Assembly: GCA_039028615.1 (NCBI GenBank)
Contig: JBCCHT010000014.1
Coordinates: forward strand, 1-64,000
Direction: 5' to 3'
Length of the DNA: 64,000 nt
DNA from: Myxococcota bacterium
Lineage (GTDB): Bacteria > Myxococcota_A > Polyangia > Nannocystales > Nannocystaceae
The translations under genes and the position numbers were made by a program. The notes beneath the pieces are model-generated. The model had not been told where the DNA came from, ran no database searches, and saw only the letters and a list, made by a program, of their open reading frames with translations. This document shows, piece after piece, positions 1 to 64,000 of the stretch. The stretch's first letter is position 1; the number at the start of each line of letters is the position of its first letter.

Positions 1-3000
1 CATCGAGTCCAACGCGTCGGAAAGCCTATTCAACAACCAGCCTCGCTCGGCGTCGGACCAAGGCTGCTTCGTCACACCTTCGATGAGTTCCAAACGTGCT
101 TTGGCCCACCCCCTCCGTCTGAACGCCTCGCTCAGCGTGGCGACAGTCGCGCGTGCTTTGGCCCATAGCTCTGCTGCCAACGCCTGCTCGAGCAGCTCTC
201 GATGCGAGGCCTCGGGCGCCCCTTCGCTGCACACCTCATCCCAGTATTCGACGAGCACGGCCCGCCCTGCCTTCGACCACGGCGGCCCGTCGGTGCGGCG
301 CTCGACCACCTCTCGGACGAACGGGTGCACGCCCCACCGCTGCTCCTGCATGCTCGTCAACAGACCCCGTGACCGCAGGGCATCGGCGCCATCCCCCATA
401 CGTCGCACCACATCGAGCGGTACCGGCAGCCCAATGCCACAGCACTCGCCCAGCAGCACCAATGCCTCGGGCCGCTGGCGTTCCAACAAGGTCTCGAGCA
501 GCAAGTCGGCCCCCGCCCTTTCGGGCAGCCCCGCCAAGGCCGGCTCCAACACCTCGCGGCGAATCGTGTCGACGGAGCTGCCGGTCAGCGAAAGCCCGGT
601 CTGTTCCTCCCATCGCGCCGCCTGCTGTCCCACCAACTCGTTGGTCCACTCCACCGCACGTGGGTGGCCCTCCATTCGGCCGGAGACCAGCTCTTCGCGG
701 AGCACGGGCGGCAGCGCTTTCAACCAGCGGTGCCATCGCGTCATCCGCAGCATCTCGCCCTCCGAACAGGGCTCGATCGGGATCCACTTCCCCTCGGTCT
801 CGGCGGGCTGATAGCGGGTGGTCAACAACACGGTGGTGTCGGAGGGCACGGCTTCGCATATCGCCTGAAAGAACTCGGCCACCTCGGCCGAGCGCCACGG
901 CACCCGATCTCGAGCCCCGTCCATCGCCGCTCGCTCGACCTGCATGGTCTCACCGTTGTCGATGTACAAGACGCCTCCCCGGCCGACCGAGCGCACCAGC
1001 TGGGCGAGTGCCCGCCCGCGCGAGGCTGGCCCCTCGTCCCGCTCGATGGCGTCCAGCCGAGCACTCCAGTCCGCGGGGCACGAGGGATGCGCGAGCACGG
1101 TTTGGTTGACGAACTCGCGCAGTACCGAGAAAGGATCAGCGTGTAGCTGCTCCTGCCCGTCGAGGTGCTGCAGCGGGAGCATCAGCGCCCGGTCCTGCCA
1201 GCTCGGTCCCCCCTTGGTCTGCGTGTCGGTCAACAACACGCGCGCCACCTTCATCATCGTGGCCGTCTTGCCCAAGCCACCCAGGCCAAACAGCCCCAGA
1301 ACCCGCTCCCCTTTCCTGCGTTCCTGGCGAAGTCGCGCGAGCAGGCGTCGCCGACCGATGAAGCCGAGACCGAGGTCCTTCAGCCCGTAGAGTTTTTCGG
1401 CGCCCGGCTCGAGCAGGTGGCGCTCCAATTCCGGGGGCGGCGGCTGGTCCACGTCGACCAAGGGGACATTCGGTCCGCGGTGGTAGAGGCTCAGGAGCGT
1501 CCACGACAGCGGAAACCGAGCCCACCCCTTGCGGGTGTCGATGGGACGCTGGGTCCGTAGCCGGGCCTTGCGGACGGCATCGAGGGTGGAACCGGTTTCG
1601 GCCAGCCCCTCGAACAAGCGTCGGTCGACGGCCACCGCCAGCGGGTCCGGTACGGGGCCGAAGTAGCCGAGGATCTGGGGGATCCCCGCGCGGTGCAGGT
1701 CGGCGGCAATCGATGGTGAATCCGCTCCCGCCCCTCCCCACTCCCTCGCGCGATCGTCCTCGGAGGCAGGCTTGCCACTGCCGGCCCCGTAGCAACACGA
1801 CAACCAGATCGCCTCGGGCAGCTTGCCCATCGCGTCCCGCAGGGTCTCGAGCAGGCGTTTGGCAGGAACCTCGTCGGGTCCGCCGTCGTTGTTCTCGAAC
1901 ACCAGCTGCCCCGGGATGCCGTGACCAGCGAAGTGCAGCACGACCGCCGATTCGCCATCGACTTTGGACGCGCGGTCGACCGCTGATACGCGCTTGGCCG
2001 CTTCACGCAGGTCCTCGAGCGTTCCCATCTCCGTAAACAGCGCCTGGCCCTCGACCTCGAGCAACGCACGGGACATGCGATAGCTGGCTTCTTCGAGGTT
2101 GAGCTCCGGCAAACCGGGGCCCTTGGGGGCCGCAACGTGGGCAACCACCGACAACCTTGGAAGGGTCCCACGGCGGTTCTGGTCCTCGGTCAACCCCGGT
2201 ACGACTGCCTCCCGCACGATGTGCACCTCCCCTCGGGCCACGGGGAAACGGTCGCCCAGCATCAGCAGCTCCCACGGCAGCACCAAAGCGTTGTTGGCCG
2301 CCTTGTCGTCACCGTGGACCTGAATTCGCACCAGAGCCGCGTCCTGCCCGGCGGATCTGGCCGCCAGCGCCTGGAGTACCTCGAGCCCCGCGGGCGGCAA
2401 CAACTCGGTGAGCGCCTGGCCGACGGATTTCGCCAGCTGCTGCATCTGGGACTCCACCGCCACGCTGCTCTGGTCGACATAGGCACCGCGTTCGTCACAG
2501 GGCAGTCCCTGCCCCGCACACTTCCGCAAGAGAGTCAGCATCTCTTTCAAATCGGGCGGGTCGACGTCGTGTTCATGGCCAGCGGCTTCGATCCGCCACC
2601 GCGCCTCTTCGGCGTGAATCGTGATGCAAAGCTCCCCCTCGCTCTGCTCGCGCTCGGCGACCGCCTCGGCTGCGGCGGCCTGGAAGACGCGCGGCAACAT
2701 CTCGACCGAGGGCAGCTCCAGAACTTGCAGCACATCCCCGTAGCGCTCGCGTGCGGTCCGACCGTCGTGCAGCGGCTCGTCCAGCGCTTCGGCTTCTCCC
2801 GGACTCATGAGCGCCACCCACGTGTTGAGTTCCTCGCGTTGCGCCTCAGTGAGCCCATCCACCCACTCGAGCAAGCGCGGGTCGAGCATCGAGCATCCCA
2901 CGAACAACACTGGATGCCTGGCCAGCAGCAGGTCGAGCTGGCCTTTCAGGAAGCGATAGCGATCTTCGAACGGGGTTTGGCCCTCGGAGGTCAGCACGAT

Positions 3001-3507
3001 CTCCGACCAGTCGGTCATGTCGCCGTAGATCGACAAGTACCAGCACCCTTGCCCCGGGCGCTTCAAGTTGCGCTCGAGAGAGCTGTGGGTATGCGGAGCG
3101 CGAAGCTCCTGCATGGCTCGGCGCAGCAGCAGGTCGTAGTTGGTGTCGACAATGAACGGGAAGGTCTGCGCCCAAGCCAGGCTGGCCAAGTGGTGATGCA
3201 GCGGCCCGGGCTGCGAGTCCTGGCCGTCGGGTCGCAGGCGGTGCTCGAGGTAGCTGCGAAGCTCGCTCTTTCGGTAGATCCGCTGCTCCAGCCCCCGCTC
3301 GAATGCCGCATACGGCTCCTCGACCTCCGGCATCTTCTTCCAGCCGATCGGCGCTTCGCGCATTCCCTCGGCCAGCTGCCGCAGCGTGGGCAAGGGCGGG
3401 TTAGCTTGGCCACTCACGCCCTCGCCGATCCACAGCGTGGGTTTTCGGCCTAGCTGGCGCTCGAGGACTTCGAGGAGATGGGGAGGGAGCTTCTCGGAGG
3501 CGACCAT
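1..3507 (-). CDS. SIR2-like (degenerate)-CHAT-STAND NTPase(-TPR) NLR-like protein, 3' end outside window; paralogue of 10495..14982
   Basis: Not in the ORF track because the frame is open to the left edge. Manual translation from ATG 3507 gives MVASEKLPPHLLEVLERQLGRKPTLWIGEGVSG...DTNYD...LSIYGD...HFAGHG...WLSCCYG...GLGGLGKT...VLYIDNGE...SDALDSM, colinear with 10495..14982. Confidence 0.93.
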   Translation of the reverse strand, partial: MVASEKLPPHLLEVLERQLGRKPTLWIGEGVSGQANPPLPTLRQLAEGMREAPIGWKKMPEVEEPYAAFERGLEQRIYRKSELRSYLEHRLRPDGQDSQPGPLHHHLASLAWAQTFPFIVDTNYDLLLRRAMQELRAPHTHSSLERNLKRPGQGCWYLSIYGDMTDWSEIVLTSEGQTPFEDRYRFLKGQLDLLLARHPVLFVGCSMLDPRLLEWVDGLTEAQREELNTWVALMSPGEAEALDEPLHDGRTARERYGDVLQVLELPSVEMLPRVFQAAAAEAVAEREQSEGELCITIHAEEARWRIEAAGHEHDVDPPDLKEMLTLLRKCAGQGLPCDERGAYVDQSSVAVESQMQQLAKSVGQALTELLPPAGLEVLQALAARSAGQDAALVRIQVHGDDKAANNALVLPWELLMLGDRFPVARGEVHIVREAVVPGLTEDQNRRGTLPRLSVVAHVAAPKGPGLPELNLEEASYRMSRALLEVEGQALFTEMGTLEDLREAAKRVSAVDRASKVDGESAVVLHFAGHGIPGQLVFENNDGGPDEVPAKRLLETLRDAMGKLPEAIWLSCCYGAGSGKPASEDDRAREWGGAGADSPSIAADLHRAGIPQILGYFGPVPDPLAVAVDRRLFEGLAETGSTLDAVRKARLRTQRPIDTRKGWARFPLSWTLLSLYHRGPNVPLVDVDQPPPPELERHLLEPGAEKLYGLKDLGLGFIGRRRLLARLRQERRKGERVLGLFGLGGLGKTATMMKVARVLLTDTQTKGGPSWQDRALMLPLQHLDGQEQLHADPFSVLREFVNQTVLAHPSCPADWSARLDAIERDEGPASRGRALAQLVRSVGRGGVLYIDNGETMQVERAAMDGARDRVPWRSAEVAEFFQAICEAVPSDTTVLLTTRYQPAETEGKWIPIEPCSEGEMLRMTRWHRWLKALPPVLREELVSGRMEGHPRAVEWTNELVGQQAARWEEQTGLSLTGSSVDTIRREVLEPALAGLPERAGADLLLETLLERQRPEALVLLGECCGIGLPVPLDVVRRMGDGADALRSRGLLTSMQEQRWGVHPFVREVVERRTDGPPWSKAGRAVLVEYWDEVCSEGAPEASHRELLEQALAAELWAKARATVATLSEAFRRRGWAKARLELIEGVTKQPWSDAERGWLLNRLSDALDSM

Positions 3508-3516
3508 CGACCCCGA

Positions 3517-3544
3517 TATGCGACGGCGTGCTCGGAATGATCTG
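3517..3544 (-). promoter_or_regulatory. CAGATCATT-N15-CATA putative ECF promoter, copy 1 (upstream of left NLR-like gene)
   Basis: AATGATCTG at 3536-3544 and TATG at 3517-3520 with a 15-nt spacer; the same motif occurs three more times in this locus. Confidence 0.65.
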
Positions 3545-3564
3545 CCGATTCCGAGATTTCTTGC

Positions 3565-5427
3565 TCATTTCTGCAGCAAGAAGCGCCGCCTCAGCATCGT
3601 GATCTTCGCCCCTGACGATCGATATCGGCGCTGTCGGTCCGCAAGGGGTGCGCCAGGGTCGTCAGGCTCCGCCGTGCTCAGGAGCGAGAAGGTGAGCGGC
3701 CGATTGCTCACCACCGCGACGAGTTCTTCGACGCGCTGGGTTCCACTCGCGGTCTCTGGCCATCCGAAACGAAGCGGGGACCGTGGTGTGCCGACGCGAA
3801 GCGAGGGCGAATCACGGGTGAGCGTCGCGCCACCGTTCGCCAGGCCGCCACCGAGGATCGAAATGCCACGATCGGCCCGAATCCGAAACACCCCTGCATG
3901 AGATGGCCAGCCTCGCTCGCGATCGACGACCTCGATCCACAACGGCGTATCCGACGTGACCCGAGGATTGCCACGTGGCCATTGGGCCTCGTCGTCGCCG
4001 TTCCAGGTGCCCCAGCGAAGGTCGAAGTGCCCATCTCGCCAGCTAGGCACGGTTCGTTCTACTGCCAACCATCCATCGACTACCGCAAGCGTCTCGGCCC
4101 AGCGAAGCCACGTGTCGACCTCGTCATCGGAGGTTCGAGCCAGTGCTTCGCCCCACGCATCGCGCACGACCACGTCCGAGTTCTCGAGTGCGAGGCCCAT
4201 GGGGCTCTTCTGCGGTCGATTTCGAGACCGCGATCCGAGCTCTCGAACGCAACTGACTTTGCCCTCGAGTCCGCTTCGTACTCGGGCTCGGCACTCGGCA
4301 TCGCCTCCCCAGAGCTCCACGGCCATCGTTCGCGCCAGGTTTCGGCGTGCGGCCCAAGCAAACTCCTGCTCCTCCAGGAGGTCTGCCCCGCCGGCTTCGA
4401 CCCGCACGCCAAGGGTGCCTTCGTGCTCGACTACCGAGCCCTGCACCGTGGGCGGCAGTGCGAGCGACCCCGTCAATGCGACCCGCTGTGCTGCCCTCCA
4501 ACCCGACGCCTCGGCCATCTCCGGGATCCACACGTCGCCCTGCCGAGCACACGGAGTCCATCCGCGAGGCCGCGCAATCCGAAGCCCGGTGCGAGGTACG
4601 ACATCGCATGGGCCACTGGTCGCCGGAGACTGTGTCTTGCGGTCCCACCTCGCCCTGACCCGATCCATCACCGCCCACCACGGCTCCTCACCGTGTGCGG
4701 TCAGCATGTCGACCAGCGCGTGCGTGAACAGTCCGACCTCGCCGCTTCGCCGCCCGCCAGCGACTTCGTCGCGCCCCGCAGCCATGACCCAGGACACTCC
4801 AGCCGAATGCTGTCCTGGCACCGTACTTCGCTCGTACCAGCTCGCGATGTGAGCCAGGAGCTCGGACTGAGTTTCCTTGGACTCGGGCCACGCGAACGGC
4901 ATGCCCGCCGCGTGGCAACAATCCAATACGATCGAGACGTGCGACGCGGTCGGCGAGTCCAGCTGCGCCGCGGTCGAGAGTTCATCGGCCCCAACGCGTT
5001 CGGCCAAGGCCTCGAGCCATGCCACTAGTTCGTCCGCGATGATGAACCGCTGCTCTGGCGTCAGGTCGTCTCGTCTCGCGTCCATCGTCGTCAACGTCGA
5101 AACAACCTCATTGCCTTCTTCGGTCTCCTGCGTCACTTGGAGACCGTGCCCCGCGTAGTACACGAGCACCCGATCCCCACCGCGAACATCGGCTTGCATC
5201 GAGTCAAACGCCTCGCTGATGGCAGCCTTGCTGGCGCAGCCCCAGTGCTGGACTGTTTCGTAGTTTGAGCCGAGCCAGCCGGCCATTCGCGCCAAGCACC
5301 CCGCTACGCCCCCGAGTTCGTCGAGCGGCACGCCGATGAGCAACGCATGCGCGCGAGATTCGGCGTCGCCAACCGTACGAAGCCAGCGCACCTCGTCGCC
5401 CGATCCCGAGGCCTGCTCCTCGGTCAC
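3565..5427 (-). CDS. Caspase-family (peptidase C14/metacaspase) protein with C-terminal beta-rich (DUF4384-like) region
   Basis: HALLIGV, YYAGHG (His), VLDCCHA (Cys), GLFTHAL motifs. The GTG start at 5427 overlaps the upstream TGA (GTGA). Confidence 0.88.
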   Translation of the reverse strand: MTEEQASGSGDEVRWLRTVGDAESRAHALLIGVPLDELGGVAGCLARMAGWLGSNYETVQHWGCASKAAISEAFDSMQADVRGGDRVLVYYAGHGLQVTQETEEGNEVVSTLTTMDARRDDLTPEQRFIIADELVAWLEALAERVGADELSTAAQLDSPTASHVSIVLDCCHAAGMPFAWPESKETQSELLAHIASWYERSTVPGQHSAGVSWVMAAGRDEVAGGRRSGEVGLFTHALVDMLTAHGEEPWWAVMDRVRARWDRKTQSPATSGPCDVVPRTGLRIARPRGWTPCARQGDVWIPEMAEASGWRAAQRVALTGSLALPPTVQGSVVEHEGTLGVRVEAGGADLLEEQEFAWAARRNLARTMAVELWGGDAECRARVRSGLEGKVSCVRELGSRSRNRPQKSPMGLALENSDVVVRDAWGEALARTSDDEVDTWLRWAETLAVVDGWLAVERTVPSWRDGHFDLRWGTWNGDDEAQWPRGNPRVTSDTPLWIEVVDRERGWPSHAGVFRIRADRGISILGGGLANGGATLTRDSPSLRVGTPRSPLRFGWPETASGTQRVEELVAVVSNRPLTFSLLSTAEPDDPGAPLADRQRRYRSSGAKITMLRRRFLLQK

Positions 5428-5801
5428 GGAGGCCCCCCCGCACCTTCGTCGAGTACTCGAAAGTAGCCACCGCCGCGTGGTGTGGGACCAGAGTTGTTGG
5501 TGTTGTGAACCTCGACGACAAACTCGGTCCCATGGGTGTACGGAGTGGACTCTTGGTGCGCCCCACCAATGTCGCTCCATTGGTCGAACGACTCGCCGCA
5601 TTCGTCCACAGCGTGGACCTCGGTAATCGTCGCGTGCACTGCCGTTGTTTGGCCCTTGATCTTGAATACGGCGGTCTGCCCCTCCGACGCCTTCACCTTC
5701 ACGTGGTGCCCTCGGGGATCCGCAGTCGCGCCTGCAACCGACGTCATCGTCACACCGTCGACATCGATGTCGACCTCAATTTCCACGATCTTCTTGCTCA
5801 T
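5424..5801 (-). CDS. Small beta-rich hypothetical protein (125 aa), translationally coupled to the caspase
   Basis: ORF MSKKIVEIEVDIDV... with AAGGA upstream; its stop overlaps the caspase start. Confidence 0.7.
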   Translation of the reverse strand: MSKKIVEIEVDIDVDGVTMTSVAGATADPRGHHVKVKASEGQTAVFKIKGQTTAVHATITEVHAVDECGESFDQWSDIGGAHQESTPYTHGTEFVVEVHNTNNSGPTPRGGGYFRVLDEGAGGPP

Positions 5802-5866
5802 CTCACTACGTCCTTTCATCCGGCGCCACTGGCCCGGTACTGTCACTACTGGTTTTCGATCGGGGT

Positions 5867-5883
5867 CAGCCTCGTCGAGGCTG
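5867..5883. terminator. Palindrome/stem-loop downstream of the kinase gene
   Basis: CAGCCTCG-T-CGAGGCTG inverted repeat just after the kinase stop; no clear U-tract. Confidence 0.3.
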
Positions 5884-5896
5884 CCCCGTGTTCACT

Positions 5897-8800
5897 TCAA
5901 CATCCTCGATCGATCCACGTCGCCATCTCTTCAAGCAAGGGTTCGTATCCCTCGTCGTCGAGTCCAGCGAAGAAGTCACGGGCATCCCGGGCACCCCGGA
6001 GGGCTTGCTCGGGCTCGGTCGAACACGAGGCCTGCGCCAACCACCACCGCGCATGTGCTAGCCGTTCGGGGTTGTCCCCGCTTTCGGTCCACTGCTCGAC
6101 CGCGGGCTGAAGCGCCACGATAGCCTCGGCATCGCGCCCGAGCTTCACCAGGGTCTCACCCCATCCCAACGACATCTCAGGGAAGTACGGGTGCGTTCGG
6201 AGGGCCGGGTCTGCGAGGAACGGCGGCACCGCTTGCTGATACAGGAGGTCTGCGCTGCGAAGATCGCCACGCCGAACGTGCGCTTGAGCGAGCTGACCAC
6301 GACCGATGTTGATGCTGACCTCGTCCGCCTCGCCCGAGCCCACTTGAAGCGCCAGCGCTCGCTCGAGCACGGGAACGGCCTGCTCGAACTGCCCCGCGTC
6401 CATGTGCACCACACCGATGGCCTCCAGCGCCCCCAGCCGACGCATATCGTCTCGACCATGGCGCTGGATCAGAATCTCGTCCGCGACGGTAGCGTGTTGC
6501 AGCGCAGCCTCGAACTTCCGCTGTAGATCCAAGACGCGAACCATCGCGATGTGCAGGCGAGCGACCCGGTCACTCCGCGGGCCCATCCCCGCTTCGGCAA
6601 GCTCCAGCGCCCGGCTGAGTTCTCGCTCCGAGGCCTCGAGGTCTCCTTTCTCGAGGTATCGGTAGCTCAGGTTGGCGTGCACTTTGTAGAGCGTCGGATG
6701 CTCGGCCCACAGCGCCGACGCCCAGAGTTTTTGGGCCGCCCGCAACGTCTCGATGGCGGCATCCGTGCGGCCGAGCCGAGCCTCGGAGGTACTCGAGTTG
6801 AGCATGGCGTGCGCCACCGCCAAGGGCATGGCCGGCTCGACTTCCGAGCGGATCGCGATCGCCTGACCAAAGAGTTCGAGTGCTCGTTCGTGCTCGCCGT
6901 TGCGCTGGAGCACCAAGGCACGGCTGTTGAGGGCCTCGGCCCGGCGCGCCCCGTCGATGCCCATGCGCTCGACCTTCTCGAGGGCGACCTGCGACGCCCG
7001 GCCGGCCTCCGCCGTGGACCCGTGCAGGTCGAGCGCGTGCGCCTTGGCCCACAACGCGAGCGCCTCCGAGCCGAGCCCGTCGCAACCGAGCGTCTCGGCC
7101 TGCGAGCGCGCGGCATCCAGCTGCTCACGAGCAAGATCGAGCCGCTGCGCCTCGAGAGCCAATCGCCCCCGAACGAGTCGAAGCCGGGCCCGAAGCGGCG
7201 CGAGAGCGTCCCCCTGTGCCTGCTCCAACGCCTTCGCGATCGAGGTCAGCGCTTCGTCGAACTGTCCTCCCACGGCAGCGGCGACCGCTCGATGTTCGAG
7301 GGCCTGCACCTGCTGCAACTGGGAAGTCGGCGCCAGTAGGGCCTCCGTCTGTTCGCACGCATCTCGCGGTCCCTCATCGCGCATCCGTTGAAGGGGCCCG
7401 ATGAGGCGCACGGGGACGGCAGACAGATCGCGGTCCGCGTCGATGTCCGCCAACGAGTCTACGATCCGGCGCAACGCATCGTGATCCCCGTGAAGGCTCG
7501 CGAGCTCCGATCGGCGAACAGCAGAGGACTCGTCTGCCGCACACACTCGCTCGAGTCTCAGATCGAGCGCCGCGGTCGTTTCCTCGAGCATGACGTCCAC
7601 CGCATCGAAGGTCGGTTCGGCCTCGGTCGAACCGGTCGCGAGGAACTCGGCGCGTACAGACTCGCGGGCTTCGCTTCCCCACAGGGATCGGGCGGAGTGC
7701 AGGTCATCGCATAGCCCGGGCGATGCACTCGATGACATCAGCATCGCGCTGAGACCGGCCGCCACGACCCCGCCCGGCAGCAGCACGAGCGGCCACCGAC
7801 GACGAGGGGAGCGCACAGCTGCCAGCGCTCGCAACAGCTCGGCCATGTCGCCATAGCGACGGGAAGGATCGTGCTGCAAGCCGCGGGCGAGCACCTGAAC
7901 CATCCCGCGGGGTACCGAAGGAGCCGAACGCCCGCGAACGTGCCGCCGACGCATCGGCATGGCATCGGTGGCCGCGATCGCGCCCGAGGCCGCCGACTCG
8001 ACCTCTCGCCCAAACGGAGGCGTGGCCTGCTGGTCCGACTCTAGAGATTGGGGCCGCGTGAGCGACAACGGCGGGCGCCCTCCATAGATGGCCTCGAACA
8101 GGGTCACGCAGAAGCTGAACTGGTCACTGCGAGCATCCGCCGTCCCTCGCACATGCTCCGGCGCCATGTAGCCCACCGTCCCGGGCGCACCGTGGGCCCG
8201 CGTCGAATCCTCGGCCAGGCTCACGGGGGCACCCGACTGCACGATCGCAATCCCGAGGTCTACGAGCTTGGATCGCCGCCCCCGGGTAATGACGATGTTG
8301 TGCGGCTTGACGTCGCGATGGACGACCTCGGCCTCGTGCAACGCGGCCAATCCCTCGCCGATGGGGGTGAGCACGTCGACCACCGTCTTCCAGTCGCGCG
8401 GCTCCCCGTCGAGCCACTCGTGCAGAGGAACGCCGTCGACCAGCTCCATCACCAAGAAGGGATGGCCCGTCTCGTCCTCGCCCACCTCGTGCACGGTGAC
8501 CACATTGGGATGCGAGACGCGGGCGAGCGCTTGCCCTTCGCGGAGCAGCTGCTCCTTGCGCTGCCCCGCGGCCACCGCCAAGCGCTTGAGCGCGACCTCT
8601 CGGTCGAGCGTCGGATCTTCCGCGACGTACACCGCGCCCTGCCCCCCGGTACCGACCTGAGAGACGAGCCGGAATCGACCGATCATCATCAAGTCCGGGG
8701 CGCTGTCGCCAAACAGCGTGCGTGCACACTCGGCTCGAAGCCGCCGCATCTCCAGGTCCTCCGGGGGCAGTGCCGGGGGGGTTACATCTCGGGAAGCCAT
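5897..8800 (-). CDS. Membrane Ser/Thr protein kinase with C-terminal TPR sensor region
   Basis: GTGGQGAV, VALK, HPNVV, HRDVKPHN, DLG, GTVGYMAPE; TM segment WPLVLLPGGVVAAGLSAML; TPR-like helices. Start set at ATG 8800 because the longer ORF overlaps the sigma gene. Confidence 0.92.
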   Translation of the reverse strand: MASRDVTPPALPPEDLEMRRLRAECARTLFGDSAPDLMMIGRFRLVSQVGTGGQGAVYVAEDPTLDREVALKRLAVAAGQRKEQLLREGQALARVSHPNVVTVHEVGEDETGHPFLVMELVDGVPLHEWLDGEPRDWKTVVDVLTPIGEGLAALHEAEVVHRDVKPHNIVITRGRRSKLVDLGIAIVQSGAPVSLAEDSTRAHGAPGTVGYMAPEHVRGTADARSDQFSFCVTLFEAIYGGRPPLSLTRPQSLESDQQATPPFGREVESAASGAIAATDAMPMRRRHVRGRSAPSVPRGMVQVLARGLQHDPSRRYGDMAELLRALAAVRSPRRRWPLVLLPGGVVAAGLSAMLMSSSASPGLCDDLHSARSLWGSEARESVRAEFLATGSTEAEPTFDAVDVMLEETTAALDLRLERVCAADESSAVRRSELASLHGDHDALRRIVDSLADIDADRDLSAVPVRLIGPLQRMRDEGPRDACEQTEALLAPTSQLQQVQALEHRAVAAAVGGQFDEALTSIAKALEQAQGDALAPLRARLRLVRGRLALEAQRLDLAREQLDAARSQAETLGCDGLGSEALALWAKAHALDLHGSTAEAGRASQVALEKVERMGIDGARRAEALNSRALVLQRNGEHERALELFGQAIAIRSEVEPAMPLAVAHAMLNSSTSEARLGRTDAAIETLRAAQKLWASALWAEHPTLYKVHANLSYRYLEKGDLEASERELSRALELAEAGMGPRSDRVARLHIAMVRVLDLQRKFEAALQHATVADEILIQRHGRDDMRRLGALEAIGVVHMDAGQFEQAVPVLERALALQVGSGEADEVSINIGRGQLAQAHVRRGDLRSADLLYQQAVPPFLADPALRTHPYFPEMSLGWGETLVKLGRDAEAIVALQPAVEQWTESGDNPERLAHARWWLAQASCSTEPEQALRGARDARDFFAGLDDEGYEPLLEEMATWIDRGC

Positions 8801-8859
8801 GAGTTGCCGTTGTCCGTGCCCCCGTAGTGGGCCGCGCCCCTCGAATTGATCGCCCGATT

Positions 8860-9552
8860 CTACGAAGCGGCCGAAGATTTTTGGGACGGCGGTGGAGTAT
8901 CCGACTCGTCGGGCGCCATCTCGTCCGCGAGGGCCTCGACTTCGGACCACCACTGCCGCAGCAACGTCGTCGAAGTCCGCGTACTCCCCGGCTCGATGCG
9001 CTCCAGCGCCTCGAGCTCCTTCTCGAGCGCGGCCCGGGCCCGACGGAGCTGCCCCGCAATGGTGGCGCGAGACCGCCCGAGCAAATCTCCCACCTGGGTC
9101 TCGGTCATGCCCGCGAAGAACTTCAAGTAGAGCAGCAGCTGCGGATCGCAGACCGTAGGCTCCGGCTGCCGTGCGCCCAGGCGCCGCATGGCTCGCAAGA
9201 CCCCGCGGCGGTCTTCGTGCAGCGACGCGAGGTACTCGACATCGTCCTCGTGCACCGTGGGCTCGGCCGCCAGCGTCTCGGAGTCGTCCGTCACGGGGGC
9301 TCGCGCCCGCTTGTTGCGAAACGCAAACACTCGGCGACGGGCGATCGTGAACAGCAGGCCGCGACCGTGGTCGATGGTGCGCTCGGGCTTGGCCGCGAGC
9401 CACTCGAGGAGCTGTTCGAAGGTCTGCTGCAGGAGATCCCGGGCCTCGACCTTCGCCATGGGAAGCATGGCCCGAAAGAACGCCAACAACTCTTCGCTGT
9501 GCTGAACGAAGAGCTCGGCGGCCTGCGCACGGCGGTCGTCGTTCGGAGACAC
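8860..9552 (-). CDS. ECF sigma-70 factor 1 with C-terminal extension
   Basis: Region 2 (EARDLLQQTF...LLFTIARRR) and region 4 HTH (LKFFAGMTETQVGDLLGRSRATIAGQLRRAR). Start codon approximate (GTG 9552 or 9558). Confidence 0.87.
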   Translation of the reverse strand: MSPNDDRRAQAAELFVQHSEELLAFFRAMLPMAKVEARDLLQQTFEQLLEWLAAKPERTIDHGRGLLFTIARRRVFAFRNKRARAPVTDDSETLAAEPTVHEDDVEYLASLHEDRRGVLRAMRRLGARQPEPTVCDPQLLLYLKFFAGMTETQVGDLLGRSRATIAGQLRRARAALEKELEALERIEPGSTRTSTTLLRQWWSEVEALADEMAPDESDTPPPSQKSSAAS

Positions 9553-9611
9553 TGGCACGATTGTATCGCAAGGGTGACATGTCGGGCCGCGAAAACGAGG
9601 GGTCACGGGGG

Positions 9612-9720
9612 TATGCGTCGCCGGGCACGAAATGATCTGCGCGGCGGCGATTTTTTTCGGTGGCACCCAGACCCGAGAAAATTGCCGCCGCACAGATCAT
9701 TGTTCAGGCGGCCGCACATA
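9612..9720. promoter_or_regulatory. Back-to-back divergent promoters forming a ~30-bp-arm inverted repeat (motif copies 2 and 3)
   Basis: AATGATCTGCGCGGCGGCGATTTTTTTCGG (9631-9660) versus CCGAGAAAATTGCCGCCGCACAGATCATT (9673-9701). Each has CATA exactly 15 nt downstream in its own direction (9612-9615 and 9717-9720). Confidence 0.75.
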
Positions 9721-9735
9721 TCGGTAGTGCGCCCG

Positions 9736-10422
9736 ATGTCCGATCCCAGCCCCCTCGCTCGCCACGACCGGCTCGCCCGCCAGCTCTACGCGGCCCACAG
9801 TGAGCAGTTGCTCGCCTTCTTCGGCGCGGCTCACCGCGCGGGGCCCCTCGAGGCGGTGGACCTGCTGCAGCAGACGTTCGTGGAGTTGATGTCGACCCTG
9901 AAGCGACGGCCGGATCTCGAGCTTCGACATCCTCGGGCCTTCCTTTTCAAGATCGCGGTCCGTCAGCGCATGGCCGAGCTTGCCCAGGCGCGGCGGCAAC
10001 CGGGTATCGAGCCCGAGGTCTCGCCCGAGGGGCTACCCGCCGTGGCCGAGGCCGACGATCTGGAGTGGATTGCGATCCGGCACGGGGAGCATCGCCAGCT
10101 GTTTCGGGCCTTGAGGCACTTGTCGGCCGAGGACCGCTCGTCCGCGGAACGTGACCCCATGTTGCTGTATCTGCGTTTCTGGGCCGGATTGACCTTGGCC
10201 GAGGTTGCCGAGGTCCTGGAGATGACCCCCGCGGCCGTGGCCGGGCGGCTTCGACGGGCGTGTCGGCGGCTGAGAAGGCACTTGCGGGAGCTGGAGCGGG
10301 CTGGCGGTGGTCCCTCGACGTCCACCACGGTGCTCCGACGCTGGCAGGACGCCATCGCCCGGACCTCTCTGCATTCGTTGGCATCGAAGGGTCGCAACGA
10401 GGTTCCGAGCGGGGAACGGTAG
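9736..10422 (+). CDS. ECF sigma-70 factor 2, paralogue of 8860..9552
   Basis: 3' part of ORF 8827..10422: EAVDLLQQTF, FLFKIAVRQ, LRFWAGLTLAEVAEVLEMTPAAVAGRLRRA, and tail STSTTVLRRW. Confidence 0.87.
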   Translation: MSDPSPLARHDRLARQLYAAHSEQLLAFFGAAHRAGPLEAVDLLQQTFVELMSTLKRRPDLELRHPRAFLFKIAVRQRMAELAQARRQPGIEPEVSPEGLPAVAEADDLEWIAIRHGEHRQLFRALRHLSAEDRSSAERDPMLLYLRFWAGLTLAEVAEVLEMTPAAVAGRLRRACRRLRRHLRELERAGGGPSTSTTVLRRWQDAIARTSLHSLASKGRNEVPSGER

Positions 10423-10458
10423 CCGCGAGACGGGTGAGCGAGAAAAACTCGACGACGG

Positions 10459-10486
10459 CAGATCATTTCGAACGCGCCGCCGCATA
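10459..10486 (+). promoter_or_regulatory. CAGATCATT-N15-CATA putative ECF promoter, copy 4 (upstream of right NLR-like gene)
   Basis: CAGATCATT 10459-10467, CATA 10483-10486, ATG at 10495. Confidence 0.65.
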
Positions 10487-10494
10487 TCGGGTCG

Positions 10495-13400
10495 ATGGTC
10501 GCCGCAGAGACTCTCCCCTCCGACATTCTCGACGTTCTCGAGCGCGTGCTCGGCCGCAATCCCACGCTTTGGATCGGCGCGGGTGTCAGTGCTCAGGCCG
10601 CCCCTCCCCTGCCCACGCTGTGGCGGCTGGCCGAGGGGTTGCGGGAGGCGCCCATCGGCTGGAAGAAGATGCCCGAGTTCGATGACCCCTATGCCGCGTT
10701 CGATGAGGGGCTGAAACAGCGGATCTTCCGAAAGAACGAGCTGCACACCTACCTCGAAAAGCGCCTGCGACCCGACGGCAAAGACCCGAAACCGGGGCCC
10801 TTGCATCACCACCTCGCCAGCTTGGCTTGGGCGCAAACGTTCCCGTTCATTGTCGACACCAACTACGACCTGCTGCTGCGACGGGCCATGCAAGAGATTC
10901 ACGCTCCGCATACCCACAGCACGCTGGAGCAGAACCTGACGCGGCCAGGCAAAGGGTGCTGGTATCTGTCGATCCATGGCGACGTGACCGACTGGTCGAA
11001 AGTTGTCCTGACCTCGGACAGCTACGATGGCTTCGACGATCGCTATCGGTACTTGAAAGGACAGCTCGACCTTCTGCTCGCCCAACACGCCGTGCTGTTC
11101 TTGGGCTGCTCGATGCTCGACCCGCACCTGCTGGATTGGCTCGACGGGCTCGGTCTGGAGCGGCGATCCAAGCTCAACACCTGGGTTGCGCTGGTGGGCC
11201 CGGGCGGGACCGATACGCTGAAGCAGCAGACCTACAAGGGGCAATCCGTGTTCGATTTCTACGGCGACCTGCTCCACGTGCTCGAATTGCCCTCGTTCAA
11301 GCTGCTGCCCCGGCTGTTTCAGTCGCTGGCCTCCTCCGCTGTGGCAACGCGCGAGGCGAACGAACGCAGGCTGACTATCGATATACACGCCGACTCGACG
11401 CCGTGGCGGATCGAGGCCGGAGGTGAAACCCACGAGGTCGACCCGCCCGACCTGGGAAAGGCGCTGGTGGGTTTGCGAACGTTCGCCGGAAAAGGACTGC
11501 CGTGTAACGACAAGGGAATCTGCATCGACCCGAGCGGCACAGTCCTGGAGAACGAAATGCAACAGCTGGCGCGATCTACTGGACAGACACTGACAGGACT
11601 CTTACCTCCCGCAGGGCTCGGGATCCTCGAGCGGATTGCCGGCAACGCAGCAAGTCGTGGTCCAGCTCTGGTCAGCGTACGTGTCCACGGCGAAGAAGCG
11701 AAGGCCAACAACGCACTGGTCCTCCCCTGGGAGCTGCTGATGCTTGGTAGCCGTTTCCCGGTCGCTCTCGGCGAGGTCCACATCGTGCGCGAGGCAGTAA
11801 CTCCCGGCGTGACCGAGGGCCTCGACCCCAACGAGGAACCGCCAGCGCTCTCGGTAGTCGCTCACGTCGCGGCTCCCAAAGCACCCAACTTGCCCGAACT
11901 CAACCTCGAAGAAGCCAGCTATCGCATGGCCCGAGCGCTGACCCGGATCGAGGGGCAAACCCTCTTCACGGAGATGGGGACCCTCGAGGATCTAGGCAAG
12001 GCGGTCCACCGCGTATCCCCCGTCGTGCTTCATTTCGCCGGTCATGGTCTACCTGGGAAGCTCGTCTTCGAGGATGAAGATTGTGCACCCCACGGCGTCA
12101 CCGCCAACGAGTTGCTCATCGCTCTACGTCTGCAGAAAACCACACTCCCGCGAGCAATCTGGCTTTCGTGTTGTTACGGTGCAGGCCCGGGAAAACCAGC
12201 AGCTGGGGACACTCCGAGTCGAGCACGAGAATGGGGCGTGATGGCGTCGGAGTCCCCATCGATCGCTGCTGATCTGCACCGTGCGGGGATACCTCAGATC
12301 CTCGGCTACTTCGGACCAGTGCCCGACCCGCTCGCGGTGGAAGTCGACCGGCATTTGTTCGAGGGACTCGCTGAAACCGGCTACACCCTCGAAGCGGTGC
12401 GACAGGCTCGACTGCGGACCCAACAGGCAATCGACACGGGCAAAGGCTGGGCCCGATTCCCTCTCGCGTGGACCTTGCTCAGCCTCTACCATCGCGGCCC
12501 CAATCTCCCGCTGATCGACGCTACAAAGACACTCCCAAAAGCAACTGCGGCGAGACTAGTGCCCGAGCCCGAAAAGGTCCAAGGCCTCGACGTACTGGGT
12601 TTCGGCTTCATCGGCCGTCGGCGTTTGCTCGCCCGGCTTCGGCGGGAATGGGGACAAAATCACCAACGAGTGCTGGGTCTATACGGCCTCGGCGGCCTCG
12701 GCAAGACGGCGACGATGATCCGGCTGTGCCGCGTGCTGCTATCGGGAGAGCTTGTCGAGAACGAGCAATGGCAGGACAAAGCCCTCGTGCTGCCCCTTCA
12801 ACTGGTCGACGGCCAGGAGCAACTTCGCACCGAGCCCTTTGCCGTGCTGCGCGAGCTCGTCGACACGATGGTCGAGGGGCATCCGCTGTGCCCCCCCGAC
12901 TGGAACGAACGCCTCGACGCGATCGAGCAAGCCGACGAACAGTCGTCTCGCGGCCGGGCCCTCGCCGAGTTGGTGCTGTCGGTGTGCAAGGGCGGCGTCT
13001 TGTACATCGACAACGGCGAGACGATGCAGGTCGAACGAACCGAGATGGACGGTGAGCTCGACAAGGTTCCCTGGCGCTCCGAAGAGGTTGCGGCGTTCTT
13101 TCGGACGGTGTGTGGCGCGCGTCTTCCCGAGACCACCGTGCTGCTGACCACGCGCTACCGTCCCGCGGACACGCCGGGATGGTGGGCGCCCATCGAGCCC
13201 TGCTCGAAGGACGAGATCTTTCGGATGACGCGGTGGCATCCGTGGCTGCGACGGCTGCCGCCCGTGCTTCGGGAAGAGCTGGTCAGCACTCGCCTGGCGG
13301 GCCATCCGCGGGCGGTGAAGTGGGCCAACGCGCTGGTGGAGGAACAGGCGCAGCGATGGCAGGAGGACTGCGGGCAGTCGCTGCGCGAAGACCTGCCCAG

Positions 13401-14982
13401 CGATCGGGTCCGCCGCGAAGTGCTGGAGCCCGCGCTGGAAGGGCTGCCCGACAAAGCGGCGGCCGACTTGCTGCTCGAGACCCTGCTCGAGCGGCAAACG
13501 CCCGAGGCGTTGGCGCTGCTGGGCGAGTGCTGTGGCATTGGCTTGCCGGTACCGTTTCAGGTGGTGCGGCGGATGGGGGATGGTGCCGATGCCTTGCGGT
13601 CACGAGGGTTGTTGACGAGCATGCAGGAGCAGCAGTGGGGCGTGCACCCGTTCGTCCGAGAGGTGGTCGAGCGGCGTATCGACGGGCCGCCATGGTCGAA
13701 GGCAGGGCGGGGCGTGCTCGTCGACTACTGGGAGAACGTGTGTAGTAAGGGGGCGCCCGAGGCCTCGCATCGAGAGCTGCTGGAGCAGGCGTTGGCAGCA
13801 GAGCTGTGGGCCAAGGCTCGAGCTACGGTCGCCACACTGGAGGAGGCGTTCAGACGGAGGGGGTGGGCCAAGGCACGCCTGGAACTCATCGAAGGAGTGA
13901 AAGAGCAGCCTTGGCCCGACCCCGAGCGGGACTGGTTGCTTTACACGCTGTCCGACGCGTTGGACTCGATGGGTCGGTACGACGAAGCTGAGCAGGCCAT
14001 TCGGCAGAGCCTGAAGCTGTCGGAACGCGTACACGGGACACGGGAGCACGGCTCGGTGGCGGCATCGCTGCATGGGCTGGCCAACGTCCTCGAGAATCTG
14101 GGGAGGTACGAGGAGGCGAAGGAGGTGTACGAGGAGTCCATCTCCATCCAGGAGGGTGTGTACGGGACACGGGAGCACGGCTCGGTGGCGAGTTCACTGC
14201 ATGGGCTCGCCAACGTCCTCGGTCGTCTGGGGAGGTACGAGGAGGCGAAGGAGGTGTACGAGGAGTCCATCTCCATCAAGGAGCATGTGTACGGGACACG
14301 GGAGCACGACTCGGTGGCGAGTTCACTGCATGGGCTCGCCAACGTCCTCGTTGTTCTGGGGAGGTACGAGGAGGCGAAGGAGGTGTACGAGGAGTCCATC
14401 TCCATCACGGAGCGTGTGTACGGGACACGGGAGCACGGCGAGGTGGCGGCATCGCTGAGTGGGCTGGCCAACGTCCTCGTTCGTCTGGGGAGGTACGAGG
14501 AGGCGGAGGAGGTGTACGAGGAGTCCATCTCCATCCTCGGGCGTGTGTACGGGACACGGGAGCACGGCTCGGTGGCGGCATCGCTGCATGGGCTCGCCAT
14601 CGTTCTTGTGCGGTTGGGGAGGTACAAAGTGGCGGAGCGAGCGTTCCGTGAGGCCCTCGCCATCCAGGAACGAGTGTTTGGCTCCCGCCGTACTCCCGCG
14701 AGCATTTTGACGCTCGTCGTGTTCGCCAAGGTTCTCGTGCAACACCAACGCCCGCACGACGCACTGCCGCTGGCCCGAGACGGGTGGGAAGGTGCGCTCG
14801 AGCACAACTCACTGCTCGACGCGGTTCAGGCCGGTCCCATCTATGCCGTCACGCTCGCCAGGGCAGGCCAAGAGGACGAAGCCCAGCAAGTCCGCGCGAC
14901 CGTCGTTCAGCTGCTTCAGCAACTGCCCGAAGGCCACCCGGTCCGTGTGCTCGTGGAAAAGGAGTTGCGTCTGCTGCAATGA
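10495..14982 (+). CDS. SIR2-CHAT-STAND (NB-ARC-like) NTPase-TPR NLR-like protein, 1495 aa
   Basis: SIR2 motifs WIGAGVS, DTNYD, SIHGD, LFLGCSMLD; CHAT motifs LPWELL, HFAGHG, LSCC; FIGRRR, Walker A GLGGLGKT, Walker B VLYIDNGE, LLTTR, GHPRAV; tandem TPRs. Confidence 0.95.
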   Translation: MVAAETLPSDILDVLERVLGRNPTLWIGAGVSAQAAPPLPTLWRLAEGLREAPIGWKKMPEFDDPYAAFDEGLKQRIFRKNELHTYLEKRLRPDGKDPKPGPLHHHLASLAWAQTFPFIVDTNYDLLLRRAMQEIHAPHTHSTLEQNLTRPGKGCWYLSIHGDVTDWSKVVLTSDSYDGFDDRYRYLKGQLDLLLAQHAVLFLGCSMLDPHLLDWLDGLGLERRSKLNTWVALVGPGGTDTLKQQTYKGQSVFDFYGDLLHVLELPSFKLLPRLFQSLASSAVATREANERRLTIDIHADSTPWRIEAGGETHEVDPPDLGKALVGLRTFAGKGLPCNDKGICIDPSGTVLENEMQQLARSTGQTLTGLLPPAGLGILERIAGNAASRGPALVSVRVHGEEAKANNALVLPWELLMLGSRFPVALGEVHIVREAVTPGVTEGLDPNEEPPALSVVAHVAAPKAPNLPELNLEEASYRMARALTRIEGQTLFTEMGTLEDLGKAVHRVSPVVLHFAGHGLPGKLVFEDEDCAPHGVTANELLIALRLQKTTLPRAIWLSCCYGAGPGKPAAGDTPSRAREWGVMASESPSIAADLHRAGIPQILGYFGPVPDPLAVEVDRHLFEGLAETGYTLEAVRQARLRTQQAIDTGKGWARFPLAWTLLSLYHRGPNLPLIDATKTLPKATAARLVPEPEKVQGLDVLGFGFIGRRRLLARLRREWGQNHQRVLGLYGLGGLGKTATMIRLCRVLLSGELVENEQWQDKALVLPLQLVDGQEQLRTEPFAVLRELVDTMVEGHPLCPPDWNERLDAIEQADEQSSRGRALAELVLSVCKGGVLYIDNGETMQVERTEMDGELDKVPWRSEEVAAFFRTVCGARLPETTVLLTTRYRPADTPGWWAPIEPCSKDEIFRMTRWHPWLRRLPPVLREELVSTRLAGHPRAVKWANALVEEQAQRWQEDCGQSLREDLPSDRVRREVLEPALEGLPDKAAADLLLETLLERQTPEALALLGECCGIGLPVPFQVVRRMGDGADALRSRGLLTSMQEQQWGVHPFVREVVERRIDGPPWSKAGRGVLVDYWENVCSKGAPEASHRELLEQALAAELWAKARATVATLEEAFRRRGWAKARLELIEGVKEQPWPDPERDWLLYTLSDALDSMGRYDEAEQAIRQSLKLSERVHGTREHGSVAASLHGLANVLENLGRYEEAKEVYEESISIQEGVYGTREHGSVASSLHGLANVLGRLGRYEEAKEVYEESISIKEHVYGTREHDSVASSLHGLANVLVVLGRYEEAKEVYEESISITERVYGTREHGEVAASLSGLANVLVRLGRYEEAEEVYEESISILGRVYGTREHGSVAASLHGLAIVLVRLGRYKVAERAFREALAIQERVFGSRRTPASILTLVVFAKVLVQHQRPHDALPLARDGWEGALEHNSLLDAVQAGPIYAVTLARAGQEDEAQQVRATVVQLLQQLPEGHPVRVLVEKELRLLQ
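14030..14640 (+). repeat. Near-identical 129-bp coding tandem repeats (43-aa TPR units)
   Basis: Unit starts CTGGGGAGGTAC at 14098, 14227, 14356, 14485 and a variant at 14614. Confidence 0.95.
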
Positions 14983-15089
14983 GCCGTTGATTCTCCACGT
15001 TCGCCCGCCGAAGAGGCGCTGCAATCGCCGACGTTGTTCTGCGCTCGCGCCCTAGTCCAACGCCACCCGAGTACGCGACAATCCGCGGC

Positions 15090-16934
15090 GTGGTACGACG
15101 CGCGTTGATCGGATTGGCGTTGCTGGCGCCTGGATGCCAAGACGACGGAGCCAACGAGCAGCCTCCCGAAGGCAGCAGCTCGGGAACCACGGACGGTTCG
15201 ACGCCCATGTCGACCACCGAGGACGCAGTCGACTCGAGCGAGGGCGGAGAAACAACCGAAGGCCCCAGCGATCCGGGCGACCCGGTCATGCTGACCTGCC
15301 CCGAAAACCCGACCGGTCACGACCCCCTCGAACTCATCGGCACTGCGGAGGCCGGCGATGCATCGCAGTTCGTGGCAGTAGTCGCCACCGAGGAGCACGC
15401 CTTCGGCTGCGCAGAGCAAGGCGGACTCGTCGTCTGGAGCATCGTCGACCCAGCCGCACCCACGATGGTGCACGGCCCCACAGGCGACAGCTGCACGGCC
15501 CTCGGCCTGAGCGAAGACCAACTCGCCGTCGCCCGCGACGGCATGATCGAGTGGCTCGACGTCTCCGATCCGACCACGCCCGTCACCATCGCCAGCGGCC
15601 CCTTCGAGGCCCGCATCTACGACCTCGACGTCGACATCGAGACCAACACCATCCGAGCCGCCGCAGGCACCGAGGGCCTCATCAACTTCGCGGTCGAAGC
15701 CGATACCCTCGCCGAAACCAGCCGCTTCACGGACGCAGACTCGGACGCCCGCGCCCTGGTCCGCCACGAAGACCACCTCGTCGTCGCCGAAGGCACGACC
15801 GGCCTCCGCCTCTACGACCCCGCCGCCCCGAGCCTCGTCACCACCCTCCCCCTCGAAGGCACCGCCCTCGACGTCGCCCTCGACGGCAACCGAGCCTGGG
15901 TCGCCACCATCGAGGGCGCCTCAATCGCGGAGATCAACGGCGAGACCCTCACCGAAATCGGCACCCGAGCCACTCCCGGCCAAGCGCTCGGCATCACCGT
16001 GGGCGAAGGCTTCGCCGTCATCGCCGACTGGGAACTCATCAGCGGCATCAGTCGGCAGTGGCGGTCCGCCCCCGGCTTCGTCGCCGCCGAGCCCCTCCCC
16101 TCCGACACCGATCGCCCCCGCACCCGCGCCGTCACCCGAACCCCGGCCGGCCGCATCCTCGCCGCAGGCTGGGAGCAGCTATGGGTCCACGGTGCCGCGT
16201 GCCCGCCCGACGCCCCCTCGGTCTTCCCCGATCCGAGCTTCCTGCCCTTCCACGACGGCGAGGTTCAAAACGGCCAGACCACGCGCGTGCTGTCGATCCG
16301 CAACCGGGGCAACCGCGATCTCGTCGTCGAACAGATCATCCCGCCCGAGGGCGTGACGGTGACCGACGAGGAGGGCTTCGTGGTTGCGCAAGGCTCTGCG
16401 CAGGCGATCGAGGTCACCTACGATCCCGCCGCGGGCATGGTCGACGATCTCATCATCGTGAGCGACGACCCGGACCAACCGGAGATGCCGGTCGAGATCG
16501 CGGCCGGGATCTCTGGTGTCGCGATCGGCGATCCGATGGTCCCACTGCGGGCCGTGGACCTCGAAGGACGGGTCTGGACGGAGGCCGATATGGAGGGCCA
16601 GGTCGTCTTACTGGCGTACTTTGCCACCTGGTGAACGTCGTGCATCCAGGAGTTTCCTGGACTCGAGACCGACATCTGGCAGGAGTATCGCGACCAGGAC
16701 GTGCTGGTTTTGGCGATTGGACACGAGAACGTGCCCTTGATGCAGGCGTTTGCGGCCGACAACGGCAGCACCTTCCCCATCGTGGCCGAGGAATCGACGT
16801 ACGAGCGCTACATGGATCCGGGGCCGGGCAACTACTCGCTGGAGATCATCGCGGACCGCGAAGGGATCGTTCGCTTCGCGGCGCACGGCTCCTCGAACGG
16901 GCAGCTCATCTCGGAGATCATCCCCTGGCTATGA
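15090..16934 (+). CDS. Probable selenoprotein lipoprotein: LVIVD-like beta-propeller, Ig-like domain and TlpA/AhpC-like thioredoxin domain with UxxC (Sec at TGA 16632-16634)
   Basis: Lipobox LAPGC. ORFs 15090..16634 and 16701..16934 are in the same frame; read-through gives VVLLAYFATW-U-TSCIQEFPGL, the WCxxC redoxin motif position. A hairpin follows the TGA. Confidence 0.85.
16632..16661 (+). promoter_or_regulatory. Putative bacterial SECIS element
   Basis: TCCAGGA-GTT-TCCTGGA (16645-16661); the G-initiated apical loop begins 17 nt after the UGA. Confidence 0.7.
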
Positions 16935-17004
16935 CGGGGTGACGCTCGCATCGATCGGGCGTCCTTCGTACACTGGGCCACTCGTTTTCCGACAGGGCCC
17001 ACTC

Positions 17005-17667
17005 GTGACCACGCTTTCTCCGAATCCCAATCTCGGCACCCAGCAATCTCCCATCACCCTCAGCGGCCTGACCCCGGCAGAAATCGGCGTCGAGATCGGC
17101 TGGGACGCCCTCGCGCTCAACCCGGTGGCCGACGGCTACAACCCGCCGCGCAAGCTCAAGGCCTCGGCCACGCGCAAGACGGCGTACCTGCGCGTCGACG
17201 GCGAGCGGTTCGTGCCCGTCGACATGCACTGGCACTTTCCCGCCGAGCACCACCTGGGCAACAAGGGCCGCATCTACGACAGCGAGGCCCACATCGTCCA
17301 CATCCACAAGGACGACGTGCCCTGGGCCCTGCAGGGTCGGCTCGACCACTGCCGCATCGCCGTGCTCGGCGTGTTCCTGAAGTCGGGTCGTGAGCCCTAC
17401 GAGCCGTTCACCGTGGCCGGCGGAGGCCTCGAGGGTAAGCCGGTCAAGGTCGCACGCGAGGACATCCTGCCCGAGGACCTCAGCGCGATTCGCTACAACG
17501 GCTCGCTCACGACTCCGCCCTACAGCGAGAACGTCACGTTCATCATCTTCAACAACCCGAGGACCGCGACCCGCAAGCAGCTCGCCGACGACGACCTGCC
17601 CAACGCGCGGCCGATTCAGGGTCGGAACCGACGCTACTGCCTGCTGGGCGACGTGACCTGCAAGTAG
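17005..17667 (+). CDS. Alpha-class carbonic anhydrase
   Basis: QQSPI, MHWHFPAEH, EAHIVH, IAVLGVF, YNGSLTTPPYSENV, NARPIQ motifs; start approximate. Confidence 0.88.
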   Translation: MTTLSPNPNLGTQQSPITLSGLTPAEIGVEIGWDALALNPVADGYNPPRKLKASATRKTAYLRVDGERFVPVDMHWHFPAEHHLGNKGRIYDSEAHIVHIHKDDVPWALQGRLDHCRIAVLGVFLKSGREPYEPFTVAGGGLEGKPVKVAREDILPEDLSAIRYNGSLTTPPYSENVTFIIFNNPRTATRKQLADDDLPNARPIQGRNRRYCLLGDVTCK

Positions 17668-17716
17668 GTGCGGTGTAGGTCGAGCGGCGTGGATGCTCGA
17701 CCGCTCCCATCTCGAG

Positions 17717-17749
17717 ACGGGCAGCTAGAGGGTTCTAGCTGCCCGTTTT
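17717..17749 (+). terminator. Rho-independent terminator
   Basis: Perfect 13-bp stem ACGGGCAGCTAGA-GGGT-TCTAGCTGCCCGT followed by TTT. Confidence 0.7.
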
Positions 17750-17880
17750 CCGTTCGTGCCACCGAGTCCCCGGAGATTCTGCCGGCCACCGTGATCGTCT
17801 CGCCGTCGGCGAACACTACCTAGGCGCGTCGCGGTGACCACCGTCGAACGCACCTACTTGGCTTACGACGGAGTTGTCCG

Positions 17881-18942
17881 ATGGTATCTGCAATCCTGCT
17901 GGCATGGGCCGCAGCGCTGAACACCGCGCCGCCCGAGCTTCCGAACGTCCCGGGCGAGCGCCCCGAGCCGGTGGCCGAGGAGGCCGCAGCCGGCCCCGAG
18001 GCGCCCGTTCCCGTTCAGACCCCGACTGCCTCCGCCGACGAGGTTGCGCCTCCCAGCGGAGACTCAGTGCCCTCTGTGGCGTCGCCTGAACAAGCCCCGC
18101 CCGTACGGGCCGACGGGGTTCCTGCGCCCGCTAGCGTCGAGGAGGCGCCCGCAGCCGGGCCACCGCCCACGCCCCTGTGCGAGTGCGACGAGCTCGATTG
18201 GCAGTGTCGGCAAAACGCGGGCCCCGCCTGCAACGTCGCGCCGCCGCCACCGACGACGGTTGCGCCCGAATCCGCACCACTGTCGTCCCAACAAAGCGGG
18301 CGGGTCGAAGCTCTCGAGGCCGAAGACGGCAGGCCAACGACCGCGGAACCCGAGCCCGAGACCGAAGCCCGTGGCGTGTTCGTGAGCTTCGGCGGTGGCT
18401 TCGGCATCTGCCGCCAAGACGGCTGCGTATCGAGCCCCATGCTCTTCGTGGGCCGCCTCAGTACCGGCTACCGACTGCCCCACGTCGCGATCACGGCCAA
18501 CGGCATGCTCGGCGGCGGACCACAATCGGGCGGGGGCGGAGGCGTGATGATGATGACCTTCGACGCCGGAATCGACGTGTTCCCCGTGGGTGGCGGCCGG
18601 GTCGACCCCTACGTAGGCGCGGGGCTCGGCTACATGCGGGTCACCGAGTTCGACAACGGGTCCGGGTCCCCGAGCGCCGACGTGATCGACCAAGGCGAGT
18701 CTCTGTACTCGCGTCCCGCCCTGCGTTTCAGCGGCGGGATCCCGGTCATGCTCGACAGCGGCTGGGCCCTGGGCCCGCGCTTCGACTACGCCTGGGGGTT
18801 CATGGGGAGCTACTGCTCCCGCCGCGGCTCGTGCGAGTCGATCTCCTCGAGGTGGCCGGACGACCCCGAGGCGCGCCGAAGTGCCCGCAACGACTTGCCG
18901 AAGCCTTGGACGGTCACCATCGAGGCGCGTCGACGCTTTTGA
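17881..18942 (+). CDS. Exported protein with Pro-rich N-terminus and probable outer-membrane beta-barrel
   Basis: Signal-like N-terminus, amphipathic strands (VDPYVGAGLGY, WALGPRFDY) and terminal Phe. Confidence 0.7.
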   Translation: MVSAILLAWAAALNTAPPELPNVPGERPEPVAEEAAAGPEAPVPVQTPTASADEVAPPSGDSVPSVASPEQAPPVRADGVPAPASVEEAPAAGPPPTPLCECDELDWQCRQNAGPACNVAPPPPTTVAPESAPLSSQQSGRVEALEAEDGRPTTAEPEPETEARGVFVSFGGGFGICRQDGCVSSPMLFVGRLSTGYRLPHVAITANGMLGGGPQSGGGGGVMMMTFDAGIDVFPVGGGRVDPYVGAGLGYMRVTEFDNGSGSPSADVIDQGESLYSRPALRFSGGIPVMLDSGWALGPRFDYAWGFMGSYCSRRGSCESISSRWPDDPEARRSARNDLPKPWTVTIEARRRF

Positions 18943-18971
18943 ACGCGACGGCCCGTGTCCGCCGCCGCGGC

Positions 18972-20435
18972 TCAGGCCTTGCGGAACACGAGCCCCACGC
19001 CGGGCACGGGGACGACGAAATACAATCCACCGCGTCCGGCGGAGATCCTCGTGATCGGCTCTGCCATGCTCGGCAGGGACTCACCGTAGGTGACGGGCAC
19101 TCCGTCGGCGCCGACCCGCGACCACTGCGTGGGCTCTGCGGTGGTACGCACCAACGCCAGCACACTGCCGTCGGGATCGGCCTGGACCATCGCTTCACGC
19201 ATCGGAGTGACCGCGCCCGCGATGCGAACAGATGCAGTGACCTCCACCGCGTCCTCGTCGTCGATTCGAATGCCTTGGAGCATGGGGCCGTGCTCGTCCT
19301 CGAGCAGGGCGGCCACGGTGATTTGGTGCTCGGCCCCGACGCAGTGGTGCATGCGCACCATCCGTCCCCGCCAACGACCGATGACCCGCGGGGCCGCGGG
19401 CGCTTCGTCATCCGTCGGCCACGTCCACGCACACAGCTCGGTGTTCTCACCGTCGGCCGCGGTACGCGGAGCCAAGGTCACACGCCGACCGTCGAAACGG
19501 TACGCGGTGGTGATGTAAGTGGGCTGTGCCCCCGCCAGCACGGTCAGAGGCACCACCGTGGGTTCCTGCCCCCTGGCGAGCCGTACGGCGCGGAGTTCGA
19601 TGCCCTGCGGGCCCGCCGACTGCAGCACCACGTCGACGCCGAGCGGGTCGTCATCGCCGCTGAGATGCTCGAGCAGCGGAGGCACAATGGCGTTGCCCTC
19701 CCCCACGGGCAGCCGCCCGATGGACTCGACATCGGTACCGTTGAGCGTGGCGACGGCCAGGTCGCTGCCCTCGATCCAACCGACATAGTCACGCCACCGA
19801 CCGAGGCCACGGGGCGGTAGCGAGTTGACGGGAGCGACCGGGTGCCCGACCTCTGCGACGACTCGGCTGCCCGTCCACGCCGGGTTGAAGAATGCCCCGA
19901 GCGAGGCCAGCACGACTTGGTAGCCGCCTTTGGTCTGCCGGGTCCAGGCCCCGAAATGCACCGACCCGCCGCCACCCGTGGCCGGCACGAGATGGATGTT
20001 CTGCGGATCCGACGGCAGCACCTCGATCTCGACGGGCTCCGACTCGCACACGATCGGCCCCGTGCTCTCCGGAGGCTCTTGTTCGGAGTCCTCGGGCTCC
20101 TCGGGCTCGGCCCACGAATAGCGTACGCGCAGCGAATACTTCCCCGGGCGCGGCGGTCGGACGACCGTCCACAGCTCGAAGTAGTGGACGTTCTCGGCCT
20201 GGCCCGGAACTTCGAGGCGGACGTCGTCGGGGGTGAGTCTCGCCTTTCTGCCGTGGGCTTCGGTCTGACCGGTCTGTTCGTCGGTCACCAGCACCCACGG
20301 CACCGCACGATGGGTATCGGCGTTGACCAAGCGAAGCGGTTCGTCCCCGTCGTTGCGAAGACGCGCGACGCAACGCACAGAGTGATGCCAGTCGAGGCTT
20401 TGGACGTCGACCTCCAGAGTCGCAGTGACGGACAT
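18972..20435 (-). CDS. Hypothetical beta-rich protein (possible immunity/partner of upstream gene)
   Basis: 487-aa ORF 24 bp downstream of 20460..23147. Confidence 0.7.
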   Translation of the reverse strand: MSVTATLEVDVQSLDWHHSVRCVARLRNDGDEPLRLVNADTHRAVPWVLVTDEQTGQTEAHGRKARLTPDDVRLEVPGQAENVHYFELWTVVRPPRPGKYSLRVRYSWAEPEEPEDSEQEPPESTGPIVCESEPVEIEVLPSDPQNIHLVPATGGGGSVHFGAWTRQTKGGYQVVLASLGAFFNPAWTGSRVVAEVGHPVAPVNSLPPRGLGRWRDYVGWIEGSDLAVATLNGTDVESIGRLPVGEGNAIVPPLLEHLSGDDDPLGVDVVLQSAGPQGIELRAVRLARGQEPTVVPLTVLAGAQPTYITTAYRFDGRRVTLAPRTAADGENTELCAWTWPTDDEAPAAPRVIGRWRGRMVRMHHCVGAEHQITVAALLEDEHGPMLQGIRIDDEDAVEVTASVRIAGAVTPMREAMVQADPDGSVLALVRTTAEPTQWSRVGADGVPVTYGESLPSMAEPITRISAGRGGLYFVVPVPGVGLVFRKA

Positions 20436-20459
20436 GGGCTTCCTCGCAAGAGCAGTGGG

Positions 20460-23147
20460 CTATACGCCCGTGTTGTGGGTCGGGCTTTGGACGTGCCAGC
20501 CCCGCAAAGAGAGACCACATCGCCCGCAGTACTCTCCGTAGCAGCCCATGTACGACATCACGCAGGCACACTCCCCGGCTTGCGGGGTGGTGAAGGCGGG
20601 ATCGGGCTGCACCTGATGCAGCTCTGCCGGGCCGCCCGGCGTCGGCGGCTGGTGGGACAAGGTCAACACATGACCCAACTCGTGGATCCCGTTGGAGGTC
20701 GCCGCGTAGATGAAGAACTCCTGACGGTAAACGTCCTCGGTGTGCGAAACGATGGCCGTACGACACGGAATGCCGTAGCCACTGGTGATGTTTGCCGGGC
20801 CCGCCAGCGCTCGGTGGTCCCAACTCTCGCCACGTGGGACCTGGAGCAGCGTCAGTCCGGGTAAGATGCCGCCCTTGGCGAAATGCTCGGTAACGACCTC
20901 GACGGCCAGGTTCGACGCGGCCTCGAGTTCTCCGACCAAGGTGTTGTCGTTTGGATCGAGGTCCCCAAAATTGACCGGTTTGAGGTGGTTATATTCGGAC
21001 AGACTGCGCCAATTGAGCAGGAATGGCGAGGTCATGTCGTGGAACAACAATGTGGCCCAGTGAACCTGGGTCGTCACGAGGCCCGAGGCGGCGATGACCT
21101 GACGCGCGCGCGCGAGGGCCGCCTGCATCTCGTTATTGTCCATGTCCTCCCGCCCGGGCGAATCGTCGATGAGCTGGATGTAGTGCTGCTCGAGCTGGTC
21201 CTCGAACCCGATGAACTGGTGCTGGATGGGCCGGTACATCTTGTCGTTGCGACCCACCAGGTCCGCCCGGGTCGAAGCGGCGTAGGCGTTCTCCAACTGC
21301 GCTCCGGGAAGCACCGCGAGGTCGCTCAGCCCAGCTTCGATATGCATGCGATCGAACGCGTTGTCCCCGAAGTAGTGGCAATTCTGGCCAGCAAGCGGGT
21401 TGAGGTGCGGGTAGTCGAACATATCGTTGACCGCCTGCGAGTAGTTGAGCCGCGTGGTATTCGGCTTCCGGATGTAGCGGTGCATTCGGATGTTGCGCCA
21501 CACAACCATCGTGCCGGTCGTCGCCTCGACGGTGGTCGCGAGGCTGAGGCCCTGCGTCTGCAGCCACGGGCGATCGATGTAGACCCGGAGCCGGTAGCGG
21601 TCCCCCGCAATGCTCGACGGCGTGAAGACCACTCCTGCGTAGCCCTGATCGTTGGCGACGCAGCGCGCCGCGTATCGATTGCCCATTCCCGTGCTCACGG
21701 TCGCCCGTGCCAGCGTGCCCATGTCGCGACGACCCCGCCCCGCCGTATGAAAGCCGGCTTCGTTGGCGGTGGGCGTCTCGAACACGTGATCTCCAATGCC
21801 CTGCCCCGCCTTGCCACCGTGGGTATGGGGGCAATTGTCGCGCTGAGGGTCATGGGCATCATTCCCTTGGTTCGCGGCCAGAACCCAGTCGATGTACTGC
21901 TTCGGCCCCTCGTTGGGCAGCTCGTACGGTGGCCCATTGTTCATCATGGCTTGCATGACCAGATGGGCGTTGGGCTGCTTGTTTTGCGGAACGTTGGGAA
22001 TCGGCGCCGCTACGAACGGGCCGCGCTGATTGGGTGCGCCGCCCGGAGGCAACGCCAGTGCGTTCGTCGCCCGAAGCTGGACCGCCGCCCACTCGTTGTT
22101 GTTGAGACCGCGGTGTACGCCCCAACGATTGGGCCGCGGCCCGTTGATCATCCCCGGATCCTTGGCGTAGTCCATCACCGTATGCCGCGTGGCCGGGGCT
22201 GCAAACGCGGTCCCCACCGGATCCGCGGGGGCAAGCAGCTGGAAGTGCACGGGCGCATTCCCGACCGCGGTGACACGCCCGTCCGGCCACACCCGCTCGA
22301 CCTTCGCCAGCAACGGGAAACGACCCATCTTCGGGTTGTCGCGCCGGACGATGTCTTCGATCGCGAAGCGGTCGCAACCGATCTCGAAGTCGTATTGATT
22401 GTCGGCCGCGTTGTGTGGTCCGCCGCCCAACGTGTACTGGCCACCGCGCCCGCCTGCACTCTTGTTGAAGCAGTAGCCGCCCGGGAATCGAATCGCGCCG
22501 AAGTTGCCTGCGGCCGGCAGCGCCCCACCGCCGAGAACCTGTCCGCTATTCGGATGTGCGCTGGTGATCTGGTTATTTTGAATCTCGCGCTTGAGCTTAG
22601 CCACCGCGGCGGCATTGCTCGGCACAACCCCGTTGTTCGGGGTGTGGACCTTCTTGTAGTACTCCCAGCACTTGTGGGCATGGCTGTTGATCTTGGTGTG
22701 GCCGAGTGGCGTGTACAGGTAGCCCAGCGCCTGAAGACGCTGCTGCACCCCGGCCGCGCGCCACGGCTGTCGCACATCGTTCGCCACCTCATCGAACAGT
22801 GAGTCGATGTCTCCCAGCGAGAGCGTGACCCGATAGACGGGTCGCGGATACTGCAGAGCGTTGAAGCGGCTGCGATTGAGCCCGCGATGGGGACCCACGT
22901 TGTTCGGGCGATACCGCTCCTGCGGATCGTAGTCGAGTTGCTGAAAGCGGTCGCGCAAGTACGTCAGCGCGTCGTCATCGATGAACTTGTTGTTGTTGAC
23001 CCAGATGATCAGGCGCGCCTTCAAACGAACATTGTTGTCGTTGATGAGGTTGTTGTCCTGCTCCTTGACCCACCGACGAACCGCATGACCTCGAATCAGG
23101 CGGTTCTGGTTGGTGCGGACCGTGATATCGCTCCAACGCATTGCCAT
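20460..23147 (-). CDS. Large Asn-rich protein with C-terminal metzincin-like metallopeptidase motif (candidate effector)
   Basis: GIHELGHVLTLSH followed by CVMSY (Met-turn-like); PG-binding-like GVQQRLQALGY near the N-terminus. Confidence 0.75.
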   Translation of the reverse strand: MAMRWSDITVRTNQNRLIRGHAVRRWVKEQDNNLINDNNVRLKARLIIWVNNNKFIDDDALTYLRDRFQQLDYDPQERYRPNNVGPHRGLNRSRFNALQYPRPVYRVTLSLGDIDSLFDEVANDVRQPWRAAGVQQRLQALGYLYTPLGHTKINSHAHKCWEYYKKVHTPNNGVVPSNAAAVAKLKREIQNNQITSAHPNSGQVLGGGALPAAGNFGAIRFPGGYCFNKSAGGRGGQYTLGGGPHNAADNQYDFEIGCDRFAIEDIVRRDNPKMGRFPLLAKVERVWPDGRVTAVGNAPVHFQLLAPADPVGTAFAAPATRHTVMDYAKDPGMINGPRPNRWGVHRGLNNNEWAAVQLRATNALALPPGGAPNQRGPFVAAPIPNVPQNKQPNAHLVMQAMMNNGPPYELPNEGPKQYIDWVLAANQGNDAHDPQRDNCPHTHGGKAGQGIGDHVFETPTANEAGFHTAGRGRRDMGTLARATVSTGMGNRYAARCVANDQGYAGVVFTPSSIAGDRYRLRVYIDRPWLQTQGLSLATTVEATTGTMVVWRNIRMHRYIRKPNTTRLNYSQAVNDMFDYPHLNPLAGQNCHYFGDNAFDRMHIEAGLSDLAVLPGAQLENAYAASTRADLVGRNDKMYRPIQHQFIGFEDQLEQHYIQLIDDSPGREDMDNNEMQAALARARQVIAASGLVTTQVHWATLLFHDMTSPFLLNWRSLSEYNHLKPVNFGDLDPNDNTLVGELEAASNLAVEVVTEHFAKGGILPGLTLLQVPRGESWDHRALAGPANITSGYGIPCRTAIVSHTEDVYRQEFFIYAATSNGIHELGHVLTLSHQPPTPGGPAELHQVQPDPAFTTPQAGECACVMSYMGCYGEYCGRCGLSLRGWHVQSPTHNTGV

Positions 23148-23166
23148 AAGTCGCTACCCTCGTTCG

Positions 23167-23805
23167 TCAGCCGCCGTGGACGTCTTCCAACTTGGCGACG
23201 GTGTCTTTGTCCAGATCACCGGTCACCTCGAGTTCGTTCGCGATCTGGAAGTCGATGACCGCGTCGCACAGGTCATCGTCCCACTCGCCGTTGCACTTAC
23301 CTTCGAACAAACCGAGATTGAGCAGTCGCTGCTGCGCCCCGAGCACGCTGTCGATGGGATCGAGCCCGCCCATGAGCAGGTCGTATTCCTCGACCTCGTC
23401 TTCGGACACCGTAATTGTGAGCTTGAGCTTGGTCAGCTCGGGGGAGATCCAATGCTCGAGGCGCCCTTTGCCGTCGAGCTTGCCCTCGAACTTCACGCCG
23501 GAACCTTCGATCACGTACGCGAGCCCCTTGCGCGGCTCTCCCAAGGGGTCGAGCATCTCGAGGCGAAGTTGCTCGGGCACGCCCTTGACGCGGAAACGAT
23601 GGGCCTTGCCCGCATCGATCGACTCGGACTTGGCCCGTTTTTCCGGCACTGACACCACGTCGCCGGGAGCGAGGGTGTAGGGAGTCTTGCGCAGCTCTTT
23701 GAGCTTCTTGTTGTCGGGAAGGCCCCAAAGGGTCTCCCAGAAGAAGCCATACTCGAAGGCGATGCTCGACATGCATTCGCCCGTCTTGACGGTGTGCTTC
23801 GGCAC
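23167..23805 (-). CDS. LysM-like and peptidoglycan-binding domain protein
   Basis: HTVKTGECMSSIAFEYG...LAPGDVVSVP; AQQRLLNLGL...AVIDFQIANELEVTGDLDKDT. Confidence 0.85.
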   Translation of the reverse strand: MPKHTVKTGECMSSIAFEYGFFWETLWGLPDNKKLKELRKTPYTLAPGDVVSVPEKRAKSESIDAGKAHRFRVKGVPEQLRLEMLDPLGEPRKGLAYVIEGSGVKFEGKLDGKGRLEHWISPELTKLKLTITVSEDEVEEYDLLMGGLDPIDSVLGAQQRLLNLGLFEGKCNGEWDDDLCDAVIDFQIANELEVTGDLDKDTVAKLEDVHGG

Positions 23806-23878
23806 GTTACAGCGCAGATGATAGCCGATCGCCAGCGCTCCGCGACATGGTAGTCTGCAATCGTTCGCAGGACTCGCG

Positions 23879-24265
23879 ATGCTCCGGATCCGCCGTAAGC
23901 AAAAATGGGCGATCTCGCCCGGGAACCCGTCGTTTGTGGACGAGATGGCTGTTCATCTCGAGCGCCACTTTCCGACAGAGTGCGCAAAACTCTCGGACCC
24001 CGAACTTCGTCGCGCCATCGAGCACGGGGTGAGCAAAGCGTCTACCTATGGAATCGGGCTCCAGCGCGACGTGTGCAAGCTGTTGAACTTGATGTTTTGC
24101 TACGGCTTGGACTTCGATCTCGACCCGCAATACGACTGGATGCGCACATTTCTCAACGGGGCCAAGGAACAGCCCACCCTCCAGGTCGAGCGCCTGTACC
24201 GACGCGCACTCGCCCGAGCCGAACCGCCGACTGGCCTGGGGCCAGCACCCCGGAGGCCAGCGTAA
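23879..24265 (+). CDS. Small helical hypothetical protein of a type seen in vgrG/Rhs loci
   Basis: 128-aa ORF coupled to the next gene by a TAATG overlap. Confidence 0.65.
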   Translation: MLRIRRKQKWAISPGNPSFVDEMAVHLERHFPTECAKLSDPELRRAIEHGVSKASTYGIGLQRDVCKLLNLMFCYGLDFDLDPQYDWMRTFLNGAKEQPTLQVERLYRRALARAEPPTGLGPAPRRPA

Positions 24266-24570
24266 TGACCACCAACAACCAGTCCCTCAAGGACAGCGGC
24301 GAGTCGGCGAACGAGAACGTCGACAACAACAAGAGCTCCGATGGCTCGGTTCAGACCTGCCACGAGCTCACCTGGATCGACATCGAAGTCGTGGGTGACG
24401 ACGACCAGCCCATCCCGAACGTGCGCTACAAAGTGTTCAAACCCGACGGAACCCTGCTCGGCCAGGGGCGCGTGGACGAAAACGGCTGCGGGGGGTTCGA
24501 GCGCATCGAGGAAGGCACCTACACCGTGACCTTCCCCGACCTGGACGAAGAGTCCTGGGAAAAAGCCTGA
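24265..24570 (+). CDS. Stand-alone transthyretin/carboxypeptidase-regulatory-like domain protein (101 aa)
   Basis: WIDIEVVGDDDQPIPNVRYKVFKPDGTLLGQGRVDENG...GTYTVTFPDLD. Confidence 0.75.
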   Translation: MTTNNQSLKDSGESANENVDNNKSSDGSVQTCHELTWIDIEVVGDDDQPIPNVRYKVFKPDGTLLGQGRVDENGCGGFERIEEGTYTVTFPDLDEESWEKA

Positions 24571-24585
24571 AGTAGGGCCACCCGG

Positions 24586-24930
24586 TCACGAATTCGCGCC
24601 GCTGAACCGGATCCTCAGCCGCGCGAGCCATCCGTGGTCTCGCCACGGCGTCGCAGTCCAAGCGGGCAGTGTGTCCTCGCGCGGCTGATGGCCGTTCGGA
24701 TCGACACGCACCCCACCGAGCCGCGACATCGCCCTCCCGACGTACGCGAGCGCGACATAGTCCTGCGACAGGACCCAGACCACCTCATCGCACCCGGTTG
24801 CCGAGTCCTCCCCGGCCTCCACGCTGTCGATCGCCACGTGGAGCCGCTCGCCCAGTTCGTCCCGCAGGCACCGCACCAGCACGTCACGCGGAGGGGCGAC
24901 CGGCTCGAAGCGGAACGCCGTGATGGCCAT
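24586..24930 (-). CDS. Hypothetical protein
   Basis: ORF with plausible composition (MAITAFRFEP...); start uncertain. Confidence 0.5.
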   Translation of the reverse strand: MAITAFRFEPVAPPRDVLVRCLRDELGERLHVAIDSVEAGEDSATGCDEVVWVLSQDYVALAYVGRAMSRLGGVRVDPNGHQPREDTLPAWTATPWRDHGWLARLRIRFSGANS

Positions 24931-24985
24931 GGGACCCCTGCCGCCGATCATGAGCACCGCCGAGTGTACCCGCCCGCTCGCGCGG

Positions 24986-26485
24986 TCACTGCACGCTGAG
25001 CTGGCTGATGTCGAGGCACGCCGCCGTACCGCCCCCCGTCTTGCCGTAGAGCACCGAGTAGCACCAGGCCTCATTGCGCAGGTAGTCGCCGCCCGGACCG
25101 TTGTACGCGCAGGTGTCGGCGCCGTAGTTGATGCCCGAGGTCAGCAAGTCGGGGCTGCTCATGCCCGCGGAGTACCAGTGGCCCTCTTGCAACGGATCCC
25201 AGGGCCGCGAAAAACAAAAGCAGTCCCAGTCGCCATCGTAGCTCGTGTTGGCAGCCCCGCCTGCGTCTACCTTGAACGACAGGTTGATGTTGTCGTGGTT
25301 CGAGCCGATGTACCGACGGGTAATGAAGTCGTAGTCCTTGTACACCCCCTCATCGGCGGAGTAGGTCGACGAGCACGTGTTGTCGAGCGCGGGGTGCTGC
25401 ACGTGGAAGTACATGGGCTCGGAGGTGCGGGCCGACCCGGTGGAGCTCCAGCCCGTGAGCGTGGCGGGACCGCTCTCCGCGGTTGCGGGCACCGTGACAC
25501 TGAGGAAGTTGTTCTCGTGCTGCGAGTGGCCGGTATTCACGGACACCGCGGCGGCCCCCGTGAACATGATGGTGGGGTCAGTCCAACCCGCGGGTGTGGT
25601 GCGTGAGCGACCGTAGGGATAGCGGAGATAGCTGCCGCGAGCCTCGAGCGTATCGCCGCGCTCGCCCGCACTGCCCAGGCCCAGCGCGTTGGTGTCCACG
25701 ATCTGCTCGAGCCGAGGTTTGTGGGCATCGAGCATGGCCGTGGTGATGATCCCGGCCTGCTCGAGCTGCTGAAACGAGGTCCCGCGAGGGATCGAGAAGT
25801 GCAGGTTCAACGCCAGCCGCTCGAGCGGGTCGATGCCGTCGAGCATGGGGCTGTAGCCCATGTTGGACCGACGGTTGCCCGAGTGCCCCCCGTCGCCAAA
25901 CAACACATGGGCCAGCTCGTGGCGCACGAAGGCCTCCTCGGCCCGGCAGAGGAACGCGTTTTGCTGCGGATCGCAGGGCGGCAGCAGCATGCGCCCGCCC
26001 GTGTGATCGACCCCGCCGTAGGGCGCGGGTGGCTCGGCCCACGCCTGCCCATAGCTCGAGCCGGGAGTGAACTTCACCACGATGTAGTTGAGCGGATCGG
26101 GAGGCGGCACGACCTCGTAGATGAAGTGCGGGACCATGGTGCCGGTCAGGTCGCGCACGCCCATGTCCAGGTAGTCTCGAATCATGCGCTGCCCCGGCGT
26201 GTCCGACCAGTTCTCGAACCAGAACACGGGGTCGGCATAGAGCCGCGAGCTGTCGCGGGTCAGGGCACCGCTCGGGCTCGTCGCGAGGACGATCTCCGTG
26301 TAGACGATCGCCGCCTCGTCGTTCCAGCCGGGCGGCGGCACCAGCAGCTGGCGGAACTCGTCCTCACCGTCGGAGTCGAGCTCGCCGTCGGTGTCGAGCG
26401 TGAAGTCGGGGTCGTGGGATTCGCCCGGGTCGCAGGCGAAGAGCCCCAGGGCGAGCAGCAGAGCGGTACGTGGGGTTTGCAGCAT
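24986..26485 (-). CDS. Lipoprotein with HEXXH zinc-peptidase-like motif
   Basis: Lipobox LGLFAC; VRHELAHVLFGDGGH...SNMGY; IPT/Ig-like stretch and Cys-containing C-terminus. Confidence 0.75.
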   Translation of the reverse strand: MLQTPRTALLLALGLFACDPGESHDPDFTLDTDGELDSDGEDEFRQLLVPPPGWNDEAAIVYTEIVLATSPSGALTRDSSRLYADPVFWFENWSDTPGQRMIRDYLDMGVRDLTGTMVPHFIYEVVPPPDPLNYIVVKFTPGSSYGQAWAEPPAPYGGVDHTGGRMLLPPCDPQQNAFLCRAEEAFVRHELAHVLFGDGGHSGNRRSNMGYSPMLDGIDPLERLALNLHFSIPRGTSFQQLEQAGIITTAMLDAHKPRLEQIVDTNALGLGSAGERGDTLEARGSYLRYPYGRSRTTPAGWTDPTIMFTGAAAVSVNTGHSQHENNFLSVTVPATAESGPATLTGWSSTGSARTSEPMYFHVQHPALDNTCSSTYSADEGVYKDYDFITRRYIGSNHDNINLSFKVDAGGAANTSYDGDWDCFCFSRPWDPLQEGHWYSAGMSSPDLLTSGINYGADTCAYNGPGGDYLRNEAWCYSVLYGKTGGGTAACLDISQLSVQ

Positions 26486-26590
26486 GGCGGCCTCGCCCTT
26501 CCAAGTCCGAACGCCCGCGCTAGGGATTGCGAAGCCCCGAGAAACCCGCCTCTATGCGTCTTCTGCCAGCAAACCGGTGTTCCAAGTGGG

Positions 26591-27121
26591 TCAGGTGGCG
26601 GGACCCTCGGGCAGGGTCAGCTCGTCGGTGACCAGCGTTTCGTAGCGGTCGCTGATCCAGTCGACGTCGAAGTCCACGCCGTCCGCGTCCGAGCCGAGCG
26701 AACCGTAGAGGACCTCGAGGCACTGCACCATCCACAGGCTGCGTCGCGGGTCCATGGGGTGCGTCAAGACCCGGGTCACGCCGTGATCCGCCCCTGGCAC
26801 GGGCTCGAGCAGGTGTCGCGGATAGTCGTCGCAGAACACGAAGTCGATGACGATGGTGTCGCCCTCGGCCCGCACCTGCGCACTCTCCATGGGAATGACG
26901 TCCATGGCCACCGCCTGGACCTCGCCCTGCGGACCCGACACGGTGATCGGCAGACCATCGAACTCGGGGTGCGGTGCTTGGTCGTGCTCCTCGCTCGCCT
27001 CCGGTCGAGTCCGCCGCAGGCCTCGGGTCGCAGGTACGCCGGGACCCGTGGAGGGCGCGCCCAGGATGAGGGAGCGCAGCAGGTCGTCCGTCTGCCTCAC
27101 GATGCTGGCGATGTCGCTCAT
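26591..27121 (-). CDS. Acidic hypothetical protein, candidate immunity protein
   Basis: ATGA overlap with the upstream basic protein; D/E-rich. Confidence 0.65.
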   Translation of the reverse strand: MSDIASIVRQTDDLLRSLILGAPSTGPGVPATRGLRRTRPEASEEHDQAPHPEFDGLPITVSGPQGEVQAVAMDVIPMESAQVRAEGDTIVIDFVFCDDYPRHLLEPVPGADHGVTRVLTHPMDPRRSLWMVQCLEVLYGSLGSDADGVDFDVDWISDRYETLVTDELTLPEGPAT

Positions 27122-29328
27122 GGCTGCAGATAGGCCGGAAACCCGACGCCCTTTTGGTTGGCTTGCAAAAACTCGCGGTCCATCGGCAGGCGCGTCTTGT
27201 TGTCCCAGGACAAGCGCTCGGCGAAGTGCAGACCGGACAACTTGCCGTACTTGGTCTTGCTCGAATACTTGTAGGTCACTTCAGCCAAGCCACCCCGGCT
27301 GACCTGAATGTCCAGCAGCGGCACCGTGAACTTTTGCAGCAGTCGCGACACGTCGATGCCCCCTCCCCGCTTCTTGCTCACGCCGCGTTTGCGCCCGGGG
27401 TGTTTGATCTTGCCGTAGGCCGCGTTGGCGAGAGCGTTGATTCCGTCGCCCCGGCTCGCGTCAATCATCGCCTGTGCGAGTTCCTGCCTCGGGGCGTAGA
27501 TGCTCCACATCGCGGTGACCTTGTCGCGGGCGGGCATGCCTCGCAGCGACCACGCGTAGCGCACGATGGCGTAGTTGGCGTGCAGGTCCTTCTCGTACAT
27601 CGGCACGAGCGGCGACGCATAGATCATCCACGGAGCCTTCACGGTGCCGATCTTGAGGACGTCGAAGCCACTGAAGCTCGTCTTGGCGCGAGAGAACAAG
27701 AACAGTCGAGCAAACCCCAGGGGGCGGCGCGTCTTGAGGACGGACTCGACGTGCTTGTCGAGGGCGGTCGCGTCGGCCGGGGTCATCTTCTTCCACACGC
27801 CGACGCCGCGAAACGGGTCTCCTCCCCCGATCCTCTCCGCGGCGGGGCCATCGAAATTGCCGGTATGGAAACCCGAGCCCACCCGCAGCACCGTGACCCC
27901 GTTGCCACGCCCGCGGACTCCAAGGCCGCCGGTGTCGAGTAGCTGAAAGCGCGCGTCGTCGAGTTTTTTCTTCCCCAGCATGACCGCGGGGTCGGTGCGC
28001 AGCACGAAGCCCGCATGGGCCGCGGCCGAGTTGTCGACCAGCACTCCGCCTGGGCCGATCTTCCACACGTTGACGATCTTGAAGTGCTTGGTGACGTTCT
28101 CCTTGGTCCCTGTGATGAACGAGCCGTTGCCGTTGGCGTCCACGTTGTTCTTCGGCTTTCGGTTCGCAAACACGAACATCGAGCCGGGGCCGAACTCGCA
28201 GCCCTTGAACTTGTTCTTGATCGTGTAGAGAACCTTGGCCGTCTTCAGCTCGTCGTGGCACTGAAACTGAGTGGGGTCGACTCGGCCGTTGGCACCCGGC
28301 GCATTGGGAACGACGGCCTTGGGGGGCTTGCCGTCGATCACCCAACATCCACCCAAGTCGTGAACGAGCGACGCGCTGGAGGACCCGGCGTTGACGAGCC
28401 GACGCCCCTTTCTGCGAGCCAGCTTCGGCCACGACTTGAAGCGATGCGCCGGTCGGCCACGGCTGGAGATCCCGAATGCGGCCAGGTGCTGGCATGCGTG
28501 GATGAGCCCGTAGACGTCCTTGCCGTTCCGCCCGTCGATGTTGTCGGCGAGGAGCTCGGAGTCGCGTTTCTCCGTGCCGAAGTAGAGCACGCCCGGCCCC
28601 CCGTACGCCGTCAGGGTGAGCATCTCCGTGACCTGCCGCGCCCAGGCTTCCTCGGCGTTGGCCAGCTTCGCCTTGGGGGGAAGCTGGGTGGGCAACGGAT
28701 GCGCTCCCTGAGCATCCCATGCCGCGTCGAGAGCATCGGGGCGATGGGTTCCGCGGGCCTTGGGGGTCGGCAAGCGCGAGACGATGTGCTTGACGAGTGG
28801 CCCGATGTCGCTCGCCTGGCCCAGCAGCGGATCGTGGGCAGGCGCAGGCCCATTGGGCACGGTGGCCTGGTTGAGTCCCACGACCAGCCGTGGGAACTGC
28901 CCCACCTTGAGCACGACCTTGTGTGCCGCGACGGTATTGAGACGGCGCGCGCCCAGTCGTACCGACTTGAACTGACCGCCGTAGACCACGCGCAAGAACG
29001 CGGTCCCCACGTTGGCTTCGATGAAGACCTGCCAGCGCCAGAACAACACGCCATGCTCGGGCGAACCGGACAGGTTGATCGTCAGCTTGTCCTTCGAGTC
29101 TTTCACCGGAGGGGGCGACGTCGCGGTCGTCCAGGTCTTGCCCGAACGCTCGATCACGGCGAGGCGCTTGCTGGTGAGCGGCGTGCCCATTCCGGTGATG
29201 CGCTGCACGCTGATCGGCGGCGGCTTGATCTTCGAGTCGGTGACCCGCACGTCGATCACGAAGCGCAGGTTCGTGCCCTCGGCCTCGACGAAGCGCACGC
29301 TGAGGTCGACCTTGGCCTTCTTGCTCAT
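27118..29328 (-). CDS. Lys-rich 736-aa protein with putative papain/NlpC-P60-like Cys-His-Asp motifs (candidate effector)
   Basis: HACQHLA, GPGSMFVF, AHAGFVL, QLLDTGG; ATGA-coupled start at 29328. Confidence 0.7.
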   Translation of the reverse strand: MSKKAKVDLSVRFVEAEGTNLRFVIDVRVTDSKIKPPPISVQRITGMGTPLTSKRLAVIERSGKTWTTATSPPPVKDSKDKLTINLSGSPEHGVLFWRWQVFIEANVGTAFLRVVYGGQFKSVRLGARRLNTVAAHKVVLKVGQFPRLVVGLNQATVPNGPAPAHDPLLGQASDIGPLVKHIVSRLPTPKARGTHRPDALDAAWDAQGAHPLPTQLPPKAKLANAEEAWARQVTEMLTLTAYGGPGVLYFGTEKRDSELLADNIDGRNGKDVYGLIHACQHLAAFGISSRGRPAHRFKSWPKLARRKGRRLVNAGSSSASLVHDLGGCWVIDGKPPKAVVPNAPGANGRVDPTQFQCHDELKTAKVLYTIKNKFKGCEFGPGSMFVFANRKPKNNVDANGNGSFITGTKENVTKHFKIVNVWKIGPGGVLVDNSAAAHAGFVLRTDPAVMLGKKKLDDARFQLLDTGGLGVRGRGNGVTVLRVGSGFHTGNFDGPAAERIGGGDPFRGVGVWKKMTPADATALDKHVESVLKTRRPLGFARLFLFSRAKTSFSGFDVLKIGTVKAPWMIYASPLVPMYEKDLHANYAIVRYAWSLRGMPARDKVTAMWSIYAPRQELAQAMIDASRGDGINALANAAYGKIKHPGRKRGVSKKRGGGIDVSRLLQKFTVPLLDIQVSRGGLAEVTYKYSSKTKYGKLSGLHFAERLSWDNKTRLPMDREFLQANQKGVGFPAYLQP

Positions 29329-30827
29329 CCGGTCGCGGCCTCCTCGTCGTCGCCGAACCAGTCGTGCGGCAGCTCGTCGAGATGCACCAGCGTGCGCTCC
29401 CGCAGCACGACCGAGGCCCCACCGGGCGGTAGACCGTCGACGTCGAGCGTGCCGTGCTCGTCGGTCTCGGTCCGTCGCGTGCCCCACGGCGAGAGGACCC
29501 GGACCGGCTGATGGCCGAGCGGAGTGCCGTCATCCAGCTCGATCTGCAGGTGCAGTCGATCGCGATAGACGATGGAGCCCCCCTCGACCCGTCGTCCCCC
29601 GCCCTCGACGACGAACGAGAAGCGAACTTCCTCGAAGGGTCGGTCCCTGCCGAGGTCCCCGGCGTCGACGTACGACGCGGGATGATCCCAGTCGTCGAAC
29701 ACCAGCTCCGCCCGCTGCCCCCCCGACGGCACCGCCTGCTCGAGCACGACCCCATGCCCCTGTTGCGTGACGGTGAAGGTGAGCGGCACGCCATCGGGGA
29801 GCCCCGGCGTCTCGACCGTCATCGTGCGCGTGTCTTCGGCCCGGGCCAGGTCCGCGTCCCAGCGAGCGCTCCAGCGCTTGGCCGAGAGCAACGGAGGCAG
29901 CACGCGTCGGCGAAACCGCTCCCGGTCGTACAGCTCGCAGGTCTGGTGCTGGCACTGCCCCGGACCGGGGTGGCAGGTCATGGCCGGCACTTCGCTGCGC
30001 TCGAAGAGCAGGACCTCCACCCGGCGATTGGTCTGGCTGCAGAACTCGTCGTGGTTCTCGGCCTCTTTGGGATGGTGCTCGCCGCAGCCGACCTTCTGGC
30101 GTGGCAAGACGAACTGCAGCTTCGATCGTAGGGCCGCGACCCCGGCTGCGTCCTCCCCCAGTTCCTCGCGCAGCGCATCCTCGTAGCAGTGGAAGTAGGC
30201 GCGCCAGGTCTCCTCGTTGCTCGCCGCTCCCCACGGGGTGACCTTGGCCGCGTCGCGACTGCCCGGACCCCGCTCGTTGTAGGCCTTGCGAAACTCGTTC
30301 ACCGCACGCTGCGTGGCATTGCCGTGCTGGTCGTCGATGCCCCCGGGGTCGCAATCCCAGCCATGGGTCTGCGCCAGCCAGGTGAGGATCTGCTGGTAGT
30401 CCGCGACCCGCATGCGCGCCCAGCTGTGGCAGACCTTCACGAACAGGTCGGCGTCCCCCGTGAGCACCGCGGCAACGCACGAGGCTCGCCACTCGGAAAG
30501 CTTGATGTTGGACTCGTCGCCCCCCGTGGTGTCGGTATGCCCCGCGACCAGCAGCGAGCGACTCGGGTGTTCCTCGACGACGCGCAGCACCGACGCCACC
30601 AGCCCCACCGCGGTGCGCAGCTTGCCGCTCGCGTGCAGGGCCTTGGGATGCTCGCTGGCGGGCATCATCACCGCCGAGTTGGTGCGAAACAACGCGTCTT
30701 CGAACTCGAATAGCGTAGCGTGCCGATGCCACGCGATGACCACCCGATGCTTGGAGCTGGTGACCAGGTTGGTGACCAGGGGCCCCGGAGCGACGAGCGC
30801 GTCGCGACGTATGGTCTTGGTGCTCAT
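29325..30827 (-). CDS. OmpA-like/peptidoglycan-binding protein with C-terminal transthyretin-like module
   Basis: LLVAGHTDTTGGDESNIKLSEWRA and NRRVEVLLF; inserted PG-binding DPGGIDDQHGNATQRAVNEF; ATGA-coupled start. Confidence 0.85.
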   Translation of the reverse strand: MSTKTIRRDALVAPGPLVTNLVTSSKHRVVIAWHRHATLFEFEDALFRTNSAVMMPASEHPKALHASGKLRTAVGLVASVLRVVEEHPSRSLLVAGHTDTTGGDESNIKLSEWRASCVAAVLTGDADLFVKVCHSWARMRVADYQQILTWLAQTHGWDCDPGGIDDQHGNATQRAVNEFRKAYNERGPGSRDAAKVTPWGAASNEETWRAYFHCYEDALREELGEDAAGVAALRSKLQFVLPRQKVGCGEHHPKEAENHDEFCSQTNRRVEVLLFERSEVPAMTCHPGPGQCQHQTCELYDRERFRRRVLPPLLSAKRWSARWDADLARAEDTRTMTVETPGLPDGVPLTFTVTQQGHGVVLEQAVPSGGQRAELVFDDWDHPASYVDAGDLGRDRPFEEVRFSFVVEGGGRRVEGGSIVYRDRLHLQIELDDGTPLGHQPVRVLSPWGTRRTETDEHGTLDVDGLPPGGASVVLRERTLVHLDELPHDWFGDDEEAATG

Positions 30828-31423
30828 GCGGACAAGGGTCGCGGCGAAGGAGCCCACTCTTCGGGCTGTCGCGTGGGCAGCTCCAGCGTGCACAAGCCGG
30901 GCTCCACGTCGTCGAAGCGAATCAGGCCGTCGTCACCCAGCTCGCCCTCTCGAACGCTCCCGTCGGGCAGGCGGAGGCGATAGGGGCGATTGGTGATCGG
31001 CTGACCGCTCGCATCCACGACCGCGATCTCGATCCACGTCGGGCGCAGGACCTCGACCATCGGCGTGGGATCCTCGTGATCGTCGTTGGCGGGCTCGTCC
31101 CGCAGCAGGTCGACGAGGTTGCCCAGGTCCTCCATGCCGTCGCCGATGGGATGCCGCGGGTTCACGGCGATCGAGCGAGTCGGGCCACGCCCGGCCACGT
31201 GGCGCCCCCGGTCGAGCAGCGCCCCTGCCCCCTCGAGCAGCCCCGGATCACTCAGATCCGCCCCGGAACCCAGCTCGGACTCCACGGACGCCCGCAGCCG
31301 CGCCGCGTCGTGGGGGTCGTCGAGCATCGCTCGCAGCTCGTCCCGCACGTCGTCCGAGCCGCCCAGGCCCACATCGCGGGACGTCGTCTCGTACCAGGGG
31401 CGCAGCTGCAGCGGGGCCATCAC
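30824..31423 (-). CDS. Hypothetical protein with C-terminal transthyretin/carboxypeptidase-regulatory-like domain
   Basis: WIEIAVVDASGQPITNRPYRLRLPDGSVREGELGDDG. Confidence 0.75.
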   Translation of the reverse strand: MMAPLQLRPWYETTSRDVGLGGSDDVRDELRAMLDDPHDAARLRASVESELGSGADLSDPGLLEGAGALLDRGRHVAGRGPTRSIAVNPRHPIGDGMEDLGNLVDLLRDEPANDDHEDPTPMVEVLRPTWIEIAVVDASGQPITNRPYRLRLPDGSVREGELGDDGLIRFDDVEPGLCTLELPTRQPEEWAPSPRPLSA

Positions 31424-31425
31424 CC

Positions 31426-31480
31426 GTGACGTGCAACTTCGACGCGGATCAATTCGAGAAATTTCGCCCGAGGCGAAATT
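31426..31480 (-). promoter_or_regulatory. AATTGATC-N12-GCACGT motif plus AATTTCGCC-CGA-GGCGAAATT palindrome
   Basis: Motif at 31426-31454 is repeated upstream of vgrG (40324-40352); palindrome at 31460-31480. Confidence 0.5.
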
Positions 31481-31529
31481 GCTGTGGCGCGGGGCGGCGC
31501 AGGCTACGCGAACATGGCCTCAAACCAAC

Positions 31530-32252
31530 TCAGAACGGGTCTAAGTCGGCCTTCAGCGCCTCGAGCCAGTCCTCGGGCGCGTTTTCGTAGTGGCGCAAAC
31601 CAGGGAAGCCGCCCCACTCGAGCACCGCCCAGCGCAGGTACGGCACAAACGCCACATCGAGCTCGGCGCAGAACGCATCGAGGCTCGGAGACGCGATGTA
31701 AAAGGCGTAGGGCGGTCCGCCGCTGGCGTCTTCCTTGGTGAAGAGGTCGGGGGAGAACGCCAAGCAGCCCGTGTTCTCCACAATCTCGTCCGCCGCCAGC
31801 ACGAGTTCCTCGACGGGCGCCACGAGCAGGCCGTCGGAGAGGAAGGTGTCGGAGTCGAAGTCGTCGTCCTCCGCCTCGGGGTCGGGCCACTTCGCGCTGA
31901 CCCCAGTCAGGTTCACCGAGCCCACGATCTCGTAGAAGGCCCGCACGGAGGGCGGCAGCGGGCGGCCGGGAAACTCGTCGACGCGGAGCCGGCTGATCTT
32001 GTCGTCGACCTCTTGGAGCAAGGTCGCGACCTTGGGCGACGGGGGGCACAGGGCCGCCGCCGGGTCGTGGAACTCGAACTCTTCGGCTTCGAGGCGCGCC
32101 ACGATTTTCTCGAGGTTGGCGCGGACGCGTCGCATGGTCTCGGCCGCCACCGCCTGGACGTCGGCCACGACTTCGGGCGTCGCCGCGACGTCGTAGATGT
32201 CCTCCCAGACCTCTTGGTGCTCACCGGCCAGATATCGTTCGAGTAGCGTCAT
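31530..32252 (-). CDS. Probable Rhs immunity protein (SUKH/SMI1-KNR4-like)
   Basis: Directly downstream of the Rhs tip; acidic; LPPSVRAFYEIVG and FVPYLRWAV motifs. Confidence 0.7.
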   Translation of the reverse strand: MTLLERYLAGEHQEVWEDIYDVAATPEVVADVQAVAAETMRRVRANLEKIVARLEAEEFEFHDPAAALCPPSPKVATLLQEVDDKISRLRVDEFPGRPLPPSVRAFYEIVGSVNLTGVSAKWPDPEAEDDDFDSDTFLSDGLLVAPVEELVLAADEIVENTGCLAFSPDLFTKEDASGGPPYAFYIASPSLDAFCAELDVAFVPYLRWAVLEWGGFPGLRHYENAPEDWLEALKADLDPF

Positions 32253-32282
32253 GATGCCCTTGGAGTTGCGCCGCGCAGTGTC

Positions 32283-35200
32283 TCAGCTGCTGCCGTCTTC
32301 GGGATAGGTCCACGGAGAACCGGTCTCCTTTTTACGCTCACGGCGATAGTCGTTGAAGTCTTTCTTGTCCCGACGATGCTCCGGGATGGTGTCGCTCATC
32401 GGCGGGTCGGTCGAGGGCGGCCGCGGCCGGCCCGACGTGTCGGTGTTGTTCATCGCCTTCTTGCAGCCCGCGCAGCAGCCCCGGGTGGGCGCTCCCGCGA
32501 CGACCTTCTCCCCTTCCTTCAGCGACCGCGCCCCCCGTTGCTCCGCGTGGTGCTTGGACGATCCCTTGGGATGCGGCTCGGGACTCCGAGTCGGCCGCCC
32601 ATCGGCGCCCTTTTTCATGGGGCGCGGCGGGTCGGGAGCGCGGAACTCTTCGCCCGGCTTCAAGCCGATGGGCTTCGGGGCCTTCTGGTGGTCGGTGGAC
32701 GAGGTGATGACCGCCTTGTTCTTGCCGTCCGGCCCCTTGACGACCTGCACGTGGAAGGTCTCCGAGCTGCCTTTGCGTTGGTTGGCCCGGATCTCGTCGG
32801 CCCGCATCTCGGCGTAGCGCTTGGGGTTGTTCTGGATGTCGGCCGGGTCGGGTGCCTTGGGTCGCGTCCCGGGTTTCTTGGCCCCCTTCGTCGGCCCCTT
32901 GGAGCCCGCCTTACCCCCGCCTTTGCCCGTGTGCTTGGTCAGGCCGATGACGTCCACGTCGAGCAGCGGGTTGCTCGGATAGGCGTAGACGTTCAGGCCC
33001 CCCGCCTGCCCCAGCGGATCGCTCTGCAGATATCGACCGAGGCGGGGGTCGTAGTAGCGATAGCGGTTGTAGTGCAGCCCGACGGAGGCGTCGTAGTAGT
33101 GCCCCGGCCAGCGCAGCGCGAAGTCGATCTCGGCGTCGGCGACCTCGATCTCGCCGTAGGGATCGACGTAGGCCGCCCACCACACGGTCCGGCCCGAGGC
33201 GTCCTCGATCCGCAGCGGTTGACCGACCTGGTCGTAGAAGACCGCGTAGACCCGCCCGCGCTCGGGCTCGTCTTGGAGGTCGTCGTAGTCGACGAACACG
33301 ACCGGCTGCATCGCGTCCGCGCTCGCGTACACGTAGACCCGTAGCCGCCCGTCGGAGCGCAGCTCTGCCGCGAGGCGCTCACCGTCCCAGTAAAACCGAG
33401 TCTGGTCCTCCCCTCGCCCGCACGCCAGCCGGCGGCCCCAGGCGTCGTACGCCGCGGTCCACGGTTCTTCGCCGTCGTCCTCGACGCGCACCAGCATGCC
33501 CAGCGGGTCGTAGTGGTAGCGGGTCGTGGTCTCGCCGTCGTCGCGCGTGGCGAGGTGGAAGCGATCGTCGTAGGTGAAGGTCTCGCCGTTGGCTGCGACG
33601 ATCTGGTTGTCGGCGCCGAGGGTGACGTTGCCAAGCCCCGGCTTGTCCCGCAGGTTGCCCGCCTCGTCGTGCACGAAATCGACGCGCCCCCGCGGGCCGT
33701 CCTCCCCGACCAAGCGGTGCGCGTCGTCGACCTCGTAGCGCGTCGTGCCCCGGATCGAGTCCTCGACCTGCAGCACGTCGCCCTCGGTCGACCGCGTGTA
33801 GCGAATCGTGTCGCACCGCACCTGCCCGTCATCGGTGATGCGTGTGCCGATGCGAACCGAGCAGTGCCCGCGGTCGTCGTATTCGGAGAGCTCTCGGGAG
33901 CCGTTTGCGTGCTCGCGCAGCACCAAGCTGCCTCGATCACGACGAATGGTGTGGGTCCCTCCGGTCGGGTCCACCACGACCACCCCGACGTCGCGCCCCG
34001 TCTCGTCGATCAGCGGCCGGGTCCCGATGGGAAAGCGCCCCAGCACCATCGAGGTCCGGCGTCGTCCGCCGCGGGAATGCTCGATGCCGAGGCCATCGAC
34101 GCGATCGGCGAGCACACGCCCCAGGTGGTCACGCTCGATGTGGACATCGTGCTCGTCGGTCGACACCACGGTGGGGTTGCCGGCCCGGTCGTGCTCGAGC
34201 GTGTGCGTGTGACCGTCGGCCAGAGTGCGGCCGGAGACGAGACAGCGATGGTCGTACGAAAGCTCGACCAGCGCGTCGCCGTGCGCATCGCGAATCTCGA
34301 CCAGGCGATCCTGGGGGTCGTGGATGTGCTCTTCTTCGACCCCGCCCGCGCGACGGATGCGGATCAGCCGGTCCTGCGCGTCGTAGTCGTAGTGAGTCTC
34401 GTTGCCGAGCGGATCGGTGATGCAGGTGACTTCTTCGCGCGGCGAGTAGGCGTACCCGACGGTATGGCCCAGCGGGTCGATCTCGGCCGTGATCAGGTTC
34501 CAGCGCTCGGTCTTGCGCTCGTAGACCTTGCCGTCGGCATCGCGGTGACGGATGGCGTGCTCCGAGTGGCCGTAGTTCCAGCGATGGACCCGCCCCGCGG
34601 CATCGCGGCGCTCGATGAGTCGACCCAGGCGGTCGTAGTGCTCGGCCACCGCGGCCACGGAGTGCCCCGGGTCCCGCAGGCGAACCAGGCCTCGAGCCAC
34701 GCCCTGTGCCTCGGCCGGCAGGTGCTGGAGCAGCCGCGGGTCTCCGCCCAGCGTGGCCTCGTCGGCGGGAACGGGCCCGACCTCGCGCTGCAGCGGAGTC
34801 TCTGGCCACGCGGGCGCCATGGGGTCGGCGGTGAACGGAGCCTCCCACTCGGTCGGGAACCGGTTGCCGAAGCGATCGACGCGCTGGAAGTGCGCACCGT
34901 CGTCGTCGTACAGCCAGGTCATGGCGCGGCCGCCCGCGTCGACTTCGCCCACGATCCGTCCCTGGTCGTCGACCTCCCAGGTCTCGACCCCGCCGTCGGG
35001 CAGCACCCGCTCGGTGATGCGATGGTTCTGGTCGTAGCGCAGGACGAAGCGCGCGCCGTCCTGCAACAGGTGCGTCTCCCGCTGTTGCGGGTGGTACTCC
35101 ATGCGGCACGCCCACAGGCCATCGCGCCCGCTCGTCTCCACACAGCGGCCCTTGGCGTCGTAGGCCCAGGTGTACTCGTAGCCGCCGGGGTCTTGGCGGC

Positions 35201-36530
35201 GCGTCATCAACCGTCGCGCATCGAACTCGTAGCCCGACATTCGCCGCTCGGCGTCCATCGAGCGCATGAGCAGGCCCTGCCGCGCGTCGTAGCCGTAGCG
35301 GACGACCGCTTCGATCCCGGTGTCCGCCCGACGCCACACCGCCACGAGCAACCCCTGCGAGTCGTACTCGAGCGAGAACACGATGCGCTGCGCCTCGGGC
35401 CAGCTGCGGTCCCGCTCGATGAATCCGACCAGGCGCTGCTCGTCGTAGCGCAGCTCGAGGTCACGCGAGCCTTGGTGCACCGACGACAGGTACGCGACGC
35501 CCTGGCGCTGCGTGGTCGGCAGCGCGAAGCGAAGAGTGGGCTTGCCCCGCCGCAGAAGCTCCGCCACATCGGTGCGACCGGACACGAGCCGCAGGGTCAT
35601 GCCCCCGGACTTGGTGCTGCGCCGAGCCGCCGAGAGCGGCTCGAAGTCCACCTCGACGTCTTCGTTGTCGCGGTACCGCCAGGCCTGAGGAAAAAGCTCG
35701 AGCGTCTGCTCGTAGGCGTGGGTGAACCCGTAGCCCAGCGGCCCGAGCCGGTCGCGCTTGGCGGTGGAGTAGTGCCGCGAGAAGCGAAACAGCCCCCCCG
35801 GCTCGACCATGTCGTCGACGTCGAAGAACTGCGCGCCCGTGATCAGGTTGATGGGCTCACCGCCGAGGGTCAGCTTGCCGCCGAAGAGCTTGACCCCGCG
35901 CCCGCACTTGGTGCGCTTGGTGATCTTGAGCTTCTTGTTGAGGAACTTCAGCCCCTTGAGGGCCGGGCCGGCCAAGCCGATGAGCGCGAGCGGGTTGCCC
36001 GTCTTGGCGAAGTTGTACAGCGCGAGCAAGGGTCCCAGCCCCACGCGCCCCGCCAACGCGGTCAGCGATACCGTCGGAGCCCCGCCCACCGTCACGCCGC
36101 TGGGCACCGCCAGCACCACCGTGGTCGGCAAGACGAGGCTCGGCAGCATCGAACGCGGCGGCCGAGGCACGGGCGGCCCGCCCACGTCCCAGCAGCTCAG
36201 CAGCGGCAGCGCCATGTAGCTGAACGGGTCGCCATCCGCCGTCACGCTGGCGCTGCCCATGAACATCTCGGAGTCGTTCGCGGGTGGTTTGACGAAGGTG
36301 CCCCCGATCGGGGTGTGCTCGGGCATCATCTTCGAGCCCGTGCCCGCCACCGCGCGCGGTAGCCCACCGACCTTCACCGTCGCGCCGATGTAGGGCGCCA
36401 GGTCGAAGGGGTCGAAGAGCATGCCCGTATGCGGGTGCGGGACCGGTACGGGCGGCACCGTCCCCGGCGGCTGCACGATGTGCACATCGACCCCGACGAT
36501 CGGGTCGAGCATCTTGGCCGCGGGCATCAT
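32283..36530 (-). CDS. rhs: PAAR-like/Rhs (YD-repeat) polymorphic toxin with deaminase-like C-terminal domain
   Basis: N-terminal PAAR-like region (DPIVGVDVHIV...GSASVTADG), GEPINLITG, YD repeats, LHYNRYRYYDPRLGRYLQSDPLG, NPLLDVDVIGL; tip HHAEQ...PTRGCCAGC. Confidence 0.93.
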   Translation of the reverse strand: MMPAAKMLDPIVGVDVHIVQPPGTVPPVPVPHPHTGMLFDPFDLAPYIGATVKVGGLPRAVAGTGSKMMPEHTPIGGTFVKPPANDSEMFMGSASVTADGDPFSYMALPLLSCWDVGGPPVPRPPRSMLPSLVLPTTVVLAVPSGVTVGGAPTVSLTALAGRVGLGPLLALYNFAKTGNPLALIGLAGPALKGLKFLNKKLKITKRTKCGRGVKLFGGKLTLGGEPINLITGAQFFDVDDMVEPGGLFRFSRHYSTAKRDRLGPLGYGFTHAYEQTLELFPQAWRYRDNEDVEVDFEPLSAARRSTKSGGMTLRLVSGRTDVAELLRRGKPTLRFALPTTQRQGVAYLSSVHQGSRDLELRYDEQRLVGFIERDRSWPEAQRIVFSLEYDSQGLLVAVWRRADTGIEAVVRYGYDARQGLLMRSMDAERRMSGYEFDARRLMTRRQDPGGYEYTWAYDAKGRCVETSGRDGLWACRMEYHPQQRETHLLQDGARFVLRYDQNHRITERVLPDGGVETWEVDDQGRIVGEVDAGGRAMTWLYDDDGAHFQRVDRFGNRFPTEWEAPFTADPMAPAWPETPLQREVGPVPADEATLGGDPRLLQHLPAEAQGVARGLVRLRDPGHSVAAVAEHYDRLGRLIERRDAAGRVHRWNYGHSEHAIRHRDADGKVYERKTERWNLITAEIDPLGHTVGYAYSPREEVTCITDPLGNETHYDYDAQDRLIRIRRAGGVEEEHIHDPQDRLVEIRDAHGDALVELSYDHRCLVSGRTLADGHTHTLEHDRAGNPTVVSTDEHDVHIERDHLGRVLADRVDGLGIEHSRGGRRRTSMVLGRFPIGTRPLIDETGRDVGVVVVDPTGGTHTIRRDRGSLVLREHANGSRELSEYDDRGHCSVRIGTRITDDGQVRCDTIRYTRSTEGDVLQVEDSIRGTTRYEVDDAHRLVGEDGPRGRVDFVHDEAGNLRDKPGLGNVTLGADNQIVAANGETFTYDDRFHLATRDDGETTTRYHYDPLGMLVRVEDDGEEPWTAAYDAWGRRLACGRGEDQTRFYWDGERLAAELRSDGRLRVYVYASADAMQPVVFVDYDDLQDEPERGRVYAVFYDQVGQPLRIEDASGRTVWWAAYVDPYGEIEVADAEIDFALRWPGHYYDASVGLHYNRYRYYDPRLGRYLQSDPLGQAGGLNVYAYPSNPLLDVDVIGLTKHTGKGGGKAGSKGPTKGAKKPGTRPKAPDPADIQNNPKRYAEMRADEIRANQRKGSSETFHVQVVKGPDGKNKAVITSSTDHQKAPKPIGLKPGEEFRAPDPPRPMKKGADGRPTRSPEPHPKGSSKHHAEQRGARSLKEGEKVVAGAPTRGCCAGCKKAMNNTDTSGRPRPPSTDPPMSDTIPEHRRDKKDFNDYRRERKKETGSPWTYPEDGSS

Positions 36531-37942
36531 GCGTCCGGCCCTCCCGTGGGCGAAGGCTCCGAAAGCTCTGGCGGCACCGTCTCGACCGGGGGCGGGTTGC
36601 TCTCCAGCGGCGACGGCTCGTTCGGATTCACGTCGTCGGGCGGCTCACCCGGCCGAGCCTGCTCGCGCCAGGCCGGCCCCAGCAGCCGCGTCATCTCCCG
36701 CTCCACCACGGGGGCCTGGCCGCGGCGACTTCGGTGCTCGCACATGCGCAGCATCGCCTCGCCCACGAAGGCCAGCGTGGTGGTGCTGCGATCCTCCTGC
36801 GGAATGCGGTCGCCGATCGCCAGCGCAGCCACGCTCTGCTCCCATGCCGCATCGATCTCACCGCGTTGCTCGTTGCAGTAGGCCGCCATCCGCTGGGTCT
36901 CGAGCTGCATGCGGAGGTCCCCCATCGCCTCCGCCACGGGCCGTGCCTGCTCCCCGTAGATCTCTGCCCCCAAGGGCCAGCTCGCCGTCGCGACGCACAC
37001 ACTGCCCGAGCCGAGTCGGGCCTGGAGCATCAGCTGCAGCCCCCACCGCTCCCCCGCATCATGGGCATCGCGCGCGATGACGTCGGCTCGACGATAGCGC
37101 TCCATCGCCTCCGGGTACTGCTGCACCCCCACGTGGCCGCTGGCCAAGGTGGTATGCGCGGCCACGACCAGGTGGCCCCAGCCCTGCGACTGAGCAATGG
37201 CCACCGCCCGATCCGCGTGCGGAACCGCGGCCGCGATGTCCCGGCGCCCCATCGCGTTGCCCATCTCCAGGTACGCCTGCCGGAACTGCCCCGGAGGGTC
37301 GTCGACCCCCGCCTCTTCGTTGAGCTCGACCAGGGCGCCCGGCATGTCGAGGTCGGCATCGACGGTATGCACCTGCGGTGGCGGCGAAAGCTCGTGCGCC
37401 ACCGGGAACGCGATGCGCTCGGCCAGCACCAAGCGCAGCGAGGGGTCGTCGAAGGCCTGCACCGCGTCGTTGAGCCACGTGGTGAACGCGGCCCGATCGG
37501 AGACGCTCTTGGGATGCAGCAGCAACGACAGGTGGCGCAGCAGCGGCTGATGGTGCTCGTGAAACGACGCCGCCGTACCGCGCAGGTAGGCGATGTCGAG
37601 CGGCCCCTGGTTTGGCGACCGCGGAGGCGGAGGCGGACCCCAGCTCGTATCGGCCATGCCCGCGGCGCCCAGCGGCTCGCGCAGCGCCTCGTAGAGCTCG
37701 GCGATCTCGGCCACCAGCGCCATGCCGTAGCGCCCTGGATCCTCGAAGGGACTGTCGAGCAACAACAGCAGGTCTTCGGTCTGCCCCTCGATGGCCTCGA
37801 CCTGCACGAACGCATCGAGCATCCGCCGCTCGTCCTCGGCCAGGCGCCAGCGCAGCAAGCGTGCCTGCTCGTCGGACACGAACGCCATGTACTGCTCGCG
37901 TAGCAGCCCCAGGCGCCGCTCGATGGGATTTGGCTCGGCCAC
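36527..37942 (-). CDS. Helical/TPR-like accessory protein between vgrG and rhs
   Basis: 471-aa ORF with TPR-like C-terminal half; ATGA overlap with rhs. Confidence 0.75.
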   Translation of the reverse strand: MAEPNPIERRLGLLREQYMAFVSDEQARLLRWRLAEDERRMLDAFVQVEAIEGQTEDLLLLLDSPFEDPGRYGMALVAEIAELYEALREPLGAAGMADTSWGPPPPPRSPNQGPLDIAYLRGTAASFHEHHQPLLRHLSLLLHPKSVSDRAAFTTWLNDAVQAFDDPSLRLVLAERIAFPVAHELSPPPQVHTVDADLDMPGALVELNEEAGVDDPPGQFRQAYLEMGNAMGRRDIAAAVPHADRAVAIAQSQGWGHLVVAAHTTLASGHVGVQQYPEAMERYRRADVIARDAHDAGERWGLQLMLQARLGSGSVCVATASWPLGAEIYGEQARPVAEAMGDLRMQLETQRMAAYCNEQRGEIDAAWEQSVAALAIGDRIPQEDRSTTTLAFVGEAMLRMCEHRSRRGQAPVVEREMTRLLGPAWREQARPGEPPDDVNPNEPSPLESNPPPVETVPPELSEPSPTGGPDA

Positions 37943-37957
37943 CGAGTTCTCCGCTCC

Positions 37958-40228
37958 CTAGTTGAGCTTGATGGCCCCGCCCGCCACGTTGACCGCCCCC
38001 GAGCCGGTCACGTTGACGGTCGGCGCGGTCACGTCGGCCTTGCCCTTGCCCATGACCTTGGCCGCGGCGCCGAACATCGCCGCGTCGGCGGTGAGCTGCA
38101 CCGCGCCCCCCGACTTGGACTGGCACGTGGTGGTCGCCCCGGTGATCGTCGCGTCCGCGGTGAAGAAGCCGCTGCCGCCCCCCGACGCCTGGATCAGCGC
38201 CTTGCCGTCCAGGAACACCTTGCTGCCTCCGCTGCTCTGGGTCAGCGCGTTGCCGTCGAGCTTGACCTGGCTGCCTCCGCTGCTCGAGGTCAGCGCGTTG
38301 CCATCGAGCAACACCTTGCTGCCCGCCGACGACTGCATCAGCGCGTTGCCGTCGAGCACGATCTGAGCCCCGCCCCCTGCCTTGAGCGTGATCTTCCCCG
38401 GCTCGAGCGTGATGGACGACCCGGGACACGACAGCGTGATCGAGTTCGGCGCGCTCATGAACGCGGTGCTGCTGGCGGTGACCTTGTAGTCCCCCGTGAC
38501 CGCCGTGGAGCTGCCCTTGAACCCCGGGTCTTTGTTGTCCCCCGCGCTCGCCCCCTTCCCGACCTTGGCTGGCGCGCCCTTGATCTCGAGGATCTGGTTG
38601 CCGTCGACGGTGATCTTCTGGTTGCCCCCGACCTGGAGCGTCTGGTGCAGATCGACGGTGGTGCTCTGGTCGTGCTTGACCTTCACGTTGAGGTCGCGCT
38701 GCGCGTGGATGTAGACCTCCTCCGCCCCCGACGCGTCCTCGAAGCGCAGCTCGTTGTAGCCGTCTCCCCCCGGGCTACTGTTGGTCTTGATGGTGCTCTT
38801 GGTCTTCTCGCCCGGCAGCGGGTACGGCGGAAGATGGCGGCCGTTGTAGACGCAGCCGGTCACCAGCGGCCGATCCGGGTTGCCCTCGAGGAACTCGACC
38901 AACACCTCCATGTCGACCCGCGGGATGAACATCGCCCCCCAGCTGGGGCCCGCCCAGGTCTGCGCCACGCGGACCCAGCACGACGAGGTGTCGTCGCGGG
39001 AGCCCAGCCGGTCCCAGTGCATGAAGATCTTGATTCGTCCCTGGTCGTCGGTGTGAATCTCCTCGCCGGGCGGACCGGTGACCGTGGCCGTCTGCGGTCC
39101 TTCGACCAGCGGCCGCCGTGTCCTTCGTGGCGGGCGATACGGCACCTCGCTGGGGATGCACTCGAAGGTGTTGTCGTACTGATACTCCGATCCCCGCTGC
39201 CCCCGAGAATCGGTCTGCTCTCCGCGGTGGATCACCCGCGTGATGAGGTACGGGCGATTGACCTCGTCGTAGCCGTGGTCGAACAGCTCGAAGGTCCGCC
39301 CCACGGAAAACCCGGTCACGTTGCCCTGGCCCCGCCCCTGCCGGCCGCCCATGCCGTGACGTTCACGCTCGCGCACGGCGAGCGCATCGCCATCGTCGAG
39401 CACGAAACGCCGGGTCATGTGCTGATAGGCCTCCCGCTCGCGGCCGCGCTCGTCGGGCTCCGCCGCGTCGTAGCGGATCGGATCGACAGGCTGCAGGTGG
39501 TCGTAGTCGAGCCGAGCGATCGACGTGGTGTGCAGCCGCCGACGCCACTCGAAAGACCCGACGTACTCGAGGTCGGGCGCCTCCGTCGGATGGGCGAGCG
39601 GAATTTCGGCCAGCCCGTCGAGCGTCTGCACGGGCGTGTAAGACTCGTTGGCGTCGACCAGGACCATCACCTCGTGCTCGCCGCCATGGTCGAAGTGAAA
39701 GGCGATGCCCTCCTCTTCCATCAACCGCGTGGCAAAGGTCAGGTCGCTCTCTCGGTACTGCACGCAGTAATCCCGCGCGTCGTAGCGCCCCCGCAGCTTC
39801 ATCTCGAGCGTGCGACCATGCGCGGCGAGGCGCGGCTCGAGCACCGACTGGAGGATCTCCGGCACGCTCATCTCCTGGAAGATCCGGGAGTCGGTGCCGA
39901 GCGAGCACATCCACAGCGCGGGGACCACCACCGCGCGCACGTGCAGGCGATCGTCGGCCACGCCCAGCCAGTCGAGCTGACACACCAGGCCGAAAACGCT
40001 GCGGGCCTGCGGCTCCCGCTCGATGATCAGCTCGCACGACGCCCCCAAGAGCGCTTCCGCATCCGTATCGACATCCCCCGTCGACAGCTCGAGCTCCAGC
40101 GAGAACGGAGCCGACAGCTGCTCGACCAGCTGCATGCGTCGCACGTACCAGTCGGCGTTGGGACCATCGGTGGTGCTGAACTCGTAGCGAACAGGAGCGA
40201 GGACCCCGGAAGGCGATGCGTCGGACAT
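37958..40228 (-). CDS. vgrG: Type VI secretion tip protein VgrG
   Basis: YCVQYRESDLTFATRLMEEEGI, GPQTATVTGPPGEEIHTD, SCWVRVAQTWAG, IPRVDMEVLVEFLEGNPDRP, NELRFED. Confidence 0.96.
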   Translation of the reverse strand: MSDASPSGVLAPVRYEFSTTDGPNADWYVRRMQLVEQLSAPFSLELELSTGDVDTDAEALLGASCELIIEREPQARSVFGLVCQLDWLGVADDRLHVRAVVVPALWMCSLGTDSRIFQEMSVPEILQSVLEPRLAAHGRTLEMKLRGRYDARDYCVQYRESDLTFATRLMEEEGIAFHFDHGGEHEVMVLVDANESYTPVQTLDGLAEIPLAHPTEAPDLEYVGSFEWRRRLHTTSIARLDYDHLQPVDPIRYDAAEPDERGREREAYQHMTRRFVLDDGDALAVRERERHGMGGRQGRGQGNVTGFSVGRTFELFDHGYDEVNRPYLITRVIHRGEQTDSRGQRGSEYQYDNTFECIPSEVPYRPPRRTRRPLVEGPQTATVTGPPGEEIHTDDQGRIKIFMHWDRLGSRDDTSSCWVRVAQTWAGPSWGAMFIPRVDMEVLVEFLEGNPDRPLVTGCVYNGRHLPPYPLPGEKTKSTIKTNSSPGGDGYNELRFEDASGAEEVYIHAQRDLNVKVKHDQSTTVDLHQTLQVGGNQKITVDGNQILEIKGAPAKVGKGASAGDNKDPGFKGSSTAVTGDYKVTASSTAFMSAPNSITLSCPGSSITLEPGKITLKAGGGAQIVLDGNALMQSSAGSKVLLDGNALTSSSGGSQVKLDGNALTQSSGGSKVFLDGKALIQASGGGSGFFTADATITGATTTCQSKSGGAVQLTADAAMFGAAAKVMGKGKADVTAPTVNVTGSGAVNVAGGAIKLN
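38190..38375 (-). repeat. 48-bp (16-aa) repeats in the VgrG spike
   Basis: Four copies of xxLDG(N/K)ALxxSS(G/A)GS. Confidence 0.7.
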
Positions 40229-40323
40229 GTCGTGGCGCTCGGGTGCTCGAGGTGCAGGCGGGCTCGCGGGGGCGATGGCACGCCCTGAGGGACCCCGCTC
40301 GAGGTGAGCGGAGCCGTCACTGG

Positions 40324-40375
40324 GTCACGTGCCACCCGGCGCTCGATCAATTTGATTCGCGTCGATTTTTTTCGG
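40324..40375 (-). promoter_or_regulatory. AATTGATC-N12-GCACGT motif with upstream A-tract, upstream of vgrG
   Basis: GTCACGTGC 40324-40332 and GATCAATT 40345-40352; matches 31426-31454. Confidence 0.5.
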
Positions 40376-40514
40376 GCCGAGGCAGCGGGCCACGTCCGCG
40401 CCTTCTTCGCACGACCGTTCTCGGCCTACTAGACGGCCGATTTCGCCGGTTTGGCTCCCGGGTCATCGCCGGGCAACATGGTCGCGGGCACCCGCGCTCC
40501 GCCTCGTTTTCACC

Positions 40515-41564
40515 CTACTCCTCGATGAGCGGTCCGGTGTTTTCCGGGTCGCAGTCGGGCTCGGCCGGGTTGCAGTAGAGGTTGGGCATCAGGTTGCCCG
40601 TCCACTTCGCCCGCAAGACGGCGTTGTTGTCGTTGTTGCCCGGATCGTTGTCCCAGAAGCTGAACCCGAAGCGCTCACGGTGGAACCACGGCCCGACGTG
40701 CCCGCCCCAGTAGCCCTCGGCGATGAGCGTGTTGCAGAAACCGCGCGACCACTTGAGCGCCCACGGGATGTTCGACTTCGGCCCGCTGAAGACCCCCTCG
40801 GACCCCGCCTGGGCGGTGCAGCTGGCGTGACCTTCGGGGAGGTAGGGCGCCTGATCCTCGGGATCGGGGATGAAGCTGGCGCCGCAGTGCGCATTGCCGG
40901 AGCCCTGGCAGGGCCCCGCCGCCGACCCCACCCGACCGGGATACTCCTCGTCCCACATCGTGGTGAACTTTCGTTCGTCGCCCCAAAGCGCGCGCGCGAA
41001 CATGCAGTGGTCCTTGTGGACTTGGCGATCTTCGCTCGTGTAGCCCACCAACGCCCGGACATGGTTGATCGCAATGCGATGCCACTCGTCGACCTCCGCC
41101 TTGGTGGGGTTGTCGATGTCCGCGAAGGGGTTGTGCTGATAGAAGACCTCGCGGATGCCTCGCACTCGGTCCACACTCGGGCACATCGCCTGCACGAACT
41201 CGTCGTGGGTCATCTGCGATGGGTTGTAGACCGTCCCGTCCCACTCGGCCGCCGCCCAGTCTTCGGCGCCGATCCAGCCGACGCCATCGGGGTCGTGGGC
41301 CGTGTTGACGTCGCCCTCGAAGGGCTTGGTGGCAAAGGTGTCCCAGTTCGCCTGATCGGGGGTGTACTGCTCCAGATCGCCCGGAGCGACGCTCGGAGCC
41401 CCGCTCTCGTCGGCCGCGGCGTCATCCGTTCCGTCGGCGCCGCCATCGACCGCGCTCGTGTTCGCAGCCCCATCGTCTTCGCCCGCGCCCGCGCCATCGT
41501 CTCCGCACGCCACCGCGCCGAGAGTCAGCGACAGCAATCCGACCCAACCCCTCCGAGACTTCAT
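40515..41564 (-). CDS. Hypothetical lipoprotein
   Basis: Lipobox LGAVAC, acidic linker and Cys/Trp-rich globular domain. Confidence 0.8.
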   Translation of the reverse strand: MKSRRGWVGLLSLTLGAVACGDDGAGAGEDDGAANTSAVDGGADGTDDAAADESGAPSVAPGDLEQYTPDQANWDTFATKPFEGDVNTAHDPDGVGWIGAEDWAAAEWDGTVYNPSQMTHDEFVQAMCPSVDRVRGIREVFYQHNPFADIDNPTKAEVDEWHRIAINHVRALVGYTSEDRQVHKDHCMFARALWGDERKFTTMWDEEYPGRVGSAAGPCQGSGNAHCGASFIPDPEDQAPYLPEGHASCTAQAGSEGVFSGPKSNIPWALKWSRGFCNTLIAEGYWGGHVGPWFHRERFGFSFWDNDPGNNDNNAVLRAKWTGNLMPNLYCNPAEPDCDPENTGPLIEE

Positions 41565-41601
41565 CGCCCATCGAGGCTATCACCCGAGCGCTGCGCTCGG
41601 G

Positions 41602-42501
41602 CTACGGAGTGGGTCGCCGCTGCAAGGGCCAGTGCTCTTGGTGGGCGCGTGCCTTCAGCCGCCCCGCGAACTCCCGGACCCGCGGCGTCATCACGCGTCC
41701 GGCGGGGCGCAGCAGGTGCACGGGCTGTCGGGGCAGGCTCCAGTCGTCGAGGATCACCGACAGGCCGGTGCCCTGCAGCGCACCGGGGCTGCACATCGGA
41801 TGCGGGAGCATGGCCGCCCCCAGGCCCCGCATCGCCGCCCGCATCAACACCCCGTAGTCGTTGATCCGCAGCCGTGGATTGGTGGAGACCACCGCTCGGT
41901 CCTGCTCGCGTTCGAAGGTCACGTCCTGCCCGGAGAACGACAGCAACACCCCTGCGAGATCACGGGGATGCGCGGCCGTGATCGACGACGGAGCCACCAC
42001 CCGCAGTGCGACATGGCCCAAGTGCGTGGCCACCAGGCGCTCGTCGGCGACCGGCCCCATGCGGAGCGCCAGGTCGAAGCCTTCCGCCACCAGGTCGACC
42101 CGTCGCGACACCAGGTCCATCTCGATCGACAGCTCGGGGAACTCGTCGAGCAGCTCGAGCATCAGGTCGCGACACAGCAGCGGACCCATCGTGGGTGGGG
42201 CCGCGATGCGCAGCACTCCCCGCGGCTGCCCGTGCGCGACCTCGGCGGCCTCCGCCACGTGGTCGAGTGCCCGCAGCGCATCGCGAGCGCGCTCGAGCAC
42301 ATCGTTGCCCGCCGCCGTGGGAGCCACCGCGCGCGTCGTTCGATGCAGCAACCGCAGCCCTAGGTGCTCCTCGAGCCGAGCGATCTGACGGCTGACCGTG
42401 GGCCGCGGCAGCGCCAGCTCCTGCGCAGCCGCGGTGAAACTTCGATGCTCCACCACCGCCACGAACGTTCGCAGATCATCCGGCCTGACTGGTTCACCCA
42501 A
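41602..42501 (-). CDS. LysR-family transcriptional regulator
   Basis: DLRTFVAVVEHRSFTAAAQELALPRPTVSRQIARLEEHLGLRLLHRTTR; DLVAEGFDLALR. Confidence 0.95.
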   Translation of the reverse strand: MGEPVRPDDLRTFVAVVEHRSFTAAAQELALPRPTVSRQIARLEEHLGLRLLHRTTRAVAPTAAGNDVLERARDALRALDHVAEAAEVAHGQPRGVLRIAAPPTMGPLLCRDLMLELLDEFPELSIEMDLVSRRVDLVAEGFDLALRMGPVADERLVATHLGHVALRVVAPSSITAAHPRDLAGVLLSFSGQDVTFEREQDRAVVSTNPRLRINDYGVLMRAAMRGLGAAMLPHPMCSPGALQGTGLSVILDDWSLPRQPVHLLRPAGRVMTPRVREFAGRLKARAHQEHWPLQRRPTP

Positions 42502-42563
42502 CGAAACAATCCTTTGACTCAGACAGCATTGAACGCATACGCATCATCAGTCAAACCTAGATC

Positions 42564-43043
42564 GTGGCCTCGATGCTCCTGTTCGGCGTGAACGTCGCGT
42601 TCTCGATGGCCGTCTGGGGCTACGTGCTCGCCCGGTGGCTGCGGCCGTGGATGGCTCGCCAACCGCTCGGCGCCGCGCTGACCCCCATCCTGCTACTGCA
42701 CATGACTCGCGCCAACGGGGCCGGCTTCGTCATCGAGGGTGTCGCCAGTGCACAGCTCGAGGCGGCGATGGCCGTGCCCGCCGCGACGGGAGACCTGCTC
42801 GCCGCCTCGTTGGCCGCGCTCGCGTTGCTCGGCTTTCGTCGCAACGAAGCCGCGGGCCGAGCGATGGCCTGGCTGTTCACCGTGGTCGGCCTGTGCGACC
42901 TAGCCATCGTCGCCACGCTGGTCGCCGCCTACCGCGTCGATCCGGGTGATCTGGGCGCAATGTACTTCGTGGTCGTGGGGGTGGTGCCCGGCTTGATGCT
43001 CACCCACCTGCTGGCCCTGCAAACGCTGAGGAACAAACAATGA
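42564..43043 (+). CDS. Integral membrane protein
   Basis: Several hydrophobic helices; divergent from LysR. Confidence 0.75.
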   Translation: MASMLLFGVNVAFSMAVWGYVLARWLRPWMARQPLGAALTPILLLHMTRANGAGFVIEGVASAQLEAAMAVPAATGDLLAASLAALALLGFRRNEAAGRAMAWLFTVVGLCDLAIVATLVAAYRVDPGDLGAMYFVVVGVVPGLMLTHLLALQTLRNKQ

Positions 43044-43549
43044 CGTTCATCGAACGATCCATCCAGGTCGATGCCCCCGCCGCCGCGGTCTGGGGGGTGT
43101 TCGCCGATTTTGCCGGAGTGGCCCAGTGGCACCCGTACATGGAGGGCGCCCACCTCGACGAAGGCTCGGCCGAGCACGGCATCGGGGCCGCGAGGATCTG
43201 CGAGTTCGGCCCCAAGATGGCCATTCGCGAGACCGTGCGGACCTGGGACGACGACGGCGCGATGACCATCTCCATCGATTTCATCCGCGGCATGGCCCCG
43301 CCCATCCGCGACATCGTGGCGGGTGTCTGCGTCACCGCCACGGGGCCCACGAGCTCCACGCTCACGCTGACCATGAGGTACGAGACCAAGCTGTGGGTGC
43401 TGGGCATGCTCGCCGACCACTTCATGGTCGTGCCGCAGTACCGCGCCGTATTCGGGCACATGCTCGCCGCGGCCAAGGCCTATGCGGAGACGGGGGCGGC
43501 GATCGAGCCCATTGCCATGCCCGGAAGCGGACGACAGCTGGCGAACTAA
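43040..43549 (+). CDS. SRPBCC/polyketide cyclase family protein
   Basis: IERSIQVDAPAAAVWGVFADFAGVAQWHP...GIGAARIC. Confidence 0.88.
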   Translation: MTFIERSIQVDAPAAAVWGVFADFAGVAQWHPYMEGAHLDEGSAEHGIGAARICEFGPKMAIRETVRTWDDDGAMTISIDFIRGMAPPIRDIVAGVCVTATGPTSSTLTLTMRYETKLWVLGMLADHFMVVPQYRAVFGHMLAAAKAYAETGAAIEPIAMPGSGRQLAN

Positions 43550-43636
43550 CGCCCGGACCTAGTTGAACATCGACGAGCTGAGACCGCGCACCCGTGCTAC
43601 GCGTGGGTGGCCATGATTGGCCGCCCGTCCCCGCCG

Positions 43637-44674
43637 ATGTCCACCCGCTGCCCCCACGGGCTCGTGCTGCTGCTCGCCCTTTGTACCCCTCTCGGCTGCA
43701 CGAAGAAGCCATCGCGGCTCGAGACCGCCTCGAAGCAGATCGAAGCCGACAACGCGAACGAGCTCCAGCAGGCTCAGGCCGCGCTGCCCCAGCTCCCGTC
43801 CGGCTCCGCGCCACCCGAGGGAGTGCCCGCTCAGCTGTGGACCGACCTGCACTGGCTGCCCACCGACGTCGCGGGGATCAACGGCACCGGACCTGGGCAC
43901 GAGCCGTTCATCGCCCACTGGTTCTTCGGCTTGCCCACGGGGCAGGATCCAGACTGCAAGGCGCTGCAAGAGGGGCTCTCACGCGGCTACGGCATCGAGT
44001 GGTCTCAGCCTCCCCAGAGCTTCGTGCTGTTCGGCAGCGGGACATTGGAGCAAGTCGAAGGGTGCGCCAAAGCAGCCACCAGCGCCCTGCGTGGCTCGGC
44101 CCATGTCGACAAAGACACGCTGTTCGTGCGCACGGACATGGGCAACGCGGAGCTCCGGTTCGCCACGCAGGGCGAACAGCTCGTGCTGGTCATCGACGAC
44201 GGGAGGTTGGGTCGCGTGGCGGATGCACAGGCCAACCGCTTGCGCGGCGACGAGAACCTGATGGCCTTGCTCACGAAGGTCGACCCCGCGCGTGCCACCT
44301 GGTCTGCGACGACCAACGACATGACGCAGGTGCCCGTTGGGGTGCCGAGTCTCGGGTACACGCTCCACAACGATGGCCCCAACACGAAGTTGGAGCTGCG
44401 CTTCGCCTTCGAAAGCTCCGCCGAAGCCGAGCGGGCCCTCGCGGCCACGCCCGCGCTCTTCGAGAAGATGGAGGCCATGCTCGGCAAACCGGTGGAGCGG
44501 GATCTTCGACGAGACGCGGAGACGGTGACGCTCATCGTGGACCCCGCGGTCATGCTCGCCATGCCCCCGGAAAAACTGGCCGAGCTCAATCAGACGCTAG
44601 AGGCCCTCGCGGCCGAACGAGCCGGCGGTCCCGATCCAGTGCAGCCTCCGGCCCCCGCCGAGGCTGCACCGTAG
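43637..44674 (+). CDS. Hypothetical lipoprotein
   Basis: Lipobox TPLGC after a hydrophobic stretch. Confidence 0.7.
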   Translation: MSTRCPHGLVLLLALCTPLGCTKKPSRLETASKQIEADNANELQQAQAALPQLPSGSAPPEGVPAQLWTDLHWLPTDVAGINGTGPGHEPFIAHWFFGLPTGQDPDCKALQEGLSRGYGIEWSQPPQSFVLFGSGTLEQVEGCAKAATSALRGSAHVDKDTLFVRTDMGNAELRFATQGEQLVLVIDDGRLGRVADAQANRLRGDENLMALLTKVDPARATWSATTNDMTQVPVGVPSLGYTLHNDGPNTKLELRFAFESSAEAERALAATPALFEKMEAMLGKPVERDLRRDAETVTLIVDPAVMLAMPPEKLAELNQTLEALAAERAGGPDPVQPPAPAEAAP

Positions 44675-44699
44675 CTCGGCGAGGCGGTCCCGCCGGGGT

Positions 44700-47600
44700 T
44701 CAGCCCCCGGTCGAGCTGCCGCCGTCGGTGTCGGACTCGTCTCCGCCCGTACCCGTGCCCGTGCCGTCCATCGGCTCCTCGTCTTGGCAGACCACGTCGG
44801 GCGCATACTGGCCGTTGCAGAACGCCCCCGCCTGGGGCCACAGCTTGCCGAACTGGTCGACGTACTGCGTGTTCTCGGGGTCGTAGACGAAGTCGCACAG
44901 ATCGCAGGCGTCGCCCACCCCGTCGTGGTCCTGGTCGCGAGGCGGCAGCAGACACAAGTTGTCCCACAGCGCCACGAGGTCGCCGCCGACATCCTCGAGC
45001 CCGAGGTCCACGTTGTCCTCGGGACCGGCCATGCCCGCGTCGGCCAGCGCCTCTTCGCACCCGGGCGGCAGCTGCAGCACGCCGGGCGTCTCGATCACAT
45101 CGTCGGGCAGCGCCCGGCACTGGCGGGCCTCTTCTTGGGCCTCGGTGCAGTCGAGACGCACGGGGATGCCGTCGGGATCGGTCATCGTCAACCCGGTGAC
45201 CACGTTGGTGAGGCTGCCGTCCGACTCCTCGACGATCTCGACCGAGCAGCAGTAGCCCGAGGACGTGACCTCGCGGAAGGCCATGGGCCGCGGCTCGTTG
45301 CGGTCGTCGCAGCTGGCCCCCACCTCGCACTCGAAGCCGATGAAGTCCCCGTCTTCGTCGCCCAGCTGCACGACCCCGTCGAACAGCTGCATGGGGTTGG
45401 CCACGAAGGCACAGGTGTCGCAGATGTCCCCGAGCCCGTCGCCGTCGGTGTCGACGTGGTCGCAGATGCCCGTGGCATCGTCGGGCTCGACCTTCTCGCA
45501 GCGGCGGTTCTCCGGGCAATCGACGTCCTGCTCGCAGGAGATGGCATCGGCCAGCGGCTGCCTCGGGCAGGCATCGACCAAGTTGGCCACCCCGTCCTGG
45601 TCGAAGTCGTCGGCATCGGCAAAGCCCACGGGGCCGGCCGAGCCGGGGCCCTGCATGCCCTGGCAGGCGTCGCCGAGCAGGTCGGAGTCGTCGTCTCGCT
45701 GACAGCGTCCCGGGTCGTCGAAGGCGATGGGATCCCCCACCGCGTAGGGATCGTCGGGCCCGTTGCCATCGCAGTTGGCCACGGTCGGGCAGTTGTCACA
45801 GACGTCACCGATGCCGTCTTGGTCGGCGTCTCCTTGGAAGGGGATGTTCCGCGCGTACATGTACAGCGGGACGTTCAGCTCTTCGGCGTCGTCGTTGTAC
45901 TGCTTGACCGCCTGGCGGCAGTTGTCGCAGTCGTTGCCGATGCCATCGCGGTCGGAGTCGGCGGAGTTGATGGTCGCGCTGGGCACCACCGGGCACAGGT
46001 CGACGACGTCCCCCACCCCGTCGCGATCCACGTCGCTCTGATCGCGGTTGTAGACGTCCTCGGCGTTGTCACAGGAGAACTGGAGGCCATCGAGATCGAG
46101 GTCCTCCTTGCACTTGGGATCGTCGATGAGGAAGTCGTAGGTGTACTCGGAGCCGCCGTCGGGCAGCCCGGTGACCAGCGGCATGCCGCACGCGTCCCAG
46201 AAGGCGTCCTGGTAGGCGGTGGGGTCGGCCATCTCCCCGATGGTGCCCAGGCCCGGCACCGCCACGCGGTAGCGCTGCTCGGGCTGCAGCACGGCGCGGA
46301 ACTCGGCCGGATCGATGCGCACCCCGAGCACGCCGATCTGCCGACCGGTGGTGTCCACCGTCAGGCAGGGCGGCACGCAGGCGCCCCGCTCCACGCGCTC
46401 GGCATCGGTGGCCGCACAGTCGGGGCCGCCCGCCACCGGACCCAGCGCGCAGCCGTCGGTGGGCGGCAGCAGCTCCCCCGCCTCGTCGATGCGCCAGATC
46501 TCGACCTTGGCCAGGTTCTCCGGGGACAGGTCGTACTTGTTGGAAAAGCCGATCTGGTAGTCGTCGCAGGCCCCGATCCGCAGGTTGTCGGAGGGGAAGC
46601 CGCTGTCGGGCACGACGTGGAACTGCGGCGTCTCGAAGCTGTAGATCGACTTGCCCGACAGCGTGTTGCCGCGCTTGTCCCTGAGGTACTCGCCCTCGTC
46701 CGGGTCTTGGAAGACGACGGTATAGGACTGCCCCGAGCACATTGCCCGGTCGAAGTCCTCGAAGTTCTCGGCGCGCTGGTCGAAGGGATCGTTGGCTCGC
46801 CACCCGTCGCGGATCGTCCGGGGGCTGATGTTGCCGCGATCTTGGGCGCAGGCCTCCACGCTCGCCCGCGGGATTCCACCCCAGTCGGCGGGCTGCCACT
46901 CGAAGCCCTTGATGGCGGGATCGTAGATGACCCCACCGCGACGCGAGACGAGCTTGACCGCATACTCGCCCTCGCGCTCGGGACGAACGCGGCCGTTTTC
47001 GTCGACACACGTGGCGGCCACGGCATCGACACACTCGGGCGGCGCCGCGGACAAGTCGGTGCAGATGCAGTCCTTGGTGATCTCGGGCAGGAAGCGGTTG
47101 CGGTCGGCCCGAGGCAGCGGCACCAGGTTGCGCTGGTAGACGGGGTCGCAGCGCTCCTCGTCGTCCACGAAGGGCCCGCCGAGCTCGGCCGCGCAGCACT
47201 CGGAGGCGAGCATGCGGCCGTCCTGGTCGGAATCGCAGAACGACAGCTGGCTGTTGGCCTGGGCCGTCTGACAGTTGTTGCCTTCCTCGTCGCACACGGG
47301 GAAGGTGGTGGTGCTGCGATAGCAGGCCCCCGCCCCGCGGTCGTCGAAGCGGGCATCGACGCAGTAGCCCTGGGCCCCGGTGGTGTCCGGCTGGGCGCGG
47401 CACTGCACGAACCACGGGGCCCGGCAGGTGCCCTCGACGCAGCTCGGATCGCTGGCGTCGACCATGCAGGCCTCGCCGTCGTCGTTGGTGCCCACGCAGA
47501 TGGACCCCGGCAGGTCGAGCCCCTCGATGTCCTGACACTGCGCCGAAGCGACACACGCATGCCCGGCCGACTCGAGCCACTGCGGGCGCTCTTGCGGGTG

Positions 47601-48695
47601 GGTCTCGCGCAGCTTGTCGTACTGCGGGAGCCGGAAGGTCTCGCGCTCGCAGCTTGGGTCGGCCGGATCGCAGGCCCAGGCGTAGTCGTAGCTCAGCGTC
47701 TCTTTGGCGCGATCGACCGCGGGGATGAAGCCCCGACAGTCGAGCAGCGGATCGCCGTCGATGTTGCAGGTCAGGGCGCCGCCCGGCGGCACGATGCCCT
47801 CGGCGTCGGGCGCCAGGGGCCGTCGCAGGTTCTCGGGGCGCAGCAGATCGCTGCCCTCGAGCACCGCGCCCGAGCCGGTGTCGACGGCCGAGAGCACGCC
47901 GTACTTCGCCACCTGGGTCGACAACGCGAAGTCGCACTCGGAGCAGCAGGTGTCGGGCCCGTCCTCGGGGTTGGAGCAGGTCTGACCACTGCCCTCGCCC
48001 ACGGCCCGGCTGTCCCAGCGGCCTCGCGTCGCCTTGATGGTGCCGTCGAGCCGCATCTTGAGCGGGTTGCCCGTGGTCGGGTCGACGGTGTTGCAGGGGT
48101 CGTTGCTCGGGTCGGCGTAGTCCTCGTGGCCGTAGCCGATGCCCTGGTCGCGCAGGTTGTCGACGCACGCGAGGTTCACGATGCGAGCGACCCGGTCCGG
48201 GTCCCCCGAGGCGCCGATGCGATAGTCCCCGTTGAAGCGGGTGATCGGCCCCTCGATCTCGAGCACCTGGGTCTTCCAGTCGTAGACCTCGTACAGCTGC
48301 GGGTTGTCGGGTCGCCGCCGCACCAGCTCGATCGAGGTGGGATCGAGCAGGTTGTTGAACACGAACTCGATGCCAAAGGCGGTGATGAGCGGGGAGATGC
48401 GGCAGTACTCCTCGGCGCCCCGCGGCGACTCGAGGGCGTCCTCGCTCAGCTCGCAGGGCCCGATGGGCTCGATGAAGTAGTGCCCCTCGGTGAGCTCGCC
48501 CGGGCAGCGGTCGCCCTCGCACTCGGGGCCGAGCACGTGCACCTTGCGGGACGCGTAGTTGACCCCGCTGATGCTCTCGAGGACGAGGTTGTGGGGGTCA
48601 CAAATGCCGCAATCGGGATCGTCGACGCAGCCGCCCAGGGTCGGCAGCGCTCCCAGCAGCAGCAAGAGGCCGGTCGCTCGGGTGGCCATGGTCAT
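44700..48695 (-). CDS. Large Cys-rich lipoprotein with thrombospondin type-3 (Ca-binding) repeats
   Basis: Lipobox TLGGC; repeated DxDxDGxGDxCDxC units in the C-terminal third. Confidence 0.9.
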   Translation of the reverse strand: MTMATRATGLLLLLGALPTLGGCVDDPDCGICDPHNLVLESISGVNYASRKVHVLGPECEGDRCPGELTEGHYFIEPIGPCELSEDALESPRGAEEYCRISPLITAFGIEFVFNNLLDPTSIELVRRRPDNPQLYEVYDWKTQVLEIEGPITRFNGDYRIGASGDPDRVARIVNLACVDNLRDQGIGYGHEDYADPSNDPCNTVDPTTGNPLKMRLDGTIKATRGRWDSRAVGEGSGQTCSNPEDGPDTCCSECDFALSTQVAKYGVLSAVDTGSGAVLEGSDLLRPENLRRPLAPDAEGIVPPGGALTCNIDGDPLLDCRGFIPAVDRAKETLSYDYAWACDPADPSCERETFRLPQYDKLRETHPQERPQWLESAGHACVASAQCQDIEGLDLPGSICVGTNDDGEACMVDASDPSCVEGTCRAPWFVQCRAQPDTTGAQGYCVDARFDDRGAGACYRSTTTFPVCDEEGNNCQTAQANSQLSFCDSDQDGRMLASECCAAELGGPFVDDEERCDPVYQRNLVPLPRADRNRFLPEITKDCICTDLSAAPPECVDAVAATCVDENGRVRPEREGEYAVKLVSRRGGVIYDPAIKGFEWQPADWGGIPRASVEACAQDRGNISPRTIRDGWRANDPFDQRAENFEDFDRAMCSGQSYTVVFQDPDEGEYLRDKRGNTLSGKSIYSFETPQFHVVPDSGFPSDNLRIGACDDYQIGFSNKYDLSPENLAKVEIWRIDEAGELLPPTDGCALGPVAGGPDCAATDAERVERGACVPPCLTVDTTGRQIGVLGVRIDPAEFRAVLQPEQRYRVAVPGLGTIGEMADPTAYQDAFWDACGMPLVTGLPDGGSEYTYDFLIDDPKCKEDLDLDGLQFSCDNAEDVYNRDQSDVDRDGVGDVVDLCPVVPSATINSADSDRDGIGNDCDNCRQAVKQYNDDAEELNVPLYMYARNIPFQGDADQDGIGDVCDNCPTVANCDGNGPDDPYAVGDPIAFDDPGRCQRDDDSDLLGDACQGMQGPGSAGPVGFADADDFDQDGVANLVDACPRQPLADAISCEQDVDCPENRRCEKVEPDDATGICDHVDTDGDGLGDICDTCAFVANPMQLFDGVVQLGDEDGDFIGFECEVGASCDDRNEPRPMAFREVTSSGYCCSVEIVEESDGSLTNVVTGLTMTDPDGIPVRLDCTEAQEEARQCRALPDDVIETPGVLQLPPGCEEALADAGMAGPEDNVDLGLEDVGGDLVALWDNLCLLPPRDQDHDGVGDACDLCDFVYDPENTQYVDQFGKLWPQAGAFCNGQYAPDVVCQDEEPMDGTGTGTGGDESDTDGGSSTGG

Positions 48696-48768
48696 TGCGC
48701 TCCCCCAAAACGAAAACGCGGCCCGGCCGTTACCAGCCACGCCGCGCGTGAAGTCTCGAAACCGGGGC

Positions 48769-49206
48769 TCAGCCCTTGAGGTTGTCGGGAATCTTCTTGT
48801 CCTTGTTCTTCATGATGCCCAGCACCTCGGCCCCGGCCTGCTTGGCCAGGTCGAGCACCTCGACCGCCGTCCCGTACTTGGCGCTGTCGTCGAAGTCGAC
48901 GAAGACGACCTTCTTGTCGCGAACCTCGAGCTGGCGAGCGATCTCCTCGGACAGCCGGGTACGGTCGACGGGGTTGCGGTTGAGCGTGAGGCCGCCCTCC
49001 TTGGTGAGGCCGATGACCAGGGTCTCCTGGGCCGGCTTCTCCCGCGGGGGCTTCTTGCTCTCGGGCGGCACACGGACCGAAATCTCCGGTACGTTCTGCG
49101 GCACCATCACCATGAAGATGATGAGCAGCACGAGGCACACGTCGACCAGAGGTGTGACGTTGATTTCGCTGTTGGCTCCTCCCGAGGAGCCGGCGGACAT
49201 GCCCAT
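48769..49206 (-). CDS. exbD: ExbD/TolR family protein
   Basis: EINVTPLVDVCLVLLIIFMV; AKYGTAVEVLDLAKQAG. Confidence 0.92.
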   Translation of the reverse strand: MGMSAGSSGGANSEINVTPLVDVCLVLLIIFMVMVPQNVPEISVRVPPESKKPPREKPAQETLVIGLTKEGGLTLNRNPVDRTRLSEEIARQLEVRDKKVVFVDFDDSAKYGTAVEVLDLAKQAGAEVLGIMKNKDKKIPDNLKG

Positions 49207-49340
49207 GGTGGGTTCTCCCTAAAGTCGAGTCGTTGTCCGAATCGAAGAAGCGGAGACGGGTGTCCATCACCTGTCTCCAAGTCGAAGCGCCCCTCACGCT
49301 TACAGGTCGTTGCCGACCCCGCGGGGGCGCCGATTCGCGT

Positions 49341-49847
49341 TTACTGGGGCGACGGCGCGCTTCCCCCGTCGGCGATGTCGACCACGAGTGCGATTTCCTC
49401 GGGCGGCACGTCGAGCGTGTTGATCCACTCCATCACGATGCGAACCCGACCGTAGTCGGTCTCCACATCACCCTTGATGAACAGGATGGGCTCGTCGGCC
49501 TTGCCGTTGGCTTTCGCCTTGCCAATCGCGACCTTGAGGTCGTCCTTGAGGCGGTTGAGGAAGTTCGACTTCTCCAGATACAGGTCCTGCTCGATCCAGG
49601 CCCCTTCGTCGTCGACCGACACGAAGACCTGATCGCCTTCCTTGTGCTCGGCCGCGGCGGCCAGCTCGGGAAGTCTCACCGCACGGCCACGCCCCAGCAT
49701 CGGGGTGACGACCATGAAGATGATGAGAAGGACGAGACAGACGTCCACCAACGGGGTCACGTTGATGGCGCTGTTGGGGGCCTCGTGCTTGACCCCTTTG
49801 TCGCTCTTGTAGGGGACGCGTCGCCGCCCCCCCAGGCCGCTGCTCAT
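49341..49847 (-). CDS. exbD: ExbD/TolR family protein
   Basis: INVTPLVDVCLVLLIIFMVVTPM; FIKGDVETDYGRV. Confidence 0.92.
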   Translation of the reverse strand: MSSGLGGRRRVPYKSDKGVKHEAPNSAINVTPLVDVCLVLLIIFMVVTPMLGRGRAVRLPELAAAAEHKEGDQVFVSVDDEGAWIEQDLYLEKSNFLNRLKDDLKVAIGKAKANGKADEPILFIKGDVETDYGRVRIVMEWINTLDVPPEEIALVVDIADGGSAPSPQ

Positions 49848-50572
49848 GAGTAGCGGCCCTCCTTGAGGACGAAGTCGATGAGCTCCGAGGCCACGTCGTT
49901 CATGTCGATCTGGTAGGACTCGACGCGAGCGTTGAAGGCGTTGAAGAGCATCACGGCCGGGATGGCGACCAGCAGACCGGCCGCGGTAGCGACCAGCGCC
50001 TCGGAAATACCACCCGAAACCGCCGCCAGACCGCCGCCGCCGTCAGACGACAGGCCCTGGAAGGAGTTGATGATACCGACGACGGTACCGAGCAGACCGA
50101 CGAACGGAGCGGTGGAACCGACGGTGGCGAGCCAGGTGAGGCCACGCTTGAGGTTGGCCGTCTCGCGCTCCTTGGCGCGCTCCATCTGACGGTTGACGGC
50201 ATCGACCAGGTCGAAGTCGCCGACGTCGTCGGGCCCCTCTTCACGGAGTGCCTCGAGACCTTCGAGGTATTCGCGCAAGCCTGCGCCCACGACCTTGGCG
50301 ACCGGCGAGTCGGGGTGCTGCTGCGCCCCCTGTACGGCCTCCTCGATCTTGCGCTCTTGCAGGTAGGTGCGCAGCATCATGATGTAGTTGATCGACTGAC
50401 GCTTCGCGCGGCCGTAGGCCCGCAGGCGTTCGAAGATGATCGCCAGCGCGATCACGAACATGATGATCAGGCCGACGAGCACCGCCTTGGCGAAGAAGCC
50501 CATCTCGGCCCACATGCCTTCGAACGAGAAGTCGGCGGCGCCTTCGGCGAGTAAGATCGGGAGGTGGTCCAT
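49844..50572 (-). CDS. exbB: ExbB/TolQ/MotA proton channel protein
   Basis: LATVGSTAPFVGLLGTVVGIINSF; GISEALVATAAGLLVAIPA. Confidence 0.95.
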   Translation of the reverse strand: MDHLPILLAEGAADFSFEGMWAEMGFFAKAVLVGLIIMFVIALAIIFERLRAYGRAKRQSINYIMMLRTYLQERKIEEAVQGAQQHPDSPVAKVVGAGLREYLEGLEALREEGPDDVGDFDLVDAVNRQMERAKERETANLKRGLTWLATVGSTAPFVGLLGTVVGIINSFQGLSSDGGGGLAAVSGGISEALVATAAGLLVAIPAVMLFNAFNARVESYQIDMNDVASELIDFVLKEGRYS

Positions 50573-50644
50573 GGTCTTTTGGCTTGTCCTGTGACCTTCG
50601 GAGTCTTGTTGGGTGGGTGAGCGTGCGAACCCGGCTTGGGAACG

Positions 50645-51457
50645 CTAATCGAACAGGATTCGGAACTCGACCGTACTGCAGCTCTCGATGGGCTTACCGC
50701 CCACGATTTTGGCTTTGAAACGCCACTTGGAGACGGTCTCTTGACAGATTCGGTTGACCTGAGGGTCGTGCGGGTACTTCTTGGTGACCTTGACCCCCTT
50801 GGTCTTGCCACCGGTACCCACGCAGAACTTGACCTTCACCGAGCCCGGCCGCTTGTCGAACTTCGCGGCCTTGGTGGCCTGAAGCTTCTTCTGGTCGGGG
50901 TCGGGAGTGTAGATGCCGCGACTCTTGATGGCCGTAATCGGCTCCATCACGACCTCTTTTTTGGCGTCGTCGGGATTGCGCTTGGTCGCAACGCCACCGG
51001 GGACGCCACCTAACACACCACCGACCACACCGCCGACGACACCACCCGGCACACCGCCGGGAACACCCCCTGGCACACCGCCGGGGATCTTCGGGCCCTT
51101 CTTGCCCGGGGTCTTCTTGGCGTCGGGAATCTTGTCCGGCGTCTCCTTGGGCTGGACGATCTCTTCCTGCGGGACTTCCTCGTCCGGGATGTCGTCCTCG
51201 GGCTCGGGCTCCGGCTCGGTATCGTCACCCGCGGGGGGCGGAGGCGGCGGAGGTGGAGGCGGCGGCTCCTCGGCGAGCATGACCGTCACCGCGTACTTCG
51301 ACGTCGGCGGATCCACCTTGTTGATCGTCATCTTGTCGGCAACCCAACCGAAGATGAGAAACGCAGCGGTAGTCACCCCAGCCGCGGTCGCGGCGATTTG
51401 GAGACGCAGGCGGCGGCGCGGGTCGCCGCCCTGGTAGTGCATGTAATGCTCGAACAT
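50645..51457 (-). CDS. tonB: TonB-like energy transducer
   Basis: N-terminal TM, poly-Pro, GGVP repeats and TonB-C-like domain (ETVSKWRFK). Confidence 0.85.
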   Translation of the reverse strand: MFEHYMHYQGGDPRRRLRLQIAATAAGVTTAAFLIFGWVADKMTINKVDPPTSKYAVTVMLAEEPPPPPPPPPPPAGDDTEPEPEPEDDIPDEEVPQEEIVQPKETPDKIPDAKKTPGKKGPKIPGGVPGGVPGGVPGGVVGGVVGGVLGGVPGGVATKRNPDDAKKEVVMEPITAIKSRGIYTPDPDQKKLQATKAAKFDKRPGSVKVKFCVGTGGKTKGVKVTKKYPHDPQVNRICQETVSKWRFKAKIVGGKPIESCSTVEFRILFD

Positions 51458-51515
51458 CAGCTTGGTCCTCGGCGTTGCTCGGATCCGTGCGAACGCTCGT
51501 CACGCCGATCTGGCG

Positions 51516-52586
51516 CTACCGCTTCCGCTTCCCCTTCTTCTTTTTGGGCTCCTCTTCCTCGGGCGGGGCCGCGAGTGCGGCCTCGATCTCGGCTTTTTGC
51601 GCCGCGTCGTCGGCCTGCTCTTGAGCAGTCAACGGAGGCGGTGGGCAGCAGGGGCCTTCCGGAACGCCGGACGTCGGACAATCGGGGATCTGGTCGAGAT
51701 CGCAGACCGCCTTTTGCTGACGCCAGGCGAGCATGGAGTCTTCTCGGGCGAGAATCGCCTCGATCTTCTCCTCGGGGAACTCCGGGGTCTCGACGACCAT
51801 CCGCGCGTTCATCTTCTGCGTGTAGGCCATGGAGCGCCACACGTAGGCATCGCGGAACTTCGCGTCGATGGACACCGCCTTCTCGAGCAGCCCGAGCACC
51901 TCGTCGGCGATCTTCAGGCGGTCGGAGGGCGGCAGGGACTCGTTGTAGGGCAGCCCGGACTCGGGCTCGGGCCACAGCGGCTCGAAGCGGCGAATGGCCA
52001 GCGCGTGCCAGGCCCGAACGCTCTGCGGGAAGTCCTCGGTACGCTTGACGTACCACTCTTCGACCTTCCCATCGTTGCCGCACTGCTCGTACTGCCGAAT
52101 CACCGCGCCGTAGATGGCCTCGTTGTTCGGCTCGTCCTGCTTCTTCTCGAACCAGTACGTCAGCAGCTCGTCGCAACGCTCGTCGGCGTTGAGGATGTTG
52201 AGTCGGTGATCGAGGACGATTTTCTCGTCTTCCTCGGTCTTGACCTCGAGGCGGTCGTACCAGGTCTGGAAGTCACGCAACGCCATGTCGGCGTAGGTCT
52301 TCCGCTCCTCGCGTTGCTCGGGCTCCTTCATGCGCATGACCTGGCTTTCGGCCGCGCACGCGCGGTTCCAAAGCAGGGTCACACCATCGGGCTCGAGGTG
52401 CTCGGCGAGGTCGTACTTCTCGATGGCCTCGGGGTACTTGGCGTCCTTGTACAGGACGTTGCCCTCACGGATGAGGTCGCGCGCCTCGATCTTGGCGCAG
52501 CCCCCTGCGGTCCCGAGGGTGAGCAGCGACCCCATGACCACAGAGGCCAGGGTACGACGACCGTTGGCGGCGAAAGAGCGGCCCAT
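51516..52586 (-). CDS. TPR lipoprotein
   Basis: Lipobox TAGGC; GNVLYKDAKYPEAIEKY TPR; start set at ATG 52586. Confidence 0.8.
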   Translation of the reverse strand: MGRSFAANGRRTLASVVMGSLLTLGTAGGCAKIEARDLIREGNVLYKDAKYPEAIEKYDLAEHLEPDGVTLLWNRACAAESQVMRMKEPEQREERKTYADMALRDFQTWYDRLEVKTEEDEKIVLDHRLNILNADERCDELLTYWFEKKQDEPNNEAIYGAVIRQYEQCGNDGKVEEWYVKRTEDFPQSVRAWHALAIRRFEPLWPEPESGLPYNESLPPSDRLKIADEVLGLLEKAVSIDAKFRDAYVWRSMAYTQKMNARMVVETPEFPEEKIEAILAREDSMLAWRQQKAVCDLDQIPDCPTSGVPEGPCCPPPPLTAQEQADDAAQKAEIEAALAAPPEEEEPKKKKGKRKR

Positions 52587-52875
52587 TGAGCGTCGCAGTG
52601 TACAGCAGAACCGGCGCAAATTCTTCAGTCCCCTCGCGGTGATGGCGTGATTGAAAGGCCGTGGTGGCGGTTGGGCCGCCTGAGCTGGCTCACGGGGGAG
52701 CCGGGAGCCGGACACGACGCAATCGACGTCGTTGGACCGGCAACGCAAAAGCCCTGGTCCGGCTTACAGCCGGACCCTGCGCCGGAGACCCTCCGACGCA
52801 GACGAGTAAGATAAGGAGACGGGCAGCGTGTCCCCCGTTGGTGCCTTGGATGGCCCGCGCCCGTCAAGCGTTGGT

Positions 52876-53712
52876 TCACTCGAACCGAAGCTCGAACGTC
52901 ACCGATGTACAGGTCTTGCGGGCTCGGCCGCCGACCTTCAATGGATAGAAACGCCAGGAAGACACGGTCTGGCGGCAGATCCGATCGACTTCGGGATCGC
53001 CACCGAAGGCCCGGCGGGTGCGCACGTCCACGGTGTGACCCGTGTCGTCGACACAAAACGAGACGGTGCTCCGACCCGGGCGACGGTTCGTGCGACCGGT
53101 GGTCGTTCGCGCAAGCGCGTGCACATCGGGGTCGGGCGAGTAGCGGGCTTTGGCCATGACCGTCTTGATCGGTGCCCGCGTGAGATCTTTCGGCTCGGGA
53201 CGGATGGGAGAGATGGGTCGCCGCGGCGGCGGGTTCTCGGCGCACGGCGGCGTGATGCAGGTGCCGATGCCGGGAGGGCCCCCGGGAATCCCGATGCTGC
53301 CCAGACCCGGCTTCACTCCCGGCGGTAGCGGAGAACCGGAGACGGGCTTGGGGCGCGAGCGGGCGGGCACGGGCTCGAGAGCGGGCGCCTCGGCCTCGGG
53401 CGGCTCGGGCTTCACCGACACCGTCTTTCGCTGCGCCGCAGCTCCTCCCGCCGCGGTGTCCTTGACCGGGTCGACCTTCGGCGCGGGCGGGGGCGTCGTG
53501 GGCGGGACGACCTGATTGAGCTGGAAGGTCACCTGGTAGACGTTCTTGGGCGGCGCGACGGCATTGATGCCGAGCTTCTCCGTGACCCACATCGACGTGC
53601 CGACCCCGATGCTCACGATGGCGGCCATGAGGGCACTGCTCATCAAACGACGGCGTTGGTCGCTGAGTTCTTGGTGGTCATCGATCAGTGTTGCGAAGCG
53701 GATTGCGGTCAT
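52876..53712 (-). CDS. Second TonB-like protein, paralogue of 50645..51457
   Basis: TM, Pro-rich linker and C-domain YSPDPD...VSFCV...DRICRQTVSSWRF. Confidence 0.8.
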   Translation of the reverse strand: MTAIRFATLIDDHQELSDQRRRLMSSALMAAIVSIGVGTSMWVTEKLGINAVAPPKNVYQVTFQLNQVVPPTTPPPAPKVDPVKDTAAGGAAAQRKTVSVKPEPPEAEAPALEPVPARSRPKPVSGSPLPPGVKPGLGSIGIPGGPPGIGTCITPPCAENPPPRRPISPIRPEPKDLTRAPIKTVMAKARYSPDPDVHALARTTTGRTNRRPGRSTVSFCVDDTGHTVDVRTRRAFGGDPEVDRICRQTVSSWRFYPLKVGGRARKTCTSVTFELRFE

Positions 53713-53856
53713 CGACTCGTCCTTCCCGGGGCGCACGACCCCACAGACCACCGCGTCCACGCGCATGCGTGGCTCGCCAGTGGCAAACCCCTGGGCCGTC
53801 CTACGAACGATGGGGACCCATCGTTCTGGCAAACGGTCCCAAACTCGATGCGAACG

Positions 53857-54909
53857 TCAGCGGGGCGGCGCGCCCAGCTCGATCGCGATGTCGCCCAGCC
53901 GCGTGCGGCCCGTGGCCAGCAGGACCAAGCGGTCCAGGCCCAGCGCGACCCCGGCACACGGCGGCAGCCCAGGCGAGCGCAGATCGGCCAAGAACTCGGG
54001 GTCGATCGGCAAGGGCGGCTGGTCCATCGAGGCGCGCAGCGTGTTGACGTCTTGGAAACGACGGAGCTGCTCGTTTGGATCTCGCAGCTCGCGATATCCA
54101 TTGGCCAGCTCGCGGCCGTGGGCGTAGCTCTCGAAGCGATGCGCCAGCGCGCGATCGCTGCCGTCTTCCGCCGGCCCGACCTCGGACAATGCCGCCAGCG
54201 GGGCCGGCATCTGCCCCACGTGCACGCCGAGCTGTCGCCGCTGGTCGAGCCAGGGGTCGAGGCAGGTGTCGCACCACGCGGAAAAGAACGCCGTCCAGGC
54301 CGCCAATGAATGGGCCCGGGGCGATGACGCCAACCGATCATCACGCAGTGTCGCCAACGGATGACCGAGCCGCGCGCTTACAGGCGCCAGCGCAGCCGCC
54401 AGCCGGGGCGCGTCTTCGTCACCCCGCAGCGACAGACCCAGGGTCTGTGACATCAGGTCCACCACACCGACTTCGAGCCACTGCTGCGGTGGCACGATGG
54501 CCGGCTCGTCCAGCACTCCGGCCACCGCGTCGTGGACCGCGGCCACGACCGCTTCCACGTCGCGCCGCAGTGCATCGGTATCGCTCGCGACGCGATACCA
54601 CTCGATCATGTGGAACTCTTCGCGGTGCAGGGCTCCGTGCTCGGCGGCGCGAAAGCACGGTGCGATCTGGAAGATCGACGGCGCGCCCCGGCACAAGAGC
54701 CGCTTCATCGGCAGCTCGGGGCTCGTCGCCAAGACCCCCGGCGGCGCGGCCAGGGGTTCGATGAAGGGCTCGACCGCGACCGCCTGCAAGCGCACGGGCG
54801 TGACCACCTCGGCCATCCCCTGCCCTCGCAGGACCTCGCGCGTCGCATTCAAGGCCGCGTCCCACACGAGCACGCGGCTCGCAAAGGGCAGCGGAGGGCG
54901 ACCGCTCAA
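53857..54909 (-). CDS. epmA: EF-P lysine aminoacylase EpmA (GenX/PoxA)
   Basis: LATSPELPMKRLL, FQIAPCFRAAE, HREEFHMIEWY, RELANGYREL, GVALGLDRL; TTG start overlaps the efp stop. Confidence 0.9.
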   Translation of the reverse strand: MSGRPPLPFASRVLVWDAALNATREVLRGQGMAEVVTPVRLQAVAVEPFIEPLAAPPGVLATSPELPMKRLLCRGAPSIFQIAPCFRAAEHGALHREEFHMIEWYRVASDTDALRRDVEAVVAAVHDAVAGVLDEPAIVPPQQWLEVGVVDLMSQTLGLSLRGDEDAPRLAAALAPVSARLGHPLATLRDDRLASSPRAHSLAAWTAFFSAWCDTCLDPWLDQRRQLGVHVGQMPAPLAALSEVGPAEDGSDRALAHRFESYAHGRELANGYRELRDPNEQLRRFQDVNTLRASMDQPPLPIDPEFLADLRSPGLPPCAGVALGLDRLVLLATGRTRLGDIAIELGAPPR

Positions 54910-55466
54910 CTGTTGACGCGCTCGACGTAGGCCTTGGTGCGCGTGTCGACCTTGACCTTCTCGCCCTGCTTGATGAACAGCGGCACCTGGATGGTCAGCC
55001 CGGTCTGCACCGTGGCGTCCTTGGTGGTGTTGGTGGCCGTATCGCCCTTCACGCCCGGAGCACACTCGGTGATGTCCATGATGACGTGACTGGGCAGGCT
55101 GACCCCCACCGGACGCTCGTTGTAGAACAGCACGTCGACCTCGAGCTGATCGAGCAGGAAGTACTTGTCGTCGTCGATGAGCTCGGCCGACAGCTCCACC
55201 TGCTCGTAGGTCGCGCTGTCCATGAAGGTGTAGGACCCGCCCGACTCGAACAGGTACTGCATCTTCTTCGACTCGACGTTGGCGGCCGTCAGCCTCTCAC
55301 CCTAGCGCCAGGTCCGGTCGATCACCGAGCCGGTGATCATCTGCTTGAGCTTGCACTTGTAGAGGCCCTGCCCCTTGCCCGGCTTGACGAACTGAAACTC
55401 GACCACGAGGTACGGGTGTCCGTCGATCTCGACCTTGGCGTTCTTGCGCAGCTCACTGACGTCCAT
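54906..55466 (-). pseudogene. efp: Elongation factor P interrupted by an in-frame TAG at codon 55 (55302-55304); real nonsense allele or sequence error
   Basis: MDVSELRKNAKVEIDGHPYLVVEFQFVKPGKGQG...VIDRTWR*GERLTAANVESKKMQYL...PGVKGDTA...VPLFI...DTRTKAYVER, all in one frame. Confidence 0.8.
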
Positions 55467-55685
55467 GATGACTTCGTCGTCCTTCGTTCGCCGGGTCCGG
55501 CAGGGTCACCCTGCGGCAATCTCCGCGGCGGGCGACCTTTTTCCAACAAGGCCGGTCGCTGTCAACCACCCCGGCGGGATCAACGCAGCCCCCATTCCCG
55601 GAACGCTGCATGGCCTTGCGCACACCCCTACGTAACAACGTGTCGCAGAGGGTGGCCAAGCCCCTTCGGATGTGGCAGGCTACTA

Positions 55686-55701
55686 CCCAGTTCCCACTGG
55701 G
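55686..55701. promoter_or_regulatory. Palindrome upstream of the Rrf2 gene, candidate operator
   Basis: CCCAGT-TCCC-ACTGGG ends 13 nt before ATG 55715. Confidence 0.45.
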
Positions 55702-55714
55702 GTTACCGTAAAAA

Positions 55715-56128
55715 ATGCGGCTCACCACAAAAGCACGTTATGGCCTTCGCGCCCTATGCCACGTTGCCCACCGCGGGTATGCCTCTGCACAGGTGATCGC
55801 GGAACACCAGGCTATTCCCTCACGATATCTCGAAGAAATCATCGGCGAGCTTCGCCGCGCTGGTTTCGTGATCGGAAAACGGGGTCCCCGTGGGGGATAT
55901 CGCCTGGCCAAGCCACCCGCCGAGATCATCATCTCCGACGTGCTTCGCGCGCGCGCGAGCGCATCGTCGGCGAACACCACGGGGGATCCGCAGGACGAGA
56001 TCACCGCGTTGGTGGAGCGCTCGGTCGACGATCGTCTGCAAGCAGCGGTCGGCGACCTCAAGCTCGACGAGCTGCTGAGCGAAGCTCGAGATCGTCATCG
56101 TCGCAGCGCGGCGAACTACGTGATCTGA
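55715..56128 (+). CDS. Rrf2-family regulator, CymR-like (no Fe-S cysteine triad)
   Basis: MRLTTKARYGLRAL, YLEEIIGELRRAG, RGPRGGYRLAKPP; ends in NYVI. Confidence 0.9.
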   Translation: MRLTTKARYGLRALCHVAHRGYASAQVIAEHQAIPSRYLEEIIGELRRAGFVIGKRGPRGGYRLAKPPAEIIISDVLRARASASSANTTGDPQDEITALVERSVDDRLQAAVGDLKLDELLSEARDRHRRSAANYVI

Positions 56129-56141
56129 CCGGGCAGCGACC

Positions 56142-57104
<963 letters not shown>

Positions 57105-57109
57105 CCGCC

Positions 57110-57814
57110 ATGGCGCTGCCTGCATCCGCTTGCTTCGTGGTCGTCGGTGCCGGAGGGCTGGGTTGTCCCGCCCTGCTGGCCCTGTCGGCGGCCGAGGCAT
57201 CGCGGGTGCTCGTGCTCGACCACGATCGCGTGGAGAGCCACAACCTCCAGCGCCAGGTGCTCTACGACATCGGTGACGTGGGCGCGCCCAAGGTCGAGGC
57301 GGCCAAGCGTCGGCTGCCCGCGCTCGACATCGAAGCGCAGCAACGGAAGATCACGGCCGACGAGGTGGACGACTTCGTCGCCGAGCTTCCCGAGGGCGCG
57401 GTCGTGCTCGAGTGCACCGACGCGCCCGTGCTCAAGTTCGCCTTCAACGACGCCTGCCTGCGCCACGACGTGCCGCTGGTCATCGGCGCCGCGCTGCGAT
57501 GGCAGGGCCAAGCGCTCGCGGTCCGCCGCGGCCACGCGTGCTACCGCTGCGTGTACGAGTCCCCTCCCCCCGCCGACGACGTACCCCGCTGCGACGAGGC
57601 CGGCGTGGTGGGCTCGGGCGTGGGGCATGTCGGCATGCTGATGGCCCACCTCGCCCTGCAGCTCGCGGCGGGCGACGAGTCGGTCGCCGGCCAGCTGTGG
57701 GCGATCGACCTGCTCCGCGCTCGGGTGCAGCGCATCGCACCTGCCGTGCGAGCGACCTGCCCCTGTCACCCCGGACACGCCGCCGCCGTGGCCCACGCCG
57801 CCGCGCCGAACTGA
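57110..57814 (+). CDS. ThiF/MoeB/HesA E1-like adenylyltransferase
   Basis: VVGAGGLGCPA, DHDRVESHNLQRQ, CYRC, CDEAGV; no rhodanese domain. Confidence 0.9.
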   Translation: MALPASACFVVVGAGGLGCPALLALSAAEASRVLVLDHDRVESHNLQRQVLYDIGDVGAPKVEAAKRRLPALDIEAQQRKITADEVDDFVAELPEGAVVLECTDAPVLKFAFNDACLRHDVPLVIGAALRWQGQALAVRRGHACYRCVYESPPPADDVPRCDEAGVVGSGVGHVGMLMAHLALQLAAGDESVAGQLWAIDLLRARVQRIAPAVRATCPCHPGHAAAVAHAAAPN

Positions 57815-57917
57815 ATTTCCCTTCGCGCCGCCGCCGGACGAAACACCGAGCCCGCGACGGACGCTCTTTCAATCAACCACTTCCCGAAGAAGACCGAAAC
57901 CAGGAGACCCACGAACC

Positions 57918-58196
57918 ATGGCCACCGTTCGCATTCCCACCCCACTGCGCAAGTACACCCAGGGGCAAGAGGAGGTGAGCATCGAAGCCGGCACCGTCCG
58001 CGATCTCATCACCAACCTCGAGACCAGCTACCCCGGTATCTCCGAGCGCATCTGCGACGACAAGGGCGCCGTGCGTCGCTTCGTCAACATCTTCGTCGGC
58101 GAAGAGGACATTCGCTTCCTCGAGAACCTCGACACTGGCGTCAAGGATGCCGACGAGGTCAGCATCGTGCCGGCCATCGCAGGTGGCATGAAGTGA
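57918..58196 (+). CDS. MoaD/ThiS/CysO ubiquitin-like sulfur carrier with GG-MK C-terminus
   Basis: VRIPTPLRKYT...RRFVNIFV...VSIVPAIAGGMK. Confidence 0.93.
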   Translation: MATVRIPTPLRKYTQGQEEVSIEAGTVRDLITNLETSYPGISERICDDKGAVRRFVNIFVGEEDIRFLENLDTGVKDADEVSIVPAIAGGMK

Positions 58197-59212
58197 TGGA
58201 CGGGCTGCTCACCCCTGCACTGCCACTGTCGGCCCGGCTTCCCGCGGCCGCGCAGTTTCATGTCCAAGAGGTGCGCGGCCGGCCGCGTCGGGCCGGCAGC
58301 ATCGTCGACCTGATCGGCAACACCCCGTTGGTGCGCCTGGGCCAGATCGACCGGGAGACCCCCGGCGTCGAGATCTGGGCCAAGTGCGAGTTCGCCAACC
58401 CCGGCGGCTCGGTCAAGGATCGAGCCGCCTACCGGATCATTCGCGACGCGCTGTCCCACGGCGACCTTCGCCCCGGCGTGCGCCTCATCGACAGCACCAG
58501 CGGCAACACGGGCATCGCGTACTCGCTCATCGGTGCCGCCATGGGCCTGCCGATCAGCCTCGTGATGCCGAGCAACGTGTCCAACCCGCGCAAGCAGGTC
58601 ACGGCGGCCTTCGGCACCGAGCTCATCTTCTCCGACCCCATGGAGGGCAGCGACGGCGCGATCGTTCGTGCCCGCGAGATCGTCGAGGAGAATCCCGAGC
58701 GCTGGTATTACCCCAACCAGTACGCCAACGAGAGCAACTGGCGGGCGCACTACGACGGCACCGGGCCCGAGATCATCGCCCAGACCGAAGGCCGCGTGAC
58801 GCACTTCGTCACGGGCATCGGCACCAGCGGCACGGTCATGGGCACGTCCCGGCGCCTGCACGAGTACAACCCCTCCATTCGCTGCATCGGCCTGCAGCCC
58901 GACGACGCCATGCACGGCCTCGAGGGGCTCAAGCACATCCCCTCCAGCATCGTGCCGCCGATCTACGACGAGTCCGTGCTCGACGAGACCCTCTGGCTGC
59001 CCACCGAAGACGGCTGGGACATGGCCGAGCGCCTCGCCAGCGAAGAGGGCCTGTTCGTCGGGCACTCCTCGGGCGCCAACGTGGCGGGCGCCCGCCGGGT
59101 CGCCAAGCAGCTCGTCGCCGAGGGCGAAGAGGGCGTGGTGGTGACCGTGCTGTGCGATCGGGGCGACCGCTACTTCGCGCCGCTCAAGTGGGAGAAGCAC
59201 TATGTCTGGTGA
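58193..59212 (+). CDS. cysM: PLP cysteine synthase, CysM-like (probably sulfur-carrier dependent)
   Basis: NPGGSVKDR, STSGNTG, NQYANESN, GTSGT, HGLEGLK; lies between the sulfur carrier and JAMM genes; start uncertain. Confidence 0.85.
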   Translation: MMDGLLTPALPLSARLPAAAQFHVQEVRGRPRRAGSIVDLIGNTPLVRLGQIDRETPGVEIWAKCEFANPGGSVKDRAAYRIIRDALSHGDLRPGVRLIDSTSGNTGIAYSLIGAAMGLPISLVMPSNVSNPRKQVTAAFGTELIFSDPMEGSDGAIVRAREIVEENPERWYYPNQYANESNWRAHYDGTGPEIIAQTEGRVTHFVTGIGTSGTVMGTSRRLHEYNPSIRCIGLQPDDAMHGLEGLKHIPSSIVPPIYDESVLDETLWLPTEDGWDMAERLASEEGLFVGHSSGANVAGARRVAKQLVAEGEEGVVVTVLCDRGDRYFAPLKWEKHYVW

Positions 59213-59672
59213 GGCCTCCGCCCAAGTCCCCGCCGTGCCCCGCGAGCACCTGATGGCCATCTACCGTCAGGCGCGGGCCGAGTTCCCCAACGAGTGCTGC
59301 GGCTTCATCCTCGGCGAGGGCGAGCAGTCCGAGGCCGTCGCGTGCGCCAACGTGATGGACAAGTACCATCGCCTCGACCCCGAGCAGTTCCCGCGCACCG
59401 CCGCCAACGGCTACAAGTTCGACTTCAAGGCGGCGCGGCAGCTCGACGAGAGCTTCGGCGGGGACAAGCCCGCAACCATCATCTACCACTCGCACCCGCG
59501 GGTCGGCGCGTACTTCTCCGAGGAAGACACCAAGGCCGCCGTCGCCACGCAGTGGCCGGTCGACTACCTGGTGGTCGACGTCCAGGACAACGAGATCGTC
59601 GAAGCACTGCTCTTTCGGCAGAAGGGCGATCGATACGAGCAGATCGCCCGCTTCGACGGCGCGGCGGTGTGA
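59202..59672 (+). CDS. Mov34/MPN/JAMM metallopeptidase (Mec-like)
   Basis: PNECCGFILG and YHSHPRVGAYFSEED. Confidence 0.92.
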   Translation: MSGEASAQVPAVPREHLMAIYRQARAEFPNECCGFILGEGEQSEAVACANVMDKYHRLDPEQFPRTAANGYKFDFKAARQLDESFGGDKPATIIYHSHPRVGAYFSEEDTKAAVATQWPVDYLVVDVQDNEIVEALLFRQKGDRYEQIARFDGAAV

Positions 59673-59690
59673 GGAGCCGAACGTAAGCGC

Positions 59691-60167
59691 TCAGCCCCAG
59701 GCGGCCGGCGGCGCCAGCCGGCCGTCGCGGACGGCTTCGAGCAGCTCGCGGTCCGCCTCCAAGAACCCGTCGATGGGCAGGGACTGTCGGGCAAACCCGG
59801 CCAGCTCGACCCCGGGCTCTGGGCGCAGGCCCAGCTGTGACCACGGCTGCTCGGGCGGGCCCAATGGGCCCGCGTCCACGTGATAGACGATGAGCAAGAC
59901 CTGTGGCCCCGGCGCCGGGTAGACGTGATGAAGCACGTCGGCGACCGACCCCAGCGTCAGGCGGCTCGCCGCGGGCCCCCACTCCTCCACCAGCTCCCGC
60001 ATCAGGGCGTCACGGGGGTGTTCGGCGGGCTCGAGCTTGCCGCCCGGCAACTCCCACCGGCCCGCGCCATGGCCCGCGTCGGCCCGGCGCCGCTGCACGA
60101 GGACGATACCGCCCGGTCGCCAGACCAGGGCCGCCGAGACCAACAGGGGATGGGGGACGTCCGTCAT
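59691..60167 (-). CDS. NUDIX hydrolase (MutT/NudG-like)
   Basis: WELPGGKLEPAEHPRDALMRELVEEWG. Confidence 0.9.
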   Translation of the reverse strand: MTDVPHPLLVSAALVWRPGGIVLVQRRRADAGHGAGRWELPGGKLEPAEHPRDALMRELVEEWGPAASRLTLGSVADVLHHVYPAPGPQVLLIVYHVDAGPLGPPEQPWSQLGLRPEPGVELAGFARQSLPIDGFLEADRELLEAVRDGRLAPPAAWG

Positions 60168-60282
60168 CGGCAGCCTTGCGCGGGCTCGCTTCTAGCAACC
60201 CACGGCCCGATTGGCACGCGCGACTCCCACCATCCGCGCCTGGACGGAACCGGACATAAACCTCTATGCTGGCGGCAGGTTC

Positions 60283-60795
60283 ATGCGCCTCTACGCAAGC
60301 AAGATCCCGCACATCACCGATGTCGTCACCCGTAACCTGGTGGCGCCAGGGGTCCTCGAGATCAACGACCGCGAGGAGTTCAAGCGCGACATCGAGTCGA
60401 TCTTGCGGGAGTACATCCGGAAGGACCGCGAGATCACCGAGACGGCGAAGGACATCCTCGAGGCCCGCGGCCTCCCCTACTCGGAGCTGTTCCGCACCAA
60501 GCGGCAGCTCGCCGAGCGCGAAGATTTCGCCATCGGCGACGAGTCGATCAACTGGATCGCCAACCAACTCATCGAGCTGTTCATGCGCTCGCAGTTCGTC
60601 GAAGAGGTCTTCGCGGACGACGCGACCCTGCGACGCACGCTCAAGGAGCTGCTCCGCCGGAACATGCAGGCCGACGACGACCTCGACCGCGAGGTTCGTC
60701 GCCACCTCAAGCACCTGTCCGACGGTACGTCCTCGTTCGAGGTCGAGTACCAAAAGCAGCTCGAAGCGATCAAACGCAAGCACGGCCTGCAGTAG
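60283..60795 (+). CDS. DUF507-like protein
   Basis: MRLYASKIPHI...; charged helical protein ending IKRKHGL. Confidence 0.75.
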   Translation: MRLYASKIPHITDVVTRNLVAPGVLEINDREEFKRDIESILREYIRKDREITETAKDILEARGLPYSELFRTKRQLAEREDFAIGDESINWIANQLIELFMRSQFVEEVFADDATLRRTLKELLRRNMQADDDLDREVRRHLKHLSDGTSSFEVEYQKQLEAIKRKHGLQ

Positions 60796-60811
60796 CGCAG
60801 GAAAAGGACCG

Positions 60812-61642
60812 ATGGCGCACATCCTGGTCTACCTGCAACGAACCCCCGGGGGCCTGCACCCCGCGAGTGCCGTTGCGCTGTGCCGCGCACGAGACATCGC
60901 CAGCGATCGCGGGGCGAGCCTCACCTCCGTGTGTCCGGGCGACGCGGGGGCGGTCGACAAGGGCTTGGCCACCGCCGCCAGCCGCTTCGGGGCCGATGTG
61001 CTGGTCTTCGGCGGCCCCAAGGGCCTGCTGGCGCTGTTCGAGCAGCTCAACCCGGTTCATGTGCTGGTGCCGTGGACCGACGAGGGTCTGCAGGCGGCGA
61101 CCGACCTTCCCTCTGGCCCCGCGGTGCCCCGCTGGCTGAACACCCGCCAGCCCGCCTGGGGCGGCGCCGACTCGGTCACCGCGGTCGTGGCCGGTACCCT
61201 GCCCTGGCACGCGTACTCCGAGCCGCTCGAGGCCGAGTACCAAGCCGACGTCGACGACGCGACGCTCCCCGATTGGCTGGCCGAAGTCCGCCAAAAAGAG
61301 GAAAACCCCTCGTTTGGGATCGGCGACGGACCGATACGCTGGGTCGGCACTGCGACGCCCGACGATCGCACCACCGCCGCGCTCGCCCGCTTGGGCGCAG
61401 AGCCGGCGCCCAGCCCCGCCGAGGCGGTGGCCGACCAGGGCACCGTGTTGTGGATCTCGTCCGAGCCCGTGCCCGAAGCCCTGGCGAACCGCCCGCCCGG
61501 GCTGCGCCTGGTGGTCCTGCCCGACGAGGGCGCCACCAGCCTCGATCCGAGCTGGCGTAGCGCGGACTGGGTCCTGCCCGGGCCGGCCGCGACCGCGCTC
61601 GCGGCCATCGCCGACAGCCCCTGGGCCCCGTCGCGCGGATGA
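60812..61642 (+). CDS. Hypothetical protein with ETF-alpha-like N-terminus
   Basis: HILVYLQRTPGGLHPASAVAL...FGADVLV; AAGGA RBS; ATGA-coupled to the next gene. Confidence 0.6.
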   Translation: MAHILVYLQRTPGGLHPASAVALCRARDIASDRGASLTSVCPGDAGAVDKGLATAASRFGADVLVFGGPKGLLALFEQLNPVHVLVPWTDEGLQAATDLPSGPAVPRWLNTRQPAWGGADSVTAVVAGTLPWHAYSEPLEAEYQADVDDATLPDWLAEVRQKEENPSFGIGDGPIRWVGTATPDDRTTAALARLGAEPAPSPAEAVADQGTVLWISSEPVPEALANRPPGLRLVVLPDEGATSLDPSWRSADWVLPGPAATALAAIADSPWAPSRG

Positions 61643-63291
61643 GCGCGCAGCCTCTCGACGCTGCGCTCGACGCCCTGCTCGACCCGGGGCCAGAGACGAT
61701 ACTCGCCACCGAGTCGGCCATCACCGCGAGCGGTTGGCCGCGCACGTTGGCCAAGGTCGTGCCCGATCGTGCGCTGAGTGGCGCGCTGCGGGACAGCGCG
61801 GCCCCGGTGGTGTTCGTGCACCGGGTGGCCATGACCGTGGTGCGAACGCTGCGGAGCCATCCCGTGCCCCTGTTGGTCGCGACCGCGGACGCCGAGGCCT
61901 CGCGCTGGGAGACCCTCGAAGCGCTCGAGGGCACCACCCTGCTGGGGCCCGACGCCCAGGTGCGTCGCCATGGCGAGGGACCCTCGGTGTGCTGTGCCGC
62001 CGAAGCCGATGAGCTCGAGGGACTGCTGCGGGCGCTGGGCGGCGCCCACCTGGCGGTCAGCCCCACGCCCTCGTGGTGGTGGAGGTTGCTCGATCGCCGC
62101 GGGGCCAAGCGTCGCCCCGTGGCCGGCTATGTCCCCGCCGCGGTGCTCGACGAGGACTGGGCGCGCTGGGGGATGGCGCGAGACCGAGGCCACGCGCTCG
62201 TGCCCATCGGGGTGCCCGAGGCTCCGATCGACGAGCCCGCGCATCCCGACCTCGCCGTCGCCACTGCAGCCCATGCGCTCGAGCGCCTCACCGGTCCCGT
62301 GTTTCCGAGCCCGCGGGTCATCGCCACCGTGCTCGAGGGGCAGCGTGGGACCTCGACACCGGCGCGGCAAAAGTCCCACGACGCGGCGATCTGGCAGCAG
62401 GCCCGACGCGCGCTGCCCATGACCGGCGCGGTGGTGGGCATGGAAGGCGCTCGGCCCGAGCTCGCCACCCAGGTGGCCACCGCCGCGTTCTTGGCCCAGC
62501 GAGCCTTGCTGCGAGTCGATGCCGCCAAAGCGGCGCTGCGCTCGAGCATCTCGTCCCCCGCCCCCGCCGACGCCGATGGGCTCGAGCGCGCGCAGCAAGT
62601 ACTGGTCTCGGCCGGGCAGACGCTGACCGATCACGAGAGCAAGGTCGTGCTGCGCGGGTTCGGGATCGAGGTTACGCGCCAGGCAGTGGCCTCCTCGGCC
62701 AGCGGCGCCGCGGGCTTTGCCGACCGCATCGGCTTCCCCGTGGTGCTCAAGGCGCTCAGCCCCGATCTGCGCCGTCGCGCGGAGATCGGCGCGGTGCAGC
62801 TGTCCATTCCCACCGCGGCCGCCGTGCGGCGAGCCTACGCGGACGTGGTGGATGCAGTGGAGCGCAACGCTCCCACCGCTCGGCTCGATGGCGTGCTCGT
62901 GGCCGAGATGGTCGACCCCGGGCTCGACCTGCACTGCGGCGCGATTCGACTGCCCCAGGGCGGCATCGCGCTGTTCGGCCGCTGCGTGGGCCAGCCCGCC
63001 CCCGTGGAGCCCGTGCTCAGCTTGTCCCCGCTCGCCCCCGACGACGCCCGCTTGCTCGCTCACGCGATTTTGGGCCGGGTACCGGTACCCGCCCTACGAC
63101 GTGCGACGGATCCCGACACCGACGACCTCGCAATGCTGCTGATGCGCCTGGACATGATCGTCCAAGAACACGCCGACCGCATCGAGCTGGTAGAGCTTCG
63201 GCCGCTGCGTCTGCTCTCCGACGGCTCCGAGCGCCGCTACGTCACCCTGGACGCGCGCATCATCCAGCAGCCCCACCTCCAAGGACGCTGA
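61639..63291 (+). CDS. Acetate-CoA ligase-like protein with C-terminal ATP-grasp domain
   Basis: LTDHESKVVLRGFGI, IGFPVVLKALSP, DGVLVAEMV, IELVELRPL, TLDARI. Confidence 0.8.
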   Translation: MSAQPLDAALDALLDPGPETILATESAITASGWPRTLAKVVPDRALSGALRDSAAPVVFVHRVAMTVVRTLRSHPVPLLVATADAEASRWETLEALEGTTLLGPDAQVRRHGEGPSVCCAAEADELEGLLRALGGAHLAVSPTPSWWWRLLDRRGAKRRPVAGYVPAAVLDEDWARWGMARDRGHALVPIGVPEAPIDEPAHPDLAVATAAHALERLTGPVFPSPRVIATVLEGQRGTSTPARQKSHDAAIWQQARRALPMTGAVVGMEGARPELATQVATAAFLAQRALLRVDAAKAALRSSISSPAPADADGLERAQQVLVSAGQTLTDHESKVVLRGFGIEVTRQAVASSASGAAGFADRIGFPVVLKALSPDLRRRAEIGAVQLSIPTAAAVRRAYADVVDAVERNAPTARLDGVLVAEMVDPGLDLHCGAIRLPQGGIALFGRCVGQPAPVEPVLSLSPLAPDDARLLAHAILGRVPVPALRRATDPDTDDLAMLLMRLDMIVQEHADRIELVELRPLRLLSDGSERRYVTLDARIIQQPHLQGR

Positions 63292-63329
63292 CATCTCGCG
63301 GCAGGAGGCCGTGATATGTAGTTTTCACG

Positions 63330-64000
63330 ATGTCAGACCTGGGTACGGCCGCCTCGAAGATCGGCGACAAGATCGTCGACATCCTCGACATCTTCGACCT
63401 GTCGTTCTTCATCTCGGGAGCGGTGGGCATCGGGGCCTTGCTGGTGACCCTGCCCGACGGCAGCTCGCTCAACCCGCTACGAACCGAGGCGCTGTCGGGC
63501 GGAGCCTCGTTCGTGCTGGTGCTCGGGGCCTACGTGGTCGGCCTCATCTGCTTCGCGGTGGGTCGCCCCTTCCGCGGTCGCCTCGCCCGGTGGAGCAAGA
63601 TGTCACTCGACCACGAGGTCTTCCACGCCGCCCTCGAAGGCCAGCGCCTCGATGGTGAGGCTAGCGAAGCTCTGCGTCGGCACTTCGGCCACGACCCCAC
63701 CGAGACCAGCCCGGCCATGCGCACCGCGGCCTATACCCGCATGTGGGTGCACGTTCGCAGCTACCCCGAGCTGACCGAGTCCTTCAACTTGCTGCGACGC
63801 TACTGGATCCTGACCGCCAGCTACGACGGCGTGGCCACGGCCATCCTGCTGTGGCTCATCCCGCTGTTCCTCGGGCGCTTCGGTGACCCGCTGAGCACCG
63901 TGACGCCCTGGTTCGCCGCGGTGGGGCTCATCTGCGCGGCACTGTTTTGCTGGCACCGCGCGCTGGTGCACAAGCACTATCAGATCCAGGAGTTGGTCGC
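63330..64000 (+). CDS. Membrane protein, 3' end outside window
   Basis: Open frame from ATG 63330 (MSDLGTAASKIGDKIVDILDIFDLSFFISGAVGIGALLV...) with several TM segments. Confidence 0.7.
   Translation, partial: MSDLGTAASKIGDKIVDILDIFDLSFFISGAVGIGALLVTLPDGSSLNPLRTEALSGGASFVLVLGAYVVGLICFAVGRPFRGRLARWSKMSLDHEVFHAALEGQRLDGEASEALRRHFGHDPTETSPAMRTAAYTRMWVHVRSYPELTESFNLLRRYWILTASYDGVATAILLWLIPLFLGRFGDPLSTVTPWFAAVGLICAALFCWHRALVHKHYQIQELV

Follow-up and report, generated by a model that had tools for sequence, protein, structure and literature searches.

Seven genes lie at the left end of the window, by which we mean the whole analysed stretch of 64,000 nt from a Myxococcota bacterium of the family Nannocystaceae (GCA_039028615.1, contig JBCCHT010000014.1), in the order NLR-A, caspase, 125-aa gene, kinase-TPR and ECF1 on the reverse strand, followed by ECF2 and NLR-B on the forward strand (Table 1). 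Gene calls bore out the order and strands given in the original prediction as well as the extent of its small ORF, and Pfam searches recovered its domain assignments (SIR2_2 and CHAT in both large proteins, Peptidase_C14, a kinase domain, two ECF sigma factors and TPR, the last by Pfam in NLR-B). The description of the locus as mirror-symmetric did not hold, since NLR-A and NLR-B are 69% identical, the two sigma factors only 36% identical and of two older lineages, and three genes occur on the left arm alone.

Table 1 Features of the locus, with positions in the window
Feature	Position	Strand	Description
NLR-A	1..3507	-	SIR2 (degenerate: E29, Y161), CHAT (H529, C572), STAND NTPase (K747, D850), winged helix
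Candidate ECF promoter, NLR-A	3518..3542	-	Motif; ends 10 nt before NLR-A start
PCaspase-type C14 caspase, 620 aa	3565..5427	-	H94/C171; Peptidase_C14 (Pfam)
125-aa all-beta protein (PCi position)	5424..5801	-	Probably homologous to small proteins at SAVED-CHAT loci
Hanks-type Ser/Thr kinase, 967 aa (PCk counterpart)	5897..8800	-	Intact catalytic motifs, hydrophobic helix 338-356, then TPR region
Weak fifth motif copy, upstream of kinase	8823..8854	-	Weight matrix rank 7 genome-wide, near background
ECF sigma 1, about 232 aa (start codon inferred)	8860..9558	-	C-terminal TSTTxL..W extension
Candidate ECF promoter, ECF1	9613..9637	-	Motif upstream of ECF1
Candidate ECF promoter, ECF2	9695..9719	+	Motif upstream of ECF2
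ECF sigma 2, 228 aa	9736..10422	+	Of the second lineage; identity with ECF1 36%; C-terminal extension as in ECF1
Candidate ECF promoter, NLR-B	10461..10485	+	Motif; ends 9 nt before NLR-B start
NLR-B, 1495 aa	10495..14982	+	SIR2 (N123, H161 intact), CHAT (H517, C560), STAND (K737, D839), TPR
Six TPR units, 43 aa (129 nt) each	13969..14742	+	High internal identity, variable at few fixed positions; within NLR-B

Sensors, kinase and sigma factors

The NLR-A gene is broken by the contig start ahead of its TPR region. A TPR tail of 250 aa that would complete it (70% identity with NLR-B) stands at the start of contig C13, so the gene is probably whole, across an inferred contig join. Motifs bearing the customary STAND names (Walker A, an hhhhD-type Walker B, sensor-1, GxP and an MHD-like motif) lie between the N-terminal effector part and the C-terminal repeats of both sensors, and Pfam gave only a weak nSTAND5 match for the NTPase. 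The CHAT His/Cys dyad is intact in both proteins. In the SIR2 domain, NLR-B has A29 and H161, while NLR-A carries G29E, which alters the GAG motif, and H161Y; since the catalytic His is kept in eight of the nine SIR2-bearing alignment rows, NLR-A being the exception, NLR-A probably carries one live effector domain rather than two. The claim of two effector domains per sensor thus stands for CHAT in both proteins and for SIR2 in NLR-B, and probably falls for a live SIR2 in NLR-A. No faster overall decay of the NLR-A SIR2 was seen, its identity to five relatives being within 3 points of that of NLR-B. Similarity to the DSR2 and ThsA NADases is confined to the SIR2 domain, and the NLR-B domain aligns with DSR2 (E 2.5e-6) such that N123/H161 fall opposite DSR2 N133/H171; the H171A mutant of DSR2 is described as having been used to avoid toxicity. 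Neither sensor contains a SAVED domain, and PF18145 had no match in this genome (G000, 96.7% complete). A metagenome scan with NLR-B gave 83 pattern matches, none of which was confirmed. The idea that stand-alone relatives keep SIR2 while losing CHAT was dropped, as the relative at L037 that lacks the CHAT His also lacks the SIR2 Asn.

The original prediction had overlooked the hydrophobic helix of the kinase and an upstream motif common to four genes. Such a helix precedes the TPR region in all ten module kinases examined, and the window kinase is predicted to span the membrane with its TPR region outside the cytoplasm. In ECF43-type sigma factors, which are described as activated by phosphorylation, a Ser/Thr motif replaces DAED in region 2.2; this motif is absent from both window sigmas, which have EARD and EAVD at that place, and their Ser/Thr-rich C-terminal extension is an alternative candidate phosphorylation site.

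Copies of the upstream motif, GATCAWT-N13-CRCAT, lie ahead of each of the two sigma and two sensor genes. Four of the five exact matches genome-wide are at this locus, and three of the four in congener G046 are at its orthologous locus. It was not found at loci L022-L025, nor was a wider regulon found, the sole other good weight-matrix site (on C42) lying inside an ORF. There was no sigma-70 promoter, and terminators were at chance level. The motif and the conserved gene neighbourhoods described below support the earlier proposal that the genes work as a single unit and form their own transcriptional loop.

Relation to the PCaspase module and other systems

A module of SAVED-CHAT, PCaspase, PCi, PCk and PCc-sigma has been described from Haliangium ochraceum (Steens et al., 10.1101/2023.06.23.546230). 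According to that preprint, SAVED-CHAT cut PCaspase, and not the sigma factor or PCi, in vitro; PCi inhibited PCaspase; SAVED-CHAT and PCaspase sufficed for killing; and the core is tied to CRISPR/CBASS signalling. The window likewise clusters a CHAT protease, a C14 caspase, a small protein, a Ser/Thr kinase and ECF sigmas. Its caspase family matches the caspases of three SAVED-CHAT loci with the published gene order (probability 99.9, E 5e-33, 529 columns), as does the conserved C-terminal part of the caspase alone (probability 95.9; reversed control 0.13), for which a DUF4384-like assignment is a lead only. At one of these loci, L127, the SAVED-CHAT protein scores 471 bits against PDB 8TL0, and the link to Haliangium runs through such syntenic SAVED-CHAT loci, not through the Haliangium PCaspase, PCi, PCk and sigma sequences themselves. 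A quick caspase tree put the window enzyme in its own clade, in a polytomy with the SAVED-linked clade and with five proteins entered as outgroups, one of them named from a fungus. Searches of PDB sequences returned nothing for the single caspase, only metacaspases for both caspase profiles, and no PCaspase or PCi structure.

The caspase begins at a GTG codon overlapping the stop of the 125-aa gene, and P0006 is a natural fusion of small protein and caspase. The small-protein family, which conserves a C-terminal GGGxFxVxEEGGG, matches the proteins encoded at the place of PCi in SAVED-CHAT loci (probability 90.3, E 1.5e-6, 83 columns, 8 rows; probability 46 with only the three caspase-bearing SAVED loci, 3 rows), the best of 200 shuffled controls reaching 7.3, and two loci bridge both profiles. 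These comparisons argue at moderate strength that the window gene is homologous to the PCi-position protein. Both families have all-beta predicted structures that share a top fold group, the top matches of the two models being SO1698 (Z 6.5, rmsd 3.4, 103 aligned) and MakD (Z 8.3, rmsd 3.0, 106 aligned); the modelled fold lies near DP-EP/PixA/MakD. As a lead only, the Atlas suggests DP-EP at 0.92, a label carried by 62% of that cluster. The preprint predicts PCi to be CI-2-like, but no CI-2-type inhibitor was among the fold matches listed for our models; a chagasin-type cysteine protease inhibitor fold (Z 5.4-5.6) was tied with many Ig-like domains and was given no weight. Pfam has no family for the small protein, and a search of PDB sequences with its family gave one weak glycosidase match only.

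Unlike the PCaspase module as described, the window has STAND-TPR rather than SAVED sensors, CHAT domains of another lineage, two sensors, two sigmas, an additional SIR2, another gene order and, in the quick tree, a separate caspase clade; sigmas of window-type loci are only 17-26% identical to those of SAVED loci. Scanned ORFs of the right flank, and the one scanned on the left via the inferred contig join, included no type III CRISPR or CD-NTase genes. The view that this is not a named system survives for the sensor wiring and fails for the core, whose genes make up the same set as in the published PCaspase module: judged by sequence, what is new is that CHAT, the presumed initiator, is fused to a STAND-TPR sensor, and what is known is the core gene set.

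Avs proteins combine an N-terminal effector, a STAND NTPase and C-terminal TPRs, and the window sensors share this plan with protease-fused Avs. In the latter, the fused protease is described as acting on the product of a neighbouring gene (10.1101/2025.11.14.688446); the window sensors differ in having two tandem effector domains, a second protease as presumed target and their own sigma-kinase control. No PADLOC Avs model matched the whole sensors, nor the NTPase alone at E 0.1, in a library (PADLOC 2.0 of 2023) that later Avs types lie outside. A CHAT domain and an ECF sigma in a defence setting also recall type III-E Csx29/Csx30/CASP-sigma and DdvA-DdvS, in which Myxococcus xanthus DdvS is reported to drive its own defence island (PMC11506125), but the window CHAT is cytoplasmic and STAND-fused, and Cas7-11, Csx30, Csx31 and anti-sigma factors had no match among the seven genes. 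A second caspase as the target of CHAT fits better than the suggested type III-E analogy, in which CHAT frees a sigma factor.

Of 35 loci, 29 encode CHAT no farther than 7 kb from the caspase, compared with 3% of random windows of this genome; the tally of 29 is inflated by kinship of the loci, by models built from the same loci and by three loci having been chosen through SAVED. All three PCaspase-type caspases of this genome adjoin a small gene, a sigma, a kinase and CHAT; the copy on C26 was left out when the caspase and small-protein models were built. Kinases and ECF sigmas are so common in the genome (387 and 188 hits, with 25 CHAT matches) that their adjacency alone means little. Congeners carry the core without the SIR2-CHAT-STAND-TPR sensor, their copies having CHAT proteins without SIR2; NAD depletion, one part of the circuit proposed earlier, is thus an optional add-on, the NLR-A SIR2 also looking dead. 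SIR2, TIR and PNP partners occur among CHAT-linked loci. Locus L021 has flanking integrases, and sensors turn over between congeners. Conversely, SIR2-CHAT-STAND-TPR sensors can stand alone, because the two full-length relatives among 73 family genomes had no caspase or small gene in the surrounding DNA examined. The core has CHAT-NTPase paralogues in inverted orientation on its two sides at three loci, 69, 72 and 91% identical within pairs with near-identical patches; since identity between pairs is only 23-27%, each pair was recruited and duplicated separately.

Proposed relay and alternative readings

In our reading, which we consider probable while leaving real room for doubt, the locus encodes an abortive defence module of the PCaspase type in which NLR-like proteins are the sensors. 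The trigger would be a ligand, probably a protein of phage or other foreign origin, binding to the variable TPRs of either sensor, and the STAND NTPase would oligomerise, as expected of its family. Clustering would activate CHAT as initiator protease, and the motifs present suggest that NLR-B would act additionally as a SIR2 NADase and NLR-A as a protease only. CHAT would then cut and activate the neighbouring caspase, a broad executioner that would arrest or kill the cell, as reported for the Haliangium proteins. The 125-aa protein may set the threshold as both inhibitor and substrate of the caspase, a role to which its homology and the natural fusion point. The candidate GATCAWT-N13-CRCAT promoters of the sigma and sensor genes may be recognised by the two sigmas themselves; this would make a priming loop, perhaps under the control of the membrane kinase in response to a signal from outside. 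The sensor would be the exchangeable part, often kept as an inverted paralogue pair trading sequence. A more elaborate version, which we offer tentatively and with considerable doubt, is an apoptosome-like relay in bacteria: an NLR sensor with CHAT fused to it as initiator, an executioner caspase as a separate protein and an inhibitor dedicated to it, all primed by a loop of receptor kinase and twin sigmas, with the inverted pair retained so that recombination could flip or convert the cassette and re-pair NADase-live or NADase-dead effector halves with different variable TPR arrays.

An alternative interpretation is that the same wiring serves multicellular life, in kin or non-self recognition, developmental lysis or a response to predators or competitors, with the membrane kinase sensing cell contact. 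The kinase helix found in every module kinase examined and the failure of Avs models to match the sensor NTPase agree with this, and NLRs with high-identity TPRs are discussed in the literature for multicellular bacteria and fungal non-self recognition. We nevertheless consider it unlikely: SIR2, TIR and PNP, all partners here, are typical immune effectors, sensor turnover and the L021 integrases fit a conflict system, and the preprint links the homologous core to CRISPR/CBASS signalling (10.1101/2023.06.23.546230). Still somewhat less likely, in our judgement, are stand-alone dual-effector Avs-like proteins in which SIR2 is the killer, depleting NAD, CHAT acts directly on a sigma to free or process it and the caspase is secondary. 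The intact Asn/His pair of NLR-B opposite that of DSR2 and the relatives with no nearby caspase would suit such proteins, but NLR-A keeps its CHAT dyad without the SIR2 His, other core copies do without SIR2, no Csx30/Csx31-like gene matched among the seven, and the reported in vitro cleavage was of PCaspase rather than of sigma or PCi (10.1101/2023.06.23.546230).

DP-EP has a self-cleaving Asp-Pro motif, and this bears on a reading that we hold very unlikely, in which the small protein is no inhibitor but itself kills the cell once the caspase has cut it and so released or opened it, in the manner of Pepco or EACC1. No such motif is evident at its C-terminus, and none of 20 family members matched Pepco/EACC1; moreover, inhibition of PCaspase by PCi and killing by SAVED-CHAT and PCaspase alone, as reported (10.1101/2023.06.23.546230), speak against it, even though the protein is small, all-beta and glycine-rich at its conserved C-terminus, its fold neighbours include the self-processing or self-assembling SO1698 and PixA, and protease-activated small effectors are described beside STAND-fused proteases. 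Least probable of all, we believe, is chance accretion of independent sensors, caspase and sigma-kinase pair in a defence island. The abundance of kinase, ECF and CHAT matches and the congeneric cores without this sensor would permit it; against it stand the motif that two species share ahead of their sigma and sensor genes, the frequency with which CHAT adjoins caspase, the overlap of the small-gene stop with the caspase start and the P0006 fusion.

If the reading as a sensor-driven PCaspase module is correct, the PCaspase cascade would be more than a CRISPR/CBASS accessory, namely an executioner into which many initiators can plug (SAVED-, STAND-, TPR-, TIR- or PNP-fused CHAT), and bacteria would have a sensor-initiator-executioner chain resembling that of animal apoptosis. 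The Haliangium preprint found no PCi homologues elsewhere and left the regulon of the sigma factor as a question (10.1101/2023.06.23.546230); the PCi-like family outlined here, with its predicted fold, bears on the former, and the candidate promoter, as a testable local regulon of a related module, on the latter. The repeated inverted sensor pairs suggest a route by which bacterial NLRs may diversify.

Gene content and partial symmetry of the locus

The 64-kb window forms the start of contig C14 in a 12.3-Mb genome. Gene coordinates bear out the order and strands first proposed for the seven genes, and Pfam and NCBIfam recovered the SIR2_2, CHAT, TPR, Peptidase_C14, kinase and ECF sigma domains assigned to them in the original prediction. 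STAND motifs are present in both sensor-like proteins, NLR-A and NLR-B.

Features of the window, with coordinates in gene direction where a strand is given
Feature	Coordinates	Strand	Content
NLR-A	3507 to contig edge	-	SIR2-CHAT-STAND; TPR part probably beyond contig edge
Caspase	5427-3565	-	620 aa, Peptidase_C14
Small protein	5801-5424	-	125 aa
Kinase	8800-5897	-	967 aa
ECF1 sigma	about 9558-8860	-	ECF sigma domain
ECF2 sigma	9736-10422	+	ECF sigma domain
NLR-B	10495-14982	+	SIR2-CHAT-STAND-TPR
Carbonic anhydrase	16750-17667		eukaryotic-type (alpha) domain
Type VI secretion-type cluster	23167-40231		VgrG-like, RHS with DUF6531, OmpA-domain and peptidoglycan-binding proteins

NLR-A ends at the expected onset of its TPR array. 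A TPR tail of 250 aa, with 70% identity to NLR-B, stands at the start of contig C13 of the same genome, which makes an assembly gap within the repeats the most likely cause of the break. The closest named caspase records come from Paraliomyxa miuraensis and from MAGs assigned to Nannocystaceae or Myxococcota. A hydrophobic helix spans residues 338-356 of the kinase and is shared by all 10 of the 10 module kinases inspected; the TPR part is therefore likely to be exposed on the outer side. The window kinase also matches PADLOC model C3a189 (residues 63-764, E 5.5e-53), a label that presumably denotes a type III CRISPR accessory cluster.

The mirror symmetry and the two effectors per sensor originally proposed hold in part. 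The sensors are 69% identical, but the sigmas only 36%, each being nearer to sigmas of other genomes (ECF1 is 56% identical to one sigma of the congeneric locus L021, ECF2 49% to the other). The CHAT His/Cys pair is intact in both sensors, and the NLR-B SIR2 domain aligns with DSR2, placing N123 on N133 and H161 on H171; in published work on DSR2, H171A was used to avoid toxicity. NLR-A instead has Y161 and GEG, and is the exception both to the catalytic His, kept in 8 of 9 aligned SIR2-bearing rows, and to GAG, kept in 7 of the 8 SIR2 rows covering the first motif. The four-domain sensor is rare, not unique (4 of 11 other proteins identified among 7,999 candidates list both SIR2 and CHAT). 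One stand-alone SIR2-CHAT-STAND-TPR relative (L037:8698-13794) has neither the CHAT His nor the SIR2 Asn.

Relationship to the PCaspase module

A published Haliangium cluster comprises SAVED-CHAT, a sigma, the small inhibitor PCi, the kinase PCk and PCaspase (Steens et al., bioRxiv 10.1101/2023.06.23.546230). According to that study, SAVED-CHAT cleaved PCaspase but not sigma or PCi, activated PCaspase cleaved sigma, PCi and casein, PCi inhibited activated PCaspase and the abortive phenotype required SAVED-CHAT and PCaspase; it found no homologues of PCi elsewhere. Comparison was made through three syntenic SAVED-CHAT loci (L111, L122 and L127), the 3 of 20 fetched SAVED regions with the published order SAVED-CHAT, sigma, small gene, kinase, caspase; the L127 SAVED-CHAT scores 471 bits against PDB 8TL0. 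The caspase profile matches that of the SAVED-locus caspases over 529 columns (probability 99.9), and the region past the catalytic domain alone reaches 95.9, versus 0.13 for a reversed control. Small-protein profiles (20 versus 8 rows) align over 83 columns (probability 90.3, E 1.5e-6; maximum of 200 shuffled controls, 7.3), with a probability of 46 using only the 3 caspase-bearing SAVED rows. Two loci match both small-protein profiles, and AlphaFold models of the two proteins are all-beta with similar strand order (pLDDT 84.7 and 78.8); for both, the best fold matches include SO1698, PixA and MakD, with modest Z scores of 5.7-8.3. A search of 1.84 billion protein representatives gave 28 matches, among them a natural small protein-caspase fusion, P0006.

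Close kinship to the SAVED-linked module is nevertheless counted against by a quick caspase tree (49 rows), in which the window enzyme belongs to a supported 9-row clade of its own and the SAVED-linked clade shares an unresolved polytomy with five outgroup rows, by sigmas just 17-26% identical between the two locus types, and by CHAT domains on separate branches. SAVED gave 0 matches in the source genome. By analogy, the locus would work like the PCaspase system yet is not a strict member, because it is without the SAVED sensor. The original view that no named system matched is thereby narrowed to the sensor wiring: a STAND-CHAT initiator with this core was not found described in the open-access literature searched. 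A 2025 preprint (bioRxiv 10.1101/2025.11.14.688446) lists PCaspase as one of the abundant modules and reports STAND-fused proteases that act on other targets.

Core, exchanged sensors and candidate promoter

Of 73 family genomes, 18 contain caspase matches, and in 4 of 5 congeners these are strong and cover the full length; NLR-B matches occur in 7 of 73 and in 0 of 5 congeners, and are full-length in only two other genomes, in whose fetched flanks neither caspase nor small gene was seen. Sought in other genomes, as first suggested, the core of the neighbourhood recurs: sigma, kinase and small gene surround congeneric caspases beside CHAT proteins of varying architecture, namely CHAT-STAND-TPR (two copies at L021, also at L024), TIR-CHAT-PNP plus TIR-EAD1 (L022) and CHAT-PNP (L023), and the second core copy of the source genome (L025) has two CHAT-NTPase copies and a further CHAT. 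Two sigmas are found at L021 and L022 also. Since these partners recur beside CHAT proteins of differing build, we infer that the core is constant and the CHAT sensor swapped between loci. CHAT lies within 7 kb of the caspase in 29 of 35 loci (3% of random windows of the source genome, from 25 CHAT matches), ECF accompanies 24, kinase 22 and the small gene 15, and all three are at 14 (12 with CHAT as well), counts inflated by kinship, by models trained on the same loci and by SAVED-selected loci. The 35 are the window, L025, a third copy on contig C26, 5 congeneric loci, 4 further of 38 caspase-match loci (5 duplicated congeneric and 29 weaker ones were excluded, one re-fetched as L171), 3 of 20 SAVED regions and 20 regions of another set. 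The source genome encodes three caspases of this type, and all 3 are accompanied by the four partners, against 387 kinase and 188 ECF matches genome-wide.

The third copy (C26:131820-139117) has the published order (caspase / kinase, small gene, sigma, CHAT); by eye its CHAT protein has a TIR-like C-terminal domain, and the adjoining gene is also TIR-like. A separate SIR2-NACHT-LRR protein of the source genome (L042, contig C23:111030-114735) adjoins a sigma and a kinase. Phage-type integrases flank the L021 module on both sides (L021:138-1598 and 18903-20000), which suggests a mobile island. At L157-L165, L168 and L170 (family f12), same-type caspases adjoin proteins of ~800 aa with C-terminal CHAT, some with TPR matches, mostly without kinase or small gene, as a reduced two-protease version. 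Five SAVED loci (L113, L116, L117, L118 and L120) have a kinase gene and the small gene together with an ORF of sigma size, and no caspase match in the 20 kb retrieved; the small protein may therefore also work where no caspase is encoded locally.

The motif GATCAWT-N13-CRCAT occurs at four sites in the window, on the coding strand 9-54 nt upstream of NLR-A, ECF1, ECF2 and NLR-B, against a shuffled-sequence expectation of 0.01 for a pattern defined after the sites were seen. These are 4 of 5 exact matches in the genome; because alternative spacer lengths give 0-4 genome matches each, the signal is the clustering of sites, not their total. In the L021 genome, 3 of 4 exact matches lie at that locus, upstream of a sensor operon, the second sensor and the second sigma; a looser window-derived pattern had first picked three sites in L021. 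A weak site precedes the window kinase, and the motif was not found at L022-L025. Since two boxes 17 nt apart directly upstream of a sigma gene fit an autoregulated ECF promoter, the motif is a candidate for one. The phosphorylation motif described for ECF43-type sigmas is absent from ECF1 and ECF2; a C-terminal TSTTxL..W stretch, common to 7 of 7 sigmas of the clade, is a candidate kinase target. Downstream of an L021 motif site and upstream of the first sensor lies a 138-aa ORF (L021:2032-2445) with no Pfam match, the start of which resembles, by eye, the L025 CHAT-NTPase N-terminus.

Judged from gene content, motifs, homologies and co-occurrence, the locus most likely works through a sensor that would oligomerise and activate CHAT, which would cleave the caspase, leading to broad proteolysis and arrest or death. 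NAD loss would be a second arm, via NLR-B only, with the small protein as a putative brake and the sigmas and membrane kinase as a putative priming loop.

Inverted sensor pairs

In the window, as at L021 and L025, a pair of paralogous CHAT-NTPase genes brackets the core, one at either end and on opposite strands. Because identity is 69, 72 and 91% within pairs and 23-27% between them, pairing arose three times. At L025 (1-12096, contig C88) the core lies between the 91%-identical genes, with the third CHAT protein in addition. The 43-aa repeats of NLR-B differ at a few fixed positions and resemble the high-identity repeats that the literature discusses for fungal and bacterial NLRs.

Identity within the pairs is patchy: it rises to 91% in the winged-helix region of the window pair, reaches 90-100% over the C-terminal half at L021, including a 337-nt exact run, and is 99% in the L025 pair at the two points where contig C88 ends, each inside a paralogue. 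Recent duplication with uneven constraint could account for part of this patchiness, which is consistent with gene conversion, or with inversion, between the inverted repeats. Such conversion or inversion, if true, would bring N-terminal effectors and TPR arrays together in new pairings.

Follow-up and report, generated by a model that had tools for sequence, protein, structure and literature searches.

The window, i.e. the whole 64,000-nucleotide stretch analysed here (G000:C14:1-64000, from an assembly of 12.27 Mb with 68% GC in 94 contigs), encodes two paralogous receptors, NLR-A and NLR-B, with a SIR2-CHAT-STAND-TPR architecture. NLR-A has five changes at conserved positions of its SIR2 domain and this domain is probably dead as an NADase, while the fold is otherwise probably as constrained as that of NLR-B. 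NLR-A is best read as a co-regulated receptor with protease output only, a reading to which we give about even weight. The two receptors share 70% of 1155 aligned residues and enclose genes for a caspase, a 125-aa protein, a kinase-TPR protein and two divergent ECF sigma factors. Relatives of the proteins named by the homologue search belong to Nannocystaceae and Myxococcota, which makes a myxobacterial source likely. The features are as follows.

1..3507, minus strand: NLR-A, SIR2(degenerate)-CHAT-STAND-helical region, a reading frame of 1169 codons that runs off the contig; TPR tail on G000:C13:3-755
2653..3507, minus strand: NLR-A SIR2 domain, aa 1-285 (Pfam SIR2_2, E 5.6e-16), with N123, Y124, D125 and G204-S206 kept
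3421..3423, minus strand: A29E (GAG codon) in the GAGxS loop of NLR-A; A in 93% of 76 family rows
3298..3300, minus strand: D70E in NLR-A; column 92% conserved
3025..3027, minus strand: H161Y (TAC codon) in NLR-A; the His aligned with DSR2 H171
2977..2982, minus strand: S176G (2980-2982) and Y177Q (2977-2979) in the LTxxSY loop of NLR-A, from the family alignment
1534..2283, minus strand: NLR-A CHAT protease domain, aa 409-658 (Pfam CHAT, E 1e-10), with H529 and C572 kept
658..1410, minus strand: NLR-A STAND NTPase, about aa 700-950, with Walker A GLGGLGKT and Walker B LYIDNGE kept
3518..3542, minus strand: promoter-like motif GATCATT-N14-GCAT, 10 bases upstream of the NLR-A start
3565..5427, minus strand: caspase-family (Peptidase_C14) gene with His and Cys motifs, inferred start
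5424..5801, minus strand: 125-aa protein conserved in the cassette, no Pfam family, DP-EP-like by language-model features only
5897..8800, minus strand: Ser/Thr kinase with C-terminal TPRs, inferred start
8860..9605, minus strand: ECF-type sigma factor A, start between 9552 and 9605
9613..9637, minus strand: promoter-like motif upstream of sigma A
9695..9719, plus strand: promoter-like motif upstream of sigma B
9736..10422, plus strand: ECF-type sigma factor B, about 39-40% identical to sigma A
10461..10485, plus strand: promoter-like motif, 9 bases upstream of the NLR-B start
10495..14982, plus strand: NLR-B, SIR2-CHAT-STAND-TPR, 1495 aa, with GAG, N123, H161 and S176-Y177 intact

Architecture and completeness of the receptors

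Both receptors have the STAND/NLR-like order of an effector part, a P-loop NTPase with Walker A and B motifs and a repeat sensor. Pfam assigned no NTPase family to NLR-A or NLR-B themselves, and relatives match AAA_16. TPRs were found in NLR-B itself, with near-identical repeats of 43 aa from 13972, and for NLR-A on contig C13. The CHAT domain (Pfam, 42 bits) has a His-Cys pair, H529/C572 in NLR-A and H517/C560 in NLR-B, which we take to be the catalytic dyad. The predicted model of NLR-B(1-680) forms one unit (pLDDT 85, pTM 0.82). Its first domain matches ThsA (Z 22.7), DSR2, KomC and Avs5 (Z 18.1), and its second domain matches SAVED-CHAT (Z 20.6), separase and Csx29 (CHAT range Z 19.6-20.6; entries including 8tl0 and 7y9x). 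The model is that of NLR-B; for NLR-A the SIR2_2 fold is supported by Pfam (59.4 bits, cut-off 24.5) and by 75% identity to the NLR-B domain.

The initial annotation had described two substitutions in an otherwise intact NLR-A, and this description is correct. NLR-B has GCG at codon 29 (10579) and CAT at codon 161 (10975), where NLR-A has GAG and TAC. The motifs WIGEGVS, SIYGD, DTNYD, HFAGHG, LSCC, GLGGLGKT and LYIDNGE are all present in NLR-A, and its reading frame is open for 1169 codons up to the contig end.

It had also left room for NLR-A being truncated just beyond the window or for the substitutions being read errors, both of which are now largely ruled out. Firstly, NLR-A leaves the contig exactly at the point where the 43-residue repeats of NLR-B start, and C13:3-755 encodes TPR repeats followed by a stop, with 199 of 250 aa identical to the NLR-B tail. 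In three of the four genus genomes examined (G002, G004 and G005, not G001), the sequence from C14:44,740 onward comes after the tRNA-synthetase gene of C13:1602-4313. Tail similarity and synteny together join C13 to C14, so that NLR-A is complete with at least 1419 codons, and the locus is an island of about 46 kb, with VgrG and Rhs genes inside, that is absent at the same place in three genus relatives. Secondly, 308-3151 and 3133-10869 are spanned by Logan contigs of run X1 at depths of 14.9 and 15.5, respectively, the second contig bridging the start of NLR-A and the start of NLR-B. These contigs include all five sites and have no differing letter. X1 is the only one of three listed runs (no RNA run among them) that holds the stretch and may be the source sample, in which case this is a second assembly rather than a second sample, and such contigs drop rare variants. 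An artefact would fit the metagenome-derived assembly, the contig break within NLR-A and the single run with the stretch. It is nevertheless hardly conceivable, given the agreement of the Logan contigs, the multi-base change among the five sites, and the tail on C13 with its synteny.

Substitutions in the SIR2 domain and probable loss of NADase

Among the 69 family SIR2 domains that are complete at 12 key sites (NLR-A and NLR-B included), position 161 is His in 67 and Tyr in two (NLR-A and P0154), and position 29 is Ala in 63, Ser in two, Pro in two and Glu in two (NLR-A and P0043). NLR-A thus reads GEGVS in place of the GAGxS loop and YG in place of HG (or the NG of Avs5), and it keeps the TxNxD motif with the catalytic Asn as DTNYD. 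Beyond these two substitutions we found three further losses at conserved columns that are specific to NLR-A, namely D70E, S176G and Y177Q. There is no stop, frameshift or indel within the domain.

H161 aligns with H171 of DSR2, and the H171A mutation abolished the NADase of DSR2 in the parts consulted of PMC11087589, PMC11263360 and PMC11290490. According to the part of PMC7272460 consulted, ThsA H152A lost NAD binding and cleavage, and its oligomer was also disturbed. Loss of NADase in NLR-A is therefore likely. The initial annotation had stated that the GAGxS loop and the HG His are needed for NAD binding and cleavage. For the His this agrees with the two mutants, but as an absolute requirement it goes too far: Avs5 has NG instead of HG and is active as an NADase, although N153A and N153Q are dead (10.1101/2025.07.08.663546, in part). 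The consulted parts of these NADase papers contain no test of Tyr at the HG His or of Glu in the GAGxS loop, and in the DSR2 passages we found no discussion of the DSR2 equivalents D189/Y190 and A48. Phosphate binding is expected to suffer from a Glu in the GAGxS loop, and co-degeneration in the family suggests that D70, S176 and Y177 have a role in the pocket. The NADase of NLR-B is itself predicted; its own departures, the rare R211H (11125-11127) and D for T at 121, weigh against assuming activity.

The SIR2 domain of NLR-A could also have low or different activity, or act as a nucleotide receptor that senses ADP-ribose or a related product of NLR-B and switches on its own CHAT domain. N123, Y124, D125 and G204-S206 are kept, P0154 also has YG, the NG of Avs5 is a precedent, and nucleotide-activated caspase-like proteases exist, as in SAVED-CHAT (the fold match with Z 20.6) and in what we consulted of a TIR-caspase system. 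The dead Avs5 mutants, the loss of NAD binding in ThsA H152A and the expected effect of the Glu on phosphate binding speak against it, as does the lack of common replacement residues among degenerate members, and changed chemistry seems quite improbable.

How far the losses are specific was judged from alignments of the best 150 of 1007 representatives together with 16 homologues, from which two self hits were removed. This gave 78 aligned rows for SIR2, 127 for CHAT and 105 for the NTPase, including NLR-A and NLR-B. Departures found in NLR-A only occur at 5 of 41 SIR2 columns and at 0 of 86 CHAT and STAND columns (columns at least 80% conserved; Fisher p 0.003); for NLR-B these are 1 of 41 (R211H) and 1 of 86. 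Eleven other rows lack N123, Y124 or H161. Degenerate proteins of the family besides NLR-A include P0043, P0054, P0057, P0066, P0145, P0146, P0151 and P0154. Y177 is lost in 9 of these 11 degenerate and in 3 of 55 intact rows, and S176 in 5 of 11 and 6 of 55, respectively, counts in which the rows are not independent. The S176-Y177 loop changed in NLR-A is thus the same loop that has decayed in other degenerate members.

A quick tree of 71 rows, which leaves out 7 of the 78 rows shorter than 190 aa, needs seven changes to explain SIR2 degeneration, at least five of them forced by strong branches. SIR2 degeneration therefore appears to have arisen five to seven times in the receptor family, mostly with the protease retained. 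Of 38 rows scored for both domains, 27 have both intact, 6 are degenerate in SIR2 with intact CHAT, 3 show the reverse and 2, from one lineage, are degenerate in both. The Walker motifs are intact in all seven degenerate rows with an aligned NTPase. A further 80 CHAT rows have no SIR2 match; many are long with CHAT starting from about residue 100 and some are fragments. The family thus behaves, as far as these alignments indicate, as a two-output receptor of which either output can be dropped.

The initial annotation had regarded the loss as targeted rather than decay. The losses are confined to SIR2, but the preference for targeting is modest. Lineage-specific SIR2 changes in NLR-A and NLR-B numbered 24 and 22 with 10 outgroups, 17 and 10 with the closest outgroup and 32 and 22 with 22 outgroups (p 0.22), none of which is significant, and in the 180 less conserved SIR2 columns there was no excess in NLR-A (18 vs 20). 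Branch lengths in the tree are 0.21 for NLR-A and 0.17 for NLR-B. The per-domain dN/dS that had been proposed as a check is 0.20 for the SIR2 core, 0.13 for CHAT and 0.22 for the NTPase, values that pool both branches and in which gene conversion inflates apparent constraint; there is no domain-wide speed-up. The likelihood ratio of targeted over domain-wide relaxation is 3.5-4.0, but it reverses to 0.21 with every one of the 14 unpolarised changes assigned to NLR-A.

These numbers also bear on the view that selection on the SIR2 domain, or on the whole of NLR-A, lapsed recently because NLR-B made it redundant. The hits at conserved sites would then be the first neutral changes in a dead domain that serves no purpose and is on its way to being lost. 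The five departures among 41 conserved columns match the 3.7-5.6 expected for 20-30 uniformly placed changes, and relaxation is preferred if the unpolarised changes belong to NLR-A. Moreover, A29E and H161Y are each one base change away, family members without SIR2 are common and the island is absent at this place in the three genus relatives. Set against this are the uninterrupted SIR2 frame, the lack of excess at less conserved columns and the intact motif upstream of NLR-A. Whole-gene decay is unlikely as none of the 86 conserved CHAT and STAND columns has changed, and old degenerate SIR2 domains persist elsewhere: P0043, P0054 and P0066 have 9-17 SIR2 departures with intact CHAT and Walker motifs. 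Early decay thus seems unlikely.

The cassette, its promoter-like motif and its flanking effectors

Close matches to the caspase and sigma A occur in four of five other genus genomes and in none of 67 other family genomes, and the cassette is genus-restricted. Two homologous effector genes enclose it in five of six evaluable loci (four of five without the inferred join in G001); the two contigs of G003 are too short to evaluate. The effectors vary from locus to locus, with CHAT as the common domain. At the loci other than that of NLR-A and NLR-B they are the following.

G000:C88: two divergent CHAT-STAND genes, 91% identical, both with intact motif sets as far as assembled
G005:C67: two convergent CHAT-STAND-TPR genes, 74% identical in the 5' part and 95% in the 3' part, both intact
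G002:C48: a SEFIR-CHAT-PNP gene and an inverted partial copy matching its SEFIR region only
G001: SEFIR-CHAT without PNP, and a CHAT lacking the Cys fused to PNP, on two contigs with the join via sigma A inferred
G002:C138: a single CHAT-STAND-TPR gene

The small gene before the left receptor of G005 and the N-termini on C88 may be EACC1-like. Other loci with SIR2-CHAT-STAND-TPR receptors (L006, L008, L028 and L029/L030) all have one copy and no cassette within the DNA covered (4/4), two of them being cut by a contig end. The member at L006 is doubly degenerate and has no neighbouring paralogue within 24.8 kb. Pairing is thus a habit of the enclosed cassette rather than of the receptor. The four loci also show that the protease needs no cassette, which counts against a cassette-linked output.

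The motif GATCATT-N14-RCAT lies directly upstream of NLR-A, sigma A, sigma B and NLR-B, four matches where 0.15 were expected, an expectation to be read with the caveat that the pattern was derived from these same four sites. With the fixed spacer it occurs seven times in the genome, four of these at this locus. In 36 kb of G005:C67 three matches precede a receptor operon, a receptor and sigma B, and two of them were seen before the pattern was fixed. There were no matches in 348,665 bases of control loci and none on C88, only a variant was present in G002, and a scan for the sigma-70 consensus gave no promoters. The motif may be the promoter recognized by the cassette sigma factors. NLR-A keeps a perfect copy, which argues for its expression together with NLR-B.

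We found no orthologue of NLR-A, and none of 40 relatives had a close match. Two SIR2-CHAT copies were found in none of 72 family and 400 phylum genomes, with SIR2-CHAT matches in 3 and 9 of these, respectively (16 candidates scored per genome in the family search and 3 in the phylum search). Genome contigs and metagenome contigs yielded two loci each, and 30 viral loci contained distant SIR2s only.

Identity at four-fold sites between NLR-A and NLR-B is 62/101 in SIR2, 104/265 in the middle, 88/118 in the 3' part and 98/122 in the tails, a mosaic reached in none of 200 permutations. Such a mosaic suggests that gene conversion has acted on the two ends of an older duplicate, in which case the pocket changes of NLR-A are probably younger than the duplication. 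Gene conversion may also inflate the apparent constraint on the NLR-A SIR2 domain. Inversion of the cassette through recombination between the copies is plausible; no joint showing it was seen in the Logan contigs of X1.

Known systems and the possible role of NLR-A

Several known systems share parts of this architecture. Avs5 (AVAST type 5; 10.1101/2025.07.08.663546, in part; PDB 9jap, 9nc9) has the same N-terminal SIR2 of ThsA/DSR2 type, a STAND domain and a C-terminal helical sensor, whereas NLR-A and NLR-B have CHAT between SIR2 and STAND, 43-aa TPR repeats and a duplicate of which one SIR2 is degenerate. PADLOC gave no Avs profile match for either receptor, and NCBIfam and PADLOC gave no whole-system match. 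DSR2 and ThsA (PMC11087589, PMC11263360, PMC7272460, all in part) are the best fold matches and NLR-B keeps the equivalents of N133, Y134, D135 and H171. NLR-A differs from them in architecture, and its substitutions H161Y and A29E form a natural counterpart of the engineered H171A and H152A. The CHAT defence proteases, i.e. Craspase TPR-CHAT/Csx29, SAVED-CHAT, Borvo (10.1101/2024.10.26.620412, in part) and DdvA, have the same CHAT fold and His-Cys dyad, but in NLR-A and NLR-B the CHAT domain shares one chain with SIR2 and STAND, and there is no CRISPR effector, SAVED or membrane anti-sigma. The EACC1/EACC2-caspase systems, as far as described in the part of PMC8195603 consulted, likewise combine a constant caspase-like domain with partners that vary, and have fusions of STAND to TPR as well as ECF sigma neighbours; that EACC section contains no SIR2-CHAT-STAND-TPR protein, no two-sigma/kinase/caspase cassette and no flanking duplicate effectors. 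The cassette caspase scores 34 bits against the EACC1-caspase profile, with a cut-off of 140. Among the open-licence PMC and bioRxiv papers covered by our searches we found no description of the cassette, of the SIR2-CHAT-STAND-TPR family or of a natural pseudo-SIR2 NLR. Sigma factors are located near CHAT proteases in Craspase and in DdvS/DdvA.

In plants, sensor/executor NLR pairs such as RRS1/RPS4 and RGA5/RGA4 are linked and divergent, and one member lacks a working death output. NLR-A and NLR-B resemble them in being two linked divergent NLRs, one probably without a working death output. The analogy had been drawn in the initial annotation, and beyond this likeness little speaks for it. 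The plant pairs differ in that NLR-A and NLR-B lie 7 kb and five genes apart, have separate motifs and are recent, 70% identical duplicates with no integrated decoy domain, and the pair is not conserved in the relatives searched. There is no shared bidirectional promoter and no orthologous pair in the genomes searched, other cassette pairs have both copies intact and the degenerate member at L006 has no neighbouring paralogue. The term head-to-head was also too loose, as 6,987 bp and five genes separate the two starts, and each receptor gene has its own motif copy.

NLR-A might co-assemble with NLR-B via SIR2 and STAND surfaces and damp its NADase or, as in the plant pairs, add a second TPR sensor that triggers it. 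Damping of this kind would amount to a poisoned oligomer with a higher threshold for cell suicide. The common upstream motif may allow co-expression, and SIR2 NADases act as assemblies, such as the DSR2 tetramer (PMC11087589, in part; see also parts of PMC10973363 and PMC11850899). Avs5 and ThsA filaments are among the fold matches, and wild-type DSR2 mixed with the H171A-tube complex gave activity (PMC11087589, in part). Gene conversion keeps the SIR2 and 3' parts of the two receptors alike, and in G002:C48 and G001, too, the cassette has an asymmetric pair of effectors on its flanks. However, no orthologous pair was found in the 40 relatives, 72 family genomes and 400 phylum genomes, the pairs on C88 and G005:C67 each have two intact copies as far as assembled, and the L006 member stands alone. 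Identity between the two receptors is just 66% for STAND; for the TPR tails it is 80%, with perhaps little difference between the sensors. ThsA H152A disturbed oligomerisation, too (PMC7272460, in part). Such a hetero-pair therefore seems possible but rather unlikely.

Of the options that the initial annotation had listed for NLR-A, an inhibitor, a decoy or a protease-only signalling arm, the last fits best, with intact CHAT and STAND and losses in SIR2 only. This reading is favoured by the confinement of the losses to SIR2 without a domain-wide speed-up, by decay of the same columns in other degenerate members and the repeated SIR2 loss in the family, by CHAT being common to the flanking effectors of cassette loci, by the motif that NLR-A shares with NLR-B and both sigma factors, and by NLR-B(1-680) being modelled as one unit. 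Local duplication around the sigma-kinase-small protein-caspase cassette would have given rise to NLR-A and NLR-B. In NLR-B, a ligand on the TPRs would lead to STAND oligomerisation, NAD depletion and proteolysis. In NLR-A, a TPR ligand would lead to STAND assembly, CHAT activation and target cleavage without a NAD pocket, the dead SIR2 fold being retained as a structural part or scaffold. The protease output would most likely go into the caspase/sigma cassette co-transcribed with NLR-A, or to another target, and NLR-A may be a non-lethal or lower-cost arm. The protease activity of NLR-A, its expression, its link to the cassette and a role in defence are all putative here.

More speculatively, and in our view improbable as a whole, these elements could be combined. 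CHAT effectors, each present as a duplicated pair, would repeatedly be captured by the cassette and come under the control of its sigma promoters. Recombination would keep sensors and interfaces compatible, and one copy would shed an output. Here, a pseudo-sirtuin NLR would co-assemble with its active twin and set the point at which protease signalling gives way to NAD-depleting suicide.

To our knowledge, bacterial NLRs have one output each, which mostly ends in cell death. The SIR2-CHAT-STAND-TPR family appears to have two outputs per chain, of which different members have dropped either one. NLR-A and NLR-B, with the same scaffold and five pocket changes, thus form a natural experiment on whether there is proteolytic signalling without killing. 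They also bear on a possible tuning of NLR suicide by pseudoenzyme partners, of the kind that occurs in plants and animals. Together, the cassette and the promoter-like motif suggest that sigma factors, a kinase and a caspase are connected with NLR effectors in one transcriptional circuit. If the combined reading is true, this would be a paired-NLR system of bacteria in which a pseudoenzyme is one of the building blocks.

SIR2 and CHAT outputs

NLR-B, the plus-strand SIR2-CHAT-STAND-TPR receptor, departs from the family in its own SIR2 domain: R211H (window 11125-11127) lies in a column that is 96% conserved and is absent from 76 other rows; the NADase activity of NLR-B should not be assumed. 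The source assembly contains six further SIR2-domain genes (C23:111030-114734 and five other contig sites), one of which is a fusion with an NACHT-like NTPase and has intact GAG, TTNYD and HG motifs. Family members P0034, P0040 and P0056 keep an intact SIR2 and have a dead CHAT dyad. In one lineage (P0007, P0018) both outputs are degenerate, with intact Walker motifs.

L006:10001-14863, doubly degenerate family member

Two CHAT-STAND-TPR genes that lack SIR2 stand in tandem at G268:C181 (L033).

The cassette and its copies

Window 5424-5801, 125-aa cassette protein without Pfam match
Window 3518-3542, 9613-9637, 9695-9719 and 10461-10485, four copies of GATCATT-N14-RCAT
G000:C88 (L037:1-12096), second sigma-kinase-small protein-caspase cassette in the source assembly
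G005:C67:6,400-26,100 (L039, L040), cassette between two convergent CHAT-STAND-TPR genes
G002:C48 (L041:13932-17644) and G001:C716/C1151 (L047, L043), SEFIR/TIR-CHAT-PNP effectors adjoining the cassette

The gene for the 125-aa protein is translationally coupled to the caspase gene, and the language-model neighbours of the protein include DP-EP (PF08985) clusters at 0.92. A possible start codon lies no more than about 17 bases from each motif copy, and the motif is a candidate ECF promoter that would give very short leaders.

A CHAT-STAND gene lies on each side of the C88 cassette; the two are divergently oriented and share 91% identity, and a third CHAT gene is present at this locus. Both flanking copies are cut by contig ends at one and the same codon, suggesting that their 3' parts are identical. 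The G005 pair has 3' halves that are 95% identical; outside it are two genes for tyrosine integrases, inverted relative to each other and sharing 74% identity. The G002 and G001 effectors are paired copies with complementary domain loss, and one CHAT among them lacks its Cys.

The remaining island and the TPR repeats

Window 32283-36530, Rhs with DUF6531
Window 37958-40228, VgrG
Window 13972-14745 and G000:C13:3-520, near-identical 43-aa TPR repeats of NLR-B and of the NLR-A tail

The rest of the island (window 15000-44700) also encodes OmpA-domain and PG-binding proteins, a carbonic anhydrase and several proteins without family. The TPR repeats differ at few positions (ENL/GRL/VVL/VRL/DSL/EHL), a variation that looks like that of a shuffled sensor surface.
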